A stretch of DNA of 52,691 nucleotides from a virus. Taxonomy: Duplodnaviria; Caudoviricetes. Both the position numbers and the translations under genes were made by a program. Below, piece after piece: positions 1 to 52,691 of the stretch; positions within the stretch are counted from its first letter, which is position 1, and every line of letters begins with the position of its first letter. The notes below the pieces were generated by a model. The model made no database searches. It had not been told where the DNA came from and saw nothing but the letters and a program-made list of their open reading frames with translations. The stretch is from positions 1-52,691 of IMG/VR virus record IMGVR_UViG_3300012920_000056, one strand, 5' to 3'.

Positions 1-30
1 AACACACAACAAAGTAACCGCTTATATATC

Positions 31-234
31 ATGAAAGAAGAATTATACTCAATTAAAACCGCCATTGACGGACTCAGCGATGAGATACTAGAACATCGCA
101 GACACGCAAACATGGAGGATCTCATCAAGGTAATGAAGGGCATTAACGACAATCTTGTTGCAATTAGTTTTGACTTAAAAGATTTAGTTGAACAAAAAAA
201 GTTTGAAAATGAGTTGACAACAGCTCTCAGATAG
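31..234 (+). CDS. hypothetical phage protein (67 aa)
   Basis: ORF track; first of a tightly packed + strand run of small ORFs. Confidence 0.7.
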   Translation: MKEELYSIKTAIDGLSDEILEHRRHANMEDLIKVMKGINDNLVAISFDLKDLVEQKKFENELTTALR

Positions 235-248
235 TTTAGTTTTATATT
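214..248 (+). promoter_or_regulatory. sigma70-type promoter, leaderless configuration
   Basis: TTGACA 214-219, 17 bp, TAGTTT 237-242, ATG at 249. Confidence 0.75.
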
Positions 249-425
249 ATGCAAGAAACAATAGATATCACACCAACATGGTCAGCACTCGTTCCTGTTA
301 TGGTCGAGGTGTTGAAAAGCCCAACGGCAAACAGCACAGCTAAAGCTGAAGTAACTCAAGAATTACTTCGCCTTGCAAAGATTGTAGACGACCAAAACGA
401 AAGGGCAAAAAATGACACAAAGTGA
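249..425 (+). CDS. hypothetical protein (58 aa, MQETIDITPTWSALVPVMVEVLK...), below ORF-track cutoff
   Basis: Translated by hand; ATG 6 nt after -10 box; fills the gap between neighbours. Confidence 0.75.
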   Translation: MQETIDITPTWSALVPVMVEVLKSPTANSTAKAEVTQELLRLAKIVDDQNERAKNDTK

Positions 426-636
426 AATTAGGGCAATGATATTGAATCTAGTTAAAGGTAATCTTCGTTGGTGCGATCCAAGCGATCCCATCAATCTCAA
501 GAAAGCTGAAGACTTGGGTATTGATTACTTCACTACTCAATCAGCTGAAGAAGTTTTAGATGATATCATTACAGACTTGACAAGTTTACAAGATGAGCTT
601 AGGATAGAATCATCTTTTCAATCAGCACAACTATAA
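412..636 (+). CDS. hypothetical phage protein (74 aa)
   Basis: ORF track; overlaps end of upstream gene. Confidence 0.7.
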   Translation: MTQSEIRAMILNLVKGNLRWCDPSDPINLKKAEDLGIDYFTTQSAEEVLDDIITDLTSLQDELRIESSFQSAQL

Positions 637-656
637 CACACAACACAAGGAAAATT

Positions 657-872
657 ATGTCAGCAGTATTAGACACACCCGAACAAATCGAAATGTTTCG
701 CTACAAAACTCTTCTCAGAGGTTTAAGGCTTGAGACGCAAGGACTACAAATGAGTCGAGGCAGATCTTGCTACTCCATTATCAAACAAGAGTTTGGTCTC
801 AAAGGTAGCAAACAAAAAGTTTTCGATCAATTTAAACTTATGTTAGAACAAGTAGACGAGAGGGCACTATAA
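657..872 (+). CDS. hypothetical phage protein (71 aa)
   Basis: ORF track; SD-like AAGGA upstream. Confidence 0.75.
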   Translation: MSAVLDTPEQIEMFRYKTLLRGLRLETQGLQMSRGRSCYSIIKQEFGLKGSKQKVFDQFKLMLEQVDERAL

Positions 873-1144
873 TGACAAAAAGAGAAGTACATAACAGAGT
901 CGAGGGTTGGAATTGGAATCTCAGTATCTTTGAGATTTACGACGAACTTCGTGACGGACATACGGCAGAAGAGCAAGAGCAACTTTTAACTTATGCCTAT
1001 AATTATTTCAACGAAGATAAAATGATAAATGAGCTTGCGTCTTTCTTTGGAATCTATAACATAGAAGACAATGAATACGAGAAGTATGAAGAGCCTATTA
1101 CAATGGGAGATAAAAAATTAGAGGAGATGTTAAACAATGAATAA
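872..1144 (+). CDS. hypothetical acidic protein (90 aa)
   Basis: ORF track; TAATG stop/start coupling. Confidence 0.75.
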   Translation: MTKREVHNRVEGWNWNLSIFEIYDELRDGHTAEEQEQLLTYAYNYFNEDKMINELASFFGIYNIEDNEYEKYEEPITMGDKKLEEMLNNE

Positions 1145-1391
1145 TTACATAGAAGCAACCTGCATCGGCAGTCCACTAGGTTTACCTGAATACAACGAAG
1201 CGATTGAGCAATGGGAATTGTTCTTTGAAGAAAACCACGACGAGTGGAACCCATATTTCGAAAGAGATATTCTTTCTGTAAGTTTCGAGTCAGTCGAAGA
1301 AGTCACTGACGCTTACAATCACTACAATCTAAACCCCGTAATGGAGGAAAAAAAAGATGAAGTTAATCAAGAAGATACTGCGTTGGTTTAA
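1137..1391 (+). CDS. hypothetical acidic protein (84 aa)
   Basis: ORF track; overlaps upstream gene; about 21 D/E vs 3 K/R. Confidence 0.7.
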   Translation: MNNYIEATCIGSPLGLPEYNEAIEQWELFFEENHDEWNPYFERDILSVSFESVEEVTDAYNHYNLNPVMEEKKDEVNQEDTALV

Positions 1392-1587
1392 TCCTGTCTA
1401 TCAAGTAGTTTACAAAACTGTAGACGGAAGAACCGAAATGTACACCATATCAAAACCAAAACATAAAAACGAATTTGGCAACATGCGAGAAGGTCTCGCA
1501 ATCGCTGGCTTTCGTGCTCACTGTTATAATCGTCAAGGCGTCCGCTCCTTTCGTTACGACAGAATCATTTCACTTATAAAAGCATAA
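1357..1587 (+). CDS. small WYL-domain-like protein
   Basis: C-terminal AHCYNRQGVRSFRYDRI matches the WYL signature A-x-C-x2-R-x3-R-x-F-R-x-D-R-I; GGAGG upstream. Confidence 0.6.
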   Translation: MKLIKKILRWFNPVYQVVYKTVDGRTEMYTISKPKHKNEFGNMREGLAIAGFRAHCYNRQGVRSFRYDRIISLIKA

Positions 1588-1591
1588 AATT

Positions 1592-1804
1592 ATGACTGCA
1601 TCATCTCAATTAGTAAAAAAATTAACCGACAAAGAAATGAATGAAGCTAAGTTAAAAAATTGGCTTTCTTCTCAAGTTCGAAGCGAGGGATATGATCTTG
1701 CGGTGCGTGAATTGTACGGGGAGAATTCAAAAGATTATTTTGAGAAAAGGAGAGCTCATAACAAAACGCTTTTCCAATTATACCGTATCGAAAAGAAAAT
1801 TTAG
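1592..1804 (+). CDS. hypothetical phage protein (70 aa)
   Basis: ORF track; followed by terminator. Confidence 0.7.
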   Translation: MTASSQLVKKLTDKEMNEAKLKNWLSSQVRSEGYDLAVRELYGENSKDYFEKRRAHNKTLFQLYRIEKKI

Positions 1805-1825
1805 TTTGTTATTGTTGACTGACGG

Positions 1826-1864
1826 ACCCCGCCCCTTTTGAGCTATGAGGGGTGGGGTTTTTTT
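1826..1864 (+). terminator. Rho-independent terminator
   Basis: ACCCCGCCCCT...AGGGGTGGGGT stem followed by T run. Confidence 0.8.
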
Positions 1865-1865
1865 G

Positions 1866-1943
1866 TAACTTAATGTATATCAGCAACTTACGCCAAACCG
1901 CGCGGAGCCGCCGTGCCATAAACCTTTGATAGTTAACGACTTA
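1866..1943. repeat. 78-bp double-palindrome element, copy 1
   Basis: Arms 1866-1890 and 1919-1943; 28-bp spacer with AAACCGCGCGG. Confidence 0.9.
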
Positions 1944-2008
1944 CAGGAAAATGCAATTTAATTCATTTTTTTCTTGTATTAAGTTGTTTTTTATGCGATA
2001 GTATATAT

Positions 2009-2125
2009 ATGAAAACGAGAGAGATAAAGATCAGAAAAACAATCCTCTTCACCAAGTCAAGACCTCACAAAGTCAAAAACAAGGTGATCCACAGAAAACT
2101 CAAACACAAGGAACAATTAGTATGA
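2009..2125 (+). CDS. small basic peptide (38 aa, MKTREIKIRKTILFTKSRPHKVKNKVIHRKLKHKEQLV)
   Basis: Hand translation; TTGTAT-17-GATAGT-6-ATG promoter; ATGA overlap with next gene. Confidence 0.7.
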   Translation: MKTREIKIRKTILFTKSRPHKVKNKVIHRKLKHKEQLV

Positions 2126-2361
2126 ACATCAATCCTGAATTCGATTCTAACGAAAGACCAAATGTTGAAATGGTAGTCGAGGACGCAATGGGCTATTTAT
2201 TCAATACATTTATCAAACCCCGCGAGGCTGAACTTAACGAAGATGATCTCACATCTGTTGCTATGATTGGCATTATGTTTAAAGACATTGCCGAGAAAGC
2301 CGAGGCATATTATCAAATGCAAGAAAAAGGTTATGAAAAAAACCCTAATTCTTTAAATTAA
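2122..2361 (+). CDS. hypothetical phage protein (79 aa)
   Basis: ORF track; translational coupling to upstream peptide. Confidence 0.75.
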   Translation: MNINPEFDSNERPNVEMVVEDAMGYLFNTFIKPREAELNEDDLTSVAMIGIMFKDIAEKAEAYYQMQEKGYEKNPNSLN

Positions 2362-2399
2362 GTATTGACAAAAAACATTACATCTATATTATAAAAGCT

Positions 2400-3266
2400 A
2401 TGAATAACGAAGAAAACACACAAACCACATCACCTAAAGTCAACCTTCACATTTGCGGAGGTAATCGTTCACTTGTCGATTTCGAGCAAGTTGTTGGAGT
2501 TCCTACTCCACCTGTCGAGTATCGCAAGAAAGAAAACAAAAATGGCGAGCGAGCCGTTTCTTATCAACCAATCGCTCATCATGAGGTAGTTAATCGCACT
2601 AAGAATTTCCTCGATCAAAATGGTTTCACCATTCAAGATGAGGTGCATTCCCTTGCTAGGGCAAACCAACATTACTTTGGTTTATTTGCTGTTGATCATC
2701 CTAATCGTGAAGCGTCAGATCGTGGTTGCGTTGTGGGTATCCGCAATTCTCACGACAAAACATTTCCTGCAGGTCTTTGTGCAGGTGACGCTCCCTTTGT
2801 TTGCGACAACTTGATCTTTACTAATACGATCAAACTCGCTCGCAGACATACTCGCAACATTTTGCAAGATCTCAATTTCACCATCAATCGTGCAATTGGT
2901 AAATTGTTCAACTTTTGGCATGGTCAAGATGCTCGTATCAATGCCTACAAGGAAGTTGAGGTAACCAACGCTCAAGTTAATGATATTGTAATTCGTGCCT
3001 GTAAGGCAGGTGCTTTGCCTAAGTCAAAAATTATTGATGTTGTCGATCAATGGGAATCATCTGATCACACTGAATTTTGGGACAGAAATGTAAACTCTCT
3101 TTACAATGCTTTCACTGAAATTTACAAAGGTAATTTAGTTGCCTTGCCAAATCGTTCTGACGCATTGCATTCAGTTTTAGATTCCGAAGTTAACTTCGAT
3201 ATATCTAATCATGTTGAAAATGTGATCGAAACTGAAGTAATCGAAAACGAATTAGTTACCGCTTAA
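2400..3266 (+). CDS. DUF932-family phage/plasmid protein
   Basis: Motifs YQPIAH, GIRNSHD, FVCDNL, RRHT typical of DUF932; TTGACA promoter at 2365. Confidence 0.75.
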   Translation: MNNEENTQTTSPKVNLHICGGNRSLVDFEQVVGVPTPPVEYRKKENKNGERAVSYQPIAHHEVVNRTKNFLDQNGFTIQDEVHSLARANQHYFGLFAVDHPNREASDRGCVVGIRNSHDKTFPAGLCAGDAPFVCDNLIFTNTIKLARRHTRNILQDLNFTINRAIGKLFNFWHGQDARINAYKEVEVTNAQVNDIVIRACKAGALPKSKIIDVVDQWESSDHTEFWDRNVNSLYNAFTEIYKGNLVALPNRSDALHSVLDSEVNFDISNHVENVIETEVIENELVTA

Positions 3267-3289
3267 ATACGGGTTGTTGTTTGTTGTTA

Positions 3290-3316
3290 GCCCCCCTCAT
3301 TTGAGGGGGGTTTTTT
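3290..3316 (+). terminator. Rho-independent terminator
   Basis: CCCCCCTCA-tt-TGAGGGGGG followed by T6. Confidence 0.85.
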
Positions 3317-3335
3317 ATTGCCTCAAAAAATTTTG

Positions 3336-3413
3336 TAAGTTACTGATTATCAACGACTTATGGAAAACCGCGCGGGCGCGCTGTGCTGTAAGTGCTTGCT
3401 ATTCAATGACTTG
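3336..3413. repeat. 78-bp double-palindrome element, copy 2
   Basis: TAAGTTACTGATTATCAACGACTTA - 28 bp - TAAGTGCTTGCTATTCAATGACTTG. Confidence 0.95.
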
Positions 3414-3478
3414 CAACAAAATGAAATTTAATTCACTTTTTTCTTGCGTTCAGTAGTCTTTTTTGCGATAGTATAAGC

Positions 3479-3670
3479 ATGAAACGAATAATTGAAATCT
3501 TAATGACCCGCGACGGACTTTCCCGTGAAGAGGCGGAGGATCAAGTTACTGCATTTAATTCTGAAATGTGGATGGATGTTGGACAAGGCGGAAGCCTTTT
3601 TGAATGGGAAGATGCTTTCTCAAGTGAGTTCGGATTGGAGCCTGATTTTTTCGAAGATTTAGTGCTTTAA
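3479..3670 (+). CDS. hypothetical acidic protein (63 aa)
   Basis: ORF track; TTGCGT-17-GATAGT-6-ATG promoter. Confidence 0.8.
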   Translation: MKRIIEILMTRDGLSREEAEDQVTAFNSEMWMDVGQGGSLFEWEDAFSSEFGLEPDFFEDLVL

Positions 3671-3708
3671 TGCTTGCAATTGCATAAAAATTTGTTTAGT
3701 TTTATATC

Positions 3709-4434
3709 ATGAATCTATTATCAAACCCATCTAAAATGCCTTGCTTAGGCTTCAACATTCCCGCTTTCAAGTATTGCCCAGCCGCTCAACTTATGGCAAA
3801 AGTCAAAGACAAAGCAAAAAAGTTTATTTGTGATGCTTGCTATGCTTGCAAAGGTTTTTATATGTTTGCCAATGTCAAACAAAGCTTACAAGACAAGGCA
3901 AATTTTGTAACAAAGTCTTTACATCAAGACAACGGGCAATCTTTTGTAGATGAGATATCCAAGCAAATTAAGACAAAGTATTTCGACAAGCAAGGTAACA
4001 AAAAAGTTTTAAAGAATGTCAACACAGATCTTTTTCGCGTTCATGATTCAGGAGATCTTTTTTCCCCTAAGTATATTGAAGCGTGGATTAAGATTTGCCA
4101 AAACTTTCCAACTATTCGCTTTTGGTTTCCAACTCGTGAGTGGGCAAGGGATAGTCAATTGCCTTCACTTCGCAAGCTTGCAAGTTTAAAGAATGTTTGC
4201 TTAAAACCAAGTGCTTTATATGTAGATGAAAAAGCTCCCAAGATCGATGGATTAGATGCGGGAACTTCCGTCTATAGCTCAAAAGAGAAAGCCGAGCAAG
4301 ACGGGCATTTTGTTTGCCCCGCAACTTATGTTAAGGATGAAAACGGCAAGATTTTAGCGACTTGTAACGCTCATAATTGCAACTTATGTTTTATCAAAGG
4401 ATGCAAAAAAGGTATTGCATATTTAGCCCACTAA
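3709..4434 (+). CDS. GP88-like (gene product 88) Cys-rich, putative Fe-S protein
   Basis: SKMP, CP...CDACYA.KG.Y, FRVHDSGD and C-terminal Cys cluster; TTGCAA-17-TAGTTT-6-ATG promoter. Confidence 0.7.
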   Translation: MNLLSNPSKMPCLGFNIPAFKYCPAAQLMAKVKDKAKKFICDACYACKGFYMFANVKQSLQDKANFVTKSLHQDNGQSFVDEISKQIKTKYFDKQGNKKVLKNVNTDLFRVHDSGDLFSPKYIEAWIKICQNFPTIRFWFPTREWARDSQLPSLRKLASLKNVCLKPSALYVDEKAPKIDGLDAGTSVYSSKEKAEQDGHFVCPATYVKDENGKILATCNAHNCNLCFIKGCKKGIAYLAH

Positions 4435-4449
4435 TGCTACATTAAAATT

Positions 4450-4620
4450 ATGGATTATTACGACTCAGCCGAAGAAATTACTATTACTCAAGATCGTGCC
4501 TTGCAAGAATTAGCAAAACACGGAATCACTTCTAATGAAGAGATTTTAGAATTTTTTGCCGATGTAGGCGAGCAAGAAGAGTATGATGCACAAAAAGTTT
4601 TGGTTTGGTTAGGATACTAG
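4450..4620 (+). CDS. hypothetical acidic protein (56 aa, MDYYDSAEEITITQDRAL...WLGY)
   Basis: Hand translation; TTGCAT-17-TACATT-6-ATG promoter. Confidence 0.75.
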   Translation: MDYYDSAEEITITQDRALQELAKHGITSNEEILEFFADVGEQEEYDAQKVLVWLGY

Positions 4621-4710
4621 CTTTAAACTCAAAATAGCAAATAGAAACTTGCCAAATACCCCCGTCCTCCAGGGGGGCTTGGCGTTTACAGCAAAAGCTC
4701 AAAAATTCCA

Positions 4711-4788
4711 TAAGTTACTGATTATCAACGACTTATGGAAAACCGCGCGGGCGCGCTGTGCTGTAAGTGCCTGATATTCAACAGGTTA
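4711..4788. repeat. 78-bp double-palindrome element, copy 3
   Basis: Left arm and spacer identical to copy 2; right arm 4764-4788. Confidence 0.95.
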
Positions 4789-4855
4789 CAACAAAGTGAA
4801 AAAAAGTTCACTTTTTTCTTGCGTTAACTGACAAAAAGTTTTAATGTGTTTATAT

Positions 4856-5251
4856 ATGATTAACTACTACATACCAAACTCAATTTCACAATTCAATCCA
4901 AAACCTTCTATGCTAGATTTTGACGATCTAGATTTTCAACCACATCGTGGTGCTGATGATGCAGTCCAAGCAAGACTTGACTTTGGCAACGGGCTAGAAA
5001 TTTCTGTTGTTGCAGGTAATGACGATAGAAGAGGATTATATGGTAGTGTGAAAGAAGATTTATACGAAGTTGCAATCTTTGATAAAAACGGCATGATTCC
5101 ACTTTCTCCTTCTGACGATGTTGTCGGATGGCAATCTCCTGCTCAAGTATCTATCCTAATGGCAAAAGCTCAATCTGAAGGAAGTGTTTGGGTTGACGAG
5201 CTAATCGAAGACAAAGCAGAATTTAGAAGAGAATTAGGGCTTGACTACTAA
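4856..5251 (+). CDS. hypothetical phage protein (start re-called at MINYY)
   Basis: ORF track 4844..5251; promoter TTGCGT 4819 favours ATG 4856. Confidence 0.7.
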   Translation: MINYYIPNSISQFNPKPSMLDFDDLDFQPHRGADDAVQARLDFGNGLEISVVAGNDDRRGLYGSVKEDLYEVAIFDKNGMIPLSPSDDVVGWQSPAQVSILMAKAQSEGSVWVDELIEDKAEFRRELGLDY

Positions 5252-5275
5252 AACAAATTAAACTACATTACTATT

Positions 5276-5539
5276 ATGACAGAAGAACAAAGACTCGCAA
5301 TTATCGCTAACGCACATCGTGAATCCAAAGGTTTGCCAACTGATTCCTCAGTATTGGAATTAATTGCAGATTTACAAGCTGAACAATTAGTTGTTGAGCA
5401 TGGATTGCAAGATGTAGATCAAGATGACATCTCGGACGAAAAACAATTCCTTCTTACTGATGTTGCCGAAGACATTGACGAAGAAGATCAAGACATTGGA
5501 GTATCTGATGAAATGAAAGGAGTTTATTATGATAATTGA
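5276..5539 (+). CDS. highly acidic small protein (87 aa)
   Basis: ORF track; 25 D/E vs 5 K/R; TTGACT-17-TACATT-6-ATG promoter. Confidence 0.8.
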   Translation: MTEEQRLAIIANAHRESKGLPTDSSVLELIADLQAEQLVVEHGLQDVDQDDISDEKQFLLTDVAEDIDEEDQDIGVSDEMKGVYYDN

Positions 5540-5616
5540 GTTGTTAATGTTCTCGCCTTGGGTATTTGTATTTTATATGATATGGGCAGGATGAGATAGG
5601 TATTGCCCAAATACTT

Positions 5617-5639
5617 AGCCCCCGAAAGGGGGCTTTTTT
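5617..5639 (+). terminator. Rho-independent terminator
   Basis: AGCCCCC-GAAA-GGGGGCT followed by T run. Confidence 0.9.
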
Positions 5640-5660
5640 GTGCTTGTGCAAGCAGTTATG

Positions 5661-5738
5661 TAAGCCATTGATTATTAACGATTTACAGCACAAACCGCGC
5701 GGGCTGCCTGCTGTAAACCTTTGATAGTTAACGACTTA
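5661..5738. repeat. 78-bp double-palindrome element, copy 4
   Basis: Arms 5661-5685 and 5714-5738; right arm identical to that of copy 1. Confidence 0.95.
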
Positions 5739-5793
5739 CAACAAAAGTAAGAAAAAGTTTGACATTGCCTGAAAATTCGTTCATATTGTACTT

Positions 5794-6000
5794 ATGAATC
5801 ACTCAGGAAACTCCATAAAAAAAGTATTAAAGCAACTACGGAAATGCGTTGACATTTCCGAGATCAAACAAACTGCAAAAGGTTACATGATTTGTGCCAA
5901 GAATGGCGAGCAAAATCTCATTCATCATGGCTCGAATTGTTACCACCCTTTACGCAGGTGGTTAAAGAAGAATACTTCTTTAAAGAATTTAACTTTTTAG
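5794..6000 (+). CDS. small basic hypothetical protein (68 aa)
   Basis: ORF track; TTGACA-17-CATATT-6-ATG promoter. Confidence 0.8.
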   Translation: MNHSGNSIKKVLKQLRKCVDISEIKQTAKGYMICAKNGEQNLIHHGSNCYHPLRRWLKKNTSLKNLTF

Positions 6001-6036
6001 CTTGCAATTATTTTAAATTTAGTTTAGTTTACTATT

Positions 6037-6222
6037 ATGACAGCAATTAAAAAACTACTCAACAGAATCGACGAATTACAACAAATCATTGATCTTGAAA
6101 GTGACTCAGCTAATGCAGGAGATAATCGCTCAAGAGCATTGGTTATATATGCAGAAAATGAAAAGGATGAGGTGCAAGATCGCATTGATGCTCTCGCTCT
6201 TTGGTATGCAATTTCTAGATAA
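6037..6222 (+). CDS. hypothetical protein (61 aa)
   Basis: ORF track; TTGCAA-17-TAGTTT-6-ATG promoter. Confidence 0.8.
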   Translation: MTAIKKLLNRIDELQQIIDLESDSANAGDNRSRALVIYAENEKDEVQDRIDALALWYAISR

Positions 6223-6235
6223 GAAAGGAAAAATT

Positions 6236-6463
6236 ATGACAGATACAACATACAACGGATGGAAGAACTGGGCAACTTGGAATGTCGCCCTTTGGCTAGG
6301 AAATGACGAATATCTTTACAAGCTTTCCCGCAGGTTTGTAAACTACAAGGATTTTGCAAATGAGCTTGAAGAAATGGGAACGCTCACCACCCCTGACGGG
6401 GCGAGTTACAAGGATGACGATCTTGATACTTACGCACTTGACGAGTGGCTTATGGACGAATAG
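6236..6463 (+). CDS. phage hypothetical protein with YNGWxNxxTWNVALW motif (start re-called at MTDTT)
   Basis: ORF track 6089..6463; AAGGA SD before ATG 6236. Confidence 0.75.
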   Translation: MTDTTYNGWKNWATWNVALWLGNDEYLYKLSRRFVNYKDFANELEEMGTLTTPDGASYKDDDLDTYALDEWLMDE

Positions 6464-6467
6464 TCCA

Positions 6468-6545
6468 TAAGTTACTTATAATCAACAAGTTACAGCACAG
6501 CTCGCGGGGTCGCCGTGCCATAAGTGTCTGATATTCAACGATTTG
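6468..6545. repeat. 78-bp double-palindrome element, copy 5
   Basis: Arms 6468-6492 and 6521-6545; 28-bp GC-rich spacer. Confidence 0.9.
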
Positions 6546-6611
6546 CCACAAAATTAAAAAAACATTAAAAAAAAGCTTGCAATTAGTTTTTTTCTTTGCT
6601 AGATTACTATC

Positions 6612-6800
6612 ATGACTAAAACAGAAATGCTTAACGAAATCGCCAATCTTCACAAAGCTTTAAAAAGCTCTGCTGACCTCACGCCTGGAGATCGCATTGC
6701 GATCCGCAACGAGATTGGTCGCCTTGAGGACGAGGTCAATCTGCTCGACTTTCAGGAGCAACCCGACATTGACTGGGGCTTTCACTCCCAATGGGAGTGA
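6612..6800 (+). CDS. hypothetical protein (62 aa), last + strand early gene
   Basis: ORF track; TTGCAA-17-TAGATT-6-ATG promoter. Confidence 0.8.
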   Translation: MTKTEMLNEIANLHKALKSSADLTPGDRIAIRNEIGRLEDEVNLLDFQEQPDIDWGFHSQWE

Positions 6801-6802
6801 CT

Positions 6803-6880
6803 TAAAGTCCTGATTATCAGCGACTTACAGCAAAGTCGCCCCGCGCGGTTTGCCATAAACCCTTGATATTCAAGGATTTA
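6803..6880. repeat. 78-bp double-palindrome element, copy 6 (spacer inverted)
   Basis: Arms 6803-6827 and 6856-6880; spacer contains CCGCGCGGTTT, the reverse complement of the usual core. Confidence 0.95.
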
Positions 6881-6899
6881 TAGAAACCATTTTTAAGTG

Positions 6900-7208
6900 T
6901 TAAAAAACGAGAAGATCAGGCAACTTTGTGTTGCTTGCGAACCAATCGGATGAGTCAATTTCTTCCCCGTTTAACACAGGCTCGAATTTGAATTGGCAAA
7001 CCCCTGCGTTGGCTATGCCGTTGACGCGTTCGCGTGTGGTGGGCGTATTCCATCCCGCAAGCGACCATCTGACAAGTCCGTCAGGATCACGCTTGACAAT
7101 TGCGTTGCCATGCAACCAAACGGTTTGCCCGTCTGTCTCGGTATTGCCTACTTTTAAAGATCTGCCTTCCTCAAAGGCTTTTTTGATTTGTGCTGTGACT
7201 TTTCTCAT
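6900..7208 (-). CDS. phage hypothetical protein (102 aa)
   Basis: ORF track; LHGNAI and GWNTPTTRERVN motifs; ATGA coupling with upstream gene. Confidence 0.8.
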   Translation of the reverse strand: MRKVTAQIKKAFEEGRSLKVGNTETDGQTVWLHGNAIVKRDPDGLVRWSLAGWNTPTTRERVNGIANAGVCQFKFEPVLNGEEIDSSDWFASNTKLPDLLVF

Positions 7209-7381
7209 ATTTCTTCGGTGTTGATGATTAAAACCTTGTTGCCTTGTTTACTTTGTTCTTTTTTAAGCTCTTTTGCTATTTGCATGGCTTGGGCTTGTGA
7301 TTTTGCGTTATCTACGAGTTTCCCAAAAAAGCGAATGTCGAACCAATTCGAGAAGTTGATGTTTTTTCCTATTGTGATCAT
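7205..7381 (-). CDS. hypothetical protein (58 aa, MITIGKNINFSNWFDIRFFGKLVDNAK...)
   Basis: Hand translation; TTGCAA-17-TAGTTT-8-ATG promoter on - strand. Confidence 0.75.
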   Translation of the reverse strand: MITIGKNINFSNWFDIRFFGKLVDNAKSQAQAMQIAKELKKEQSKQGNKVLIINTEEI

Positions 7382-7420
7382 ATAACTATAAACTAAAAGA
7401 TTTTTTGTTGAATTGCAAAC

Positions 7421-7609
7421 TTATTTTGCAAAAAGTGGATGAATTTTGACATCCTCAAAACGAATGCCAACTTTACGATTTGTGCGGTATGGGCGAACCA
7501 TTGCGATAGTGCCGAGGTCTTCATGCTCGGTAGCTTGGATGAACTGAAAGATTTTGCCATCCCTTGAGAGGAGAACATCACCTTTTTTGAATTTTGTTGT
7601 CTTTGTCAT
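7421..7609 (-). CDS. hypothetical protein (62 aa, start re-called at MTKTTKFKKGD)
   Basis: ORF track 7421..7780; TTGCAA-17-TAGAGT-8-ATG promoter. Confidence 0.75.
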   Translation of the reverse strand: MTKTTKFKKGDVLLSRDGKIFQFIQATEHEDLGTIAMVRPYRTNRKVGIRFEDVKIHPLFAK

Positions 7610-7664
7610 ATAAGTATACTCTAAGAAATTTTTTGTCGAATTGCAAGCAAAAAGCGATTTATTT

Positions 7665-7844
7665 TCAATTATTTTTGTGCGTGAATTCGGCTTGGGCTTT
7701 CCAATGATCCAACCAAGCTTGATTTTCTGCCAAAAGATTTTTGGCAATCTGAACCATAACAGCGTCGCTGTCGTGGGCAATGGTTTCCCGTAGGATCACC
7801 ATTTCGGCTTTAACTTTTGAGAGGAGTCTTACTGAATTTTCCAT
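7665..7844 (-). CDS. hypothetical protein (59 aa, MENSVRLLSKVKAEM...)
   Basis: Hand translation; TTGCAA-16-TAGTTT-6-ATG promoter. Confidence 0.75.
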   Translation of the reverse strand: MENSVRLLSKVKAEMVILRETIAHDSDAVMVQIAKNLLAENQAWLDHWKAQAEFTHKNN

Positions 7845-7895
7845 AATTATAAACTAGCAGCTTAAAGGTTTTATTGCAAGAAAAAAGTTTGCGAA

Positions 7896-8069
7896 TTATA
7901 AACTTTTATTTGCGGCATCTTTTATCATTTGAATATTCCAAAGGTGACCGCCTGGACATTCCCAAAGCATATGATTAGCATGAAGGCAGACTACAAGCTT
8001 AAGTTCATTGTCTTTGATGAACTTGTCGATTCCTAATTTTGTGAGATGTGTTTGAATTTCGTTTGTCAT
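7896..8069 (-). CDS. WECPGGH-motif small protein, paralogue A (start MTNEIQ)
   Basis: ORF track; TTGCAA-17-TAGTTT-8-ATG; paralogue at 9193..9339. Confidence 0.8.
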   Translation of the reverse strand: MTNEIQTHLTKLGIDKFIKDNELKLVVCLHANHMLWECPGGHLWNIQMIKDAANKSL

Positions 8070-8209
8070 ATAAGTATAAACTAGCACGGTAACAAGCTAA
8101 TTGCAAGAAAAAAACAACAAAGTTATTCACAAAAGTAAAGTTTTTTGCGACAGTATTGTGCAATATTTTAGTTGCCCGAATTGGCACGGAATCTGTATCA
8201 AGTTTTACG

Positions 8210-8287
8210 TAAGTTGTTAAGCATCAACGACTTACAGCAAAACCCGCGCGGGCGGCCTGCCATAAACCCTTGATACTCAAGGACTTA
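8210..8287. repeat. 78-bp double-palindrome element, copy 7
   Basis: Arms 8210-8234 and 8263-8287; 28-bp spacer with CCCGCGCGGG. Confidence 0.95.
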
Positions 8288-8301
8288 TGGAAACCGTTGT
8301 G

Positions 8302-8397
8302 TTATCCTGCTATTAGGTGGGCTAATCCTGCAACACCAAACAAGATGACTGATCCACCTAAACCTGTGACTAAAACTAATGTGACTAATTCTCTCAT
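8302..8397 (-). CDS. small membrane peptide (31 aa, MRELVTLVLVTGLGGSVILFGVAGLAHLIAG)
   Basis: Hand translation; ATGA overlap with upstream gene; single hydrophobic helix. Confidence 0.6.
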   Translation of the reverse strand: MRELVTLVLVTGLGGSVILFGVAGLAHLIAG

Positions 8398-8618
8398 AAA
8401 CTTTCTATAAACTCCTTGAATGCAAAGATGTGGTATCCTTGCGTAAGATTGACCTTTTCTGATATGTCAATGATGTTGCCGTTGTTATAATTTTTCTCGA
8501 AACATTCTTGCCCGATTTGAACATCGTATTGCTCACGCTTATAATCGGGGTGAGCAGATGAGCAGATGATAGGAATGCCTGTTGAACCTAATTTTGTAAG
8601 TATCCAATGAGCTTGCAT
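8394..8618 (-). CDS. hypothetical protein (74 aa)
   Basis: ORF track; co-directional cluster. Confidence 0.7.
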   Translation of the reverse strand: MQAHWILTKLGSTGIPIICSSAHPDYKREQYDVQIGQECFEKNYNNGNIIDISEKVNLTQGYHIFAFKEFIESL

Positions 8619-8627
8619 GATACTAGA

Positions 8628-8852
8628 TTAGGCTTTTCCGTTCTCCATGTCAATCAATTTTTGACGAGATTTTACAGCAAGCTCGACAGCGTGTAGTGCG
8701 TCCAAGATTGCCATGCCTTGCGTGATTGTTCCTTTCCATTCGGGGCTATTGGATTCTTTCGCAAGGTGTCTTAGGTTGCCCAATGCTTTTGAGAGAGAAA
8801 GACCGAGATCCAACTCGGTGTCTAATTTTTTTCTTATTGCGTAGTCTATCAT
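8628..8852 (-). CDS. hypothetical protein (74 aa)
   Basis: ORF track; TTGACA on - strand at 8884-8889. Confidence 0.75.
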   Translation of the reverse strand: MIDYAIRKKLDTELDLGLSLSKALGNLRHLAKESNSPEWKGTITQGMAILDALHAVELAVKSRQKLIDMENGKA

Positions 8853-8885
8853 ATATTACCTTTCTAATGTATTTTAAAAACTTTG

Positions 8886-9107
8886 TCAAACATTTCTTTC
8901 GACTGATCTCCAACCAAAAGCACGAACTTGATCCTCGTGGCGAGCTTGTGGCAAGAGGCTTTTAAGCGTCTCGATGCGAGCAAGAATCCACTTGCGAGTG
9001 TCGCCTGTGGCAGGTACAAACTCACGCAGATCGTGGTCGAAGTGGTCGCAATCAAGGCGACGCTCTAAGCGTTCAATGTCGAATTTAATGTCTTCTGTTT
9101 TACTCAT
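8886..9107 (-). CDS. hypothetical protein (73 aa)
   Basis: ORF track; TTGCAA-17-TAGATT-6-ATG promoter. Confidence 0.75.
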   Translation of the reverse strand: MSKTEDIKFDIERLERRLDCDHFDHDLREFVPATGDTRKWILARIETLKSLLPQARHEDQVRAFGWRSVERNV

Positions 9108-9150
9108 ATTACTAATCTAAGAAATTTTTTGTTGAATTGCAAGAAAAAAA

Positions 9151-9198
9151 CGACTTTTTTCGATTTTTTTTCGATTTTTTCGATTTTTTCGATTATTT
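9151..9198. repeat. tandem repeat of CGA + T-tract, 5 units of 9-11 bp
   Basis: cgactttttt cgatttttttt cgatttttt cgatttttt cgattattt. Confidence 0.85.
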
Positions 9199-9339
9199 TA
9201 ACGCTCCTTTAATCATTTCGAGCGTCCAAACATGACCGCCAGGACATTCCCAAAGGTCAAAAGCCTCGGACATCGGACTTGCTTGGATGCGAACAAGACC
9301 ATTCTCTTCAATGAATTTTTGTATTTTTTTATCTAACAT
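9193..9339 (-). CDS. WECPGGH-motif small protein, paralogue B (48 aa)
   Basis: Hand translation MLDKKIQKFIEENGL...LWECPGGHVWTLEMIKGALK; TTGCAA-17-TAAATT-6-ATG. Confidence 0.8.
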   Translation of the reverse strand: MLDKKIQKFIEENGLVRIQASPMSEAFDLWECPGGHVWTLEMIKGALK

Positions 9340-9556
9340 ACTTAAAATTTAACAAAGCAAACAACTAATTGCAAGAAAAAAAGAAAAAAGTTATGTGCGA
9401 CCCCCTACCCGTTTTATGAATTGCAAAAGTCAACTTTATTTCAGGATAGGGCGGGGGGTGGTAATTTTCAAAATCAAAATGTAAATCCATAATTTCTATA
9501 TATTGCTTGACCCGAAAAAAATCGGCGCCTATTTTTATTTCAGATATAAATCATAA

Positions 9557-9572
9557 TGGCACAGAGAGTGCA
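9557..9572 (+). promoter_or_regulatory. sigma54 (RpoN)-type -24/-12 promoter
   Basis: TGGCAC-AGAGA-GTGCA, exact GG-N10-GC spacing, 38 bp before Hsp20 ATG. Confidence 0.55.
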
Positions 9573-9609
9573 ATGTATAGTTATTATTAACCCTCTAAAA
9601 CGTAACATT

Positions 9610-9927
9610 ATGACACATTCACAATTATTAGACGAAATCTTCTTTCCAACCATGAGACAAGCTGACTCAGAAGTATCACAAAACGAGGATCATATAGAGA
9701 TAGAATGCGAGCTTCCTGGTTTTTCAAAGAATGAAATAAATATAGAAATAATAAATGATAAATTAATTATCGAAGCGCAGAGCAAGAAGAAAAGCAAATC
9801 AAAGAGCTATATCCTAGATAAAAGCTTGGATAGAGATAAGATATCGGCGGCATTAAAAAATGGTATATTAAATATTAAAATATATAAGCTTGAGGCGCAA
9901 AAGCCAAAAAAAATAAAAATTAATTAG
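9610..9927 (+). CDS. Hsp20 / alpha-crystallin small heat-shock protein
   Basis: ELPGFSKNEINI and ISAALKNGILNIKI motifs; start re-called at MTHSQ. Confidence 0.9.
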   Translation: MTHSQLLDEIFFPTMRQADSEVSQNEDHIEIECELPGFSKNEINIEIINDKLIIEAQSKKKSKSKSYILDKSLDRDKISAALKNGILNIKIYKLEAQKPKKIKIN

Positions 9928-9958
9928 AAAAGACCGCAAAAGTTATATACTATCAGCC

Positions 9959-10162
9959 ATGGATAAAAATAAAGTTATAACTATTGTTGCGAATGATATT
10001 CTTAATAAAATGAATATCAATCAAATCCTTAACGCCGTAAGAGGTCATTGCATTGGTCAAGCTGAAGAGTATTATAATGGTTTGACTGATGATGAAAGAG
10101 AAAATCTTGTACAGCAAATTGAAACAGCTGAAGCTGCAGCTCAAGAACCTGCCGCAGTTTAG
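9959..10162 (+). CDS. hypothetical protein (67 aa)
   Basis: ORF track. Confidence 0.7.
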   Translation: MDKNKVITIVANDILNKMNINQILNAVRGHCIGQAEEYYNGLTDDERENLVQQIETAEAAAQEPAAV

Positions 10163-10389
10163 CTTTTTGCTAAATAGGGCTTTTTCTGAAATCTAGCTAG
10201 TACAGATTCTTGCCCGTGCAACATCATGGATGCGCATCTAAAGCCCGCCTCACTCAGGCGGGTTTTTAGTATCGGAAGAAAGCGGATTGGCAGGTTCATG
10301 ATAAGTTCATGATTTTCATTCCCCTTGGGGTCAGCTATAGCTATTTCGTAACAAAATTCCCAGCAAAAATTATAGATCGAATTTTCCAT
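10159..10389 (-). CDS. hypothetical protein (76 aa)
   Basis: ORF track; overlaps the upstream - strand gene. Confidence 0.6.
   Translation of the reverse strand: MENSIYNFCWEFCYEIAIADPKGNENHELIMNLPIRFLPILKTRLSEAGFRCASMMLHGQESVLARFQKKPYLAKS
10241..10267 (+). terminator. + strand terminator embedded in an antisense CDS
   Basis: GCCCGCCT-cactc-AGGCGGGT followed by T run, downstream of Hsp20 operon. Confidence 0.6.
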
Positions 10390-10618
10390 CTGATTTTTGG
10401 ATTAATTCGTAAACCGTTTCAATTTTTCCATCCATCATCAATTCTGCAGGGCTCTTTCCGTCATGTTCTGCAAGAGGAGTATTCAACCAAACCGTTGATC
10501 CATATATCGAATATTTTTTAGCGATCAATTTCATGATATCATATTTCGTTGGCTTCGATTCACCAATCGACAATTCGACACTTTTTGATGTTTTTTTAAC
10601 TTTTGGTTTTTTACTCAC
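10370..10618 (-). CDS. Xre/MbcA/ParS antitoxin C-terminal (DUF2384-like) domain protein
   Basis: WLNTPLAEHDGKSPAELMMDGKIETV matches W-L-x2-P-x4-(G/D)-G-x2-P-x-(E/D)-L; GTG start. Confidence 0.65.
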   Translation of the reverse strand: MSKKPKVKKTSKSVELSIGESKPTKYDIMKLIAKKYSIYGSTVWLNTPLAEHDGKSPAELMMDGKIETVYELIQKSDGKFDL

Positions 10619-10711
10619 AATAATATTTACACTAATTAATATATTTTACTAAAAAGATTTGATTAATTCAATATTTGGCGTGTATTATATAAAAACAAAT
10701 TTTAATAATAT

Positions 10712-11419
10712 ATGTCAAAAAAAGACAAGGTAGAAATACCTCAACTAAAACTAACGTTCAAGGTCAATAATCTAAGACTTACTGAAAAGCAAAAACTGTT
10801 TCTTTCTTTAGCTTTGCATGATAATACCAATATCATGTTTGTAAGCGGACCTGCAGGATCTACTAAAACGTATATGGCTGTTTATGCAGCCTTGAGACAC
10901 TTAAGCGCCGAAGATGACTTAGACATGTTCTATGTTCGGACGGTGATAGAAAGTGCTGATAAAGGTCTGGGAGCTCTCCCAGGAAGCGTGGAAGAAAAGA
11001 TCAATCCATACATGGCTCCATTAGAGGACAAGCTGATAGAAATGCTACCACAAAACAAAACAGTTCGCAGAGAGCTTATAGACAGTGGAAGAATCCAAGC
11101 TATGCCAATTAATTTTTTGCGAGGAGCAAGCTGGAAAGATAAAGTGGTTGTTGCTGATGAGGCGCAGAACTTTACATTCAAAGAATTGACTACGTTAATA
11201 ACAAGACTTGGGCAAAACAGCAAATTATTTATTTGCGGAGATTTTATGCAAAGCGATATTAATGGCAAAAGCGGTTACGCTGATATGTTTAATTTATTCA
11301 AAGACCAAGAAAGTCAAGATAATGGAATCCACTGCTTTAGTTTTAATAAAAATGATATTTTAAGAAGCGAATTACAAAAGTATATTATTGGAAAATTAGA
11401 AGATAATTATAAAAAGTAG
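10712..11419 (+). CDS. phoH: PhoH-family ATPase
   Basis: GPAGSTKT Walker A, LGALPG, FLRG, DEAQN, TRLG, GDFMQSD. Confidence 0.95.
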   Translation: MSKKDKVEIPQLKLTFKVNNLRLTEKQKLFLSLALHDNTNIMFVSGPAGSTKTYMAVYAALRHLSAEDDLDMFYVRTVIESADKGLGALPGSVEEKINPYMAPLEDKLIEMLPQNKTVRRELIDSGRIQAMPINFLRGASWKDKVVVADEAQNFTFKELTTLITRLGQNSKLFICGDFMQSDINGKSGYADMFNLFKDQESQDNGIHCFSFNKNDILRSELQKYIIGKLEDNYKK

Positions 11420-11430
11420 TGTACTTATGA

Positions 11431-12024
11431 GTGATGATTGATGTCACCCCCATACTCGCGGCGGTAATTACCGCTATCGCTACAGTAGCCAGTGTTTTAC
11501 TGGGCCAGAGACTGATGAGCAGAAAAGAAAAAGACTGCGTAATTCGGGAAACTTCCCAAAACGCTAATGTATATACTGCTTTAAGGTATATTATGGAGCA
11601 GATGAAAGCAGACCGTGGATATATTATGGAATTTCATAATGGAGAAATATATTTTTCGGGGCGTGGTCAACAAAAATTCAGTTGCACATACGAAATTGTA
11701 GAAGAAGGAATTAGCGCAGAGTCCTCTAATTCACAAAACCATAGAGTTTCAAATTATCATAATTATGTTAATTCGCTTGTAACTGATGGGCGTTTTTTAC
11801 ATCATGATGTAGAAGAAATACAAGATCAAGCATTCTATCAAATGATCAATAGAAAAGGCATAAAAAGCATTTATAACGTACCAATAAAAACAGTAGATGG
11901 TAAAATTATTGGAATTTTGGGTGTTGATTATGTTAAAAATCCTATTCCTGACTTAGGGTATGATGAAAAAAGTTTAACCTTTATGACTCGTCAAGCCCGC
12001 ATGATTGCTGGTTACTTAATATAA
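11431..12024 (+). CDS. N-terminal TM + GAF-domain protein (possible T4 gpt-like holin)
   Basis: Hydrophobic N-terminus; ADRGYIMEFHNG and GIKSIYNVPIKTVDGKIIGILGVDY GAF-like motifs. Confidence 0.6.
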   Translation: MMIDVTPILAAVITAIATVASVLLGQRLMSRKEKDCVIRETSQNANVYTALRYIMEQMKADRGYIMEFHNGEIYFSGRGQQKFSCTYEIVEEGISAESSNSQNHRVSNYHNYVNSLVTDGRFLHHDVEEIQDQAFYQMINRKGIKSIYNVPIKTVDGKIIGILGVDYVKNPIPDLGYDEKSLTFMTRQARMIAGYLI

Positions 12025-12063
12025 TTCAATAGAAAAAAGACTTCAATAATTATATTATAAAGT

Positions 12064-12447
12064 ATGATTACTGAATTCTGCATGAATTGTGGCGCTAAGA
12101 TTGAATACGCATTGCACAAACCTAATTTTTGCTCGTCTTGTGGTAGTCCCCTTGGAGGCGTGGCAAAAGCGGCTCAACCACAAGAAGCAAATATTGTTAC
12201 TGAAGTAGCACAAGAAGAATCTTCCGATTCCATACCTAATATCTCAAAATTAGAGTATTCTATAGAAACCAATCAAAATAAACTAACATTTGGAGATTTA
12301 ATGGCTCAAGCTTCTCAAGATTCAAAAAACGAATACAAAAGAGATGTAGTCAGGCCAAAAGCTAATATTGATCCTAGTGAAGATGTCTTGAAATCCACCA
12401 TGCAACAGTGTCGTTCCTCAAAAGAACCAGAAGACATCGGTGGCTAA
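12064..12447 (+). CDS. zinc-ribbon protein
   Basis: FCMNCG...PNFCSSCG. Confidence 0.75.
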   Translation: MITEFCMNCGAKIEYALHKPNFCSSCGSPLGGVAKAAQPQEANIVTEVAQEESSDSIPNISKLEYSIETNQNKLTFGDLMAQASQDSKNEYKRDVVRPKANIDPSEDVLKSTMQQCRSSKEPEDIGG

Positions 12448-13159
12448 AAAGAAAAAGTATACATACGAAGATAAGAAGGACATTATAGATCAAGAGCTTA
12501 ACAAAAGACAAAAAAAGTGGTTTCTAAATTCTTTGTCTTGGATTGATTTTGATGATGTTAAGCAAATTATTAGAGTTCACCTTCATAATAAGTGGCACCT
12601 TTGGGATCAGTCTCGACCACTGGCTCCCTGGCTTAATCGGATTATATCTAATCAGCTTAAAAATATTTTAAGGAATTATTATGGTAATTTCGCTAAGCCA
12701 TGCTTAAATTGCCCATTCAATCAGAGCGGGGTCGCTGAAGAAGACTCAATAGGGCTTTGCGGGTTTACAGAAAGCAAAACGCAATGCAATGAGTGTCCAC
12801 TATATGCTAAATGGGAAAAAACAAAGAAATCTGCATATCATGTAAAGATGCCAGTAGCCATAGAAAACCATGGACATGAAATAAAACCTAGTCGTCAAGA
12901 CTTATATTTAGTCGATAATGCAGCTAAACGATTGCACGAAGAAATGAAGAAGAAACTATCCGAGCGTAATTATGAAATATATGAAATGTTATTCATAAAA
13001 AACATGACAGATGAAGAGGTTGCAAAAGAATTAGGATACAAAACAACAGAAAAAAATAGAAAAGCGGGATACAAACAGATAAAAAACTTAAAGACCAAGT
13101 TTCATCAACAAGCTAAAAGAATATTAAAAACAAAGGATATATTTTATGGAGAAGATTGA
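12440..13159 (+). CDS. phage sigma70-like transcription factor with Cys-cluster insert
   Basis: Region-2-like DDVKQ...WDQSRPLAPWLNRIISNQLKNILR; region-4-like LSERNYEIYEM...MTDEEVAKELG; GTG start. Confidence 0.7.
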   Translation: MAKKKKYTYEDKKDIIDQELNKRQKKWFLNSLSWIDFDDVKQIIRVHLHNKWHLWDQSRPLAPWLNRIISNQLKNILRNYYGNFAKPCLNCPFNQSGVAEEDSIGLCGFTESKTQCNECPLYAKWEKTKKSAYHVKMPVAIENHGHEIKPSRQDLYLVDNAAKRLHEEMKKKLSERNYEIYEMLFIKNMTDEEVAKELGYKTTEKNRKAGYKQIKNLKTKFHQQAKRILKTKDIFYGED

Positions 13160-14204
13160 GCTGACAGACGAACAAAAAGAATTTATTAATAAAAATTATA
13201 AAAAAATTAATAATTTGAATGAATTAACAAATGCGGTCTTCATGGGAGAGGATTTGGATGGCAGAACTAAAGAAGGGCGGGCGGTTCGCCAATATATGGC
13301 GTCAAAAGATTATAAATATACAACAAGAGAAAACAAAAAAGTTCCACCTGTTAAATTAACAGATGAACATAAAGAATTTATTCTTGCTAATGCAGATGGT
13401 AATATGAAAGCCTTTGATATGGCTAAAATATTATTTCCAGAAAAAGAAGTTACTCCATTGAGTAAAGAAACCATAGTAATCACTGATTTTTTAAAACAAC
13501 AAGCTCCTGAGAAGGTTCATCCAAAAGAAAACGCGGTAGGAGATAAGTACAAGCCAGCTAAAACATTCGCGGCTGCTATAGAATTAATTAATAAATCAAC
13601 CAGTCAAGAACTTGATCCTAATAAAATGCAAATGCAAGTAAAAAAAGGCGTAGAAGCATTAATTAGTTTCTTGCAATCACCTAGATTAATACAAACCATA
13701 GGTAATTATACAAATAAAGAAGATAGAATATTATTTGAAGCAGAATTTGTAAGAGCAACATGGGACAAACCAGATCTTACATCAGATGAAGTAAATTTAT
13801 ATATTAATGTATGTATTGATTATATTAATCTTATGAACATACAAAAAGCTATAGATAAATTAAATACTATGTTTGAAGAGTGTGAAGATCAGAGAGATAT
13901 GACTGTACGATTAGCTGAGCTTTTAAAAACAAAAAGCGAAGAGTACAATCAATGTGAAAAAAGAATGGAGAGTTTAATTACTAGATTAAATGGTGATAGA
14001 GCAAAGCGGGTACAACATAAACAAAATCAAAATGCATCAATATTAAATTTAGTACAATTATTTCAGGAAGAAGAAGAAAGAAAAGTCATGGTGAAGATTG
14101 CACAAATGCAAAAGCAACTCGTTGAAGAAGAAGCTAATAACATTGAATCAATGCCTGACTGGAAAGCAAGAGTCCTTGGCTTACGAAAAGGAGACGTAGC
14201 ATGA
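13146..14204 (+). CDS. hypothetical packaging-region protein (352 aa, coiled-coil C-terminus)
   Basis: ORF track; coupled operon upstream of terminase. Confidence 0.7.
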   Translation: MEKIELTDEQKEFINKNYKKINNLNELTNAVFMGEDLDGRTKEGRAVRQYMASKDYKYTTRENKKVPPVKLTDEHKEFILANADGNMKAFDMAKILFPEKEVTPLSKETIVITDFLKQQAPEKVHPKENAVGDKYKPAKTFAAAIELINKSTSQELDPNKMQMQVKKGVEALISFLQSPRLIQTIGNYTNKEDRILFEAEFVRATWDKPDLTSDEVNLYINVCIDYINLMNIQKAIDKLNTMFEECEDQRDMTVRLAELLKTKSEEYNQCEKRMESLITRLNGDRAKRVQHKQNQNASILNLVQLFQEEEERKVMVKIAQMQKQLVEEEANNIESMPDWKARVLGLRKGDVA

Positions 14205-15175
14205 ATGAAAAAGTGGTGTGCAAAGAGTGCGGAAAAGAATTCGATTCAGAAAAGGCTTTGCATCGGCACATTAAAGTGCATAATATGGATTTAGCAGCTT
14301 ACTATACTAAATTTTATCCTAGAGTGAATAAACTAACACAAGAACTACTACCTTTCAAGGATAAACTATCTTATTTTAATACAGACTTCTCCACAAGAGC
14401 GCAAATGATCAAATGGTGCAATATAAATAAAGGTAATGAAGAAGTAAAAGAATATATACTTAAACAATTAAAACATAGAATAGATAATAAACAATTAAAG
14501 TATGCACCTAATCATTTAGAATTAAAAATAAATGATTTACCAAGTATAGATATATATAAAGATAATTTTGGCGGTTATGGACAAGCTTGCCAACAGCTTG
14601 GCCTAGAACCATTATATAATAAGGGAATAAAAGATGAAAAGATCTTTCTTTCTTTGAACAAAAAAATGGAAGAAATTCCTATCTTAATTGATACCCGCGA
14701 ACAAAAGCCTCTTTCTTTCGTTAATAGCAAAGAGCATAAATTAGACTTTGGAGACTATACAGTAGGGGGAGAGCGCTATAACTATACTTATGTTGACCGC
14801 AAGAGCGAAAACGATTTTAAGGGTACTCTAGGGACAGGATACAACCGTTTTAGAAACGAATTAAAAAGAGCACGACAGTTTAATTCTTTTTTATATATAG
14901 TTATTGAGCAATCTCTACCCCAATTAATAAAAAATAATAATTATTTAAAAAATAAAAGAATGAAAGGTGCTTCTAATTTAAAATTTATATTTCATAGGAT
15001 GAGATTGTTAACTCATGAATTTAGAAATCATTGCCAATTTATTTTTTCTGGCAGTCGCGAAAATTCTGAATTATTAATTCCTAATTTATTGTTTTGGGGA
15101 CAAAGATTATGGAATGTAGATATACAATATTATTTAGATAAATATGACTTGGACACCAGGAAAACAAAAAGCTAG
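14201..15175 (+). CDS. C2H2 zinc finger + ERCC4-type nuclease
   Basis: CKECG...LHRHIKVH; ILIDTREQ, LDFGDY, DRKSENDF. Confidence 0.8.
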   Translation: MNEKVVCKECGKEFDSEKALHRHIKVHNMDLAAYYTKFYPRVNKLTQELLPFKDKLSYFNTDFSTRAQMIKWCNINKGNEEVKEYILKQLKHRIDNKQLKYAPNHLELKINDLPSIDIYKDNFGGYGQACQQLGLEPLYNKGIKDEKIFLSLNKKMEEIPILIDTREQKPLSFVNSKEHKLDFGDYTVGGERYNYTYVDRKSENDFKGTLGTGYNRFRNELKRARQFNSFLYIVIEQSLPQLIKNNNYLKNKRMKGASNLKFIFHRMRLLTHEFRNHCQFIFSGSRENSELLIPNLLFWGQRLWNVDIQYYLDKYDLDTRKTKS

Positions 15176-17015
15176 AGACAAATATTCCTCTAATATCAAT
15201 GACTTAGTTCTTGATAAAAAAGGCTTTCTCGAAGAAAAAGAAGCGAAGCTCTTATTATATGAATTTATGCGAGGCAATGTTACTTTTACAGTTGACATGC
15301 TTAGTGGTATAAAATTATTTCCTTTTCAGCATATGGCTATTAAAGCTATGCTTGAATCTGATTATTTTATGGGCGTCTGGAGTCGAGGGATGTCAAAATC
15401 ATTTACTACTGGTATATTTGCTTTTTTAGATGCCATAATGAACCAAGGTGTTGAAATAGGCATTATATCAAAGTCTTTTCGCCAAGCGAAAATGATATTT
15501 AAAAAAATAGAAGATATATTAAATAAACCAGAAGCAGCAATGCTAGCGCAGTGCGTTACCCGAAAATCCAAGGCGAATGATCAGTGGACATTAGAGCTTG
15601 GAGCAAGCAAGATTCACGCATTACCGTTAGGTGATGGTGAAAAGCTTCGTGGTTTTAGATTTCATCGTATTATTATTGATGAGTTTCTTCTTATGCCAGA
15701 AAGGATTTATAACGAAGTTATAGTCCCTTTCCTTTCTGTTGTTGAGAATCCAACTGAAAGAGAAGAATTATATAATATGGAGACTCAAATGATCAAAGAC
15801 GGAAAAATGAAAGAGGAGGACAGACATGTCTGGCCGAACAATAAGTTAATTATGCTTTCTTCCGCTTCTTATAAATTTGAATATATGTATAAATTATATC
15901 AAAAATTTGAATCATTAATAAATGGAGAGATTGTTGAAGATGGCACTGCTCATCGCACAATTATGCATTTCAGTTATGATTGCGCTCCTAAACAATTATA
16001 TGATCAAAATCTCATTAATCAGGCTAAGGCTAGTATGAGTCAAAGTCAGTTTGATCGTGAGTTTGGTGCTATTTTTACAGATGATAGTTCTGGTTATTTT
16101 AAAATTTCAAAGATGGCAGCCTGCACTATCCCAGATGGACAAAGTCCATGCGTGGAAGTCGCTGGTGAACCTTCTGATAAATACCTTCTTTCTTTTGACC
16201 CCAGCTGGGCTGAGAGCGAGAGTTCTGACGACTTCGCGATCCAGGTATTTAAACTGAACGATGAAGGCCGTACAGGCACACTCGTTCACAATTACGCCAT
16301 GTCAGGCTCTCGCCTGAAAGATCATATATTTTATTTTCATTATTTATTAAATAATTTTAATATTGTTGCTATTGTTGGTGACTATAACGGTGGAGTCCAA
16401 TTTTTAAACGCCTGCAACGAGAGTAGTCTCTTTAAACAAAATAATCTAAAAATTGACACTATTGGTTCAGATCTTGATAATTTAGAAAATTATCAACAAG
16501 GTTTGCGAGATGCTAAGTTAGAATATAATTTAGAAAAGAAAAAAATATGTATACTGCGCAAGCCCACTTCCCAATGGATTAGAATTGCCAATGAATTACT
16601 TCAATCAAATTTTGATCATAAAAGAGTATTCTTCGGGTCTCGTGCGGTAAACGATGATTATCAAAAGCAGCGTAACAAGCGTATACCTATTGATAAACTA
16701 AAGTTTCTAAAAAATGCTGAAGATGACAAGCAAAGTTCCGCAGCTCGCATGATTGATCTTGTTGAGCATCAGGTTGACCTTATGTCAATGACAAAAGCGG
16801 AATGCGCATTAATACAAATTAAAACTACACCCCAAGGTACTCAGACATTTGATCTTCCAGATAATCTTAAAAGACAGACTGGGCCAGACAAAGCGAGAAA
16901 GGACTCGTACTCTGCTTTAGTGCTAGGGAATTGGATGATAAAAGTTTATTACGATATGATGAACGTAGAGGCTGAGAATGTCCAGGCGACTTTTACACCT
17001 ATGTTTGTAGCGTAA
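15144..17015 (+). CDS. terL: terminase large subunit
   Basis: LFPFQ, SRGMSKS Walker A, LRGFRF..IIIDE Walker B, LSSA motif III, SFDPS RNase H-like start, KDSYSA. Confidence 0.92.
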   Translation: MTWTPGKQKARDKYSSNINDLVLDKKGFLEEKEAKLLLYEFMRGNVTFTVDMLSGIKLFPFQHMAIKAMLESDYFMGVWSRGMSKSFTTGIFAFLDAIMNQGVEIGIISKSFRQAKMIFKKIEDILNKPEAAMLAQCVTRKSKANDQWTLELGASKIHALPLGDGEKLRGFRFHRIIIDEFLLMPERIYNEVIVPFLSVVENPTEREELYNMETQMIKDGKMKEEDRHVWPNNKLIMLSSASYKFEYMYKLYQKFESLINGEIVEDGTAHRTIMHFSYDCAPKQLYDQNLINQAKASMSQSQFDREFGAIFTDDSSGYFKISKMAACTIPDGQSPCVEVAGEPSDKYLLSFDPSWAESESSDDFAIQVFKLNDEGRTGTLVHNYAMSGSRLKDHIFYFHYLLNNFNIVAIVGDYNGGVQFLNACNESSLFKQNNLKIDTIGSDLDNLENYQQGLRDAKLEYNLEKKKICILRKPTSQWIRIANELLQSNFDHKRVFFGSRAVNDDYQKQRNKRIPIDKLKFLKNAEDDKQSSAARMIDLVEHQVDLMSMTKAECALIQIKTTPQGTQTFDLPDNLKRQTGPDKARKDSYSALVLGNWMIKVYYDMMNVEAENVQATFTPMFVA

Positions 17016-17076
17016 AGTTAAAAGTTAACTTTGGACTTTAAATGGACTTTTATTAGACTTTTGTGTATTATAATTT

Positions 17077-19101
17077 ATGTCCAAGCGCAAATATACAAAA
17101 AAATCAGAATACTGGGATCAATTTAAGAATAAAGACGTTAACGAATTAATCCAACAAACTAATAACATCGACTCTCCATGGGAGCCTATTCTCGCAGGGG
17201 ATGCCTACTACGCTCAAAGCGCTAAAGCTAGCTATGAAAGAACAGGACAATCAAATAGTGAAGGCTCAAGTCGAACTGGTAGTAGGCGCAATGCTTCATT
17301 TAACACTAGAAAACTTTGGAAGTACGCTAATATTCGAGAAGGTCAATTACCTTATTTTTACGGTAAAGCGGGTTGCGATATTAAAGATGCAATTATGTTA
17401 TGCCAAAAAGCATATGCTAACATTCCAATCTTTAGAAATGTTATTGATATAATGTCTGAGTTTGCTAATACTGAATTGGTATTAGAGGGGGGGACGGAAA
17501 AATCTAAAAACTTTATTGATAAATGGATGCGGAGAGTAAACCTGTGGGGTGTTAAAGATCAATACTTCAGAGAGTACTATCGTAGTGGTAATGTTTTTAT
17601 GTATCGTTTGGATACTAAATTTACCGTAGATGATTTTAATAGAATGTCTACAATTTATGGATCAGATGATTTAATTAAAAAAGGAGATATACCTATTAAA
17701 TACATTCTTTTAAATCCTTATGATATTACTACTTTAAAATCTTCAAACTTTGATGGTAATGTATACAGAAAAATATTATCAGAATATGAGCTAGAAAGAC
17801 TAAAAGATCCTAAGACTGATTATGATAAAGAAGTATTAAAGAGTTTAGATCCAAAAAGTCAAAAAGCAATTAAAGAAGGTAGATATGGTGCAGATGGTAT
17901 TTATGCAGCACTCGATCCAAATAAATTAATTTATTCTTTTTATAAAAAACAAGATTATGAACCTTTTGCTATTCCTTTTGGTTATCCTGTATTAGATGAT
18001 TTAAATTGGAAACTTGAACTTAAAAAGATCGATCAGGCTGTTACTCGTACTATTGAGAATGTTATTTTGTTAATTACTATGGGTAATACTCCTGATAAAG
18101 GAGGTATTAATCCTCATAATTTGCAGGCTATGCAATCTTTGTTTAAAAATGAAAGTATTGGCAGGGTATTGGTTAGTGATTATACAACAAAAGCAGAATT
18201 TATAATTCCTGATTTGAATAGAGTACTAGGCCCCGCAAAATATGAAATCGTAGATCAAGATATCAAAGAAGCTCTGCAAAATGTTGTAGTGGGAAGTGAA
18301 AGATATAGTAATACTCAAGTCAAGGCTCAAATATTTCTTGAAAGATTAAAAGAGGCTCGTAATGCTTTTATTAATGATTTTCTTCAGCCACAAATAAAAT
18401 TAGTTTGCAAAAATCTTGGATTCAGAAAGTATCCTATTGTTAAATTCCAAGAGGTCGATCTTAAAGATGAAGTACAACTGCAGAGAGTTACTACTCGCCT
18501 CATGGAGCTTGGTATTCTTACTCCAGAACAAGGCATAGAAACAATCAAAACTGGACTATATCCAGAAAACAGCAGAATTGGAGAAGGTCAGGAGCAATAT
18601 GTTGAGGATCGTCAAAAAGGACATTATACTCCTTTAGTCGGTGGTCAACCGCTGCCCATGGAAGAGGACGAAAATGGCCAACCCATACAAACACAAGTCC
18701 CAAATCAAAGGCAACAAGTTAGTACGCCACAACAACCAGGGCGACCATCAGGTACAAATAAAGAAGGTAGACCTGCTTTGGCAGATAGAAAAAGTATACA
18801 AAATACAATTTATGCTACTGAAGGATTGTTTAAATTTGCTCAAGTCGAAATGAAAAAAGCAAATAATATTAAAAGACTTTCAAAAGATAAAAAATCGCTG
18901 TTAGAAGAATTATGTAAAACTGTAGTGATTTCCTGTGAAAAGTCTGACTGGGAGAAGCAAGTTAAATCATGCGTCGCTGATTTTAATCATATAGAAAATC
19001 TGTCTCCTTTGCCAGAAATCCTGAATATATCTAGTGATTATGAGATTGAGCTTTATCCATCTGCTCTTTATTACCACAGTAATGATACTTCTCAAAAATA
19101 A
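17077..19101 (+). CDS. portal protein
   Basis: Position after terL, size 674 aa, FRNVIDIMSEF and YYRSGNVF segments. Confidence 0.75.
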   Translation: MSKRKYTKKSEYWDQFKNKDVNELIQQTNNIDSPWEPILAGDAYYAQSAKASYERTGQSNSEGSSRTGSRRNASFNTRKLWKYANIREGQLPYFYGKAGCDIKDAIMLCQKAYANIPIFRNVIDIMSEFANTELVLEGGTEKSKNFIDKWMRRVNLWGVKDQYFREYYRSGNVFMYRLDTKFTVDDFNRMSTIYGSDDLIKKGDIPIKYILLNPYDITTLKSSNFDGNVYRKILSEYELERLKDPKTDYDKEVLKSLDPKSQKAIKEGRYGADGIYAALDPNKLIYSFYKKQDYEPFAIPFGYPVLDDLNWKLELKKIDQAVTRTIENVILLITMGNTPDKGGINPHNLQAMQSLFKNESIGRVLVSDYTTKAEFIIPDLNRVLGPAKYEIVDQDIKEALQNVVVGSERYSNTQVKAQIFLERLKEARNAFINDFLQPQIKLVCKNLGFRKYPIVKFQEVDLKDEVQLQRVTTRLMELGILTPEQGIETIKTGLYPENSRIGEGQEQYVEDRQKGHYTPLVGGQPLPMEEDENGQPIQTQVPNQRQQVSTPQQPGRPSGTNKEGRPALADRKSIQNTIYATEGLFKFAQVEMKKANNIKRLSKDKKSLLEELCKTVVISCEKSDWEKQVKSCVADFNHIENLSPLPEILNISSDYEIELYPSALYYHSNDTSQK

Positions 19102-19130
19102 GTTTACTGTGTAGATTACTTGTAAATATC

Positions 19131-20735
19131 ATGAAAAATAAAGCATTTCAATACACTAGTAATTTCTTGAGTGACATACAGGCGTCTTGCGTTGACGGTA
19201 CATGTAAAATGTTCAACTTAAGTGAAGCTTCTCTTGACAGTTTAAAAACATTAATTCCTGAAGAAGTTGATTTAACAAAAAATATTGATTTATTGGGAGT
19301 AGCTTTTAATGCTGCAGTTGTCAATAAATTTAATAAAAATGGTGATGGTATCGATACAAATACTGCTTTCGCTATAAAAGATTACTTTATTAATAAACCT
19401 ACTAATATTGAACATGAGAAACAAAAAATTGTAGGACATATTATATCTTCTTCATTTAGTAAATATGGTACTAATGAATTAATGGAAGCTAGTGAATTAA
19501 AAGATGAGACTGGACCATTCAATATAGCATTAGGAGCATTGGTTTATAAAATTGTAAATCCTGCATTTGCAAACATGATTGAACAAAGCCAAGAAGATGG
19601 TGAATATAAAAATATTATTTCAGCAAGCTGGGAAATTGGATTCAATGATTATGTTATTGCAGTAGGTAGCGAAGACTTAAGCGAAGCTGAGATTGTTTCT
19701 GATAAAAAACAAATTGCTGAATTTAATCAATATTTAAAAGCTTATGATGGTGAGGGCAAAATGGATGATGGTACTCCAATTTATCGATTGGTGGTTGGAG
19801 ACATTTATCCTCTTGGTATTGGCTTTACTACTAATCCAGCGGCAGATGTTAAGGGAGTGATTATGCATCAAAAAGATGATGACGAAAACTCCGAAAATAC
19901 ACAGGCTTCCGAGCGAATAGAAATCAATAACACAGATTTTTACAAAAAAAATCAAAAAAATAGTTCCCTTTCCGAAGAAATTTCTGTAAACACAAAAAAC
20001 ACATTAAATATGGATAATCAAGATCTACTTAAACAAATCGAAGGCATGCTTTCAGAAAAAATTGGCGATAGCCAACAATTCGAAGAAGCTGTCGCTAGCG
20101 TTTCTAAGGTAATGATGGAAGCTATCCGAGAAAAAGATTCTCAGTGGCAAGAAGAAAAAGAGCAAAAGGAAAAAGCTCTTGCTGAAGCTACTGAGCGTCA
20201 AGACGCTCTCTCCAAAGAAATGGACGAGCTGAAAGAAAAACTCGAAGCTTCTGAAGAACAATGGAAACAGCTGGCAGAAGAAAAAAGTCTTCGCGAGGCA
20301 AAGGATCTTTTCAATTCAAGAATGGCTTCTGTTACTGAAGCTTTCGATTTGAATGAAGATGATCTTAAGATTGTTGCTTCCGAAGTTTCCGAATTAGAAG
20401 CTACTGAAGAAGCTTTCGCGTCTTACGAAGAAAAACTTAAAGTTATGTGGCAACACAAGACTAAAGAATACATCGAAGCTCAAGAAAAAGCTTTTCAGGA
20501 AAAATTAGAAGCTGAACTTCAAAAACGTATTGAAGGAATATCTGAAACTGAAGCTTCCGAAGAATCCTCAGAAGAGGTTTCCGAAGAAACTACAGAAGAA
20601 GTCCTTGAAGAAGTTGAAGAAGAATCTGCTGCAAGTATTTCAAACAATAATGAAGCCGCTTCCAGCGAAGAGCAATCTCTTCGTGAAAAGTTCCAGGCTG
20701 CATTTTCACAAGAAAACATTCAAATTAAATATTAA
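19131..20735 (+). CDS. prohead protease fused to scaffolding domain
   Basis: NKNGD, KPTNIEH...VGHI, SASWE N-terminal motifs; long acidic coiled-coil C-terminus; position between portal and capsid genes. Confidence 0.7.
   Translation: MKNKAFQYTSNFLSDIQASCVDGTCKMFNLSEASLDSLKTLIPEEVDLTKNIDLLGVAFNAAVVNKFNKNGDGIDTNTAFAIKDYFINKPTNIEHEKQKIVGHIISSSFSKYGTNELMEASELKDETGPFNIALGALVYKIVNPAFANMIEQSQEDGEYKNIISASWEIGFNDYVIAVGSEDLSEAEIVSDKKQIAEFNQYLKAYDGEGKMDDGTPIYRLVVGDIYPLGIGFTTNPAADVKGVIMHQKDDDENSENTQASERIEINNTDFYKKNQKNSSLSEEISVNTKNTLNMDNQDLLKQIEGMLSEKIGDSQQFEEAVASVSKVMMEAIREKDSQWQEEKEQKEKALAEATERQDALSKEMDELKEKLEASEEQWKQLAEEKSLREAKDLFNSRMASVTEAFDLNEDDLKIVASEVSELEATEEAFASYEEKLKVMWQHKTKEYIEAQEKAFQEKLEAELQKRIEGISETEASEESSEEVSEETTEEVLEEVEEESAASISNNNEAASSEEQSLREKFQAAFSQENIQIKY
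20010..20735 (+). CDS. putative nested scaffolding protein (internal in-frame start MDNQDLL)
   Basis: In-frame ATG after an AT-rich linker carrying the same bipartite motif as the tail tube promoter. Confidence 0.5.
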   Translation: MDNQDLLKQIEGMLSEKIGDSQQFEEAVASVSKVMMEAIREKDSQWQEEKEQKEKALAEATERQDALSKEMDELKEKLEASEEQWKQLAEEKSLREAKDLFNSRMASVTEAFDLNEDDLKIVASEVSELEATEEAFASYEEKLKVMWQHKTKEYIEAQEKAFQEKLEAELQKRIEGISETEASEESSEEVSEETTEEVLEEVEEESAASISNNNEAASSEEQSLREKFQAAFSQENIQIKY

Positions 20736-20737
20736 TC

Positions 20738-21397
20738 ATGGCTATTAGATTATTACCATTCCGTCAGTACGCTGAAGAAGACGTTGTAAATCTCTTTGCA
20801 AACGATACGGTTAACGATAAAGTTACCGATTCGAGCAATGGAGATGCAGGCGTTTTTGTTAAAGTAAGTGCTGGGGACTTTAGTGCTGATCCCGTAGGAT
20901 ACGAAAATAACTCTTACCTCGGTGAGACTAACTATCCTTTCATCGGACGCAATCAGTATCCAACCGTCCCATTAAAAGTTACAGCTGCAACTGCTGGGGA
21001 TTCCTGTGTTGGAGTTACCTTGTTGCAGACTGCATTGAAGGATGAAAACGAAGAAAAACTTCTTTATTATCCTCAAAAGAAGCTTGAAACTCAGTCTGTA
21101 TTGACTGGAGAAGCCGTACCTGTTCTTGGAAAAGGTATCGTTACTCTTGACAACAGCGCTTATGATGGAGCCCCTGACGTAGGCGAGTGGTTAGCATTGT
21201 CTTCAAACGCTGGTAAAGTTACTGGACATGCAGCTTATAATGGTCCAGGCGCTGGCACCCAAGTTATCGGACAAGTTCTTGCAACTGGCGCTCGCGTAAA
21301 TCGTGGTGTTTCTAAGGACCAATTTGCTGACGCTAGCGTTGGCACAGGTGCAGCTAACACAAATGGTGCATACATTGTAGCTCGTATTAATTGTTAA
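20738..21397 (+). CDS. head decoration / capsid cement protein
   Basis: Position before MCP; Gly/Ala-rich beta-type sequence. Confidence 0.6.
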   Translation: MAIRLLPFRQYAEEDVVNLFANDTVNDKVTDSSNGDAGVFVKVSAGDFSADPVGYENNSYLGETNYPFIGRNQYPTVPLKVTAATAGDSCVGVTLLQTALKDENEEKLLYYPQKKLETQSVLTGEAVPVLGKGIVTLDNSAYDGAPDVGEWLALSSNAGKVTGHAAYNGPGAGTQVIGQVLATGARVNRGVSKDQFADASVGTGAANTNGAYIVARINC

Positions 21398-21415
21398 TAG
21401 AAAGATTTAAGAAAA

Positions 21416-22522
21416 ATGAATATCACTCTTAAACGTACCGACGAACAAATCGAGCTTGTTAAAGCTATGGCATCACGCAATCGTGATGTAGCCTATGAAG
21501 CCCAAGCTGCCTTGGCTGAATTTATAGGTCCTGTCCTCGCTGAAGTTATTAATCAAGCTCCGACTTTGAGTAATATGTTCAGTGCTTTTTCCTTTAATGC
21601 TGACAGCAACCCAAGTCTTCCGCTTGATCTCTATTATGACATCAATGCTGATGATTATATCAAGGTTTACAGCACAACGGTTCCTGGTGGTCTTCCTACC
21701 AACCAAGTGCTTCCTACTGCCAGTGAAATGAAGTTCACTACTTATCGCCTTGATAGTGCGATTAGTTTTGATCGTCGTTACGCTGCTCAGTCACGTCTTG
21801 ATGTTGTTGGCAAATCCTTCACCAGAATTGCACAAGAAGTTCTTCTTAAGCAAGAAGCTACTTCCGCTAACTTGATTCTTGGTTCCTTGGCTGAAGCCCA
21901 AACCAATGATAAGGATCATGTTAAAGCTCAAGCCAGCTCTGGTCTTGGTTTTACTTTGGCTGATTTCAATGAGTTAATCACTCTTGCAAAACGCATCAAC
22001 ACCGCTTGGACAGGTGGAACTCCAGAAGGCGCAGTAAAAGGAATTACTGACCTTATCGTTTCTCCTGAAGTCATGCAAGATCTTCGCGCAATGGCTTACA
22101 ATCCAGTAAACACAAAGAGCAACAATGCTTCTGCTAACAATGACATTGCTGCTCCTGAAGCTTATCGTTCTAGCGTATTCACCAATGGTGGAGTACCTGA
22201 ACTTTACGGCATCGGACTCATGGAAATGAATGAACTCGGACCAAACCGTAAGTTCACTCGTATCTTCAAAGAGTTCAGTGCTGGAGGTACTACTACTTCC
22301 CAAAGCTTCGTAGACGGTAACGACCTTGTTATCGGTCTTGATCGCACACGTGAATCTTTGATTCGTGCGGTTGCTACTGATGCAGAAAGCGGTTCTGAGT
22401 TTACTCTTAGCGCAGATGACCAATACAGCGTACGTCAACAAAAGATCGGATACTACGGATCTCTTGAAGAAGGACGCATGGTTATCGATAATCGTGTTTT
22501 GACTGGTATTATCATCGGATAA
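21416..22522 (+). CDS. major capsid protein
   Basis: 368 aa, position, high-expression codon bias, strong terminator; ITDLIVSPE and IGYYGSLEEG segments consistent with HK97 fold. Confidence 0.85.
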   Translation: MNITLKRTDEQIELVKAMASRNRDVAYEAQAALAEFIGPVLAEVINQAPTLSNMFSAFSFNADSNPSLPLDLYYDINADDYIKVYSTTVPGGLPTNQVLPTASEMKFTTYRLDSAISFDRRYAAQSRLDVVGKSFTRIAQEVLLKQEATSANLILGSLAEAQTNDKDHVKAQASSGLGFTLADFNELITLAKRINTAWTGGTPEGAVKGITDLIVSPEVMQDLRAMAYNPVNTKSNNASANNDIAAPEAYRSSVFTNGGVPELYGIGLMEMNELGPNRKFTRIFKEFSAGGTTTSQSFVDGNDLVIGLDRTRESLIRAVATDAESGSEFTLSADDQYSVRQQKIGYYGSLEEGRMVIDNRVLTGIIIG

Positions 22523-22549
22523 GACCAAAGGTCAAAAAATCTTATAAAG

Positions 22550-22574
22550 AACCCGCCCTCGTGGCGGGTTTTTT
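22550..22574 (+). terminator. Rho-independent terminator
   Basis: AACCCGCC-ctcgt-GGCGGGTT followed by T run. Confidence 0.9.
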
Positions 22575-22641
22575 ATTTCTATAAGGATTGATTTTTGTGT
22601 ATAACAAAAGTATAATAGATATACTAAACATTTAAAAAATT

Positions 22642-23070
22642 ATGCCTAGACAAAAGAAAAATACTACCGCAAAAGCTACAACCAAAAAATCTGCACCTAA
22701 GAAAAAATCAACAGCAAAAAAGCAAGTTGAAGACTTAAAAGTAGCAGATGGTAAAAGCGATAAAGAAAAAATCAAAAATCTGGAAGAAATACTTGGCGTT
22801 AAGAATGCTAATCCATTTGGCACACATGACTTAGAGGAATTAAAATCAAAAATTGACGGTATGACCATCACTGACCTGCAAACTTTCGGTATTCAGGTTG
22901 GCATTCTTCCTAGCGGAAATAAAATGATTTTAAAAAACAAAATACTAAAAGCTTTTAAAACTCATGAAGGAGCAGGCATGGGATATCATATTGGATATAA
23001 TCGGCCCATGGTAGACCCTCAAAGTGAAGCTGCTAAAAATATATTAAAACTGTCACAGGAAGGATTTTAA
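22642..23070 (+). CDS. hypothetical protein, Lys-rich N-terminus (142 aa)
   Basis: ORF track. Confidence 0.75.
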   Translation: MPRQKKNTTAKATTKKSAPKKKSTAKKQVEDLKVADGKSDKEKIKNLEEILGVKNANPFGTHDLEELKSKIDGMTITDLQTFGIQVGILPSGNKMILKNKILKAFKTHEGAGMGYHIGYNRPMVDPQSEAAKNILKLSQEGF

Positions 23071-23071
23071 A

Positions 23072-23539
23072 ATGTCAAATATCGGCGAAATCGCAACAAG
23101 AATTTACGAGAATGAATTTGCTGATGCGCCAACTGAGCTGGAGAGAGAATTTAGAATAGAGTACATTTCAGGCTGGCTGGAAGCAAACATCGGGCAATTA
23201 AATAATTTAACCTACCAAAGTTTTGGCACGGGCACGACCTTCTTACAAGAAGAAGAAAATATTTTCACTCAGTTATACCTGAAGGACTACTATACTCGAC
23301 AAGCTCGCTCGGTTTTGATGGGGTCAACAACAGGAGGTCTTGACTGGACAAGGTTAACCGAAGGAGATACGACTATTGTAAAGAATAATAACATTGATTT
23401 TGCAAGAGAGTACAAACAATTAGCAAAACTAGCTGCAGAAGAAATTAAAGATTTAGTTTACTCTTATAATTCTTATCAGGCGATGCCAAAACAAATTGCA
23501 GGAATTGATGGCGGTATAATTACTGGAGACGCAACTTAA
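23072..23539 (+). CDS. putative head-tail adaptor
   Basis: Synteny after MCP; size. Confidence 0.5.
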   Translation: MSNIGEIATRIYENEFADAPTELEREFRIEYISGWLEANIGQLNNLTYQSFGTGTTFLQEEENIFTQLYLKDYYTRQARSVLMGSTTGGLDWTRLTEGDTTIVKNNNIDFAREYKQLAKLAAEEIKDLVYSYNSYQAMPKQIAGIDGGIITGDAT

Positions 23540-23985
23540 TGACTTCTTTTCTTTCAGATTCTGAAAAAAATGAACTAGGAAATGTATTTGATGATATACA
23601 TGATACATTTGCGCGTGATATTTCAGTATTCCAAAGAGATAACGAAATTTTTGTTGCAACAAATGGGACGTATAATGCATTATACGCAAGAATACAAAAC
23701 GCCCCTACTACTCGAGCAAAAGTAACAAAAACTACCGTAAAAGCTAGGATACTTTACGCCCAGCAACAATCTGAAATGGATTTGCCTGGATCAAGGGCTC
23801 AAGTAAATGTGCAAATGAGTGAGGGTTCAGTTCGCGTAAAAATTGACGAAGCAGGATACAAATTATTTACTCAAGCTTCAAAAATAGAAATAGACGGCGA
23901 AGTATTTCGTATCGTTAGTGATCCTGCGAAAGCTGGAATGTTTACTGTAAAATTTTACATACTATATTTAAAAAGGTCGGACTGA
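23539..23985 (+). CDS. putative head-closure/stopper protein
   Basis: Synteny; KIEIDGEVFRIVS beta-rich motif. Confidence 0.5.
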   Translation: MTSFLSDSEKNELGNVFDDIHDTFARDISVFQRDNEIFVATNGTYNALYARIQNAPTTRAKVTKTTVKARILYAQQQSEMDLPGSRAQVNVQMSEGSVRVKIDEAGYKLFTQASKIEIDGEVFRIVSDPAKAGMFTVKFYILYLKRSD

Positions 23986-24596
23986 TGGCTAGAATCAATA
24001 TGAGAGGATTAAAGGCCGAAATTGCCGCAAAAGGGTACAAGATAGTTAAGCCTGCCGTTGAAGCTCGCGCAAAGCTAGAGCTAGAAAGAGCAAAAAAAGA
24101 ATTATTAAATGACTTTAACGATCACGAAGTAACAAAAGAAATAGAAGGAGGAGCAGGAGCTAAAAATAGCTCTAACACACTTGGAGGCTATGGTAATCTA
24201 TTTACATTTATAGGTTTTAGTAGTAGTGCAGATCCAATTTCACCAATCAGGAGCTTGCTGGCCCGATCAATAGAGATTAAGAGCCTGCGAAAAAAACCGA
24301 ATCAATTGTCTTTTATATTAAAATTTTCTGTACCTACTAAAGAAGAGATCGCTGCAGTCACCCCAAGTCCATGGTCTACAGAAAGCTGGGTTAATGCAGT
24401 AGAAAGAGGAATGAGTGGATTAGGTAAATATTTATATTCAAATGATCCAAATCGTTTTATCACAAGTAGATCGCGCGGAGGTATTCAAGCGGAATTCGAT
24501 ATTAGGTCAGCACAAAGCTCGAGGCCAGCAGATTATATGACAGGTATATTAAAAAGGATGCTTAAAAATATAGAAAGTAATCTTAAAAGAATATGA
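23985..24596 (+). CDS. putative neck / tail-completion protein
   Basis: Synteny; basic 203-aa protein. Confidence 0.45.
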   Translation: MARINMRGLKAEIAAKGYKIVKPAVEARAKLELERAKKELLNDFNDHEVTKEIEGGAGAKNSSNTLGGYGNLFTFIGFSSSADPISPIRSLLARSIEIKSLRKKPNQLSFILKFSVPTKEEIAAVTPSPWSTESWVNAVERGMSGLGKYLYSNDPNRFITSRSRGGIQAEFDIRSAQSSRPADYMTGILKRMLKNIESNLKRI

Positions 24597-25495
24597 AGCC
24601 ACAGTTTGATCATAAAGTATTAAGTAGTTTTTATCTATGGTTTGATGATAGAATAACTAGATTTGCTGAAGCCAAAGAAACAAATATTAGTCAACAATTT
24701 TATTATTCTAGTGACTCAGTAGATGTTCCTTCTAATCAAGTTGCGTATTATAGTCCTGATCGTCAGTTTGTATCAAATGGGCTTGATGTATCCGATGGAG
24801 TATATATAAAAGGAGGTAATTTTGGAACTAGCTATACTTATATACAGCAGCAGCCAAATACAGCTACTGGGTTAATGATTGATCATGATCAGGGTCGCGT
24901 TATATTAAATGCAGAAGTTGGGACCGATCTAGAAATAAGTGGAAATTTTGATCGAAAGACTTTAAATACATATATAACTAACGAAAGCGAAGAAGAACTG
25001 CTATTAAACACCGATTTTTTATTGGCTGATCAAGATGACGCTACATTTTTGCAATCTATTAACGGATTAGGTTCTTTAAATTATACATTACCCGCAGCTT
25101 TTTTGAGTTATAACTCTAGCTTTAATAAGCCTTTTGCAATGGGTGGTATGCAGGATACTCGCAGCAATGTTCGGGCAGTGGTTGTTGGAAATGATAATTT
25201 TACGCTAGATGCTACATTATCATTATTTAGAGATTCTACTGAAACATGCGTTCCAATTTTTGAATTTGATGAGTTTCCATTTGGGGAATATTTTCACATC
25301 AAAAATCCGCCTTATGATTATAAAACGCTTTATGATTCAAAAATAGGGAATGGAGATTATATGTTTTTAGAAAAAGTAAATTGCAGCAAGCTTTTAGATA
25401 CCGCCAGCTCCGCAACCAATATCCCGAAAAATATGAGAATTGGATTTATTGACTTTGAATTAAGCACTCCAAGATTGCCAAAGTCAGACATATAA
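24593..25495 (+). CDS. putative tail terminator protein
   Basis: Immediately before tail tube gene. Confidence 0.45.
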   Translation: MKPQFDHKVLSSFYLWFDDRITRFAEAKETNISQQFYYSSDSVDVPSNQVAYYSPDRQFVSNGLDVSDGVYIKGGNFGTSYTYIQQQPNTATGLMIDHDQGRVILNAEVGTDLEISGNFDRKTLNTYITNESEEELLLNTDFLLADQDDATFLQSINGLGSLNYTLPAAFLSYNSSFNKPFAMGGMQDTRSNVRAVVVGNDNFTLDATLSLFRDSTETCVPIFEFDEFPFGEYFHIKNPPYDYKTLYDSKIGNGDYMFLEKVNCSKLLDTASSATNIPKNMRIGFIDFELSTPRLPKSDI

Positions 25496-25500
25496 AAAAA

Positions 25501-25527
25501 AGTTCTCTTTTAGTTGTTTTTGCTGTA
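25501..25527 (+). promoter_or_regulatory. bipartite late-promoter-like motif AGTTCYCTTT-N12-CTGTA
   Basis: Same motif with identical spacing at 19962-19988. Confidence 0.5.
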
Positions 25528-25551
25528 TATAGTTAAAAACATTTATTTATT

Positions 25552-26664
25552 ATGGCTAGAAAACGTATTATCTATCAAAGCGAGGCCCTTTATGCAGGGT
25601 CGACTGGAGACGCAACACCGACACAAATCCATCGCGTACAAGACATTTCTCACTCAGTTGAAGTGACACGTACTGATGTTAATGAATTTGGTAAGTTAGC
25701 AGCTCTGAGTCGTGAAGTTATCGAAATCCCAACTGTATCATTGGACTTTTCTTATTATACGGTTGATGCAGTTAATGAAAGCACTATTGGTTTTGCTGTT
25801 CAAGGAATTGATAGCGTAACAACATCAGTGAATGCATTGTCTGGAATTTTAGCAGACAACAGTGCTGAGAAAAACTATTATATCCTTACTGTTGCTGAAG
25901 GCAATGATGCTACTCAAACAGAGCAATACAGCTCACAGCAACATGCAGCCAATGGTGTTATAGGAGTAGGTAATGGTTATCTTACCAGCTACACTTTTGA
26001 CGCATCTGTCGGTGAAATCCCAACTGCTAGTGTATCAGTTGAAGCTTCAAACCTTCGTTTTGATACTACAAGTACTGGGTTTGCAAATCCTGCTATCGAT
26101 TTTAGCGATGGCGAGGAAGTTGGCGGCACTACTATTGGTATTCCTAAATCAACTACAGGCAGCCTTTCTGCTGCAGCAATCCGCCCAGGAGATATCACCG
26201 TAGACTTTGGAGGAGACAAGCTTCAACAAGGTGGCGCTCTTCTTAACGGAATGGATGATATTGAAAGTAGTGGTGTCGCATGCGTACAAAGCGTAAGCCT
26301 TGACCTGCCTCTCTCAAGAACTCCATTACAATGCTTAGGTAGTGTATTTCCAAAATCTCGTGAACTTGATCTTCCAATCAATTCTACTCTTACTGTTAGT
26401 GCAAACCTTGCTGATATCAGCAGCGGTACATTAAACGGTCTACTTTGTGGAGACATCGAATCAAGAGACATCACGATCACCTTGAAGAATCGTTGCGGAT
26501 CTGACACAAGCATGATTTATACATTCAAGGGAGCTACACTTGATTCTCAAAGCATGAGCTCAAGTATCGGAGATAATAAAACTGTTGACTTGACTTTCAG
26601 TACTCAAGTTGGTGGACCACAAGATACAAGTAACGGTATCTTTATCTCTGGTTCAGATTCTTAA
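25552..26664 (+). CDS. major tail tube protein
   Basis: Ser/Thr-rich; RTDVNEFG, PTVSLDFSY, SSSIGDNKTVDLTF; followed by terminator; synteny. Confidence 0.75.
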   Translation: MARKRIIYQSEALYAGSTGDATPTQIHRVQDISHSVEVTRTDVNEFGKLAALSREVIEIPTVSLDFSYYTVDAVNESTIGFAVQGIDSVTTSVNALSGILADNSAEKNYYILTVAEGNDATQTEQYSSQQHAANGVIGVGNGYLTSYTFDASVGEIPTASVSVEASNLRFDTTSTGFANPAIDFSDGEEVGGTTIGIPKSTTGSLSAAAIRPGDITVDFGGDKLQQGGALLNGMDDIESSGVACVQSVSLDLPLSRTPLQCLGSVFPKSRELDLPINSTLTVSANLADISSGTLNGLLCGDIESRDITITLKNRCGSDTSMIYTFKGATLDSQSMSSSIGDNKTVDLTFSTQVGGPQDTSNGIFISGSDS

Positions 26665-26695
26665 AATCGTTCAATCTAGTTTATTCAAACACATT

Positions 26696-26724
26696 AAAGC
26701 TCTTGGGAAACCAAGAGCTTTTTT
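26696..26724 (+). terminator. Rho-independent terminator
   Basis: AAAGCTCTTGG-GAAA-CCAAGAGCTTT followed by T run. Confidence 0.9.
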
Positions 26725-26742
26725 GTGTATAATATATTAGGT

Positions 26743-27591
26743 ATGGCATATCAAAGGAATTTTTATGACGATCAATTCGTCATTATAAATAGCAATCAAT
26801 TAAAAGGAGTTCAATCATTTGATGGCAGCTGGTCACTGCCAAAAAATAACATGACCGCTGCTGGTTACGAAAGTGTGGGTAGCGAAATTGAAGGTCAATT
26901 AATTGGTCAAGTATCAGTTGATAGAATAATTATTGATAGCAGCGATCCAATACCCGCGCTATTAGGCAGCTCAATAGATGGAGAATTAATCTATGGCCCA
27001 AATCAGGCGGCAAATAAATCATTTTATTTTGACGTCGGGTATATTGATTCATATAATTCATCATGCTCAATTGGGGAGATTGCAAGATCTAATTTTGGAT
27101 TAACTGCATATGGAAACATTGGAGAAAAAGGATCTGCTTCCTCAGCTTCCTATAGCCCTTATACGCCAAAAGTAGCAACTGCAAATAGCATGACATTAAC
27201 CACGTCATTTGGTGATACAAATGCCATACAAAGCTATAATTTAGATTTATCATTAGACGTTAATCCAATTTATAAAATAGGTAGTATGTTTATACCTTCT
27301 AAATTTGAGATTGCTACTCCTATTGTTATCACTACAAGTTTTGAAATATTCGCTAGTGAATATGAAATAAAAAATATTATGGATGGAGTATGCAGTAGTG
27401 ATTTTGTGGAAAATTTAGCTATTAGTTTAAATGAAAAATGTAATGGCCCTGCAATTCGAACATTTACATTAGATAATGCAGAATTAATAGATACAAACAT
27501 AAGCGCAGGAATTGGTGATAATTTGTCTATAAGTTTAGAATTTCAAAATTTATATAGTGATATTTCAACGTTAGTATCTGAAGTATTTTAA
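26743..27591 (+). CDS. tail-tube-like minor tail protein 1 (start re-called at MAYQR)
   Basis: Shares YIDSYNSSCSIGEI / YLTSYTFDASVGEI and IGDN motifs with tube protein. Confidence 0.65.
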   Translation: MAYQRNFYDDQFVIINSNQLKGVQSFDGSWSLPKNNMTAAGYESVGSEIEGQLIGQVSVDRIIIDSSDPIPALLGSSIDGELIYGPNQAANKSFYFDVGYIDSYNSSCSIGEIARSNFGLTAYGNIGEKGSASSASYSPYTPKVATANSMTLTTSFGDTNAIQSYNLDLSLDVNPIYKIGSMFIPSKFEIATPIVITTSFEIFASEYEIKNIMDGVCSSDFVENLAISLNEKCNGPAIRTFTLDNAELIDTNISAGIGDNLSISLEFQNLYSDISTLVSEVF

Positions 27592-27592
27592 T

Positions 27593-28411
27593 ATGAGCGT
27601 TTATTATAAAAATTTAAAAACTATTGTAGACGGTCAAGTTTACTATGCTAATTCTGTTGATATGTCAGAAGGTGTTGAAATGCAAGATTTTGCCCCTATG
27701 GGAACCGCTAAAAGCTATAGCTTTCCAAGTAATAAACCAGAAGGCACAATGAACATGAATTTTTATGTTACTAGTTCTAGTGAAATATCAAAACTTCATG
27801 ATCAACTCGGTCAAACTGGTTTTATTAGTTTAAGTGTCGGGCCATTTTCAGCAAGCCACGCATTAGTAAATTCATTTTCTATACAAGGAGAGCCAAATAG
27901 TATTTTACAAGCTTCAGCATCTTTTACATATTACGGGCAAATGAGCAAGGGGTCAACTCCAACCCAAAGCAATAATACTATTGATCCTGCACATGGAGCA
28001 GCATCTACAGTCTCTTTATCAGATGTCGGAATGTCAGATGTAGTCAGCTTTGATTATTCATTTTCTCAATCATACGAAGTACAGTACAGCTTGGGTAGTA
28101 ATGAACCTTCCAAAGTAATTTTTAATGATGCCACAAAAGAAATGCAGTTGAGCGCTTTGATATCTGACGTCACTTTTTCAAAAACTAGTTTAACTGGGGC
28201 AAGCGAGTTGTGCAATGACGATTTAGACACCGAAGGCGTATATACCAGAGGTTTATCTATATCATTAAAAGATTTGTGTTCCAGTGTAATTGAGACATTA
28301 GAAATTGATGGATACCTAACGTCCAGAGATATAACTGCTGAACCTGGAGGAGAAGTTATTGAAACGGTTACTGTAGCAGAAAAATACGTGCCAAGCGGAG
28401 GTTGCCCATGA
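27593..28411 (+). CDS. tail-tube-like minor tail protein 2
   Basis: Paralogue of next gene (FSQSYE.Y.LG...P.K.[IV]FN). Confidence 0.6.
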   Translation: MSVYYKNLKTIVDGQVYYANSVDMSEGVEMQDFAPMGTAKSYSFPSNKPEGTMNMNFYVTSSSEISKLHDQLGQTGFISLSVGPFSASHALVNSFSIQGEPNSILQASASFTYYGQMSKGSTPTQSNNTIDPAHGAASTVSLSDVGMSDVVSFDYSFSQSYEVQYSLGSNEPSKVIFNDATKEMQLSALISDVTFSKTSLTGASELCNDDLDTEGVYTRGLSISLKDLCSSVIETLEIDGYLTSRDITAEPGGEVIETVTVAEKYVPSGGCP

Positions 28412-29187
28412 GTAGTTGTTATAAAAATTTTCCTATAATTGTAAATTACAGTGCTGGTTCTCCAGATAAAATTTTCTCTAACAGCGCTTCGCTATCCGAA
28501 AATTTAGATATTCAAAACGCAGAATCTCTTGGAGCAAAAGGCGCAAATACCGTTTTTACTAAAACTTTAACTCAAGGTGATCTTAGTGCAGAGTCTTATT
28601 TATATAATACAGATCTTTCTATATTTAATAATTTAAAAGGAGAAAATGATCAAGGGATTACTTTACAATTCGGTCCTTATACTTGTCCTGCTCCTTGTGT
28701 ATTATCTTCTTTATCTATTAATATAAGCCTAGGAGAGCCTATCACTGTTGATAGAAGCTTTAATTATTTTGGCGGAATTACGACTGCTGCAGCACCTACC
28801 CCGACTGTTCCTAATCTAGAGCCGATTATACCAGAAAATATATCTTTAAATGGTTTTGATTCATTGGGTAGTTTAAGTAACATACAATCAATATCATGGG
28901 AATTTTCACAATCATATGAAACATATTATTTATTGGGAAATGCAGTTCCCAAAATAGTATTTAATAATGGTCAAATAACAATGAATGTACAAGGAGAAGG
29001 AATATCCAATGCACTTACAGCTAGTAATTGTGCTGTTCCTGCAAGGACTTATTCTATTGATGTCTATGATTGTAACGGATCAAATGCTGGATCTTTGTCA
29101 ATCTTAGGTTATGCTCAAAGCAGAACTTCTTCTGTTTCTTCCGATAATGACGAACAAAACTCCGTATCTATTATACAATATTTATAA
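28408..29187 (+). CDS. tail-tube-like minor tail protein 3
   Basis: ORF track 28402; ATGA overlap favours 28408; paralogue of preceding gene. Confidence 0.6.
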   Translation: MSSCYKNFPIIVNYSAGSPDKIFSNSASLSENLDIQNAESLGAKGANTVFTKTLTQGDLSAESYLYNTDLSIFNNLKGENDQGITLQFGPYTCPAPCVLSSLSINISLGEPITVDRSFNYFGGITTAAAPTPTVPNLEPIIPENISLNGFDSLGSLSNIQSISWEFSQSYETYYLLGNAVPKIVFNNGQITMNVQGEGISNALTASNCAVPARTYSIDVYDCNGSNAGSLSILGYAQSRTSSVSSDNDEQNSVSIIQYL

Positions 29188-29226
29188 TTGAAAAAATATA
29201 TTTTTATAATTATTATAATATAGGTT

Positions 29227-29514
29227 ATGGATCAAGGTAAATTAAAGGAATTATTAGAATTTCAGATAAATAGGAACATTATTAATTTATATAAATCTTT
29301 TTTGATTATTCTTGAAGATATTCAGGATGAACATCAAAGTAATTTTGATAAATTAAAAAACGCAATCCCAGAAAATAATGAGTTAATAGATCAAGCAAAT
29401 TATTGGGACGAATCAAAAATGGAATACATAAGGAAAAAAGTTCTTGATCAAGGAAACAATACTCAAAGAGAAATATTGAGTCATTTAGAAAAATTTGATC
29501 TAACAATTAATTAA
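29227..29514 (+). CDS. hypothetical protein (95 aa)
   Basis: ORF track. Confidence 0.75.
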   Translation: MDQGKLKELLEFQINRNIINLYKSFLIILEDIQDEHQSNFDKLKNAIPENNELIDQANYWDESKMEYIRKKVLDQGNNTQREILSHLEKFDLTIN

Positions 29515-29525
29515 GGAATAAGGCT

Positions 29526-30509
29526 ATGGCAAAAGCAAAAAAACGTGAATTATACAGTTTCGATATTCAAATAGAAGAAGAAATCGAAAAAGAAGTAACA
29601 AAAGAAGTAGAACGCAAGAATGACAAAGGTGAAACTGAAACCATCAAGGAAGTTACAAAAGAAATAAGCAAGCAAGAAGTTCCTGTAAAGATTTTTTTAA
29701 AAAAGCCTACCCGAACTCAAGTTGAAGATGGAGACATGTTTTATAGCGTATGGCTTAATAAATATATTAAAATGGGATTATTGACACGAGCGATGCTCGC
29801 GAAAAAACAACTTGATATCGGGGGATCTCTTAACGAAGAAGATAAATTAAATTATGCCAAGCTATATTTAAAATTATTTGAAAAACAGCAGAATGTTATT
29901 CGATATAGCGCCATCGATTCTGCTGCAATGACAAATGACGAGCAGGAAAGGTTAGATAAATCAGTTTCTGATCTTTCTGTTATTCGTAAAGAACTTGCTG
30001 ACTTTGAAGCCGCACAAGCTTCGATTTTTGATCACACAGCTGACGTTAAAGCTCGTAACAAAACAATTACTTGGTTTTTATTGCATCTTGGATATTTTAT
30101 TAAAGGAGATGGTGATGATGATTCAGCATCCCCTTTGTTTCCAGGAACTGATTACGAAGAAAAATACGATAGCTATCAAGAACTAGACGAAGAGCAAGAT
30201 GAAATTTTTGTAAAAAGTATTGATCGGTTAAGTACGATAGCTACTATTTGGTACATGAGTGGCATTCAGGAGCAGCAAGAATTCGAAGATGTTTTAAAGC
30301 AAATGCAAAAACAAACTTCTATTGACACTAATATCGAAGAAGCTTTAAATGAAGCCAAGTCCGAAGCTAAGTCCGAAGCTAAGTCCGAGGCTAAAGACAA
30401 ACCAAAAACAGAAGCTAAAAAACCAGAGCCTAAAAAATCAGAGCCTGCTCCAAAAAAAGACGAAGCGCCTCAGCAAGATTCTGACGACAAAAAAGCTTCA
30501 GAAAGTTAA
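29526..30509 (+). CDS. putative tail assembly chaperone
   Basis: Position before tape measure; charged helical protein with EAKS x3 tail. Confidence 0.5.
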   Translation: MAKAKKRELYSFDIQIEEEIEKEVTKEVERKNDKGETETIKEVTKEISKQEVPVKIFLKKPTRTQVEDGDMFYSVWLNKYIKMGLLTRAMLAKKQLDIGGSLNEEDKLNYAKLYLKLFEKQQNVIRYSAIDSAAMTNDEQERLDKSVSDLSVIRKELADFEAAQASIFDHTADVKARNKTITWFLLHLGYFIKGDGDDDSASPLFPGTDYEEKYDSYQELDEEQDEIFVKSIDRLSTIATIWYMSGIQEQQEFEDVLKQMQKQTSIDTNIEEALNEAKSEAKSEAKSEAKDKPKTEAKKPEPKKSEPAPKKDEAPQQDSDDKKASES

Positions 30510-30527
30510 TTAAATTTAGGGGCTTTT

Positions 30528-31517
30528 ATGGCTAACCAGCCCCCAGAAGATTCGACATTAAGAAAAGTATTAACTGATGTCATACAAGGATATTCCTCTC
30601 TTGAGCATAAGGGAGAGTTAGCTTTTGTTAAACATTTTGGAAGCAAAGAGCAACAAGAGCTCGAAGTGCATTACGAAAATACATATAAAAAAGCTCAAGA
30701 TTATGGATTGCCTACAAAAAAAGAAGCACTGCAGTTTATAAAAGATGAAGGACTGTGGAGTGATGAAGAAGAAAACGAATTAAATTCCAACAAAAGTTAT
30801 TTAAAGAACCTAAAGGATACGAAAAAAAACCTCGTAATTCCTAGTCAAATAGTCGGCATCAAAAAAGATATTGAAGAAGTCGAAGAAAAAATTTTTACAG
30901 CGAAATCAAAAAGAAATTCATTAATAAGCGAGACCTGCGAGCGTTATGCTCAAAATAAAAGCAATGATTACAGTATTTATATATCTTTTTATAAAGATGA
31001 AAAATGTACTGAAAAACTTTTTAACGATAATGAATTTGATGAATTAACTAAGCAAGAAATCTCTGAATGGTTTAGCGCTTATTTAAATGTAACTGATCAT
31101 TTAAGTATTAATAATATTAAATATTTATCTATAAGTAATATATTTTCTATGTACTACAATTTATTAGGCGCAAATAATCTATATAAAATGATTGAAAAGC
31201 CTGTATATGATTTTTCTTTTTATCAGTTAAATTTATTGAATTATGCAAAGGTATTACATTCTATCATCGAAAATCATGAAAAAATACCTGAACATATTAA
31301 AAAAGATCCTGATGAATTATTGAATTACGCCGAAAGCGCAAGCAAAAATAAAAATATGGTTAACAAAAGCCGTGATAGGCAAGGTTATAGCGTAGTGGGA
31401 GCTTCGAATGAAGATATGAAGCAGATGGGGGTACAAGATGAAGCTTCTGTGAGCTTGCATGATTTAGCAAAAAAAGGTGGATCATTAACCATAAAAGATT
31501 TTCAAAAATTTAGTTAA
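30528..31517 (+). CDS. putative tail assembly chaperone 2
   Basis: Directly upstream of tape measure. Confidence 0.5.
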   Translation: MANQPPEDSTLRKVLTDVIQGYSSLEHKGELAFVKHFGSKEQQELEVHYENTYKKAQDYGLPTKKEALQFIKDEGLWSDEEENELNSNKSYLKNLKDTKKNLVIPSQIVGIKKDIEEVEEKIFTAKSKRNSLISETCERYAQNKSNDYSIYISFYKDEKCTEKLFNDNEFDELTKQEISEWFSAYLNVTDHLSINNIKYLSISNIFSMYYNLLGANNLYKMIEKPVYDFSFYQLNLLNYAKVLHSIIENHEKIPEHIKKDPDELLNYAESASKNKNMVNKSRDRQGYSVVGASNEDMKQMGVQDEASVSLHDLAKKGGSLTIKDFQKFS

Positions 31518-31544
31518 ATTTAGTGTATATACCAACAAGGTAAT

Positions 31545-34500
31545 ATGGCTTTAGGTAGAGGAAATATAGAAATTGATATACGCGGTAACGTAGATACCGC
31601 AGGTATTGCGCGTCAGGTTACCGCAGCTGAAAAGCAGATTCGTCCTCTTAATATAAGTTTAAACGATAAAGGGTTTAGGCAGCCATTGGGTCGAATTAGT
31701 GGCGACATAGCTGAATTTCAAAAATCTTTAGATGCTTCCGTAGCTCGTACTCTGGCATTTGGTGCTGCAGTAGGCGTAATTAACGCAGTATCTGATGGCT
31801 TTAAATCTCTAGTGCAAAGTGCTGTAGAGGTAGAAAAAGCATTAACTGATATTAATGTAATTTTAAATTTAAACAGTGGTGGTCTGCAAAATTTTTCTGA
31901 TCAATTGTTTGATGTAGCAAAAAATACAGGTCAAAGTTTTCAAACTATAGCAGAAGCAGCCGTAGAGTTATCACGTCAAGGCTTAGGGGCGGAAGAAACG
32001 CTGTCAAGAATAAATGACGCCATGATTCTAACAAGGCTTTCTGGTATGGATGCTGCAAAATCAGTAGAAACACTGACTGCTGCCATTAATAGTTTTGGAG
32101 ATACCGCTTTGACTACGACTAGCCTAGTAAATAAGCTGGCTAGTGTTGATGCTGCTTTTGCCGTAAGCACCGAAGATTTAGCCAATGCGCTTGCTAGATC
32201 TGGAGCTAGCGCTCAAGCTGCTAAAGTTGATCTTAATGAATTATTGGCTGCTGTCACTAGTGTTCAGCAAATAACTGCTCGTGGCGGTTCTGTTATTGGT
32301 AATGCTTTTAAAAGTATTTTTACAAGGCTTCAAAGATCAGGAGTTAGAGAAGCTTTAGAAGAAATTGGTGTCGCAACTACAGACGCCGCAGGAAATATTA
32401 GAGGAGCGCTAGATATTTTACAAGATTATGCAACTGTATATGGCACTTTAACAGACTCCCAAAGAGCTTATACAGATGAATTAGTCGCAGGAGTATTTCA
32501 AATCAATAATTTGCGAGCTTTAGTAAAAGATTTAGGTAGTGACTACAGTATTTACCAAAGAGCTTTAGAGGAATCAAATGGCGCAACTGATCAAGCTGTA
32601 CGTAGGAATGAAAAACTACAAAAAACATTATCTTCTTTAATTAATGAATCAGCAGCAAACGCAAAAGAATTAGCTTCTTCGCTCGGCGAACTTATAGCTA
32701 CCCCTGGGCTAGAAAATTTATTAGAAATTTTTAATTCAATAGCTGGTGCATTACGAGAATCTCTAGATCCAGAACAAGGATTTAGTTTAATAAGAACTAT
32801 GTTTGATTCTATAGGAAGGTTTATATCTGGCCCTGGGCTTGTTATCATAGGAGCTGCTTTTATTAAATTATTTAAATTTATTACCCAGCAAAGTTTAAAA
32901 GCAGTACAAGAAGTTTTTAAAATTGGTAGTGCAGCAAATAAAGTTGCTGACGCAGAAGCAAAGATTGGCTTTTTATTAAAAAATAATCGTACATTATACG
33001 AAGCTATTAGTAACGAAGCTTTGACACACGAGCAGCGCGAAGAGTTAGTTTTGCAAACCATTAAACAACAAAATAGAGCTTATGAGCAGCAACAAGCTTT
33101 GATATCCAGGCTAGCAAAAGCTAGGACTGTACAATCAGCAGTAAATGTAACTTCTAAAGCGCAAGGGTTTATCCCTAGAGCGTCAAAAGGTTATATGCCA
33201 CATTTTGCAGAAGGAACTGATTTTTCTCCAAATAAATTGCGTAAAGGAAAAGAAAAAGCAAAAGCTAGCGGTTTCATACCAAATTTTTCTAGCGAAATTG
33301 AAGGCGCTATTCATGCTGAAAAGAGCGCTATATCTGCTGGAGTAGGAGGGGCATCAAAAAGCGCAAAGCCAAAAGTATTAAAGAATTTTCCAATGGGCGG
33401 TGGTAAGCGACAAACTATCGTTGCAAATACTGACGAAGTTATTGTTCCACGTTTTGGTGGTGGAACAGGTTCAGCAATATTTAATCAAGAAATGATTAAA
33501 AAAGCAGGCATGCCAGGTGATGCAATACCAGTGTCCAATGGATATATTCCAAATTATGCTCAGTCTAAGCTACAAACAGATAAAGTTTTTCAAGATTTAT
33601 TAAGTGATTTTCAAGGTGTTGATGTTGATGTGCAGAGAGATATGTCTGGATTCGGCATGTTAACCGCAAAAGGAAAACGAGGAAACTTGGAAACTACCAG
33701 AAAGCCAGGGTTTTCAAGAGAAGACAAACTAAAAATTATCGACAGCATTGGTGGCTCTAAATTAAACAAAGATGATAAAAGTTTTTTACTGACAACAATC
33801 GGCGGAAAAAAGAAAACTAGATTTTCAAATATACCAGCGCAAACTATAGAATCTGCAGATCCAGAAAAAATTAGCGGAAAAGTAGGCGCATTAAACAATT
33901 TAATTAATCCGCATATAGCTGATGCAGTTGCAGAAGTGGCAACAAATATATATACTCGAGTATTAGGCGATGAAGTAAGCGCTCAAAATTTAGTTAAAAA
34001 CGTTCGTGCTTCAGCTAATGCTGATCAAGGAATAGTTTCTAAAGGAGCTCAAGGAGCTATTTTTGAATCTGCTATACGGCTTGGTTCTAAAGAGTCAGCT
34101 AAAAATCTAGCCAAAGATGATAAAGATGCTATTTGGGATTTTGAAGAATCAAGCGCAATGAGTGCAGATTTAAAAGCTCTGTTCTTTCCTACTTCTAATA
34201 TTTATAAAGCAGACGCAAAAAGAACTGGAGATCAAAATAATTTAAGGGAAGTTGTTGATAAAGCATATAAAGCTGATTTCTCAGATCAACTGCGAGAAAT
34301 TTACGCCCGCAATTGGTCCCCTATTGTTAGTGCTGCAGCTAAAGTGGCTCCATCAAAACAAAAAACAGAAAGAAAAAGGACGGGCACAAATTTAGCGGGC
34401 GGTTTTATTCCTAATTTTATTACTAGCATTCCTGATGATGCAATAAGACCTTTTCAGGCTTCAAAAGATTTTTTCATACCCCCAAAAGAAAACGACAGTA

Positions 34501-37500
34501 TTAAAACGGAAAAAGTAAGCGTACTTGAGCCAGGAGAAGCTCGCCTTGGCAAGGGAAAAGCTGGCGGGCAAAGAGCAGATGGGAGGGATGTATTTCAAGC
34601 GCTAATTGATATTGAATATGATAGAAGAAATATCGAAGAATTTGAGAAAATATCAAATCCAATTGCAAATAAATTAATTGATGGAAATGTCGAGTGGTTA
34701 AACAAAATAGAAAAAACTTCCTCTAAATTAATTGATAGAAATTTAGCTGATCCATCAAATATACAAGGTATACAAACTCAAGTTAGTAATTTGCAATTAA
34801 TAAAAAAAGCTAAATCAAAAGGAATCAAAGCTCAAGATATAGTTGCAGGAAAAAGCGCAAAAGGAACCGCAAAGCAAAAAAAATATTGGGAAAAATACCA
34901 AACAACCATAAAAAACGGGAAATTTAAAGACCAAAAATTTATGGAAAAAGGAATCCGAGATAAAGTTAAAGGTGCCATAGGGGAGTATGCAGCAGCAATA
35001 AAAGAAGGCACGACAGTTAATACTAAAAATTCTTATTTTGACTTAGTAAATGGTAAAGAAGTCAAGACAAAGAGAACGACTCCTGCTTCAAATTTACTCA
35101 AGAAAGGTGCTAATGAATACTTAAAAACTCTTTCTGAAAAAAATAATCTTTTTAACCAAAGAACTGACAACAAGAAGCTGAATAAAATTACTGTGATTAT
35201 GCCGAGAGACGGTAGCGTTAATTTTCAAGCGGCAGATGGATTCATACCAAATTTCTTTGGTGATAAAATTGGCTGGAAAATTGATAAAGCCAAAGGTGAC
35301 TATGCTATTACAGGAAGCAATTCTAAGCTAAGCGGTTTCAGTAGTTACCTCAAAGAAGTGTCTGAAAAAGATTCGAAAATAGTTAGCCCAAGGGCTGCAG
35401 AAATGTTTGAAAAACGAGTCAAAGAAGTTAACGCACAACATTTAAAAGATAAAGAAGAAACTTCAAGAAGATCGCCTATCGGTTTTGGTAGGCAAGGAGC
35501 AAAACATTATGCAGCGATGGATGCTGTATCCAGAAGAGAGCGAAGCGTTAGTACAAAAGGATTATTTATCAAAGATCTTGGCAAGCATGTCAAGCAGTAT
35601 AATAAACATGATATTTTCGCAGTAGATAAGTTTGGCTCGTATGATTCTTTTTTTGGTGAAGGTTATATTCCAAATTTAATTAATAGACCATTAACTACTA
35701 AAGAACCAACTCAACCAAGAAAACTAGACCTTCACTGGATTAGCTCAGTTGAAAGTAGTGGAACATCAGAATTAAGAAGAATATACAAAGATATAGAACA
35801 ATCCGCAAAAGTAGGAAAACCCTATACTCAAATTGATGCTGGATTTGTAGTTGGACCTAGAATACCAAAAATCTTAGTAGAAGGCCACAAGCTTTTAAAT
35901 AAAAGTAGAGCTAGCGGAAAAAACATTCCAAAAATGAAGCTGAATGGAGTGATGACTCCAGGTGACATAACCAAGTATATTTATCGGAATAAAGAAAAGT
36001 TAGCCGCTGGTGATAAATTCACTACAAAGGCAGATTACATGCCAGGAGAAGAAAAAGAGGTTGAGAAATACCTCAAAATCATGGGCTTGAATCCATCATC
36101 TTTCAATAGCGTAGATTTAGATGAAATACAAATGTTTAGAAATGGATTTGCTGGAGGTTTTATACCTAATTTTGCAAACCAAGTATATGATAAAGATAAA
36201 ATTCAACCACAAGAAGCTGGAGAAATTTTACAAAATATTTTATCCAACAAAAAAAAGAAAGATTTACTTATTGGACCGTCTGGAGTTGGTAAGTCAACCT
36301 TAGCTGCAAAATATGGTGAGTTTATAAAAAGCATTGAAGATGCTAAGGAGGCTAGCTCTTATACAATATTATCTGGAGCAGGAAAAACAAAAGCTGGTGG
36401 AATGTCTCCAGCATTATTAAAAATTATTGAGGCTGTTAATGGTTCTGGCGGCAAAGTATCTTACCTTTCTGCGGATGATAAAACCATAGAGGAAAGAAGA
36501 GAAAAAAGAATTTCTAAACCGCTTAAAGGTGATCTACGTTCCGAAGGCCAATTAAAAGGCACACGATTCGCGCCTAAGAATCAACCTGATTTTGCAAATG
36601 TAGTTAAAAGAGCTGCTAATAGATTCGAAATTATTAATGCAGCTCAAGGTGTTATTCCAAATTTTGCACTTAGTAATTCTATGATAGAAGGTTTGCGCGC
36701 AAAGCTTCGTCCAGGCAGTGGAGCTACAGAAGCAGAAAAAAAGAACGCAAGAAAGATACTAGACAAAGAAGAGCGCTCAACATCATTTATTAAAGATGCA
36801 GCAATAATTGATGACCTTCAGTTCTCTAAAAAACAAGTACAGGGAGCGATAGCAGATGTTACTGAAAAAAGAAATTCACTTAATCTTGATTCACAGCCAA
36901 TTGCTATTGAACAAAAAGATATAACAAAATTCGCAGAAGAATATATTAAAAAAGTAAACAGAGCAAAACGCGCTTTTACTAACGAAAAGTTATTTGGTAC
37001 TCCTTTAAGCACGAGCGAAATCAGCATGGCCTTAAAAGGTCAAGGTGGATATCAAAGAGGCAAATACATACCAAAACATTTTAAAAACATGGCTGACGGA
37101 TATATTCCAAATTTTGCCAATTTTGTTCCTAATTATGTTATGCCGCAAAGAGATTTTGCAAAATTTAGCGTAGCTATAGCTAGGTTTAATAGAAAAAATT
37201 TAATAACACCGCCATTAAAAGCGTTAGATTCAAGAGAGTTAATAAAAATTCCAAAACGGAATCCAGAAGTAGCTAGAGAAACGGTTGAAAATGTTAGACA
37301 ATTCATTAGTTCTGATGAATACCGAGCTTTAGATCCAGGAATCCAAAAAGAAGTTCAAAAGCACTATAATAAAATTGCCATTAGAACTGGAGTTAGTGAT
37401 GCAAGTCGTCCATTTACTCGACATTCAGATCCAAATTTTGAAGGCAGAATTGCTGCCGCTAAAGGCCTGATTCCTAATTTTGCTAATGAATTACAAGAAG

Positions 37501-40500
37501 CTATAGTCAGAGAAGAACAAGCTTTAAAAGATCAAGGTTCAAGCGCTAAAGTATATGTTGATCAAGATAATAGATTAAAAGATCGTAAAAATCCAATGGG
37601 CCTATTAGTTGCGAATCGTAGAGATGAACCAGGCGGTGGATTTCAAGGAGTTAATCGAGCAATGTCTATGGGAATGAATCCAAAGGTGCATGGAATGGCA
37701 AGTGGGTACATACCTAATTATGTAGCAGGAGGAGCGATTCAGTCAACTAATTTTGATTCAAGTGGTTTTAAAAAACTTACAGAGCAAACACAAAAAGCCG
37801 CCAATCAAGCAAAAATCGGAGCTGACAAGATCAGAGATCTCGGAAAAGCTGCTGGAGATACAGGTGAAGCAAGTGATAATAGTATGGGCAGATTACTCGC
37901 CTTTTCAATAGGGCTTTCTACAATAGAGTCTACCTTAGCGCAAGTTGGAGGACCAGCGTTTGAAAATTTTTCATTACAGGCTACTCAAGCTAGCATTGCT
38001 GTTGCCGAGTTAGGCGGAAATTTAACACAAGCTCTATCAAAACAGCTGGGATCTTTGGGGCAAACACTATCATCTAAAAAAGGACTTGGCGGAGTGGGTG
38101 GTTTACTTGGTGGTCTTGGAAAGACTGTTGGTAGATTAGTCCCAGTAATTGGACCTTTAAGTGTAGCAGGTGGTTTACTTTATGACGCCTACGAAAATGG
38201 TGCATTTAAAACGCTTGGCTTATATAATAAGCAAAAGGAATTGATTAAATCAACCACTCAATATACAAAAACGCTGGAAGAACAACAAAACAAACAAGCT
38301 CAAAGTATAGAAAAAGTAGATAAATTTTCTGTAGTCCTTTCAAAGCTTGGCAAAGCCGCGCAAGAGGGAAATATAGATGCTTATGGAAAATTTTTACAAG
38401 AGCTAACTGAACAAGCTGGAGAGCTAGACAATATTGATCCAACCGCATTCCGCGAATTGCTTAATAGCGCAGGAGATGCTAAAAAACTTAATGAAGCGAC
38501 ACAAGCATTAAAAGACTTAATTAACCAAGGAAGTCAACTAACAAACTTTCAAAAAGATTTTGCAGATTTAACTAAGGAAATTGCTGAAGCTGACGGAGAC
38601 TTAGATAAAGTTAACGCTGGCAAAAAAATACAAGAAATTGGGAAAACATTAGTTAGTGGTTTAAATCTTGATCAAATGAAACAATTAGTGGGGGGGCTTG
38701 CTGATTTTGATGGTAGTTCTCAAGATTCCGCTAATACTCTCCTCAAGTTACAAAGTGTGTTTGGTAATTTAGATAGTGAAACAAAAAGCTATATTAGACA
38801 AAACGAAGGGCTGAGTAAATCATTGCTTTTATCTGTTAAATCACAAGCTGGTTATAAAGTTGCGGCAGATAATTTAACCCAAGCATATATTAAAGCCCGA
38901 AGTCCAGTTCAAAATTTAAATGCAGAATTTTCAAAATTAGCTCTTGCCATTGATAATTCAATTAAGAATATAAGAGCTTCATTTAGTACTTTATCAGAAG
39001 TTGGGAAAATAGAGGCAGAATCTAGAACAAAAACATTAGAAGCAACTTCAGTAGTAACTCCACAGGCTTCAGCTCAAGGGCAAGCTATTGCTGATCTTGC
39101 AAGAGCTCAGCAAGAAGCTTCGCAAGATATTAAAACATCATTGCAGTCCTTTGCTTCGGAAACTATTAAAAGCGCAGAAAAAAATAGTCAAGTACTAAAA
39201 GGTCCAATTAAAACCTTAGTTGACGGGATAAAGTCTGGCGATGTTAATTTAAATGCTGCAATATCATCTTTACGAGAAATTCAACAAACTGGCAATGCCG
39301 AACAAAAAGATTCTGCAACAAAAGCTCTTGATACAATTCGTGGAGCTAATCAAGAATTCATAAGTTCTCAAAAAGTAATCGATGCTACTTTGAGAGCTCA
39401 ATTGCAAGAATCGGCAATTCAGAGCGCTATATTCAGAAGAGAAAATCAATTAAGCGAAGGCCAACTAAAAACACTAATTGAATTTAATAACGCTTCAAAA
39501 ACAAATCTAGAAAGATTATCAGGCTTAAAAGAGTCTATTGATTTAGTTCGCGAACTAGGCGGAAATGAAGATATTTTAGCAGAACTAAAAGCAGGTAATC
39601 GTCAACGGTCAGAATTAGAAAACCTAGAAGCTGCATTTTCTAAATTTACTGGGCAAGCTTTTGACGCAATCAATTTAGATGATCTAGAAAGTCAAGTAGA
39701 TAGTTTCATTGCTTCTGATCGATTTTCTGAATTAGACACTAAGACCCAGAGCTTGGTGGCTGCATTGACTGGCGCTTTTGATAAAATTAATAAATTTGAA
39801 TTACAAGATAAAGGAGTATCTTCTGCCGAAGATGTTGGGGCAGCTAAAACCATTAGCACACCAGATGAAGCTATTAAATCTTTAGCAACTGAATTTGAAA
39901 CATTTTCTCAAACATTAGCAACAGGTTTAAAATTAGATCCTGAATCTATCAAATCATTATCTTCAACAGAAAGCATTCAATCTATCGCAGAAAGTATTAA
40001 GTCAACATCTGAAACAAATCAACAAAATCTAGCTAAAAACGCTGAATTGCAAAAAGCGCAAACTGAAGCCTTAATAACTGCTGCATCTAAAATAGATAGT
40101 AGCGGCAGCAAGTTAGATAGTGCTGCAGGTGCCTTACTTGAGGCTGCAAAAACAATTAGAGCTACCTCAGGCACTTCCGCTTCTGGTTTTGTACCTAGTT
40201 TTTCGGCTAATTCTCAAGCTGTCACGCGAGCAATAACAACAGAAAGAAACCTGGGAGGAAAGCCTGTCGTCGATTATAATTCTGCAGTAGGAACTTATGT
40301 AAGAGATGGAAATACTCAACCTAATTTTGCTGCTGTAAAAAGAGATCATCCAGAAGGCTTAAAAAGAGCTGCTGAAAATTCAAAGACCTTGCAGGGTATG
40401 GCTGCATCTCGAGGTTTTGTTCCAAATTTCTTTGGTAGTGCTGCTGGAGTAGATTTTACTGGAACAGGTGGTAATTTCAATCAATCATTTGAGCCCACAA

Positions 40501-43500
40501 GAGAACAAATAATTGCAGGCAACTCACAAGAAGCGCGAGAAGCTTTAGAAGAAAAAGGTTATCAAGCCGCTATTAGCGCAGCAATCATTGGAAACACTGG
40601 AGCTTTTGATAAATCTTTATTTTTAGGTTCCGCAATGAGATTACCTTTTGATAGAAAGCCGTGGAGGAAAATTTTAAATACCAATGAATACGCCAAAAAG
40701 TTTTACAATTCTGTTTATAATGCTGAACAGCCTAGTTTTAGCGGGGCTGATAAAATTTATACAGAATCCACAAAACAATCTTTCGAAAATTTACAAAAAA
40801 GCTTTTTTGAATCAATGGAGAAAGAATCAAAATTGGGGAATCTATGGGATGTTGTTCTAGAAAATAAAACTACCGCGAGAAAAGAATTTAAAAAATATTT
40901 TAATCAAAACAAAAAACTATTTACCAGCTTTGATTTATCAAAAGATGCTTATGACAAAAATGTATATCAAACAATGTCTCCATTGTATAATCTTCGGGAT
41001 CAAATCAATAATGCATATCTTCATAATGCTATTGGTACAGTCGCAGGGCCACTTGATAAAGTTCCACGGTTAAAATCTGGACTGGAAAATCCATATAGTT
41101 TTAAAATACCAGTAACAAATGGCGCTTCATTAGCTTATGTACCAGCCGTGACAAGTCTTTATAAACAAAATTTTGTTTCAACGGGAGATTATTCAAGAGT
41201 GCCAGGTTTCGCAAAACATGTTTTACTTAAAAATGTAGCAGATAAAATACAAGATATTCATTACCGTGATGATTTAGTTCTTCCATATGATATAAAATAT
41301 AATTTAAAAAATGAGCAAGGAGAAACTATATCTCCTACAGCCTTTTTAGATATAGACGTAACACAAGGGCGAAAAAATACTTCAAGTATCCGCGACCAAC
41401 AAAATAAAATTACTGAATTAGATACTTTAGAAAGGGTCATACAAAATAAAATTTCTGCTAACGATCAATACATAGAAAAGAAAAAGGGTGATCTATACAT
41501 GCTTAAAAATCCATTAATTGATCCTGATTCAGGCTTAATGCCAGTAGTCACGCCACCAGATCAAATTAAAAAATTAGAAAGCCATATAAAAGATGTTCAG
41601 GATCAAAAAACGATTTTCCAATCGCAAATTAGTAAACATAAATTAGCAAAAGAATATATACAAAAAAATCTAGAGTACGCGCATAAATACAAAAACATAC
41701 CTAACGAACAATTTGCAACCAATCCTATATATTTAAATGATAGCGGTAAGGAGCAAAAACTCAAAAGCTGGTCTTCGAGTAAAAAAAATAGTTCGATCAA
41801 TAATTTATCTACATGGTTTCATGGCCTGAAACTTACTACTTTAAAAGAAAATAATTTTAAATCTTTAATTAGCGGATTTAAAGAAAATGTCTTTAACACA
41901 GAATTTAATAAAAATAATTCTGAAGCGAAAAAATTTATAGAGACTGCATATAATACAGTATTACCTACCGCACTTAAAAATCTTTCACTAACCCCAAAAG
42001 AAGATTACAGCCAAGCTGTACAAAACACTATCGATGAGATTAAGAATTATAAATTAAAATCTCCTGTAATGGTAGAAGAATTAAAATCTGCAAAAACTGA
42101 AAGACAGAAAAAAACTATCGAAAAAGATGCAGCAAGCAGCGCAAAAAGTCAATTAGAGTCTGACACTGCTATTGCAGAATCATATTCAGAAGATTTATTT
42201 CCTCAAACTTTCGCAGAATCTTTAAAAGAAACTGAGACAATAATACAAGGTCAAGAAAAATCAAGTGATCTTTTAGATCTATTTCATAATGCAATATTAG
42301 GGAGATCCGCAGAATCTGAATATGCAGCTGCTAATGCAAACATTGGCGAAATTGCTGAAAGATTTGCAAGGCAAAAGTCGATGGCAGAACAGGCGACATC
42401 AAACAAGAAAGCTTTTATAGAAAATCAAATCAAAGGTAGAAAAAACGTACTGCCAAGATATGAAAAATTCGCAGGCAATAGAACAACACCTCAGCAAAAA
42501 AAATCTGCAGAACGAGCTGAAATTTTGAAAAGAGAAATTAGAGCTATCGAAAAACATGCGGAAATTTATGACAATAGTGATGCAATAAAGTATATAATGT
42601 TTGAGGATATGCGTAGTCCATTATTAATGGATGGTAAGCCTATATATCCTATGATTCCTACTGCCCCAGATGATTATGCTGAAAGATTCGAGAAGTATGA
42701 AAAAATATTTGAACGCTATCAAAAATATAAAGATAGCGGTAGCTTCTTAAAATTAAATCCAAACAATCAATTTGCAAATCAGCCATGGTCGGAAGATTAC
42801 GCTAGGATTCATACGGGAACGTTTTTAGATCAATTCTCTCAACAGAATTATGATCAAAGAGTTGAAACCTTAAAAAGATTAGGTGCTGATATAAAACTAA
42901 GAAATTCAGACACAAATCCGTTTTTTCAACTAACCCAAGAACAAGGTCGTAACGACTTTTTAGCAAACCTTAAAAATTCAGCCACAACTCTCCCTGAAAA
43001 ATATCTGTATGACAGAATAGGATTTTTAGTAGCCAATGAGTGGGTGGGTGATGTGGCTAAATTTGGAGTAACTGAAAAATTAAGCCCTACATTTAAAAAA
43101 CTTCAAACAATCGGCATGCCACTTTTACCTAATGCGGAAACAAATTATATACCACAAATAAAATTAATATCCGCAGAAAGAATAGATGGAGGTCCTGGAA
43201 CTCAAGAATATTCTGGGCCAGTGGTATCAGAACTTCTAACGCGGGAAGTAATGACTGAAGCAGCAAAATTACAACAAGCAGCATTTTACGAAAAAAATAA
43301 GAAATTTTATGAAGACGCAGGTATTAAATTACTTCCTGAAATGCTGGCTGGTAAAAAAATTGAATTTAATAAATATCCTCAATATTTAGACTGGCTAGCT
43401 GAAAAGTCTGGTTCTGGATTTAAAGTTAGTTCATTTGTTAATCAAATGCTAAACGATACAGAAAGCGTCGCAAATTTTGATTCCTGGAGAAACAAATATG

Positions 43501-44882
43501 TTAGTGATGATTTTACTTCTGATAAGTCAACTGTAAAAAGACTTTCATTATATGATGAGTATGGAGCAATTCGTACAAGCGATCCCGTGTTGCAAAAAAA
43601 TGAAGTAGTGAAAAGATTTTTTCAAGCCGAGGAGATTAATCCATTTGCATTTATTGATGGCGATAACACTACTCCATTTGGTGCATTAAAATTTGCAATG
43701 GGAGATCAGTTAAAGCATGGCAAGAATGTAAATTTTGAAGAGAATTTAAGAGATACAAGTGATCCATTAGCAGCCCTTAATATACCAAAAATAGAAAGTG
43801 TATCTGTATCTGCTGGCAGATTCATTAATAATGCATATGACGAAGCTGGAAATATTAAAAATATTTATGCTCCATTTGGATACACAAAAGAACACGCCGT
43901 TGATTCTCCTGTAGGTGCCGCAGCTAGTGATCCTGATATTGTCACAAGATTAGAAGAAGCTTTAAAGGCATATAAAACACAAACAACAAATGAAGGAAAC
44001 GTTAACGCTCGTGGATTTGTTCCAAATTTCTCTGCTGTAGCTGGAGAGATTATCGCTTCCAAAGCTGCAGGATACAATACCCCAGTCACATCTTCTCAAG
44101 TAAAAACTATGAGTATTCCTGGAGTTGGCAAGACGGCTTATAATACTCAGGAATCAGTTTTTAAATTACCAGGCATGACTCAACCTTTTATTGCGCCACC
44201 GAGCGACTCCGATGCAGCTAAACCATATAAACAGGAAGTACAAAAGAAATTTAATTTCAACCCTTATCAAAAAACTGCTGCTGATGGATTTATTCCTAAT
44301 TTTGCCAGGGGTATGGATTTTACTGATTTTGAATCTGCAGTCTCAGCATTCAGAACTGTTACGAATGGATTTGGCAAGCATATATCTTCTTTTGGAAAAG
44401 TTATTAGCAGTTTAGATTTTAAACAGTTTGCCACTGCATCAAGTGAAATTCAACAAGCAGCAAAAACATTTTCAGCACAATCAGATAACTTTAAACAAGC
44501 GGCAGAAAAAATTAGAAGTAGCGCAGATAAATTCAGCAGTCAATCAGCTCAAGCTCCTGAAATAAATCTTGGCGGATTAAATAGCGCAGTTGCTAAATTT
44601 AGTGGGGGTATCACGCGCTTATCAAATAAACTGGATAAAAAATTACAAGTTGATGCGGGATCAATTAATACTGCATTAGACAAATTAACAACTGCATTAG
44701 GAAAAATACAGGGTAGCATTCAAGTAAAAGTACCTGATGTCAATGTTAATGTACAAGGAAATGTATCTAGCGCTGTTAGCTCGGCAATAAAATCAGAAAT
44801 ACCTACCGCTGTCAAAAACGCTTTGGATAGTGCAAATATAGAAGGCTTAGTGCAAGATAAAATAAGAGAATTCATGCAATAA
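31545..44882 (+). CDS. giant modular tail tape measure protein (4445 aa) with repeated GFIPNF linkers and cargo domains
   Basis: N-terminal TP901-type tape-measure domain (LFDVAKNTGQSF...ELSRQG...GNAFKSIFTRL), TM-like segments, 16 GFIPNF-type motifs. Confidence 0.9.
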   Translation: MALGRGNIEIDIRGNVDTAGIARQVTAAEKQIRPLNISLNDKGFRQPLGRISGDIAEFQKSLDASVARTLAFGAAVGVINAVSDGFKSLVQSAVEVEKALTDINVILNLNSGGLQNFSDQLFDVAKNTGQSFQTIAEAAVELSRQGLGAEETLSRINDAMILTRLSGMDAAKSVETLTAAINSFGDTALTTTSLVNKLASVDAAFAVSTEDLANALARSGASAQAAKVDLNELLAAVTSVQQITARGGSVIGNAFKSIFTRLQRSGVREALEEIGVATTDAAGNIRGALDILQDYATVYGTLTDSQRAYTDELVAGVFQINNLRALVKDLGSDYSIYQRALEESNGATDQAVRRNEKLQKTLSSLINESAANAKELASSLGELIATPGLENLLEIFNSIAGALRESLDPEQGFSLIRTMFDSIGRFISGPGLVIIGAAFIKLFKFITQQSLKAVQEVFKIGSAANKVADAEAKIGFLLKNNRTLYEAISNEALTHEQREELVLQTIKQQNRAYEQQQALISRLAKARTVQSAVNVTSKAQGFIPRASKGYMPHFAEGTDFSPNKLRKGKEKAKASGFIPNFSSEIEGAIHAEKSAISAGVGGASKSAKPKVLKNFPMGGGKRQTIVANTDEVIVPRFGGGTGSAIFNQEMIKKAGMPGDAIPVSNGYIPNYAQSKLQTDKVFQDLLSDFQGVDVDVQRDMSGFGMLTAKGKRGNLETTRKPGFSREDKLKIIDSIGGSKLNKDDKSFLLTTIGGKKKTRFSNIPAQTIESADPEKISGKVGALNNLINPHIADAVAEVATNIYTRVLGDEVSAQNLVKNVRASANADQGIVSKGAQGAIFESAIRLGSKESAKNLAKDDKDAIWDFEESSAMSADLKALFFPTSNIYKADAKRTGDQNNLREVVDKAYKADFSDQLREIYARNWSPIVSAAAKVAPSKQKTERKRTGTNLAGGFIPNFITSIPDDAIRPFQASKDFFIPPKENDSIKTEKVSVLEPGEARLGKGKAGGQRADGRDVFQALIDIEYDRRNIEEFEKISNPIANKLIDGNVEWLNKIEKTSSKLIDRNLADPSNIQGIQTQVSNLQLIKKAKSKGIKAQDIVAGKSAKGTAKQKKYWEKYQTTIKNGKFKDQKFMEKGIRDKVKGAIGEYAAAIKEGTTVNTKNSYFDLVNGKEVKTKRTTPASNLLKKGANEYLKTLSEKNNLFNQRTDNKKLNKITVIMPRDGSVNFQAADGFIPNFFGDKIGWKIDKAKGDYAITGSNSKLSGFSSYLKEVSEKDSKIVSPRAAEMFEKRVKEVNAQHLKDKEETSRRSPIGFGRQGAKHYAAMDAVSRRERSVSTKGLFIKDLGKHVKQYNKHDIFAVDKFGSYDSFFGEGYIPNLINRPLTTKEPTQPRKLDLHWISSVESSGTSELRRIYKDIEQSAKVGKPYTQIDAGFVVGPRIPKILVEGHKLLNKSRASGKNIPKMKLNGVMTPGDITKYIYRNKEKLAAGDKFTTKADYMPGEEKEVEKYLKIMGLNPSSFNSVDLDEIQMFRNGFAGGFIPNFANQVYDKDKIQPQEAGEILQNILSNKKKKDLLIGPSGVGKSTLAAKYGEFIKSIEDAKEASSYTILSGAGKTKAGGMSPALLKIIEAVNGSGGKVSYLSADDKTIEERREKRISKPLKGDLRSEGQLKGTRFAPKNQPDFANVVKRAANRFEIINAAQGVIPNFALSNSMIEGLRAKLRPGSGATEAEKKNARKILDKEERSTSFIKDAAIIDDLQFSKKQVQGAIADVTEKRNSLNLDSQPIAIEQKDITKFAEEYIKKVNRAKRAFTNEKLFGTPLSTSEISMALKGQGGYQRGKYIPKHFKNMADGYIPNFANFVPNYVMPQRDFAKFSVAIARFNRKNLITPPLKALDSRELIKIPKRNPEVARETVENVRQFISSDEYRALDPGIQKEVQKHYNKIAIRTGVSDASRPFTRHSDPNFEGRIAAAKGLIPNFANELQEAIVREEQALKDQGSSAKVYVDQDNRLKDRKNPMGLLVANRRDEPGGGFQGVNRAMSMGMNPKVHGMASGYIPNYVAGGAIQSTNFDSSGFKKLTEQTQKAANQAKIGADKIRDLGKAAGDTGEASDNSMGRLLAFSIGLSTIESTLAQVGGPAFENFSLQATQASIAVAELGGNLTQALSKQLGSLGQTLSSKKGLGGVGGLLGGLGKTVGRLVPVIGPLSVAGGLLYDAYENGAFKTLGLYNKQKELIKSTTQYTKTLEEQQNKQAQSIEKVDKFSVVLSKLGKAAQEGNIDAYGKFLQELTEQAGELDNIDPTAFRELLNSAGDAKKLNEATQALKDLINQGSQLTNFQKDFADLTKEIAEADGDLDKVNAGKKIQEIGKTLVSGLNLDQMKQLVGGLADFDGSSQDSANTLLKLQSVFGNLDSETKSYIRQNEGLSKSLLLSVKSQAGYKVAADNLTQAYIKARSPVQNLNAEFSKLALAIDNSIKNIRASFSTLSEVGKIEAESRTKTLEATSVVTPQASAQGQAIADLARAQQEASQDIKTSLQSFASETIKSAEKNSQVLKGPIKTLVDGIKSGDVNLNAAISSLREIQQTGNAEQKDSATKALDTIRGANQEFISSQKVIDATLRAQLQESAIQSAIFRRENQLSEGQLKTLIEFNNASKTNLERLSGLKESIDLVRELGGNEDILAELKAGNRQRSELENLEAAFSKFTGQAFDAINLDDLESQVDSFIASDRFSELDTKTQSLVAALTGAFDKINKFELQDKGVSSAEDVGAAKTISTPDEAIKSLATEFETFSQTLATGLKLDPESIKSLSSTESIQSIAESIKSTSETNQQNLAKNAELQKAQTEALITAASKIDSSGSKLDSAAGALLEAAKTIRATSGTSASGFVPSFSANSQAVTRAITTERNLGGKPVVDYNSAVGTYVRDGNTQPNFAAVKRDHPEGLKRAAENSKTLQGMAASRGFVPNFFGSAAGVDFTGTGGNFNQSFEPTREQIIAGNSQEAREALEEKGYQAAISAAIIGNTGAFDKSLFLGSAMRLPFDRKPWRKILNTNEYAKKFYNSVYNAEQPSFSGADKIYTESTKQSFENLQKSFFESMEKESKLGNLWDVVLENKTTARKEFKKYFNQNKKLFTSFDLSKDAYDKNVYQTMSPLYNLRDQINNAYLHNAIGTVAGPLDKVPRLKSGLENPYSFKIPVTNGASLAYVPAVTSLYKQNFVSTGDYSRVPGFAKHVLLKNVADKIQDIHYRDDLVLPYDIKYNLKNEQGETISPTAFLDIDVTQGRKNTSSIRDQQNKITELDTLERVIQNKISANDQYIEKKKGDLYMLKNPLIDPDSGLMPVVTPPDQIKKLESHIKDVQDQKTIFQSQISKHKLAKEYIQKNLEYAHKYKNIPNEQFATNPIYLNDSGKEQKLKSWSSSKKNSSINNLSTWFHGLKLTTLKENNFKSLISGFKENVFNTEFNKNNSEAKKFIETAYNTVLPTALKNLSLTPKEDYSQAVQNTIDEIKNYKLKSPVMVEELKSAKTERQKKTIEKDAASSAKSQLESDTAIAESYSEDLFPQTFAESLKETETIIQGQEKSSDLLDLFHNAILGRSAESEYAAANANIGEIAERFARQKSMAEQATSNKKAFIENQIKGRKNVLPRYEKFAGNRTTPQQKKSAERAEILKREIRAIEKHAEIYDNSDAIKYIMFEDMRSPLLMDGKPIYPMIPTAPDDYAERFEKYEKIFERYQKYKDSGSFLKLNPNNQFANQPWSEDYARIHTGTFLDQFSQQNYDQRVETLKRLGADIKLRNSDTNPFFQLTQEQGRNDFLANLKNSATTLPEKYLYDRIGFLVANEWVGDVAKFGVTEKLSPTFKKLQTIGMPLLPNAETNYIPQIKLISAERIDGGPGTQEYSGPVVSELLTREVMTEAAKLQQAAFYEKNKKFYEDAGIKLLPEMLAGKKIEFNKYPQYLDWLAEKSGSGFKVSSFVNQMLNDTESVANFDSWRNKYVSDDFTSDKSTVKRLSLYDEYGAIRTSDPVLQKNEVVKRFFQAEEINPFAFIDGDNTTPFGALKFAMGDQLKHGKNVNFEENLRDTSDPLAALNIPKIESVSVSAGRFINNAYDEAGNIKNIYAPFGYTKEHAVDSPVGAAASDPDIVTRLEEALKAYKTQTTNEGNVNARGFVPNFSAVAGEIIASKAAGYNTPVTSSQVKTMSIPGVGKTAYNTQESVFKLPGMTQPFIAPPSDSDAAKPYKQEVQKKFNFNPYQKTAADGFIPNFARGMDFTDFESAVSAFRTVTNGFGKHISSFGKVISSLDFKQFATASSEIQQAAKTFSAQSDNFKQAAEKIRSSADKFSSQSAQAPEINLGGLNSAVAKFSGGITRLSNKLDKKLQVDAGSINTALDKLTTALGKIQGSIQVKVPDVNVNVQGNVSSAVSSAIKSEIPTAVKNALDSANIEGLVQDKIREFMQ

Positions 44883-44925
44883 TTTAATTAATTTTTTAAT
44901 GATATAATTATATAATATATATACC

Positions 44926-46806
44926 ATGGCTACCTCTGAAAAACCGCAAAAATTAGAATTCAATAATGTGATTTCTATGGGGGTATCATATTCATGGGAG
45001 AATATAGCAGGAGAGGGTAATGTAAAACCATGCGCGGATTTAAATAGAGGAGCGAATCTAGTAAAAAGAACAAAAAATGTTTCACTAGATGTATTAAATT
45101 TAGATTTATCAAATGCTGGTGATTCAGTCATTAATTTCATGGCTAATAACCAGTCGAAATATGTTGCTGGAAATTTAGTTGATATACACGCCAATGGCGT
45201 ATACGCAGGAAATGGCAAGCTGACAAATTATTCGATTAAAGAAGGCGGGCAAAGTAACGCTGTTGTTACTAATTTAAATTATGAAATGGTAAATGGCGGG
45301 CCTGACGATACAGAAGATTTAGACGAACAAGAAGATCCAATCGAAAGGTCAGAAACTATCACAGTATCGAGAGATATACTAGCACATTCTTATACTGTTG
45401 AGCATACATATTCAGTAAATTTTGGTAATGAATTTGATTTAGTGACTGATCATCCTTCATATGCTAATGATCCAAATTATGCAAGCGTTGAAGCAAGGTT
45501 GACTTTAGCTAATGATGAGGCAAATAAAGCTCTGAATTTAGAGCTAATAGATTACACTGATTATATTGACCTTGGCGGATTCGTAACTGAAAACGGTTGG
45601 GACGAAAAAATGCTTGAGTTAAATTGCATGGGAGCATTTTCAACGCATTCCGAGACCAGAGATTATATTAATGGCAATTACTCGCAAACACATACGAGAA
45701 TTCTTAGATATACTGGGCAAGATATCAATCCAAGCGATACAGAACCATATGAAATCGAATACACGATGTCTTTTGAGAGCAGAGAATTTGAGGAAGATAA
45801 AATTTGTGCAGTTGCTATAATGGAGGGTACTATTAGAAGTACCGCAAGTGAAGCATTTGGGAAATGTGGTAATAGTTTAGGGACTGCTGATGCTGCTCAA
45901 TCTGGATATGATAATTTCGTAACAAATGGAACAGCAAAAGGAGTCTTAAAAAATTGGTTTGATACAATAGCTCCTAGCGCAGGAGTAAATGAATCACTAA
46001 ATAATGTTATGGTAAATGCTTCTACCAAAGCTTGCGTACCTAATGTACAAAAAGGCAATGCAAAAAATAATGGTACAATTAATTTTAGCTTTGAAATGAA
46101 TAATTGCCCTGGAGAAAAAATGACCGAACCAGATGCAGAAGGCAATTCATATCCATACAGCGAAAGCATCACAGAAGGATATTCCTATTCAAAGCAAAAA
46201 GATTGCGACGGAAATTTAGTTGACGTCACTAATTCCACAATATCAATGTCAGTATCAGCTAATTCTTCATGCGCTCCAAATATTGACGAGAATGGCGACT
46301 ATAAATTAAATGAAACTATCGATTCAATAGAGCCCCCAGATAAACCAGAATATCAAGGCGAAAGACCAAAAGATAATAAAATACAATCAACATCTACCTC
46401 AAATAGCCCATATCAAGGAAGTAGCAGCTGGAGTATTACATATAGCGACGCAATCAAAACAGACGATTGCCAGGATAGGCAAAACACAAGTGCTGGAGAT
46501 TGTTACTCTTTTAAAGTTTCAGTGGGAAGTTCGGCATCTACAGCGCGCACAGTTTCTCAAGTCACATCAAATGGAATCAAGAATCAAACACAAGGAACAA
46601 ATGCAAAAACCAAATCAGTCTCCTTAACCCTGGACGCAAAAGAAAATTGTACCCCCGCCTTTACATTAGATGAATTAAAAGATGAAGCTATTGATATTTT
46701 AAACAGTAATAAACCAGCCTGCATTATCACAAGTTTAAATTGGAATTACTCAGTAAGTCAGGGTAGCCCACCATCTATGCAGGTAAACATGCAAGGAAGA
46801 GATTAA
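44926..46806 (+). CDS. tail tip / baseplate-region protein (626 aa, 12 Cys)
   Basis: Directly after tape measure; Ser/Thr/acidic beta-rich. Confidence 0.6.
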   Translation: MATSEKPQKLEFNNVISMGVSYSWENIAGEGNVKPCADLNRGANLVKRTKNVSLDVLNLDLSNAGDSVINFMANNQSKYVAGNLVDIHANGVYAGNGKLTNYSIKEGGQSNAVVTNLNYEMVNGGPDDTEDLDEQEDPIERSETITVSRDILAHSYTVEHTYSVNFGNEFDLVTDHPSYANDPNYASVEARLTLANDEANKALNLELIDYTDYIDLGGFVTENGWDEKMLELNCMGAFSTHSETRDYINGNYSQTHTRILRYTGQDINPSDTEPYEIEYTMSFESREFEEDKICAVAIMEGTIRSTASEAFGKCGNSLGTADAAQSGYDNFVTNGTAKGVLKNWFDTIAPSAGVNESLNNVMVNASTKACVPNVQKGNAKNNGTINFSFEMNNCPGEKMTEPDAEGNSYPYSESITEGYSYSKQKDCDGNLVDVTNSTISMSVSANSSCAPNIDENGDYKLNETIDSIEPPDKPEYQGERPKDNKIQSTSTSNSPYQGSSSWSITYSDAIKTDDCQDRQNTSAGDCYSFKVSVGSSASTARTVSQVTSNGIKNQTQGTNAKTKSVSLTLDAKENCTPAFTLDELKDEAIDILNSNKPACIITSLNWNYSVSQGSPPSMQVNMQGRD

Positions 46807-46813
46807 TTGTATC

Positions 46814-48382
46814 ATGGGCTTAATTTCTATAGGTGGCGTTAATCCTTTTAATGGGCAAAAGGATCCATATTTAACAATGGATTCAAGCATTGACTACAGT
46901 GAAAACCCTAACGGTCAAATTCAAAATACATATACATTACAAGGGTTATTGACTGGTTGCGACAAAAATACCTTAAACACATTGCGAGATAATTTAGTTC
47001 GCTCATTTGATTGGAAAGAAGATTCTACTATAACTGAAAATATCACAATAAATGGTATTGTATCAGCAAGTTCATCACAACAAATCATACCTACGTCTTT
47101 AGATTTTGAAGCTAGTAATTATGTTGGCGCACTATCTTATACATTAAAACTTCAAGTTTTTACAGGCTTTAATGAAGAGGCTATTGATGAAGAATCATTA
47201 ATCGACAAGACGCATACGGTAACTACTACAATTAATGAAAAAGGTTGCGTAAATTTTAATACTAATATATCATGCTCACCCAATCAAAATTTGACTGAAT
47301 GTGGAGCAATAGACGAAGCTAATAAATGGATTCAGAAGCAGCTAGGTCTAACAAAAATAGGTGAAGTGAATGCGCAGTCAACCTATCCTCTGCAAAATGA
47401 AAGCTTAACTATCAATCCAATAACCTCAGAAGTAAGTTATACAAGCGTCCATGGGCATATTTGTGACGACGCAGGGGAAAGAAATAAAGATGAAGTTCCA
47501 GGAGAAAGTGGACTGCAGATGGCGCAATGTATTGAAACAAATACTGAATATCCAGAATGTAAATCTGCAATTACCACATCAACTTATCAGGGGGAAATTT
47601 ATAAATTAGGAGCTTCTTCTGACGAGTTATTTCAAATTTTAAATGAACAGGTTTTGTCAAGTCACAAAGTAACAAAAAACATGAATGCTCAATATTCTGC
47701 TCCAGAAGGAAGTCTCACATATTCTTTTGAAACAAAAGAGGTAGATGGAGAACCTGCATACGAACCAGTTGACGAGATAATTAACGATTATACTGTTACT
47801 ACAAACACAAACGAAGATACAGGAGGAACTACAATATCTATTAATGGTACATATAGACTTATCAATCCTAAAGAGAAAACTAAAGATGATGTATTAGATA
47901 AGTCTGATGATGAAATAAAAAGCGAAGCTGAATCAAATGCAGGAGCAGGATCATTAACTTTACAAAGTAAAAGCATAACTACAAATCCTCAAGAAGGAAC
48001 TAAGAGTTATAGTTATAGCTGGGGCACTGACAATCCAGACGAAGATGGCCTTGACGGAGAAAAAGGGGTCGGCAGTTATTCTATTTCTGTAGCCCCGCCT
48101 ATAAATCAATACGAAATCGTACCAGTTTTAAATTGTGAAGATTATATCATTGACAAAGGTTATTCAAGTCAGGGAACAATATCAATTTCAATCACCGCTC
48201 AAGGCGCTGACGTCTCAGATAGCATTCAAAATACAATAGATAACTTACAGGGAGATTATGTGGCCAATATGACTATTACCGAAGATACAACAAGTACAGA
48301 TGGAAAAGTTACTACTAGAAATATTTCTGCAATTTATAATGGTAGTTCGTCGATTGATAAAAACGTAGTCAAGATTCTTTAA
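46814..48382 (+). CDS. tail tip / baseplate-region protein (522 aa, 8 Cys)
   Basis: Synteny; repeated NP..G..SYS-type units shared with upstream gene. Confidence 0.6.
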   Translation: MGLISIGGVNPFNGQKDPYLTMDSSIDYSENPNGQIQNTYTLQGLLTGCDKNTLNTLRDNLVRSFDWKEDSTITENITINGIVSASSSQQIIPTSLDFEASNYVGALSYTLKLQVFTGFNEEAIDEESLIDKTHTVTTTINEKGCVNFNTNISCSPNQNLTECGAIDEANKWIQKQLGLTKIGEVNAQSTYPLQNESLTINPITSEVSYTSVHGHICDDAGERNKDEVPGESGLQMAQCIETNTEYPECKSAITTSTYQGEIYKLGASSDELFQILNEQVLSSHKVTKNMNAQYSAPEGSLTYSFETKEVDGEPAYEPVDEIINDYTVTTNTNEDTGGTTISINGTYRLINPKEKTKDDVLDKSDDEIKSEAESNAGAGSLTLQSKSITTNPQEGTKSYSYSWGTDNPDEDGLDGEKGVGSYSISVAPPINQYEIVPVLNCEDYIIDKGYSSQGTISISITAQGADVSDSIQNTIDNLQGDYVANMTITEDTTSTDGKVTTRNISAIYNGSSSIDKNVVKIL

Positions 48383-50488
48383 ATGTCAAAGCGATTAATA
48401 GATCAAACGGTACAAGATTTAAATCTTAGTGGGAATCTTAAAATTTTTTATGATTTTAATGACTATAGCGGATCTTACATTAATAATGTTGGAAATTCTG
48501 ATACTCAACATTCTGGGGAAATAATGAATTACAACTCTGATTTTAGTGGTCAAGCTAGTGGTTCAGGGTTTTTTAATAATCAATATATATCTATACAAAA
48601 TTCATCGGATATAACTTCAGAAGCGGCTACAATCATTTTCTCACAAAGAAAAACTGGCGTTTCAAATGGAGTAATTTTTAGTCATCTTGACCCCAACGGA
48701 CCATCTGGCTGGGAGATAGGAATCAATCAGGCAAATAAATTATATTATAAAAATTACGTTAATGGATCCCCTAATTATGAAACATTAGATTCATATATGT
48801 CAGACCAAAACATTTGCGCTATATCTGTCTCTCAATTTGGTGTGGGTGGTATATTCAGATTAAACTACGAAAATAAATTAAAGCAAGGAAGAGAGTATGA
48901 TTTCATACAAAGTAGTGACCCAAAAAGTAAAATAAAATATTATGATTTTGATTATAAAAATTTTAATTTACCCGCTCACTCAATATCAAATGGAAGTAAT
49001 TGGAATATCGGATCTGGAGAATTTTTATATAAAGGATATATAGATAACTTGTTATATTTTGATAGAAAATTAAATAACGATCAATTAAGGCGCTTGTCTT
49101 ATGCAATATATTCTGACTTTAGTATTACCCCTGAAACATCAGGAATACGGTCTGGCACAATTACTGGATACCAGGTCACAGCAAGCGGAGTTAGTGGAGA
49201 AGTCGGGAAACCTTTTATTGTAACTGGTACAGGTTATAATTCTGGTTACTATACCTATACTTCGGGAGTGCCCCTAACAGGAACAGTAGGAATTTCAGGA
49301 TACGTATATGTTCCTAAGACAGGAATAGATACAGTGAGTGGTACAAATCAAGTCGCTCAAAATATATATAAAAAAGTTCATAATTTATCAAATATATTTG
49401 AAATAGATGGAAGTGTTACGTCAACTGGATTATCGAATTATTATTCATCTGGCGATTACTGGGAATTCAGCGGTAGCAGCGGAACTTTCAAAGGTGAAAG
49501 CGCAGCAGGCTCTAGTGACACAATTTTTGGGATCACTGGTTTTGAAACTGTCACGCTTACAGGATATAAAAGTGGCTATGGAAACACTTTAGTAACAACA
49601 GGAAGCAATACTGGATTATTATATAATGTATTTACAAAGAGCGGAATAAGATCTCCAAATAAATATTATAAAATTTCAGAAGAAACAATCACTTATAGTA
49701 ATGATTTAAACCCAGAATATTACGCTAATTCAATTTCATTAATAGGAGAAAATAATGAAAATTATTTATATGATTTAGTATATGACGCTTTTGAGTATGA
49801 GGATTTAAATGAGACCCCAGAGCTCAGAAAACATCCTGCATATAAAAAACTATTTCCAAAAATTACTGGCTCAGTTGATCCGCATTATTTAAATTTTACA
49901 ATTAATGGAGTAAGTCAGTTCACAGGCGCAATCACTTTTAGCAAAAATCAATTTAACTTTCCAATTTATAATGTTAATACTGGATTTAATATTATAAAAA
50001 ATGAAATGTTCACTAATACAATTTTGGAGGCTAATGATATATTAATTTATGATACAATACATAGTGGAAATAGAAATAGCTTTCATGTTACTGGATTGAG
50101 CCAGTATGCCTCAAGACCTTTTACATCTTTTAATTTTGAAAATTCAGATGTATTTTTGAATGGGGTAAAACTATATTCAGGATTAGATTATATTGATAAT
50201 GGCGGATTTTATCCAATTAATAATTCAACTGGAACCTTAGGTTTATATTTTACTTACCCAAAATACAGTGGATCTTATTCTTTTACGGGGTATGGGAATA
50301 CAGGAATTAATATTGATCATGACGCAATTAATCCAGATTCATATACAATTTTTTATAACGGAGTCAGACAACCGAAAGATAGGATTATTCCACATGCAAG
50401 ATATTCAGATCTAATTGAAGGAGTAGTAATAAAAGAATCTAATAATTTAATATATTTTACGTCTGACGGAAAGAAACAAAAAATATGA
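48383..50488 (+). CDS. LamG/concanavalin A-like domain tail protein
   Basis: IFYDFND, SGWEIGIN, WNIGSG, YKGYIDNLLYFDRKL; SG/TG-rich middle; repeated NGV units. Confidence 0.65.
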   Translation: MSKRLIDQTVQDLNLSGNLKIFYDFNDYSGSYINNVGNSDTQHSGEIMNYNSDFSGQASGSGFFNNQYISIQNSSDITSEAATIIFSQRKTGVSNGVIFSHLDPNGPSGWEIGINQANKLYYKNYVNGSPNYETLDSYMSDQNICAISVSQFGVGGIFRLNYENKLKQGREYDFIQSSDPKSKIKYYDFDYKNFNLPAHSISNGSNWNIGSGEFLYKGYIDNLLYFDRKLNNDQLRRLSYAIYSDFSITPETSGIRSGTITGYQVTASGVSGEVGKPFIVTGTGYNSGYYTYTSGVPLTGTVGISGYVYVPKTGIDTVSGTNQVAQNIYKKVHNLSNIFEIDGSVTSTGLSNYYSSGDYWEFSGSSGTFKGESAAGSSDTIFGITGFETVTLTGYKSGYGNTLVTTGSNTGLLYNVFTKSGIRSPNKYYKISEETITYSNDLNPEYYANSISLIGENNENYLYDLVYDAFEYEDLNETPELRKHPAYKKLFPKITGSVDPHYLNFTINGVSQFTGAITFSKNQFNFPIYNVNTGFNIIKNEMFTNTILEANDILIYDTIHSGNRNSFHVTGLSQYASRPFTSFNFENSDVFLNGVKLYSGLDYIDNGGFYPINNSTGTLGLYFTYPKYSGSYSFTGYGNTGINIDHDAINPDSYTIFYNGVRQPKDRIIPHARYSDLIEGVVIKESNNLIYFTSDGKKQKI

Positions 50489-52691
50489 GCACTTGTAATA
50501 TTATAGACGGTCAATTTGCATCCATCAATGGATCAACAACTTACTGCGGAGGCAATATTATTTCAGCGAGTTATAGCCCAAGCTTAATTAATGGATTCAA
50601 TCGCGCAACCGTCACTGTTGCTGGAGCAACATCAACTCCTGGCGGTGGAGAAGGAGCTTCTTTAAGTATAGGCGATTTAGAACTTGATATGCAAGTCGGC
50701 GGAAGTTCCAGTCAAACAAGAGTAGGCTCATATAGTACAATGACTGTAAATTTATATGATAGATCAAATGATTATCTAGATCATAGCTTTATCTTTTTAA
50801 AGGAAGAGGTTCCGAATGAAGGTGCCCCAAATATACTTGGAAGAAAAAGAGGTCCATCCCCTGATTTAAATATTTTAAAAAATGTAGAAATTATCACGCC
50901 CGCATCTGACACAGTATTTGTTGATATTAGAAAATTCTATGAAGATTATAACACTTTTAGGCTTGGCAATGGGAAAACAGAAATTGAATTAGACGCCTTA
51001 ATACAAGACGCTCCAGGAAAAACTTTATATTTTTGGGATGGAAATCCCGATGAAGTAGGAGATACTTTAAAAGAAGCTCTTGGGGATGTTTTAGATGAAG
51101 ACACTGAGTTACCAGAAGGACCATATGATTTTCAAGGAACTTTTCGAGAAGTCATATCGCAAATATGTAATGTGGGGGGATTGATAGCTTGGTGGGATCC
51201 TGAAAAAAATGTTGTCAAAATTGAAGCCCCTTCAAAAACAGCTACACTAGATACTGATGACTGTCGGGTGATCGCAACATCATCATCTAGTGATTATACA
51301 ACAACAAGGGCTCAAGGTGCAGTAGGGACATTTACTAGTAGCTTTCCAGGTGAAACGCAAAGCTCAGCAGGAGGAGAAATGTCAAGATTTTTTAAAGCTA
51401 GTTTATTATCGCCGACTTTTAAAGTAAGAAAGTTTTGTGGAAGTGATGAGTTGACTCCATTAAATGCAGTACAAGTAGATGAAAACGGCAACGCTCAAGC
51501 AAATGGCGACATTGCATTGGCCATGGGAGCAGCCGAAGATTCAAAAATTTTTGCAATGTACGCCTTGCAGTCAGCTCTTAGTATGCAACAAGATGATATT
51601 CCAAAAGTTGATTCAAGTGCTCCGCTGCCTGGGCAGAATAACGCAAAAGACGCTGAAACTTTAAAATTAAATGATTTCGAAAAAAGAGACAAATTATTTA
51701 CGGCAAATAAATTCTTAGCAAATTTTTATTTAGAAGCTGAAAACGATGACTGCAAAAGCAAGGTGTTCGCCGTTGAGCCACGAACAAAAACTGATTTATA
51801 TGATCATATCCAGCATATTGCAGAAGAATCTTGGACTAAATGGACTGCCCCTCCATTAAATTTAATTGGACCATGGAATGGAGAACAATTTCAAAATGGT
51901 ACATTATTCTTACATCACTTCAGAACATTTGGTAGTATACTTGGTGATAATTCTGAACTAACAGGAGATGGAGATATTCTAAGGCAATACTTACTTGCAA
52001 TTAAAAATTTTTACGGAAAATACTATGTAGTTAGAGAAAGCGGAGGGTTAAGATCTGTACGTACTCCAAGCAGAAACTATGGATATTATGTTACTTCTAA
52101 TGCAGCAGCAGGCGGGCAGTCTCCTCAGGCACCTGCAGGGTTTTCTTTGGTACAAATTAATCCATTCGTTAAATTAGGAGACTGCGGGAATACCATTATT
52201 ACAGATTTAGCAAAAGCATTATTAACAATGTATACAGACAAGGCAAATTGTGATTCATCAGATTTATTTGGAGATAAAACTGTAGTTGATTTTATCTACG
52301 CTCTCGACAAAAATAATTTAGAACAATTCTTTCAAGGAGGAGGGGCAAATGAAGCAGAAAAAGAAAATGCTAATGACGTTGCTGAGAAGCAATCTCAAGA
52401 ATATATTATGTATTTAATAACTCCAGAAGGATCATCAGGAGTTCAACAGGAAGCCTTCAAATCAACAACAGAACAATGTTGGGATTATAATACTATTTTT
52501 GAAAAAACCGTACCATCAAAAGCTGTAAGCTTAACAAAAAAAATAGGTCAGATAACCATACAAAAAAATACCAGTGATTCTCCTTCGCCTTTAGATGTAT
52601 TGTTAACTGAAAGAAGTTGGATTTTAAATTATATAACTACTGAAAGCATCGGCGATTTAATTCCAGCAGCATCTATTGCTGTTAGGTCTCC
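50485..52691 (+). CDS. putative baseplate hub / tail protein, truncated by window end
   Basis: ATGA overlap at 50485 (MSTCNIIDGQFASING...); frame appears open to window end, hence absent from ORF track; GTFREVISQICNVGGLIAWWD hub-like motif. Confidence 0.65.
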   Translation, partial: MSTCNIIDGQFASINGSTTYCGGNIISASYSPSLINGFNRATVTVAGATSTPGGGEGASLSIGDLELDMQVGGSSSQTRVGSYSTMTVNLYDRSNDYLDHSFIFLKEEVPNEGAPNILGRKRGPSPDLNILKNVEIITPASDTVFVDIRKFYEDYNTFRLGNGKTEIELDALIQDAPGKTLYFWDGNPDEVGDTLKEALGDVLDEDTELPEGPYDFQGTFREVISQICNVGGLIAWWDPEKNVVKIEAPSKTATLDTDDCRVIATSSSSDYTTTRAQGAVGTFTSSFPGETQSSAGGEMSRFFKASLLSPTFKVRKFCGSDELTPLNAVQVDENGNAQANGDIALAMGAAEDSKIFAMYALQSALSMQQDDIPKVDSSAPLPGQNNAKDAETLKLNDFEKRDKLFTANKFLANFYLEAENDDCKSKVFAVEPRTKTDLYDHIQHIAEESWTKWTAPPLNLIGPWNGEQFQNGTLFLHHFRTFGSILGDNSELTGDGDILRQYLLAIKNFYGKYYVVRESGGLRSVRTPSRNYGYYVTSNAAAGGQSPQAPAGFSLVQINPFVKLGDCGNTIITDLAKALLTMYTDKANCDSSDLFGDKTVVDFIYALDKNNLEQFFQGGGANEAEKENANDVAEKQSQEYIMYLITPEGSSGVQQEAFKSTTEQCWDYNTIFEKTVPSKAVSLTKKIGQITIQKNTSDSPSPLDVLLTERSWILNYITTESIGDLIPAASIAVRS

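Follow-up and report, generated by a model that had tools for sequence, protein, structure and literature searches.

What are the seven 78-bp repeats that separate the small gene cassettes of this uncultured marine phage, and what function may they fulfil there? These questions were addressed in the window, i.e. the whole stretch of 52,691 bases that was analysed, being a contig fragment of which the right end cuts through a gene, and in related IMG/VR records.

Anatomy, spacing and spread of the elements

A repeat search of the window returned one repeat family, with seven copies in register over 83 nt (Table 1), each made up of two arms around a GC-rich spacer. A weight matrix composed of the 14 arms of these elements, with which both strands of the window were scanned, retrieved all of them with scores of 17.6 – 33.2 (forward scan) and revealed no further arms in the 52,691 bases, the best non-arm score being 7.9 forward and 11.7 reverse. 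Both searches thus recovered the seven copies of the original prediction, which had also placed none beyond 8.3 kb and all of them between genes, as was found for each copy. Similarly, the paired IUPAC pattern was matched twice, versus 0.00 times expected from 100 shuffles. The sequence CCGCGCGG, said to be usual in the spacer, occurred in six of the seven. The arms, described as palindromes of 25 bp, were indeed present, but their palindrome reaches approximately 35 bp (TGYYR-TAAGT...ACTTA-YRRCA). Overall likeness among the copies was 60 – 78%, with a fixed set of positions being invariant.

Table 1. Elements, promoter-like and terminator-like sequences, and one cassette of the window (positions in bp)
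Feature	Position	Strand	Repeat-family start	Details
E1	1866..1943		1861	left arm 1866-1890 (weakest left arm, score 17.6); GC-rich spacer 1891-1918; right arm 1919-1943
E2	3336..3413		3331	arms 3336-3360, 3389-3413; spacer 3361-3388
E3	4711..4788		4706	arms 4711-4735, 4764-4788
E4	5661..5738		5656	arms 5661-5685, 5714-5738
E5	6468..6545		6463	arms 6468-6492, 6521-6545; spacer without CCGCGCGG
E6	6803..6880		6798	arms 6803-6827, 6856-6880; between convergent genes 6612-6800 (+) and 6900-7208 (-)
E7	8210..8287		8205	arms 8210-8234, 8263-8287; flanked by minus-strand genes
Promoter-like after E1 (predicted)	1974..2011	+		TTGTAT, 17 nt, GATAGT, ATG 2009; 78 bp from right-arm centre
Promoter-like after E2	3444..3481	+		TTGCGT ... 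ATG 3479 of gene 3479-3670; 78 bp from arm centre
Promoter-like after E3	4819..4858	+		TTGCGT, 17 nt, TAATGT, ATG 4856; 80 bp from arm centre
Promoter-like after E4	5759..5796	+		TTGACA, 17 nt, CATATT, ATG 5794; 68 bp from arm centre
Promoter-like after E5	6577..6614	+		TTGCAA ... TAGATT ... ATG 6612; 79 bp from arm centre
Terminator-like GC hairpin and T run	1833..1865	+		end of cassette A, immediately before E1
Terminator-like hairpin and T run	3289..3322	+		end of cassette B, 14-24 bp before E2; 10 pairs, 7 G-C
Terminator-like hairpin and T run	5617..5644	+		end of cassette D, before E4
Cassette F	6546..6802	+		gene 6612-6800; bounded by E5 and E6

The comparison set consisted of 126 unique elements (252 arms) from the window and its IMG/VR relatives; these were picked with the matrix built on the window, so that they are not an unbiased sample for the invariance figures given below, and a single mismatch at an invariant arm position would still clear the matrix threshold. 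Arm spacing, measured from start to start, is lineage-specific, the geometry being invariant within a genome only. It was 53 bp for 24 elements, including all seven of the window, 46 – 48 bp for 41 elements, and 41 – 42 bp for 61 elements. The predicted constancy of 25 + 28 + 25 bp thus holds for the window and its closest relatives but not for other lineages (41 – 52 bp), and an invariant distance of about five helical turns does not generalise. Indeed, all helical phases of arm spacing are used across lineages, indicating that no single two-bend geometry is essential. A wider IMG/VR scan found, among the matches listed, 11 of the 13 spacer lengths from 16 to 28 bp, with 18 and 19 bp absent among GC-rich spacers. 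Spacer G+C content amounted to approximately 80 – 100%. Spacer length and sequence are genome-specific, copies within one genome having a common length and much common sequence, and the arm motif is nearly constant across lineages with different spacers. Elements occur in hundreds of contigs of uncultured aquatic phages, with at least 162 stretches in IMG/VR; the nearest cultured phages have less than 35% identity in TerL, DnaE and GP88. The complete relative G003 (194.5 kb) contained seven pairs in one stretch of about 9 kb (183.7 – 192.7 kb) and none in the rest of its genome.

Promoter coupling and candidate binding proteins

A gene start was located 64 – 81 bp from an arm centre in 89 of the 126 elements (right side only, 69; left side only, 10; both sides, 10). 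The remaining 37 included E6, with the promoter absent at the usual distance, and E7, with no gene start in this range from either arm. An ATG opening an ORF was found 70 – 79 bp from the right-arm centre in 69/126 elements, versus at most nine in any other 10-bp bin. Alignment of 75 upstream regions gave AAATTTAATTCAC-TTTTTTC-TTGCGT-N17-TAGTGT-N6-ATG. This fixed spacing (about 78 bp from the arm centre) to an apparently leaderless start with a conserved sigma-70-type promoter had been overlooked in the earlier reading. Element and adjoining promoter form a unit of about 155 bp that travels together; the downstream context was varied in more distant lineages. The ATG at position 2009 opens a basic ORF of 37 codons. 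Terminator-like hairpins occurred upstream of copies 1, 2 and 4 of the window, and of 29/126 elements by a strict rule. Together with the promoter-like sequences after copies 1 to 5, they agree with the predicted location of these five copies between a cassette end, often with a terminator, and the next promoter.

Each arm is a symmetric 25-bp site, YAA-N4-YTGAT-W-ATCAR-N4-TTR. Across the 252 arms, A2, A3, T9, A17, T23 and T24 are invariant or nearly so. Position 18 is a purine in 126/126 elements for each arm, position 25 a purine in 123/126 and 126/126, position 8 a pyrimidine in 125/126 for each arm, and position 13 is A or T in 112/126 and 120/126; position 14 (the A of WATCAR) is weak (A in 67/126 and 46/126). 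Both positions 13 – 25 and the reverse complement of positions 1 – 13 match WATCARNNNNTTR, the integration host factor (IHF) consensus, which is thus present on both strands of each arm with a common centre, its R, Y and W degeneracies being kept in 112 – 126 of the 126 elements per arm. According to the part of the source at hand (10.1101/382655), this consensus occupies one half of a footprint of more than 25 bp, in which IHF introduces two kinks 9 bp apart and TTR is critical. That the arms match it in both orientations had escaped the earlier reading. The N4 positions are non-random, with CGAC, GCAC and GGAC preferred, which is a feature of these arms that is absent from the published IHF consensus and could indicate another protein. 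In addition, the inner palindrome TTGAT-N-ATCAA by itself resembles the sites of other dimeric regulators.

Concerning the origin of a binder, the HU/IHF family (PF00216) was found in none of the five relatives' records (0/5), making a phage-supplied member of this family unlikely. The arm motif was retrieved 4,614 times in one Microscillaceae metagenome-assembled genome, versus 0 times for a reversed-pattern control, and 182 of 202 sampled sites fell outside ORFs of at least 100 amino acids. Such saturation of a bacterial genome points to a cellular binder.

The element may best be read, with a probability of about 0.5, as a double-stranded DNA module that binds an architectural protein of the IHF/HU kind twice, upstream of host-type promoters. 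Each arm would be the site of a dimer kinking the DNA at steps 9 bp apart, 8|9 and 17|18, a placement modelled on the 9-bp rule (10.1101/382655) and on structural background. The GC-rich spacer would keep the two arms 41 – 53 bp apart, the centre of the nearer arm lying about 78 bp upstream of the start, just past an A/T-rich UP-like tract. A host protein, present before phage gene expression, would sharply bend the DNA at both arms, and each small cassette would be transcribed from a sigma-70-like promoter, beginning with a first gene that is apparently leaderless. Bending may set up each putative early transcription unit and insulate it from its neighbour, either because the upstream DNA is thereby wrapped towards RNA polymerase or because silencers that bind AT-rich DNA are kept away from the promoter, the latter being the role of IHF at the Mu early promoter. 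The paired protein-binding site of the original prediction probably stands, as only consensus positions are conserved, covariation is lacking, and folding is unremarkable in five of the seven copies. The G+C demand on the spacer receives no account from an IHF/HU-type binder.

Alternatively, and with clearly less than an even chance, the arms may be operators of a dimeric regulator with a different fold, encoded by the phage or delivered with the virion, which would bind upstream of all early promoters and switch their cassettes off or on together, with the likeness to IHF sites being incidental. Symmetric sites and genome-specific spacers are what a lineage-specific protein spanning or reading the spacer would require. 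The N4 preferences also speak for this reading. Such a binder could hide among the small early proteins, most of which lack a family assignment, and genes for HTH-bearing proteins and a sigma factor are present in the relatives. No candidate binder was identified. The inner 11-mer TTGATTATCAA is also listed for two papers on Streptococcus pyogenes, presumably as the site of the MarR-family protein FabT. However, an arm motif that hardly changes while the spacers differ, and that saturates a bacterial genome, argues for a cellular binder. Moreover, the degenerate positions agree with the IHF code letter by letter, and the first-gene promoters must fire before phage proteins exist.

A bolder form of the IHF/HU-type reading, which seems doubtful, is that of a new class of portable phage 'boundary-enhancer', in which a homodimeric host protein of the HU/IHF type would occupy two fully symmetric, high-affinity U-turn sites clamping a GC-rich core closed to AT-seeking silencers, every early cassette firing simultaneously and independently on entry, and in which the 25-bp word would serve some bacteria as an architectural code throughout the genome. 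If true, it would imply an undescribed sequence-specific nucleoid protein and phages exploiting such a protein.

Exchange of cassettes at the elements

Order, content and orientation of the cassettes differ among the relatives, and the breakpoints fall in the elements. Changed partners were found in 44 of the 69 element-by-genome comparisons in which both 200-bp flanks were at least 80% identical; in 26 of these 44 cases, both flanks adjoined different elements in the other genome. For example, cassette F was absent from the relatives L001 and L011, which carried a single chimeric E5/E6 element in its place, and the same joint, of position 6480 to position 6816, was present in contigs of two of the four runs examined. 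The crossovers of chimeric elements were spread over at least four places: the centre of the left arm, the border between arm and spacer, the spacer itself and the right arm. The relative G003 encodes a RecA-like protein and a PD-(D/E)XK nuclease, which are enough for homologous exchange, and repetition of the module itself leads to homologous recombination between copies. Comparison of the relatives shows that such recombination deletes, inserts, reorders and inverts cassettes, and the varying crossover points fit a homologous process. Among relatives, the elements mark the places at which small gene cassettes were reshuffled. The predicted shuffling is thus retained as an evolutionary pattern, given that order changes, indels and inversions break at the elements, but not as a dedicated site-specific mechanism.

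Recombination would be the sole consequence if the elements were selfish or neutral dispersed repeats (MITE/REP-like) that spread with an attached promoter, which is improbable. Travel as one unit with the promoter, spacer likeness within genomes (consistent with concerted evolution), orphan copies and a motif highly iterated in a bacterial genome fit this explanation. Against it, copies of 60 – 78% likeness whose fixed positions never vary indicate functional selection rather than recent copying, the architecture is preserved across lineages with different spacers, and neither terminal duplications nor a transposase nor a set of near-identical copies came to light.

It is highly unlikely that the elements are targets (att/lox/attC kind) of a site-specific recombinase moving the cassettes. 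Tyrosine (PF00589) and serine (PF00239) recombinase domains were each found in 0/5 relatives' records, four of which are rated 100% complete, and no site-specific recombinase was present among the 150 of 215 G003 ORFs scanned with Pfam. Each arm does have inverted repeats around a short asymmetric centre, cassettes are gained, lost and inverted exactly at the elements, and in one chimera the crossover lies at the arm centre, where four letters are shared; yet the other crossovers have no fixed position, and the G003 proteins mentioned above suffice.

Equally implausible is a folded single-stranded DNA or RNA, with a hairpin or cruciform acting as terminator, processing site, N4-kind hairpin promoter or priming site. 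Three imperfect palindromes follow one another, short spacers are palindromic in some cases, folding is good for copies 6 and 7 (z -4.76 and -2.09), and pair 7-19 gave a weak within-genome symmetry signal in three genomes (z 2.5 – 2.8), which was negative in other genomes. Standard pairs, however, made up 77.7% of cells versus 77.2 ± 0.5% after shuffling (95/500 shuffles as high), and the covariation score was 0.129 versus 0.123 ± 0.007, with separate counts for both arms in agreement. Five of the seven copies folded like shuffles (DNA z 0.63 to -0.79), the GC core lacks a T run after it, and little transcription is expected across most copies, given their position after a terminator and ahead of a promoter. 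A structured hairpin element was rejected, as compensatory change was lacking, the fold of those five copies was unremarkable, and no element matched an Rfam family.

Least probable of all is pausing or staging of DNA entry, like an injection-stop signal, for which clustering in one region of about 9 kb of small genes adjoining packaging and structural genes and an exceptionally long tape-measure protein (4,445 amino acids) would speak, whereas every record is a 'linear' contig, the distance of the cluster from the contig ends differing between records, and 7 – 14 dispersed promoter-tied copies are unlike the needs of a stop signal.

Significance and comparison with known systems

The element is real and widespread, and is a variant of already known kinds of system. 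If the IHF/HU-type reading is true, it would be a compact piece of DNA by which early transcription units of phages are organised and insulated, and would point to a sequence-specific architectural protein with a symmetric site, with which one bacterial genome is saturated. In addition, the idea of regulatory repeats as joints for the swapping of accessory genes would be extended beyond T4-type phages, with crossovers visible inside the repeat. In genome annotation, the 25-bp word and its occurrence in pairs flag the putative early region and its promoters in a lineage without a cultured member.

A first comparison concerns the PeSL (promoter-early stem-loop) cassettes of T4-type phages, which, in the parts of the sources at hand (PMC2839356, PMC4122927), combine a sigma-70-like promoter with a terminator stem-loop in recombining repeats. 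In both cases, small composite regulatory repeats are found in plastic regions, where they separate small non-essential genes, and homologous recombination between copies results in indels, replacements and shuffling, as far as those parts describe it. In the present elements, the predicted sigma-70-like promoter has a strong consensus, and a terminator-like stem-loop is found at some copies only. The present phages are uncultured siphophages of about 200 kb, and the likeness considered is one of architecture. They have an extra dominant part, namely two symmetric 25-bp predicted protein sites around a GC-rich spacer, which those parts of the sources do not describe for PeSLs.

Secondly, an IHF site lies upstream of the early promoter pL of phage lambda. 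Similarly, upstream IHF counteracts H-NS at the early promoter (Pe) of phage Mu, according to the excerpt at hand (PMC8501957). The IHF site of these systems activates and relieves H-NS silencing. Here too, a match to WATCARNNNNTTR lies about 70 – 130 bp upstream of a presumed early promoter of the host RNA polymerase, but the candidate site is symmetric in both halves, doubled, GC-spaced and repeated before many promoters.

Thirdly, TF1, an HU-family protein of Bacillus phage SPO1, has preferred sites among early promoters. Both cases would involve the binding of an IHF/HU-family dimer to specific sites among the early promoters of a large phage, but TF1 is phage-encoded, whereas PF00216 was found in none of the five relatives' records.

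Lastly, the RIB/RIP and BIME-1 repeats of Escherichia coli are intergenic, with one IHF site between two GC-rich REP palindromes; they are chromosomal and occur mostly at operon ends. The present elements, intergenic as well, likewise combine IHF-like sites with a GC-rich palindromic unit, but in the inverse order, two IHF-like sites surrounding one GC-rich core.

Geometry, spread and promoter linkage of the elements

A repeat search of the window retrieved one family of seven copies (E1 to E7), located where the original prediction had placed a double-palindrome element. A weight matrix built from the 14 arms of these copies, scanned over the whole contig on both strands, gave scores of 17.6-33.2 for the arms (forward scan) and of at most 7.9 (forward) or 11.7 (reverse) for everything else. 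Only the 14 arms were thus retrieved and, as predicted, nothing comparable was present after 8.3 kb. In all seven copies the spacing between the arms was 53 bp and the location was intergenic, and CCGCGCGG was present in six of the seven spacers. In addition, the paired-arm pattern matched twice in the window, versus 0.00 matches expected. Together, the repeat family, the matrix, the spacing and the intergenic location confirm the element.

Relatives were gathered via the GP88-family protein of cassette C (3709-4434), which gave 31 IMG/VR loci, four of them belonging to records that span 194-214 kb and have a completeness rating of 100%. Nineteen loci (L001-L018 and L027) carried 5-14 paired elements each, and twelve loci with GP88 at 57-71% identity carried none at the threshold used. 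Among the 126 unique elements analysed after removal of duplicates, arm spacing was 53 bp in 24, 46-48 bp in 41 and 41-42 bp in 61. Within one genome the spacing was constant to within 1 bp, as claimed for the window, but lineages differed (41-53 bp); therefore, invariant geometry is a property of the genome and not of the family. When IMG/VR was scanned for the pattern, at least 162 more stretches came up, holding 192 matches. Among the matches listed, spacer G+C was at least 70% in 151 of 192, and spacers measured 16 to 28 bp, with 11 of the 13 lengths used (none at 18 or 19 among the GC-rich ones) and 25 as the commonest. Mean spacer G+C was 82%, versus 32-41% for the window. In G003, a complete relative phage of 194.5 kb, all seven pairs lay within 183.7-192.7 kb; the other 185 kb contained no pairs and only single weak scores (13.8 at most). 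Near-identical DNA was not found in cultured phages, and term searches of the literature retrieved no description of the element. When the element and its promoter were used together as the query of a more distant search, weak matches alone were obtained, in nine records (E 0.1-0.5), six of which were Bacteroides caccae phages, one with a one-sided ATCAACGACTTA in an intergenic stretch; these matches were set aside as too weak.

The elements were linked to gene starts, defined as an ATG opening an ORF of at least 35 codons. In 69 of the 126 elements, the right-arm centre was 70-79 bp away from such an ATG, every other 10-bp bin holding nine or fewer. When starts at 64-81 bp were scored on both sides (n = 126), they occurred on the right in 69, on the left in 10, on both sides in 10 and on neither in 37. 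Alignment of 75 upstream regions at the ATG revealed an A/T-rich tract, TTTTTTC, TTGCGT, 17 bases, TAGTGT and 6 bases. This order suggests that the first gene is leaderless and lies behind a sigma-70-type promoter with an UP-like tract, transcription being expected to start at the A of the ATG. In the window, E1, E2 and E4 were preceded by terminator-like hairpins; E6 lay between convergent genes, and neither E6 nor E7 had a start at 64-81 bp. In lineages further removed, the context downstream of the elements was more varied. The best-supported reading of the element, based on these sequence comparisons, is that of a promoter-upstream architectural module. Its two symmetric arms, on either side of a GC-rich core, would be candidate sites for an IHF/HU-type host protein, and the module would hold a fixed link to a host-type promoter.

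Three further features were found near the elements. After E1, a candidate ORF of only 37 codons, very basic in composition, begins with the ATG at the predicted start site and precedes gene 2122-2361; this short ORF falls outside the 40-aa ORF list. Upstream of E7 lies a copy of the element-linked promoter core, TTTTTTGCGACAGTAT, directed towards the element; this arrangement is opposite to the usual one, and the copy may be a rearrangement remnant. Within the cassettes, a second promoter-like motif (TTGCAAT, ~16 nt, TAGTTTA, ~6 nt, ATG) precedes at least nine small genes, the ATG being again at the expected start site (leaderless).

Coordinates of elements and other features in the window
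Feature	Position	Strand	Distance to gene start (bp)	Source
E1	starts at 1866		78	
E2	starts at 3336		78	
E3	starts at 4711		80	
E4	starts at 5661		68	
E5	starts at 6468		79	
E6	starts at 6803			
E7	starts at 8210			
37-codon ORF after E1	2009-2122	plus		
Promoter core upstream of E7	8134-8156	plus		
Second promoter-like motif	3671-3713, 5999-6041, 6574-6616	plus		repeat families of window
Second promoter-like motif	7380-9430	minus		repeat families of window
Tape-measure ORF	31545-44882	plus		
TTTGTGTAT(T)ATAAT-like or TATAAT-rich stretches	17040-17076, 26700-26742, 29190-29226, 44890-44925			

Candidate binders of the arms and the host

Across the 126 unique elements, arm positions A2, A3, T9, A17, T23 and T24 never, or hardly ever, varied; positions 18 and 25 were A/G, positions 1 and 8 T/C, and the centre A/T. 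From the centre rightwards the arm reads W-(A)TCAR-NNNN-TTR, and leftwards on the opposite strand it reads identically. At the level of sequence, each arm half matches the consensus of integration host factor (IHF), with the caveats that the A of WATCAR is weak in the arms, that the N4 positions show preferences whereas the published consensus has none, and that the arm sample was collected with a matrix built from this window. According to passages of 10.1101/382655, this consensus occupies one of the two halves of a footprint that exceeds 25 bp, the protein makes two kinks 9 bp apart, and TTR is the most conserved and most sensitive part of the site. A symmetric IHF-family dimer would be expected to favour the consensus on both halves around a common centre. 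On this view, steps 8/9 and 17/18 of the arm are the predicted kink positions, a placement derived from the 9-bp rule and from the crystal structure.

A host protein is the simplest candidate binder, as the first promoters have to be active before the phage has made any protein of its own; a gene of the HU/IHF family was not found in the records of five relatives. The main rival explanation is that a phage-encoded dimeric regulator uses the same sites. In this respect, the symmetric 25-bp word YAANNNNYTGATWATCARNNNNTTR had 4,614 exact matches in G006, a 6.8-Mb Microscillaceae MAG reached via L049, versus none for a reversed-pattern control in this MAG and 0-8 copies in four other genomes. In 240 kb of G006 (L268-L271 and L284-L303), 202 sites were counted (about 0.84 per kb), 182 of them outside ORFs of at least 100 aa, and the sites were often paired, 44-48 bp apart. 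In G006 the word is a highly iterated intergenic palindrome, and this saturation argues for a putative cellular binder. A search of this MAG for HU/IHF genes gave nothing beyond weak partial matches, which were uninformative.

A scan of one genome per species retrieved 63 stretches with the motif pair. About 13 of these had GC-rich spacers. Their contigs, small except for one of 210,818 bases, belong to MAGs with mixed labels and are probably mis-binned phage. The remainder had AT-rich spacers and came mostly from Bacteroidota. The 210,818-base contig (L058/L059), in a Cellvibrionales MAG, contains true elements with 16-nt spacers of 100% G+C, has a length like that of the phage relatives, and probably represents an entire phage genome that binning assigned to the MAG. 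In a Cytophagales MAG (G007; L060, L068, L077, L094, L096 and L102), at least seven contigs share a near-identical stretch of ~80 bp that includes one complete symmetric site and a 16-nt AT-rich spacer; this stretch resembles the terminus of a mobile element present in multiple copies.

The hints as to the host of the phage conflict. The cyanophage-like accessory genes Kyano_Gp96, PhoH and Hsp20 point towards marine cyanobacteria or SAR11, as do distant relatives of GP88 in phages of Pelagibacter, Synechococcus, Acinetobacter and Mycobacterium, and the canonical -35/-10 geometry of the promoter argues against a Bacteroidota host. On the other side stand the abundance of the motif in Bacteroidota genomes and the few Shine-Dalgarno-like sequences (15 of 58 genes), an ambiguous hint counted here for Bacteroidota. 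The sequence occurs in marine and other aquatic metagenome runs, and the nearest cultured phages share less than 35% identity in TerL, DnaE and GP88. A relation to Synechococcus phage S-SKS1 was rejected, the first 30 kb of its record being unlike the window (baseplate, tail-fibre and photosystem II D1 genes); this phage was absent from the best 15 of 124 records of the TerL search, which included one Microcystis record.

The window, 52,691 bases long and the entire assembly of this phage, is a fragment of its genome, one gene running past its right end. Genes for a large terminase, for tail-tube proteins and for a tape-measure protein of 4,445 aa mark the phage as a long-tailed siphophage; PhoH, Hsp20 and a GAF protein are encoded in the left part, together with many small genes that have no assignment. 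The tape-measure protein is a single ORF with matches to tape-measure families in its N-terminal part (~400-1,200 aa), and if all 4,445 aa measure tail length, an exceptionally long tail would follow. Upstream of several structural genes, near the start codon, TTTGTGTAT(T)ATAAT-like or TATAAT-rich stretches were found, and both kinds may serve as late promoters recognised by the ECF-type sigma factor of G003. At about 70-118 kb, this relative (loci L035-L037) contains a ~40-kb block of sugar-nucleotide, glycosyltransferase and sulfotransferase genes and further encodes DnaE, DnaB, RecA-like, ribonucleotide reductase and ClpB-like genes, a load that is unusual cargo for a siphophage.

Cassette exchange, strand folding and precedents

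BLAST maps revealed the cassettes of the window in different orders and orientations in relatives. Cassette B precedes A in L002, L017, L007 and L009, cassettes E and F are inverted in L010, L013, L007, L016 and L018, and the single gene 31-234 occupies three different places in L002, L003 and L004, with elements on its flanks each time. In a flank test of 69 element-by-genome comparisons (both 200-bp flanks at 80% identity or more), the element context was the same in 25 and altered in 44; in 26 of the altered cases the two flanks abutted two different elements of the other genome, and in 18 one flank mapped away from an element. The elements at such joints were chimeras of both partners, with a switch point that differed between cases: in some it lay in the spacer or the right arm, in others at the centre of the left arm or where arm and spacer meet. 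Gene-content differences among relatives thus break at the elements, in line with the shuffling proposed originally. Cassette F (6546-6802) is absent from L001 and L011, with one E5/E6 chimera in its place. A 6480-to-6816 joint with four shared letters was present in contigs from two of four other sequencing runs aligned to the window; these contigs probably come from the lineage of L001/L011 and hence are not independent of it. Other joints, such as 2112 to 7628 and 4619 to 2027, were set aside, since each came from one contig only and had unknown letters at the junction.

A tyrosine or serine recombinase domain was not found in the records of five relatives and the crossover points varied, which makes site-specific recombination at the elements less likely and points to cassette exchange by homologous recombination between repeats. 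The 150 ORFs of G003 that were scanned, out of 215, include those for a RecA-like protein and a PD-(D/E)XK nuclease.

A function of the elements as a folded strand is less likely as well. Arms acting as hairpins would be expected to change in pairs at their variable positions, and paired change was not seen. In the 126 left arms, standard pairs made up 77.7% of cells, a share equalled or exceeded in 95 of 500 shuffles (shuffle value 77.2 +/- 0.5), with a covariation score of 0.129 versus 0.123. Similarly, Watson-Crick counts in both arms (pairs 4-22 to 8-18) equalled the shuffle expectation, G/G was the commonest state of right-arm pair 6-20 (50 of 126), and mutual information over all column pairs ranked neighbouring positions and lineage effects highest, with no helices. 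Within single genomes, pair 7-19 gave a weak positive signal in three (z 2.5-2.8) and a negative one in others, which agrees with a small set of tolerated quarter-site variants (CGAC, GCAC and GGAC before TTA) better than with a helix. Copies 6 and 7 of the window fold well as single-stranded DNA, the other five do not surpass shuffled sequences (z 0.63 to -0.79), and no Rfam family matches any element. The spacer as a hairpin was rejected, its partial palindromy being confined to the 16-17-nt class and inseparable from G+C richness. That the elements are selfish repeats, or that they pause DNA entry, is likewise less likely than a promoter-upstream module.

With such a module, cassette exchange would be a by-product of its being repeated, the module acting as the joint. 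This resembles the promoter-early stem-loop (PeSL) cassettes of T4-type phages, for which homologous recombination between repeats is the mechanism proposed (PMC2839356 and PMC4122927). For the transcriptional part of the proposed module, a precedent is IHF upstream of the Mu early promoter, where, according to a passage of PMC8501957, it counteracts H-NS. By analogy with Mu, and as a speculation, the GC-rich core could be a stretch closed to AT-seeking silencers.

Follow-up and report, generated by a model that had tools for sequence, protein, structure and literature searches.

We found that an uncultured aquatic tailed phage has a modular tape measure protein (TMP), in which an N-terminal core, cassettes, long blocks and mini-domains of four types follow one another with the same short peptide at every junction. 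The protein is encoded by an open frame of 4445 aa at positions 31545..44882 (+ strand) of the window, i.e. the whole 52691-nucleotide stretch of DNA that was analysed. The explanation that we consider probable is that this is a modular TMP with exchangeable cassettes joined by one peptide, that the cassettes are carried in the tail lumen, and that the peptide acts as a handle. The usual view of a tape measure is that of a ruler, to which a cell-wall enzyme is sometimes added; in this aquatic phage family as a whole the ruler would have become a modular carrier, with one universal connector and a large pool of cassettes that turns over fast.

The original prediction had recognized a TP901-type N-terminus, and profile searches bear this out, since both TIGR01760 (137.1 bits, cut-off 28.8; aa 81–405 of the TMP) and PF10145 (99.1 bits, cut-off 33.2; aa 123–308) score far above their cut-offs within aa 1–540 and place the protein in the TP901 family. 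In addition, 18 PHROG TMP families match the protein, and the position of its gene, after the tail tube and chaperone-position genes and before the distal tail genes, is that of a TP901-type TMP. Upstream lie two tail tube paralogues (27593..29187, + strand; PF18906, 31.6 and 22.2 bits, cut-off 27) and, directly before the TMP gene, two genes in the tail-assembly-chaperone position (29526..31517, + strand; 327 and 329 aa), and downstream are four ORFs of 522–735 aa. The two chaperone-position genes, whose products gave no family match, are each retained in 76 of 80 related loci, whereas the window's tube paralogues are detectable in just eight and five of these loci respectively. Near-identical DNA was present in aquatic metagenomes from up to ten studies (one possibly the window's own source), and a complete relative has a genome of 194.5 kb. 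A host search of 185579 species genomes returned a single match, to a 7-kb contig from the bin of an uncultured Flavobacterium, which is too weak to name a host. Among cultured phages the N-terminal core matched TMPs of Bacillus, Staphylococcus and Listeria phages at less than 30% identity, and a tblastn search of 50697 cultured phage records, from which those nearest the window may be missing, gave no match with aa 1852–2964 or with a mini-domain. The uncultured family itself comprises 924 cluster representatives (50% identity) at E≤1e-3 and 405 at E≤1e-10, mostly of 1500–4800 aa.

The junction peptide had been reported at 16 Gly codons, and all 16 sites do carry it: 13 fit the strict pattern G[FYVL][IV]PN[FYL] and three are degenerate (GFIPR at 33165, GYMPHF at 33189 and GFVPSF at 40185). 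When the protein was shuffled 2000 times, the mean count of the strict pattern was 0.002 and no shuffle had more than one. A somewhat looser pattern, scanned over all six frames of the window, matched 15 times, always in the TMP frame, and a degenerate DNA pattern gave ten matches in the window and ten in the complete relative, every one inside the respective TMP gene, with none for the reversed control. Neither the window nor the complete relative has the junction peptide anywhere outside the TMP. A 17th loose match, GLMPVV at aa 3330, looks like a chance occurrence. Across the family the consensus is AAxGF(I/V)PNFA, a near-invariant stretch of ten residues in which, over 828 copies, the Gly and Pro are present in 100%, the Asn in 95% and the Phe in 85%, with Ala following the conserved Phe in 65%. 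At least two strict copies occur in 147 of 151 family proteins, and no motif-free member was found, as the three candidate loci carry degenerate copies or reflect misassigned ORFs; the family therefore offers no contrast group in which neighbouring genes could be tested for co-occurrence with the motif. In the openly accessible literature searched, no paper pairs the motif string with ‘tape measure protein’, and no description of such a junction motif was found in connection with modular, effector, polyprotein or polyvalent TMPs.

A recombination joint had been among the roles first proposed for the motif, and at the DNA level this would mean a signal for a recombinase or for homologous exchange, with the peptide itself functionless. 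Such a signal would fit the breakpoints at the motif described below and the up to 16 identical bases that copies share, but the 16 copies in the window vary freely in their synonymous codons (GGT/GGA/GGG/GGC, TTT/TTC, ATT/ATA/ATC and CCA/CCT), the 18-base core averages 77% identity, and the peptide is retained, with its Gly and Pro in every copy, in proteins whose N-terminal cores are only ~42% identical (median) with that of the window. Codon variation between copies together with conservation of the peptide indicates that selection acts on the peptide, as protein. We rejected a pure DNA signal on this codon variation, and an explanation of this kind is very improbable.

The modules, all on the + strand, begin with the TP901-type core (aa 1–540; 31545..33164), which has hydrophobic segments at aa 61–83 and 422–451 and is 76–84% identical in four related lineages. 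Two degenerate motif copies (33165..33206) follow, and then b1, a mini-domain of type A (motif at 33270; 33270..33539; 90 aa), which is 70–77% identical across lineages and has a β part modelled by AF2 (AlphaFold2) at pLDDT 75–82. Seven cassettes come next, each opening with a motif: b2, the core cassette (33540..34400; 287 aa; block family 3); b3 (34401..35237; 279 aa; family 18); b4 (35238..35660; 141 aa; family 26), with a metagenome contig break at its borders; b5 (GYIPNL; 35661..36155; 165 aa; family 12); b6, which is predicted to be P-loop kinase-like (36156..36647; 164 aa; family 8); b7 (GVIPNF; 36648..37097; 150 aa), a singleton family among 130 TMPs; and b8 (37098..37463; 122 aa; family 27). 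As had been claimed, these blocks between 33540 and 37464 are mutually unrelated, neither blastp nor profile–profile comparison detecting any similarity among b2–b8. A shared core of b2 and b3 was considered and discarded, as hhalign gave no signal between families 3 and 18; the same program related family 3 to families 4 and 35 (97% and 92%).

Behind the cassettes stands b9, a mini-domain of type B (37464..37703; 80 aa; family 1) that is the family's hallmark: 167 of 172 family proteins have it, and R, E, NPxG, N and DEP are invariant in 34 sequences. It is followed by the long block b10 (37704..40184; 827 aa), rich in Ala, Glu, Lys, Leu and Gln and with a hydrophobic Gly-rich segment at aa 2194–2213, by b11, a type C mini-domain introduced by the degenerate GFVPSF (40185..40412; 76 aa), and by a second long block, the aromatic-rich b12 (40413..44012; 1200 aa), which has no family match and is just 23% identical with the nearest relative. 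The type D mini-domain b13 (44013..44285; 91 aa) is 82% identical with the nearest relative, with flanks at 23% and 46%, and the last motif opens the C-terminal block b14 (44286..44879; 198 aa). The long blocks are probably helical rulers with hydrophobic segments, and the mini-domains sit exactly at the borders between the major sections. Family-wide, mini-domains measure 70–90 aa and cassettes 120–520 aa.

The claim that the motif delimits modules was upheld. Homology breaks, jumps in identity and contig joints coincide with it. Among HSPs (high-scoring segment pairs) of at least 120 aa, 4566 of 18633 starts and 12119 of 25070 ends lay at a motif, compared with 1147 of 28253 random points, an enrichment that is partly expected since the motif is the best-conserved anchor and the mini-domains evolve more slowly than the rulers. 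When the window is compared with its nearest relative, identity changes most strongly at aa 2059, 2964, 4157, 972 and 525, beside the motifs at aa 2054, 2957, 4157, 953 and 541 respectively, and at motif 2054, where b10 begins, identity falls from 86% to 28%. Such jumps in identity are insufficient on their own as proof of recombination. A metagenome contig from run X13 lacks exactly the 122 codons of b8, in frame, and further contigs part from the window at 34401 and at 35260/35657. We left joints whose sides are short (31940→44286, 32371→40323 and 33377→41227) out of the breakpoint evidence, and parts of the window without contig cover out of this reading.

The comparison of related TMPs that the original prediction had called for, which included blastp of four lineages block by block, supports the view that the motif is where whole modules have been acquired, dropped, exchanged and put in another order. 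In 130 TMPs we distinguished 247 block families, with between one and seven cassettes per protein drawn from at least 125 sequence families. Both orders were seen for five of 24 co-occurring cassette pairs; family 27 (b8), for example, precedes family 18 in the relative P0006 and follows it in the window. The 33 members of family 3 occur in 26 neighbour contexts, and b5 was found in two other lineages in a different context. Cassette b3 was present in two of 80 fetched loci, both of the window's own lineage, and in 11 of 172 family proteins, and b7 was matched by five of 172 (blastp). Cassette lengths are discrete within families (e.g. 151–168 and 173–175 aa), with one long-block family ranging from 1148 to 1823 aa. 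Not every block belongs to the exchangeable array that had been proposed, since the four mini-domains and b2 are conserved core parts. Among 80 related loci, 29 have a detectable homologue of b2, 63 have one of b13 as the first mini-domain, and 60 begin with a mini-domain followed by one block of 220–345 aa; 290 of 313 cassette blocks precede the first long block. The skeleton of b2, mini-domains and rulers is collinear in most relatives, so only part of the TMP is truly exchangeable.

Several of the seven blocks had been said to carry enzyme signatures and to differ from helical ruler sequence; the one signature recovered was the Walker A loop of b6, the other six blocks showing none. In 12 sequences of this cassette G43, G45, K46, T48, R115 and R118 are invariant, in line with a Walker A loop and conserved lid arginines, and so is Asp; its profile matches P-loop proteins in the PDB. 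The confident AF2 model (pLDDT 86.6, pTM 0.82) has P-loop kinases for all of its best fold matches, with Z of only 6–7.8 (rmsd 3.6–4.9 over 105–138 residues) and Foldseek TM of 0.3–0.43. Cassette b6 is predicted to be a compact α/β domain rather than ruler helix, and probably a P-loop kinase-like one that may resemble the three-layer nucleotide, polynucleotide or zeta kinases. A search for stand-alone b6 homologues in the class of 85–273 aa gave a single 89-aa fragment. The same fold check was less favourable to b2, whose model is mostly helical and of low confidence (mean pLDDT 53), so that some cassettes may be ruler-like or only conditionally folded. A PD-(D/E)xK nuclease, which has an α-β-β-β-α-β core, had been considered for b2 from an aligned E...D...DxK-like pattern; we dropped it as a claim because it found support neither in the low-confidence AF2 model, which has no sheet at that place, nor in a PDB profile search, which was empty. 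The ESM Atlas gave no usable match for b2 and scores of 0.84–0.86 for b5, below a meaningful level, and for five of the seven window cassettes no family or fold was detectable. Among relatives, P0158 has an SNase domain (27.1 bits, cut-off 21) in a 202-aa block bracketed by two motifs, and a phage lysozyme domain lies in the long C-terminal block of a relative.

These folds bear on whether the modules have any role beyond structure. On a purely structural reading, the blocks would be divergent spacer or ruler and envelope-penetration segments of a very long ordinary TMP with no host effector among them, and at the motif, as at a neck, the three TMP chains would contact the tube or come back into register. 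The lack of an enzyme signature in most blocks, the helical b2 model, the lysozyme domain (a classical TMP accessory) and the placing of mini-domains at section borders all favour such a reading. The lumen of a tail tube is ~4 nm by estimate, into which three copies of folded domains of 150–290 aa would fit badly; this counts against the modular carrier and casts doubt on the state of its cargo. It had also been argued that a plain ruler of this length would imply a tail of more than 600 nm, an argument weakened by the phage tail of nearly 1 μm recorded in PMC10034513, which suits the structural reading. Against a purely structural role, the b6 kinase-like domain with its conserved Walker A and Arg residues has no obvious structural task, nor does the SNase cassette of P0158 suit it, the high turnover and reordering of cassettes resemble an arms-race repertoire more than a ruler, and the motif is invariant even though the tube proteins are poorly conserved. 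We consider this reading somewhat unlikely.

A second alternative is a true polyprotein, in which the motif is an (auto)proteolytic site. The cut, made for example at the conserved Asn or at the small residues that precede the Gly, would follow tail assembly or ejection and free each cassette as a protein of its own in the host. That lambda and T5 process their TMPs counts towards this, and the window protein shares with viral polyproteins a short conserved site at each junction between units; the site is strongly conserved over 7–10 residues, keeps its Asn in nearly all copies and lies at every module border. The motifs have pLDDT values below 50 in both AF2 models, whereas the b6 domain between two copies reaches 86.6; the models place the junction peptide in flexible low-confidence linkers, in keeping with the modular carrier as well as with a cutting site. 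Processing by an embedded peptidase has also been proposed for injected multi-domain ‘polyvalent’ proteins, according to the available text of PMC5512222. However, Pfam detected no peptidase in the window TMP, in the neighbouring genes or in 39 distinct relatives, the motif is absent from all other proteins of the complete relative, cuts flanking the conserved mini-domains would release peptides of 70–90 aa with no obvious role, and the Ala that commonly follows the Phe cannot serve as a nucleophile. A polyprotein is rather doubtful. A more far-reaching form, which we think unlikely, makes the tail lumen a programmable cartridge: the peptide would be cut or handed off, the TMP would be resolved into up to seven separate host-acting enzymes (kinase-like, nuclease, acetyltransferase-like and others), and in-frame exchange at the peptide would deal the repertoire anew among phages. 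If true, this would be a tail-borne effector polyprotein system, which the searched literature does not describe for tailed phages.

TMPs leave the virion and enter the host at infection, and it is on this basis that the modular carrier we prefer could deliver its cassettes with the DNA. As every module would be bracketed by the same in-frame peptide-coding stretch, exchange between any two copies would yield an intact TMP, and the pool of cassette families could be reshuffled in this way. The cassettes would ride in the tail lumen within the TMP and exit with it, some of them presumably as enzymes, kinase-like here and SNase in the relative. The peptide may serve as a short linear handle that one conserved partner recognizes. 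For this partner the two conserved upstream genes at 29526..31517 supply candidates only, whose products could, as a tentative suggestion, hold the non-helical cassettes during tail assembly; that the peptide is instead a cutting site is fairly unlikely, and that it mediates contacts between TMP chains is unlikely. A complex prediction for three type B mini-domains with both motifs (score 0.00, mark 0.42) gave no verdict.

Compared with other TP901-1-type TMPs (TIGR01760/PF10145), the window protein agrees in its N-terminal 540 aa, which match both models, in gene order and in having hydrophobic segments, but it is three to five times the typical length and adds ~1400 aa of non-ruler cassettes, the four mini-domain types and the junction peptide. 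Enzyme-like domains within TMPs, presumably delivered to the envelope, are familiar from mycobacteriophage TMPs with Rpf-like or peptidase motifs and from T5 pb2 with its C-terminal muralytic domain. Those proteins have one or two fixed cell-wall domains, whereas up to seven cassettes of variable number and order occur here, the identifiable folds are kinase-like and nuclease, and one junction peptide is shared by all. Polyvalent proteins, described as giant shuffled mosaics with proposed host entry alongside the DNA and processing (Iyer et al. 2017; PMC5512222, available text), likewise combine many unrelated domains in architectures shuffled among relatives. Pfam models, as distinct from that paper's own profiles, detected here neither the processing peptidase that is their hallmark nor their effector families, and they are thought to travel in the head, whereas the present cassettes are part of the tail ruler; in its available text ‘tape measure’ has no occurrences and a universal junction peptide is not mentioned. 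The Sle1-type effectors of actinobacterial contractile injection systems (Nagakubo et al. 2026; PMC13277306) are also similar, as far as the available part of that paper goes, in having a TMP-related scaffold with an exchangeable functional domain that is packed in a tail-like tube and ejected from it, a swap of the domain altering function. They differ in belonging to a bacterial injection system and in having one C-terminal domain rather than an array, and no repeated junction motif is reported in the same part.

If the cassettes of the modular TMP act in the host, they would be a reservoir of injected phage proteins that has yet to be explored, possibly enzymes of counter-defence or takeover, and the connector suggests a natural design rule for chimeric tape measures carrying chosen domains. 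Even if they are structural only, the family would be an unusually clear natural case of in-frame domain shuffling via a conserved linker. In addition, Cys is strongly avoided, with 21 residues among the 376298 of 130 TMPs and none at all in 116 of these proteins, compared with 0.89% in 12 other ORFs of the window, which fits a protein that passes through a narrow channel or works outside the cytoplasm.

The window, a 52.7-kb viral contig and the only one of its record, carries on the plus strand a tape measure protein (TMP) gene (31545-44882), an uninterrupted frame of 4445 aa, whose residues 1-540 form a TP901-type tape measure core according to domain profile matches with PF10145 (99 bits) and TIGR01760 (137 bits, cut-off 28.8) and matches with 18 PHROG tape-measure families. 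The remainder is divided into 14 blocks (b1-b14) by a junction peptide, AAxGF(I/V)PNFA, located here by its Gly codon. All 16 copies listed in the original prediction carry the peptide assigned to them; 13 satisfy the strict pattern G[FYVL][IV]PN[FYL] and three are degenerate (GFIPR at 33165, GYMPHF at 33189 and GFVPSF at 40185). In 2000 shuffles of the TMP the strict motif arose 0.002 times on average and at most once. In addition, all 15 six-frame motif matches in the window lay in the TMP frame, all ten matches to a degenerate DNA pattern of the motif fell within this gene, ten out of ten likewise fell within the TMP gene in a relative whose 194.5-kb genome is complete, and a reversed control of that pattern gave no matches. 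The protein has hydrophobic segments at aa 61-83, 422-451 and 2194-2213 and is entirely devoid of cysteine, compared with 0.89% Cys in twelve other ORFs of the window; within the family, 116 of 130 TMPs have none and only 21 cysteines occur in 376,298 residues.

A profile built from the short blocks between motifs (alignment A1) was searched against 1.84 billion cluster representatives and retrieved 924 proteins at E≤1e-3, 405 of them at E≤1e-10. The best 150 are nearly all of 1500-4800 aa with 2-9 matched stretches each, the largest relative reaches 6251 aa, and at least two strict motif copies were present in 147 of 151 family proteins. The consensus derived from 828 copies was A (41%), A (64%), x, G (100%), F/Y (86%), I/V (96%), P (100%), N (95%), F (85%) and A (65%), with a spacing that peaks at 60-100 aa, spreads over 100-340 aa and exceeds 500 aa in 47 of 680 cases. 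The junction peptide is universal, a protein-level feature and restricted to the TMP.

When the window and three other IMG/VR lineages were compared block by block, a common skeleton emerged, running from the N-terminal core through a mini-domain, a block of 287-303 aa (b2), a variable array and a further mini-domain to a long block of 770-900 aa, a mini-domain, a second long block of 1200-1250 aa, a mini-domain and a C-terminal stretch of ~200 aa. The mini-domains (b1, b9, b11 and b13, types A-D respectively) are 76-91 aa long, are each bounded by two motif copies, are weakly related to one another and retain 55-82% identity between lineages even with flanks at 23-46%. Type B (37464-37703) was found in 167 of 172 family proteins and had no match in Pfam, NCBIfam or PDB; its alignment (A5) of 34 diverse sequences contains invariant R, E, NPxG, N, DEP and QG, polar residues that are unusual in a mere spacer. 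Among 80 further loci, 60 show the core followed by a mini-domain and one block of 220-345 aa, most of these then carrying a second mini-domain and a ruler; the first mini-domain is a homologue of the window's last one in 63 of the 80 and the block after it a homologue of b2 in 29. The skeleton is thus conserved, and the array has been expanded in the window's lineage. At one relative's locus (L037, protein from locus base 9896) the TMP frame ends after 1012 aa, directly past the fourth motif; the gene could be split or frameshifted there, or the sequence could contain an error.

The seven array blocks between 33540 and 37464 (b2-b8; 287, 279, 141, 165, 164, 150 and 122 aa) had been described as mutually unrelated, and this was borne out by blastp and by profile–profile comparison (252 family pairs), in which the window's seven families all gave ≤5% probability among themselves. 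Clustering of 895 blocks from 130 TMPs yielded 247 families, 57 of mini-domain size, 125 of cassette size (at least two members in 38 of these) and 65 long. Core-bearing TMPs carry 1-7 cassettes, and 290 of 313 cassette blocks lie upstream of the first long block. Cassette families keep narrow lengths (151-168, 173-175 or 187-193 aa) whereas long blocks range over 1148-1823 aa, which fits folded domains against rulers. The neighbour contexts of cassette families are nearly as numerous as their members (26 contexts for the 33 members of family 3), and both orders were seen for five of the 24 cassette pairs that co-occur in at least three proteins. Families 4, 8 and 15 are arranged as 4-8-15, 8-4-15 and 4-15-8 in three proteins, and families 3-18 of the window are 18-3 in the related TMP P0013. 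In the four-lineage comparison, the two lineages more remote from the window lack b3, b4, b6, b7 and b8, b5 is present there but in other contexts, and one relative has an extra 431-aa block between mini-domain and long block. The skeleton is thus shown to be conserved, and the cassette array it holds to be exchangeable.

Among HSPs between TMPs that span 120 aa or more, the motif coincided with 4566 of the 18633 starts and 12119 of the 25070 ends, compared with 1147 of 28253 random points, an enrichment that is partly expected since no anchor is better conserved than the motif. When the window is set against its nearest relative, the five strongest change-points in identity (aa 2059, 2964, 4157, 972 and 525) adjoin motifs at aa 2054, 2957, 4157, 953 and 541 respectively, with shifts that include 86 to 28%, 68 to 20% and 38 to 82%. 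We also aligned contigs from other metagenomes to the TMP gene at 85% likeness. In one, 33 bases replace the stretch between 37121 and 37521, an exact in-frame loss of b8 (122 codons) that leaves the motif and then the mini-domain; another diverges at 35260/35657, and a third exactly at 34401, its upstream sequence encoding the end of a type D mini-domain. The breakpoints are thus located at the junction peptide, and the gain, loss and reordering of blocks there, a check proposed with the original prediction, is seen from block comparison, clustering and contigs taken together. In the nearest relative (L009) two motif copies lie 17 aa apart (aa 1835-1852) where the window has one, as if a block had been lost there, leaving a scar, or a duplication had recently occurred. 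Contigs from several runs join 41462 back to 39951 with ~28 other bases between, and contigs share loose ends at 41559 and 41593, inside the long block b12, which hints that this part of the gene varies or is rearranged in related phages.

Synonymous codons vary among the 16 window copies, whose 18-base core has a mean identity of 77% and whose shared identical bases number at most 16, and the peptide is kept although relatives' N-terminal cores are only ~42% identical (median) to that of the window. It is therefore the peptide that is under selection. The proposed recombination joint is unlikely to be a pure DNA signal; breakpoints do fall at the motif, and leftover DNA similarity may ease in-frame exchange as a by-product.

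AF2 modelling of aa 530-966 (40 sequences) gave a mean pLDDT of 53, the beta part of b1 alone reaching 75-82, with b2 helical at 50-69 and all three motifs below 50. For b6 (12 sequences) a compact alpha/beta domain was predicted (pLDDT 86.6, pTM 0.82), again with both flanking motifs below 50. The model of a folded block is confident for b6, and that of b2 is helical and of low confidence. Fold matches of b6 were P-loop kinases throughout, all at Z<8: zeta toxin (Z 7.8, rmsd 3.7, 138 residues), polynucleotide kinase (Z 7.7, rmsd 3.6, 117 residues) and adenylate, uridylate, guanylate and dephospho-CoA kinases (Z 6-7), with Foldseek TM-scores of 0.3-0.43. A PDB profile search also returned P-loop proteins, among them the nucleotide-binding domains of ClpB/ClpC (E 3e-4 to 1e-3), and Walker A and two arginines are invariant. 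At least one cassette is thus predicted to be folded and enzyme-like. Family-model searches matched nothing in the other window cassettes. A Pfam scan of 39 distinct related proteins found an SNase domain in P0158 (27.1 bits, cut-off 21), within a motif-bracketed block of 202 aa. SNase, GNAT and ABC1-kinase-like matches of borderline score each lay in a motif-bracketed block of 168-201 aa, and long blocks past the last motif contained a phage lysozyme (67 bits) and a glycine zipper. TMPs carrying embedded enzymes are known.

Directly upstream of the TMP gene, and in its reading frame, lie two genes in the tail assembly chaperone position (29526-30509 and 30528-31517), each kept in 76 of 80 loci. 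Between the two lie a TAA stop and a spacer of 18 bases with a ribosome-binding-like AGGGG; the usual G/GT arrangement of overlapping, frameshifted genes was not seen. We suggest that the cassettes would ride in the tail lumen, exit together with the TMP and act on or in the host, the junction peptide serving as a handle for one conserved partner, for which the chaperone-position proteins seem preferable to a protease or self-cleavage, and these to chain-to-chain contacts. The earlier argument from tail length, that a plain ruler of this size would imply a tail over 600 nm, is weak, since a phage tail of nearly 1 μm is recorded in PMC10034513. 'Polyvalent' proteins have been described as mosaic and injected, tape measures going unmentioned in the accessible part of PMC5512222, and a description of an actinobacterial injection system features a scaffold derived from a TMP that carries an exchangeable effector domain (PMC13277306). 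In openly accessible main texts, our literature search found no account of a phage TMP in which a shuffled array of cassettes is organised by a conserved junction peptide. The finding bears on phage structure and on the hunt for injected phage proteins.

Further upstream are two adjacent, overlapping tail tube paralogues (27593-28411 and 28402-29187; PF18906, 31.6 and 22.2 bits), detectable in 8 and 5 of 80 loci, compared with 65-76 for the flanking tail genes. The window also encodes a PhoH-like protein (10712-11419; PHROG 170, E 2e-60), a protein with an ERCC4-type nuclease domain (14201-15175) and a large terminase (15144-17015), and contains no tRNA genes. In cultured phage records TMP matches were limited to the N-terminal core, with none past it; source records of relatives include the name 'TP901 family phage tail tape measure protein' and an ocean-survey scaffold. 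Near-identical DNA was found in 20 sequencing runs among the matches listed, from 10 studies, one possibly the window's own source, with habitat labels of marine, seawater, aquatic, freshwater, estuary or vent and one run unlabelled. Among species genomes, the sole match was a 7-kb contig from the bin of an uncultured Flavobacterium, too weak a lead to name a host.
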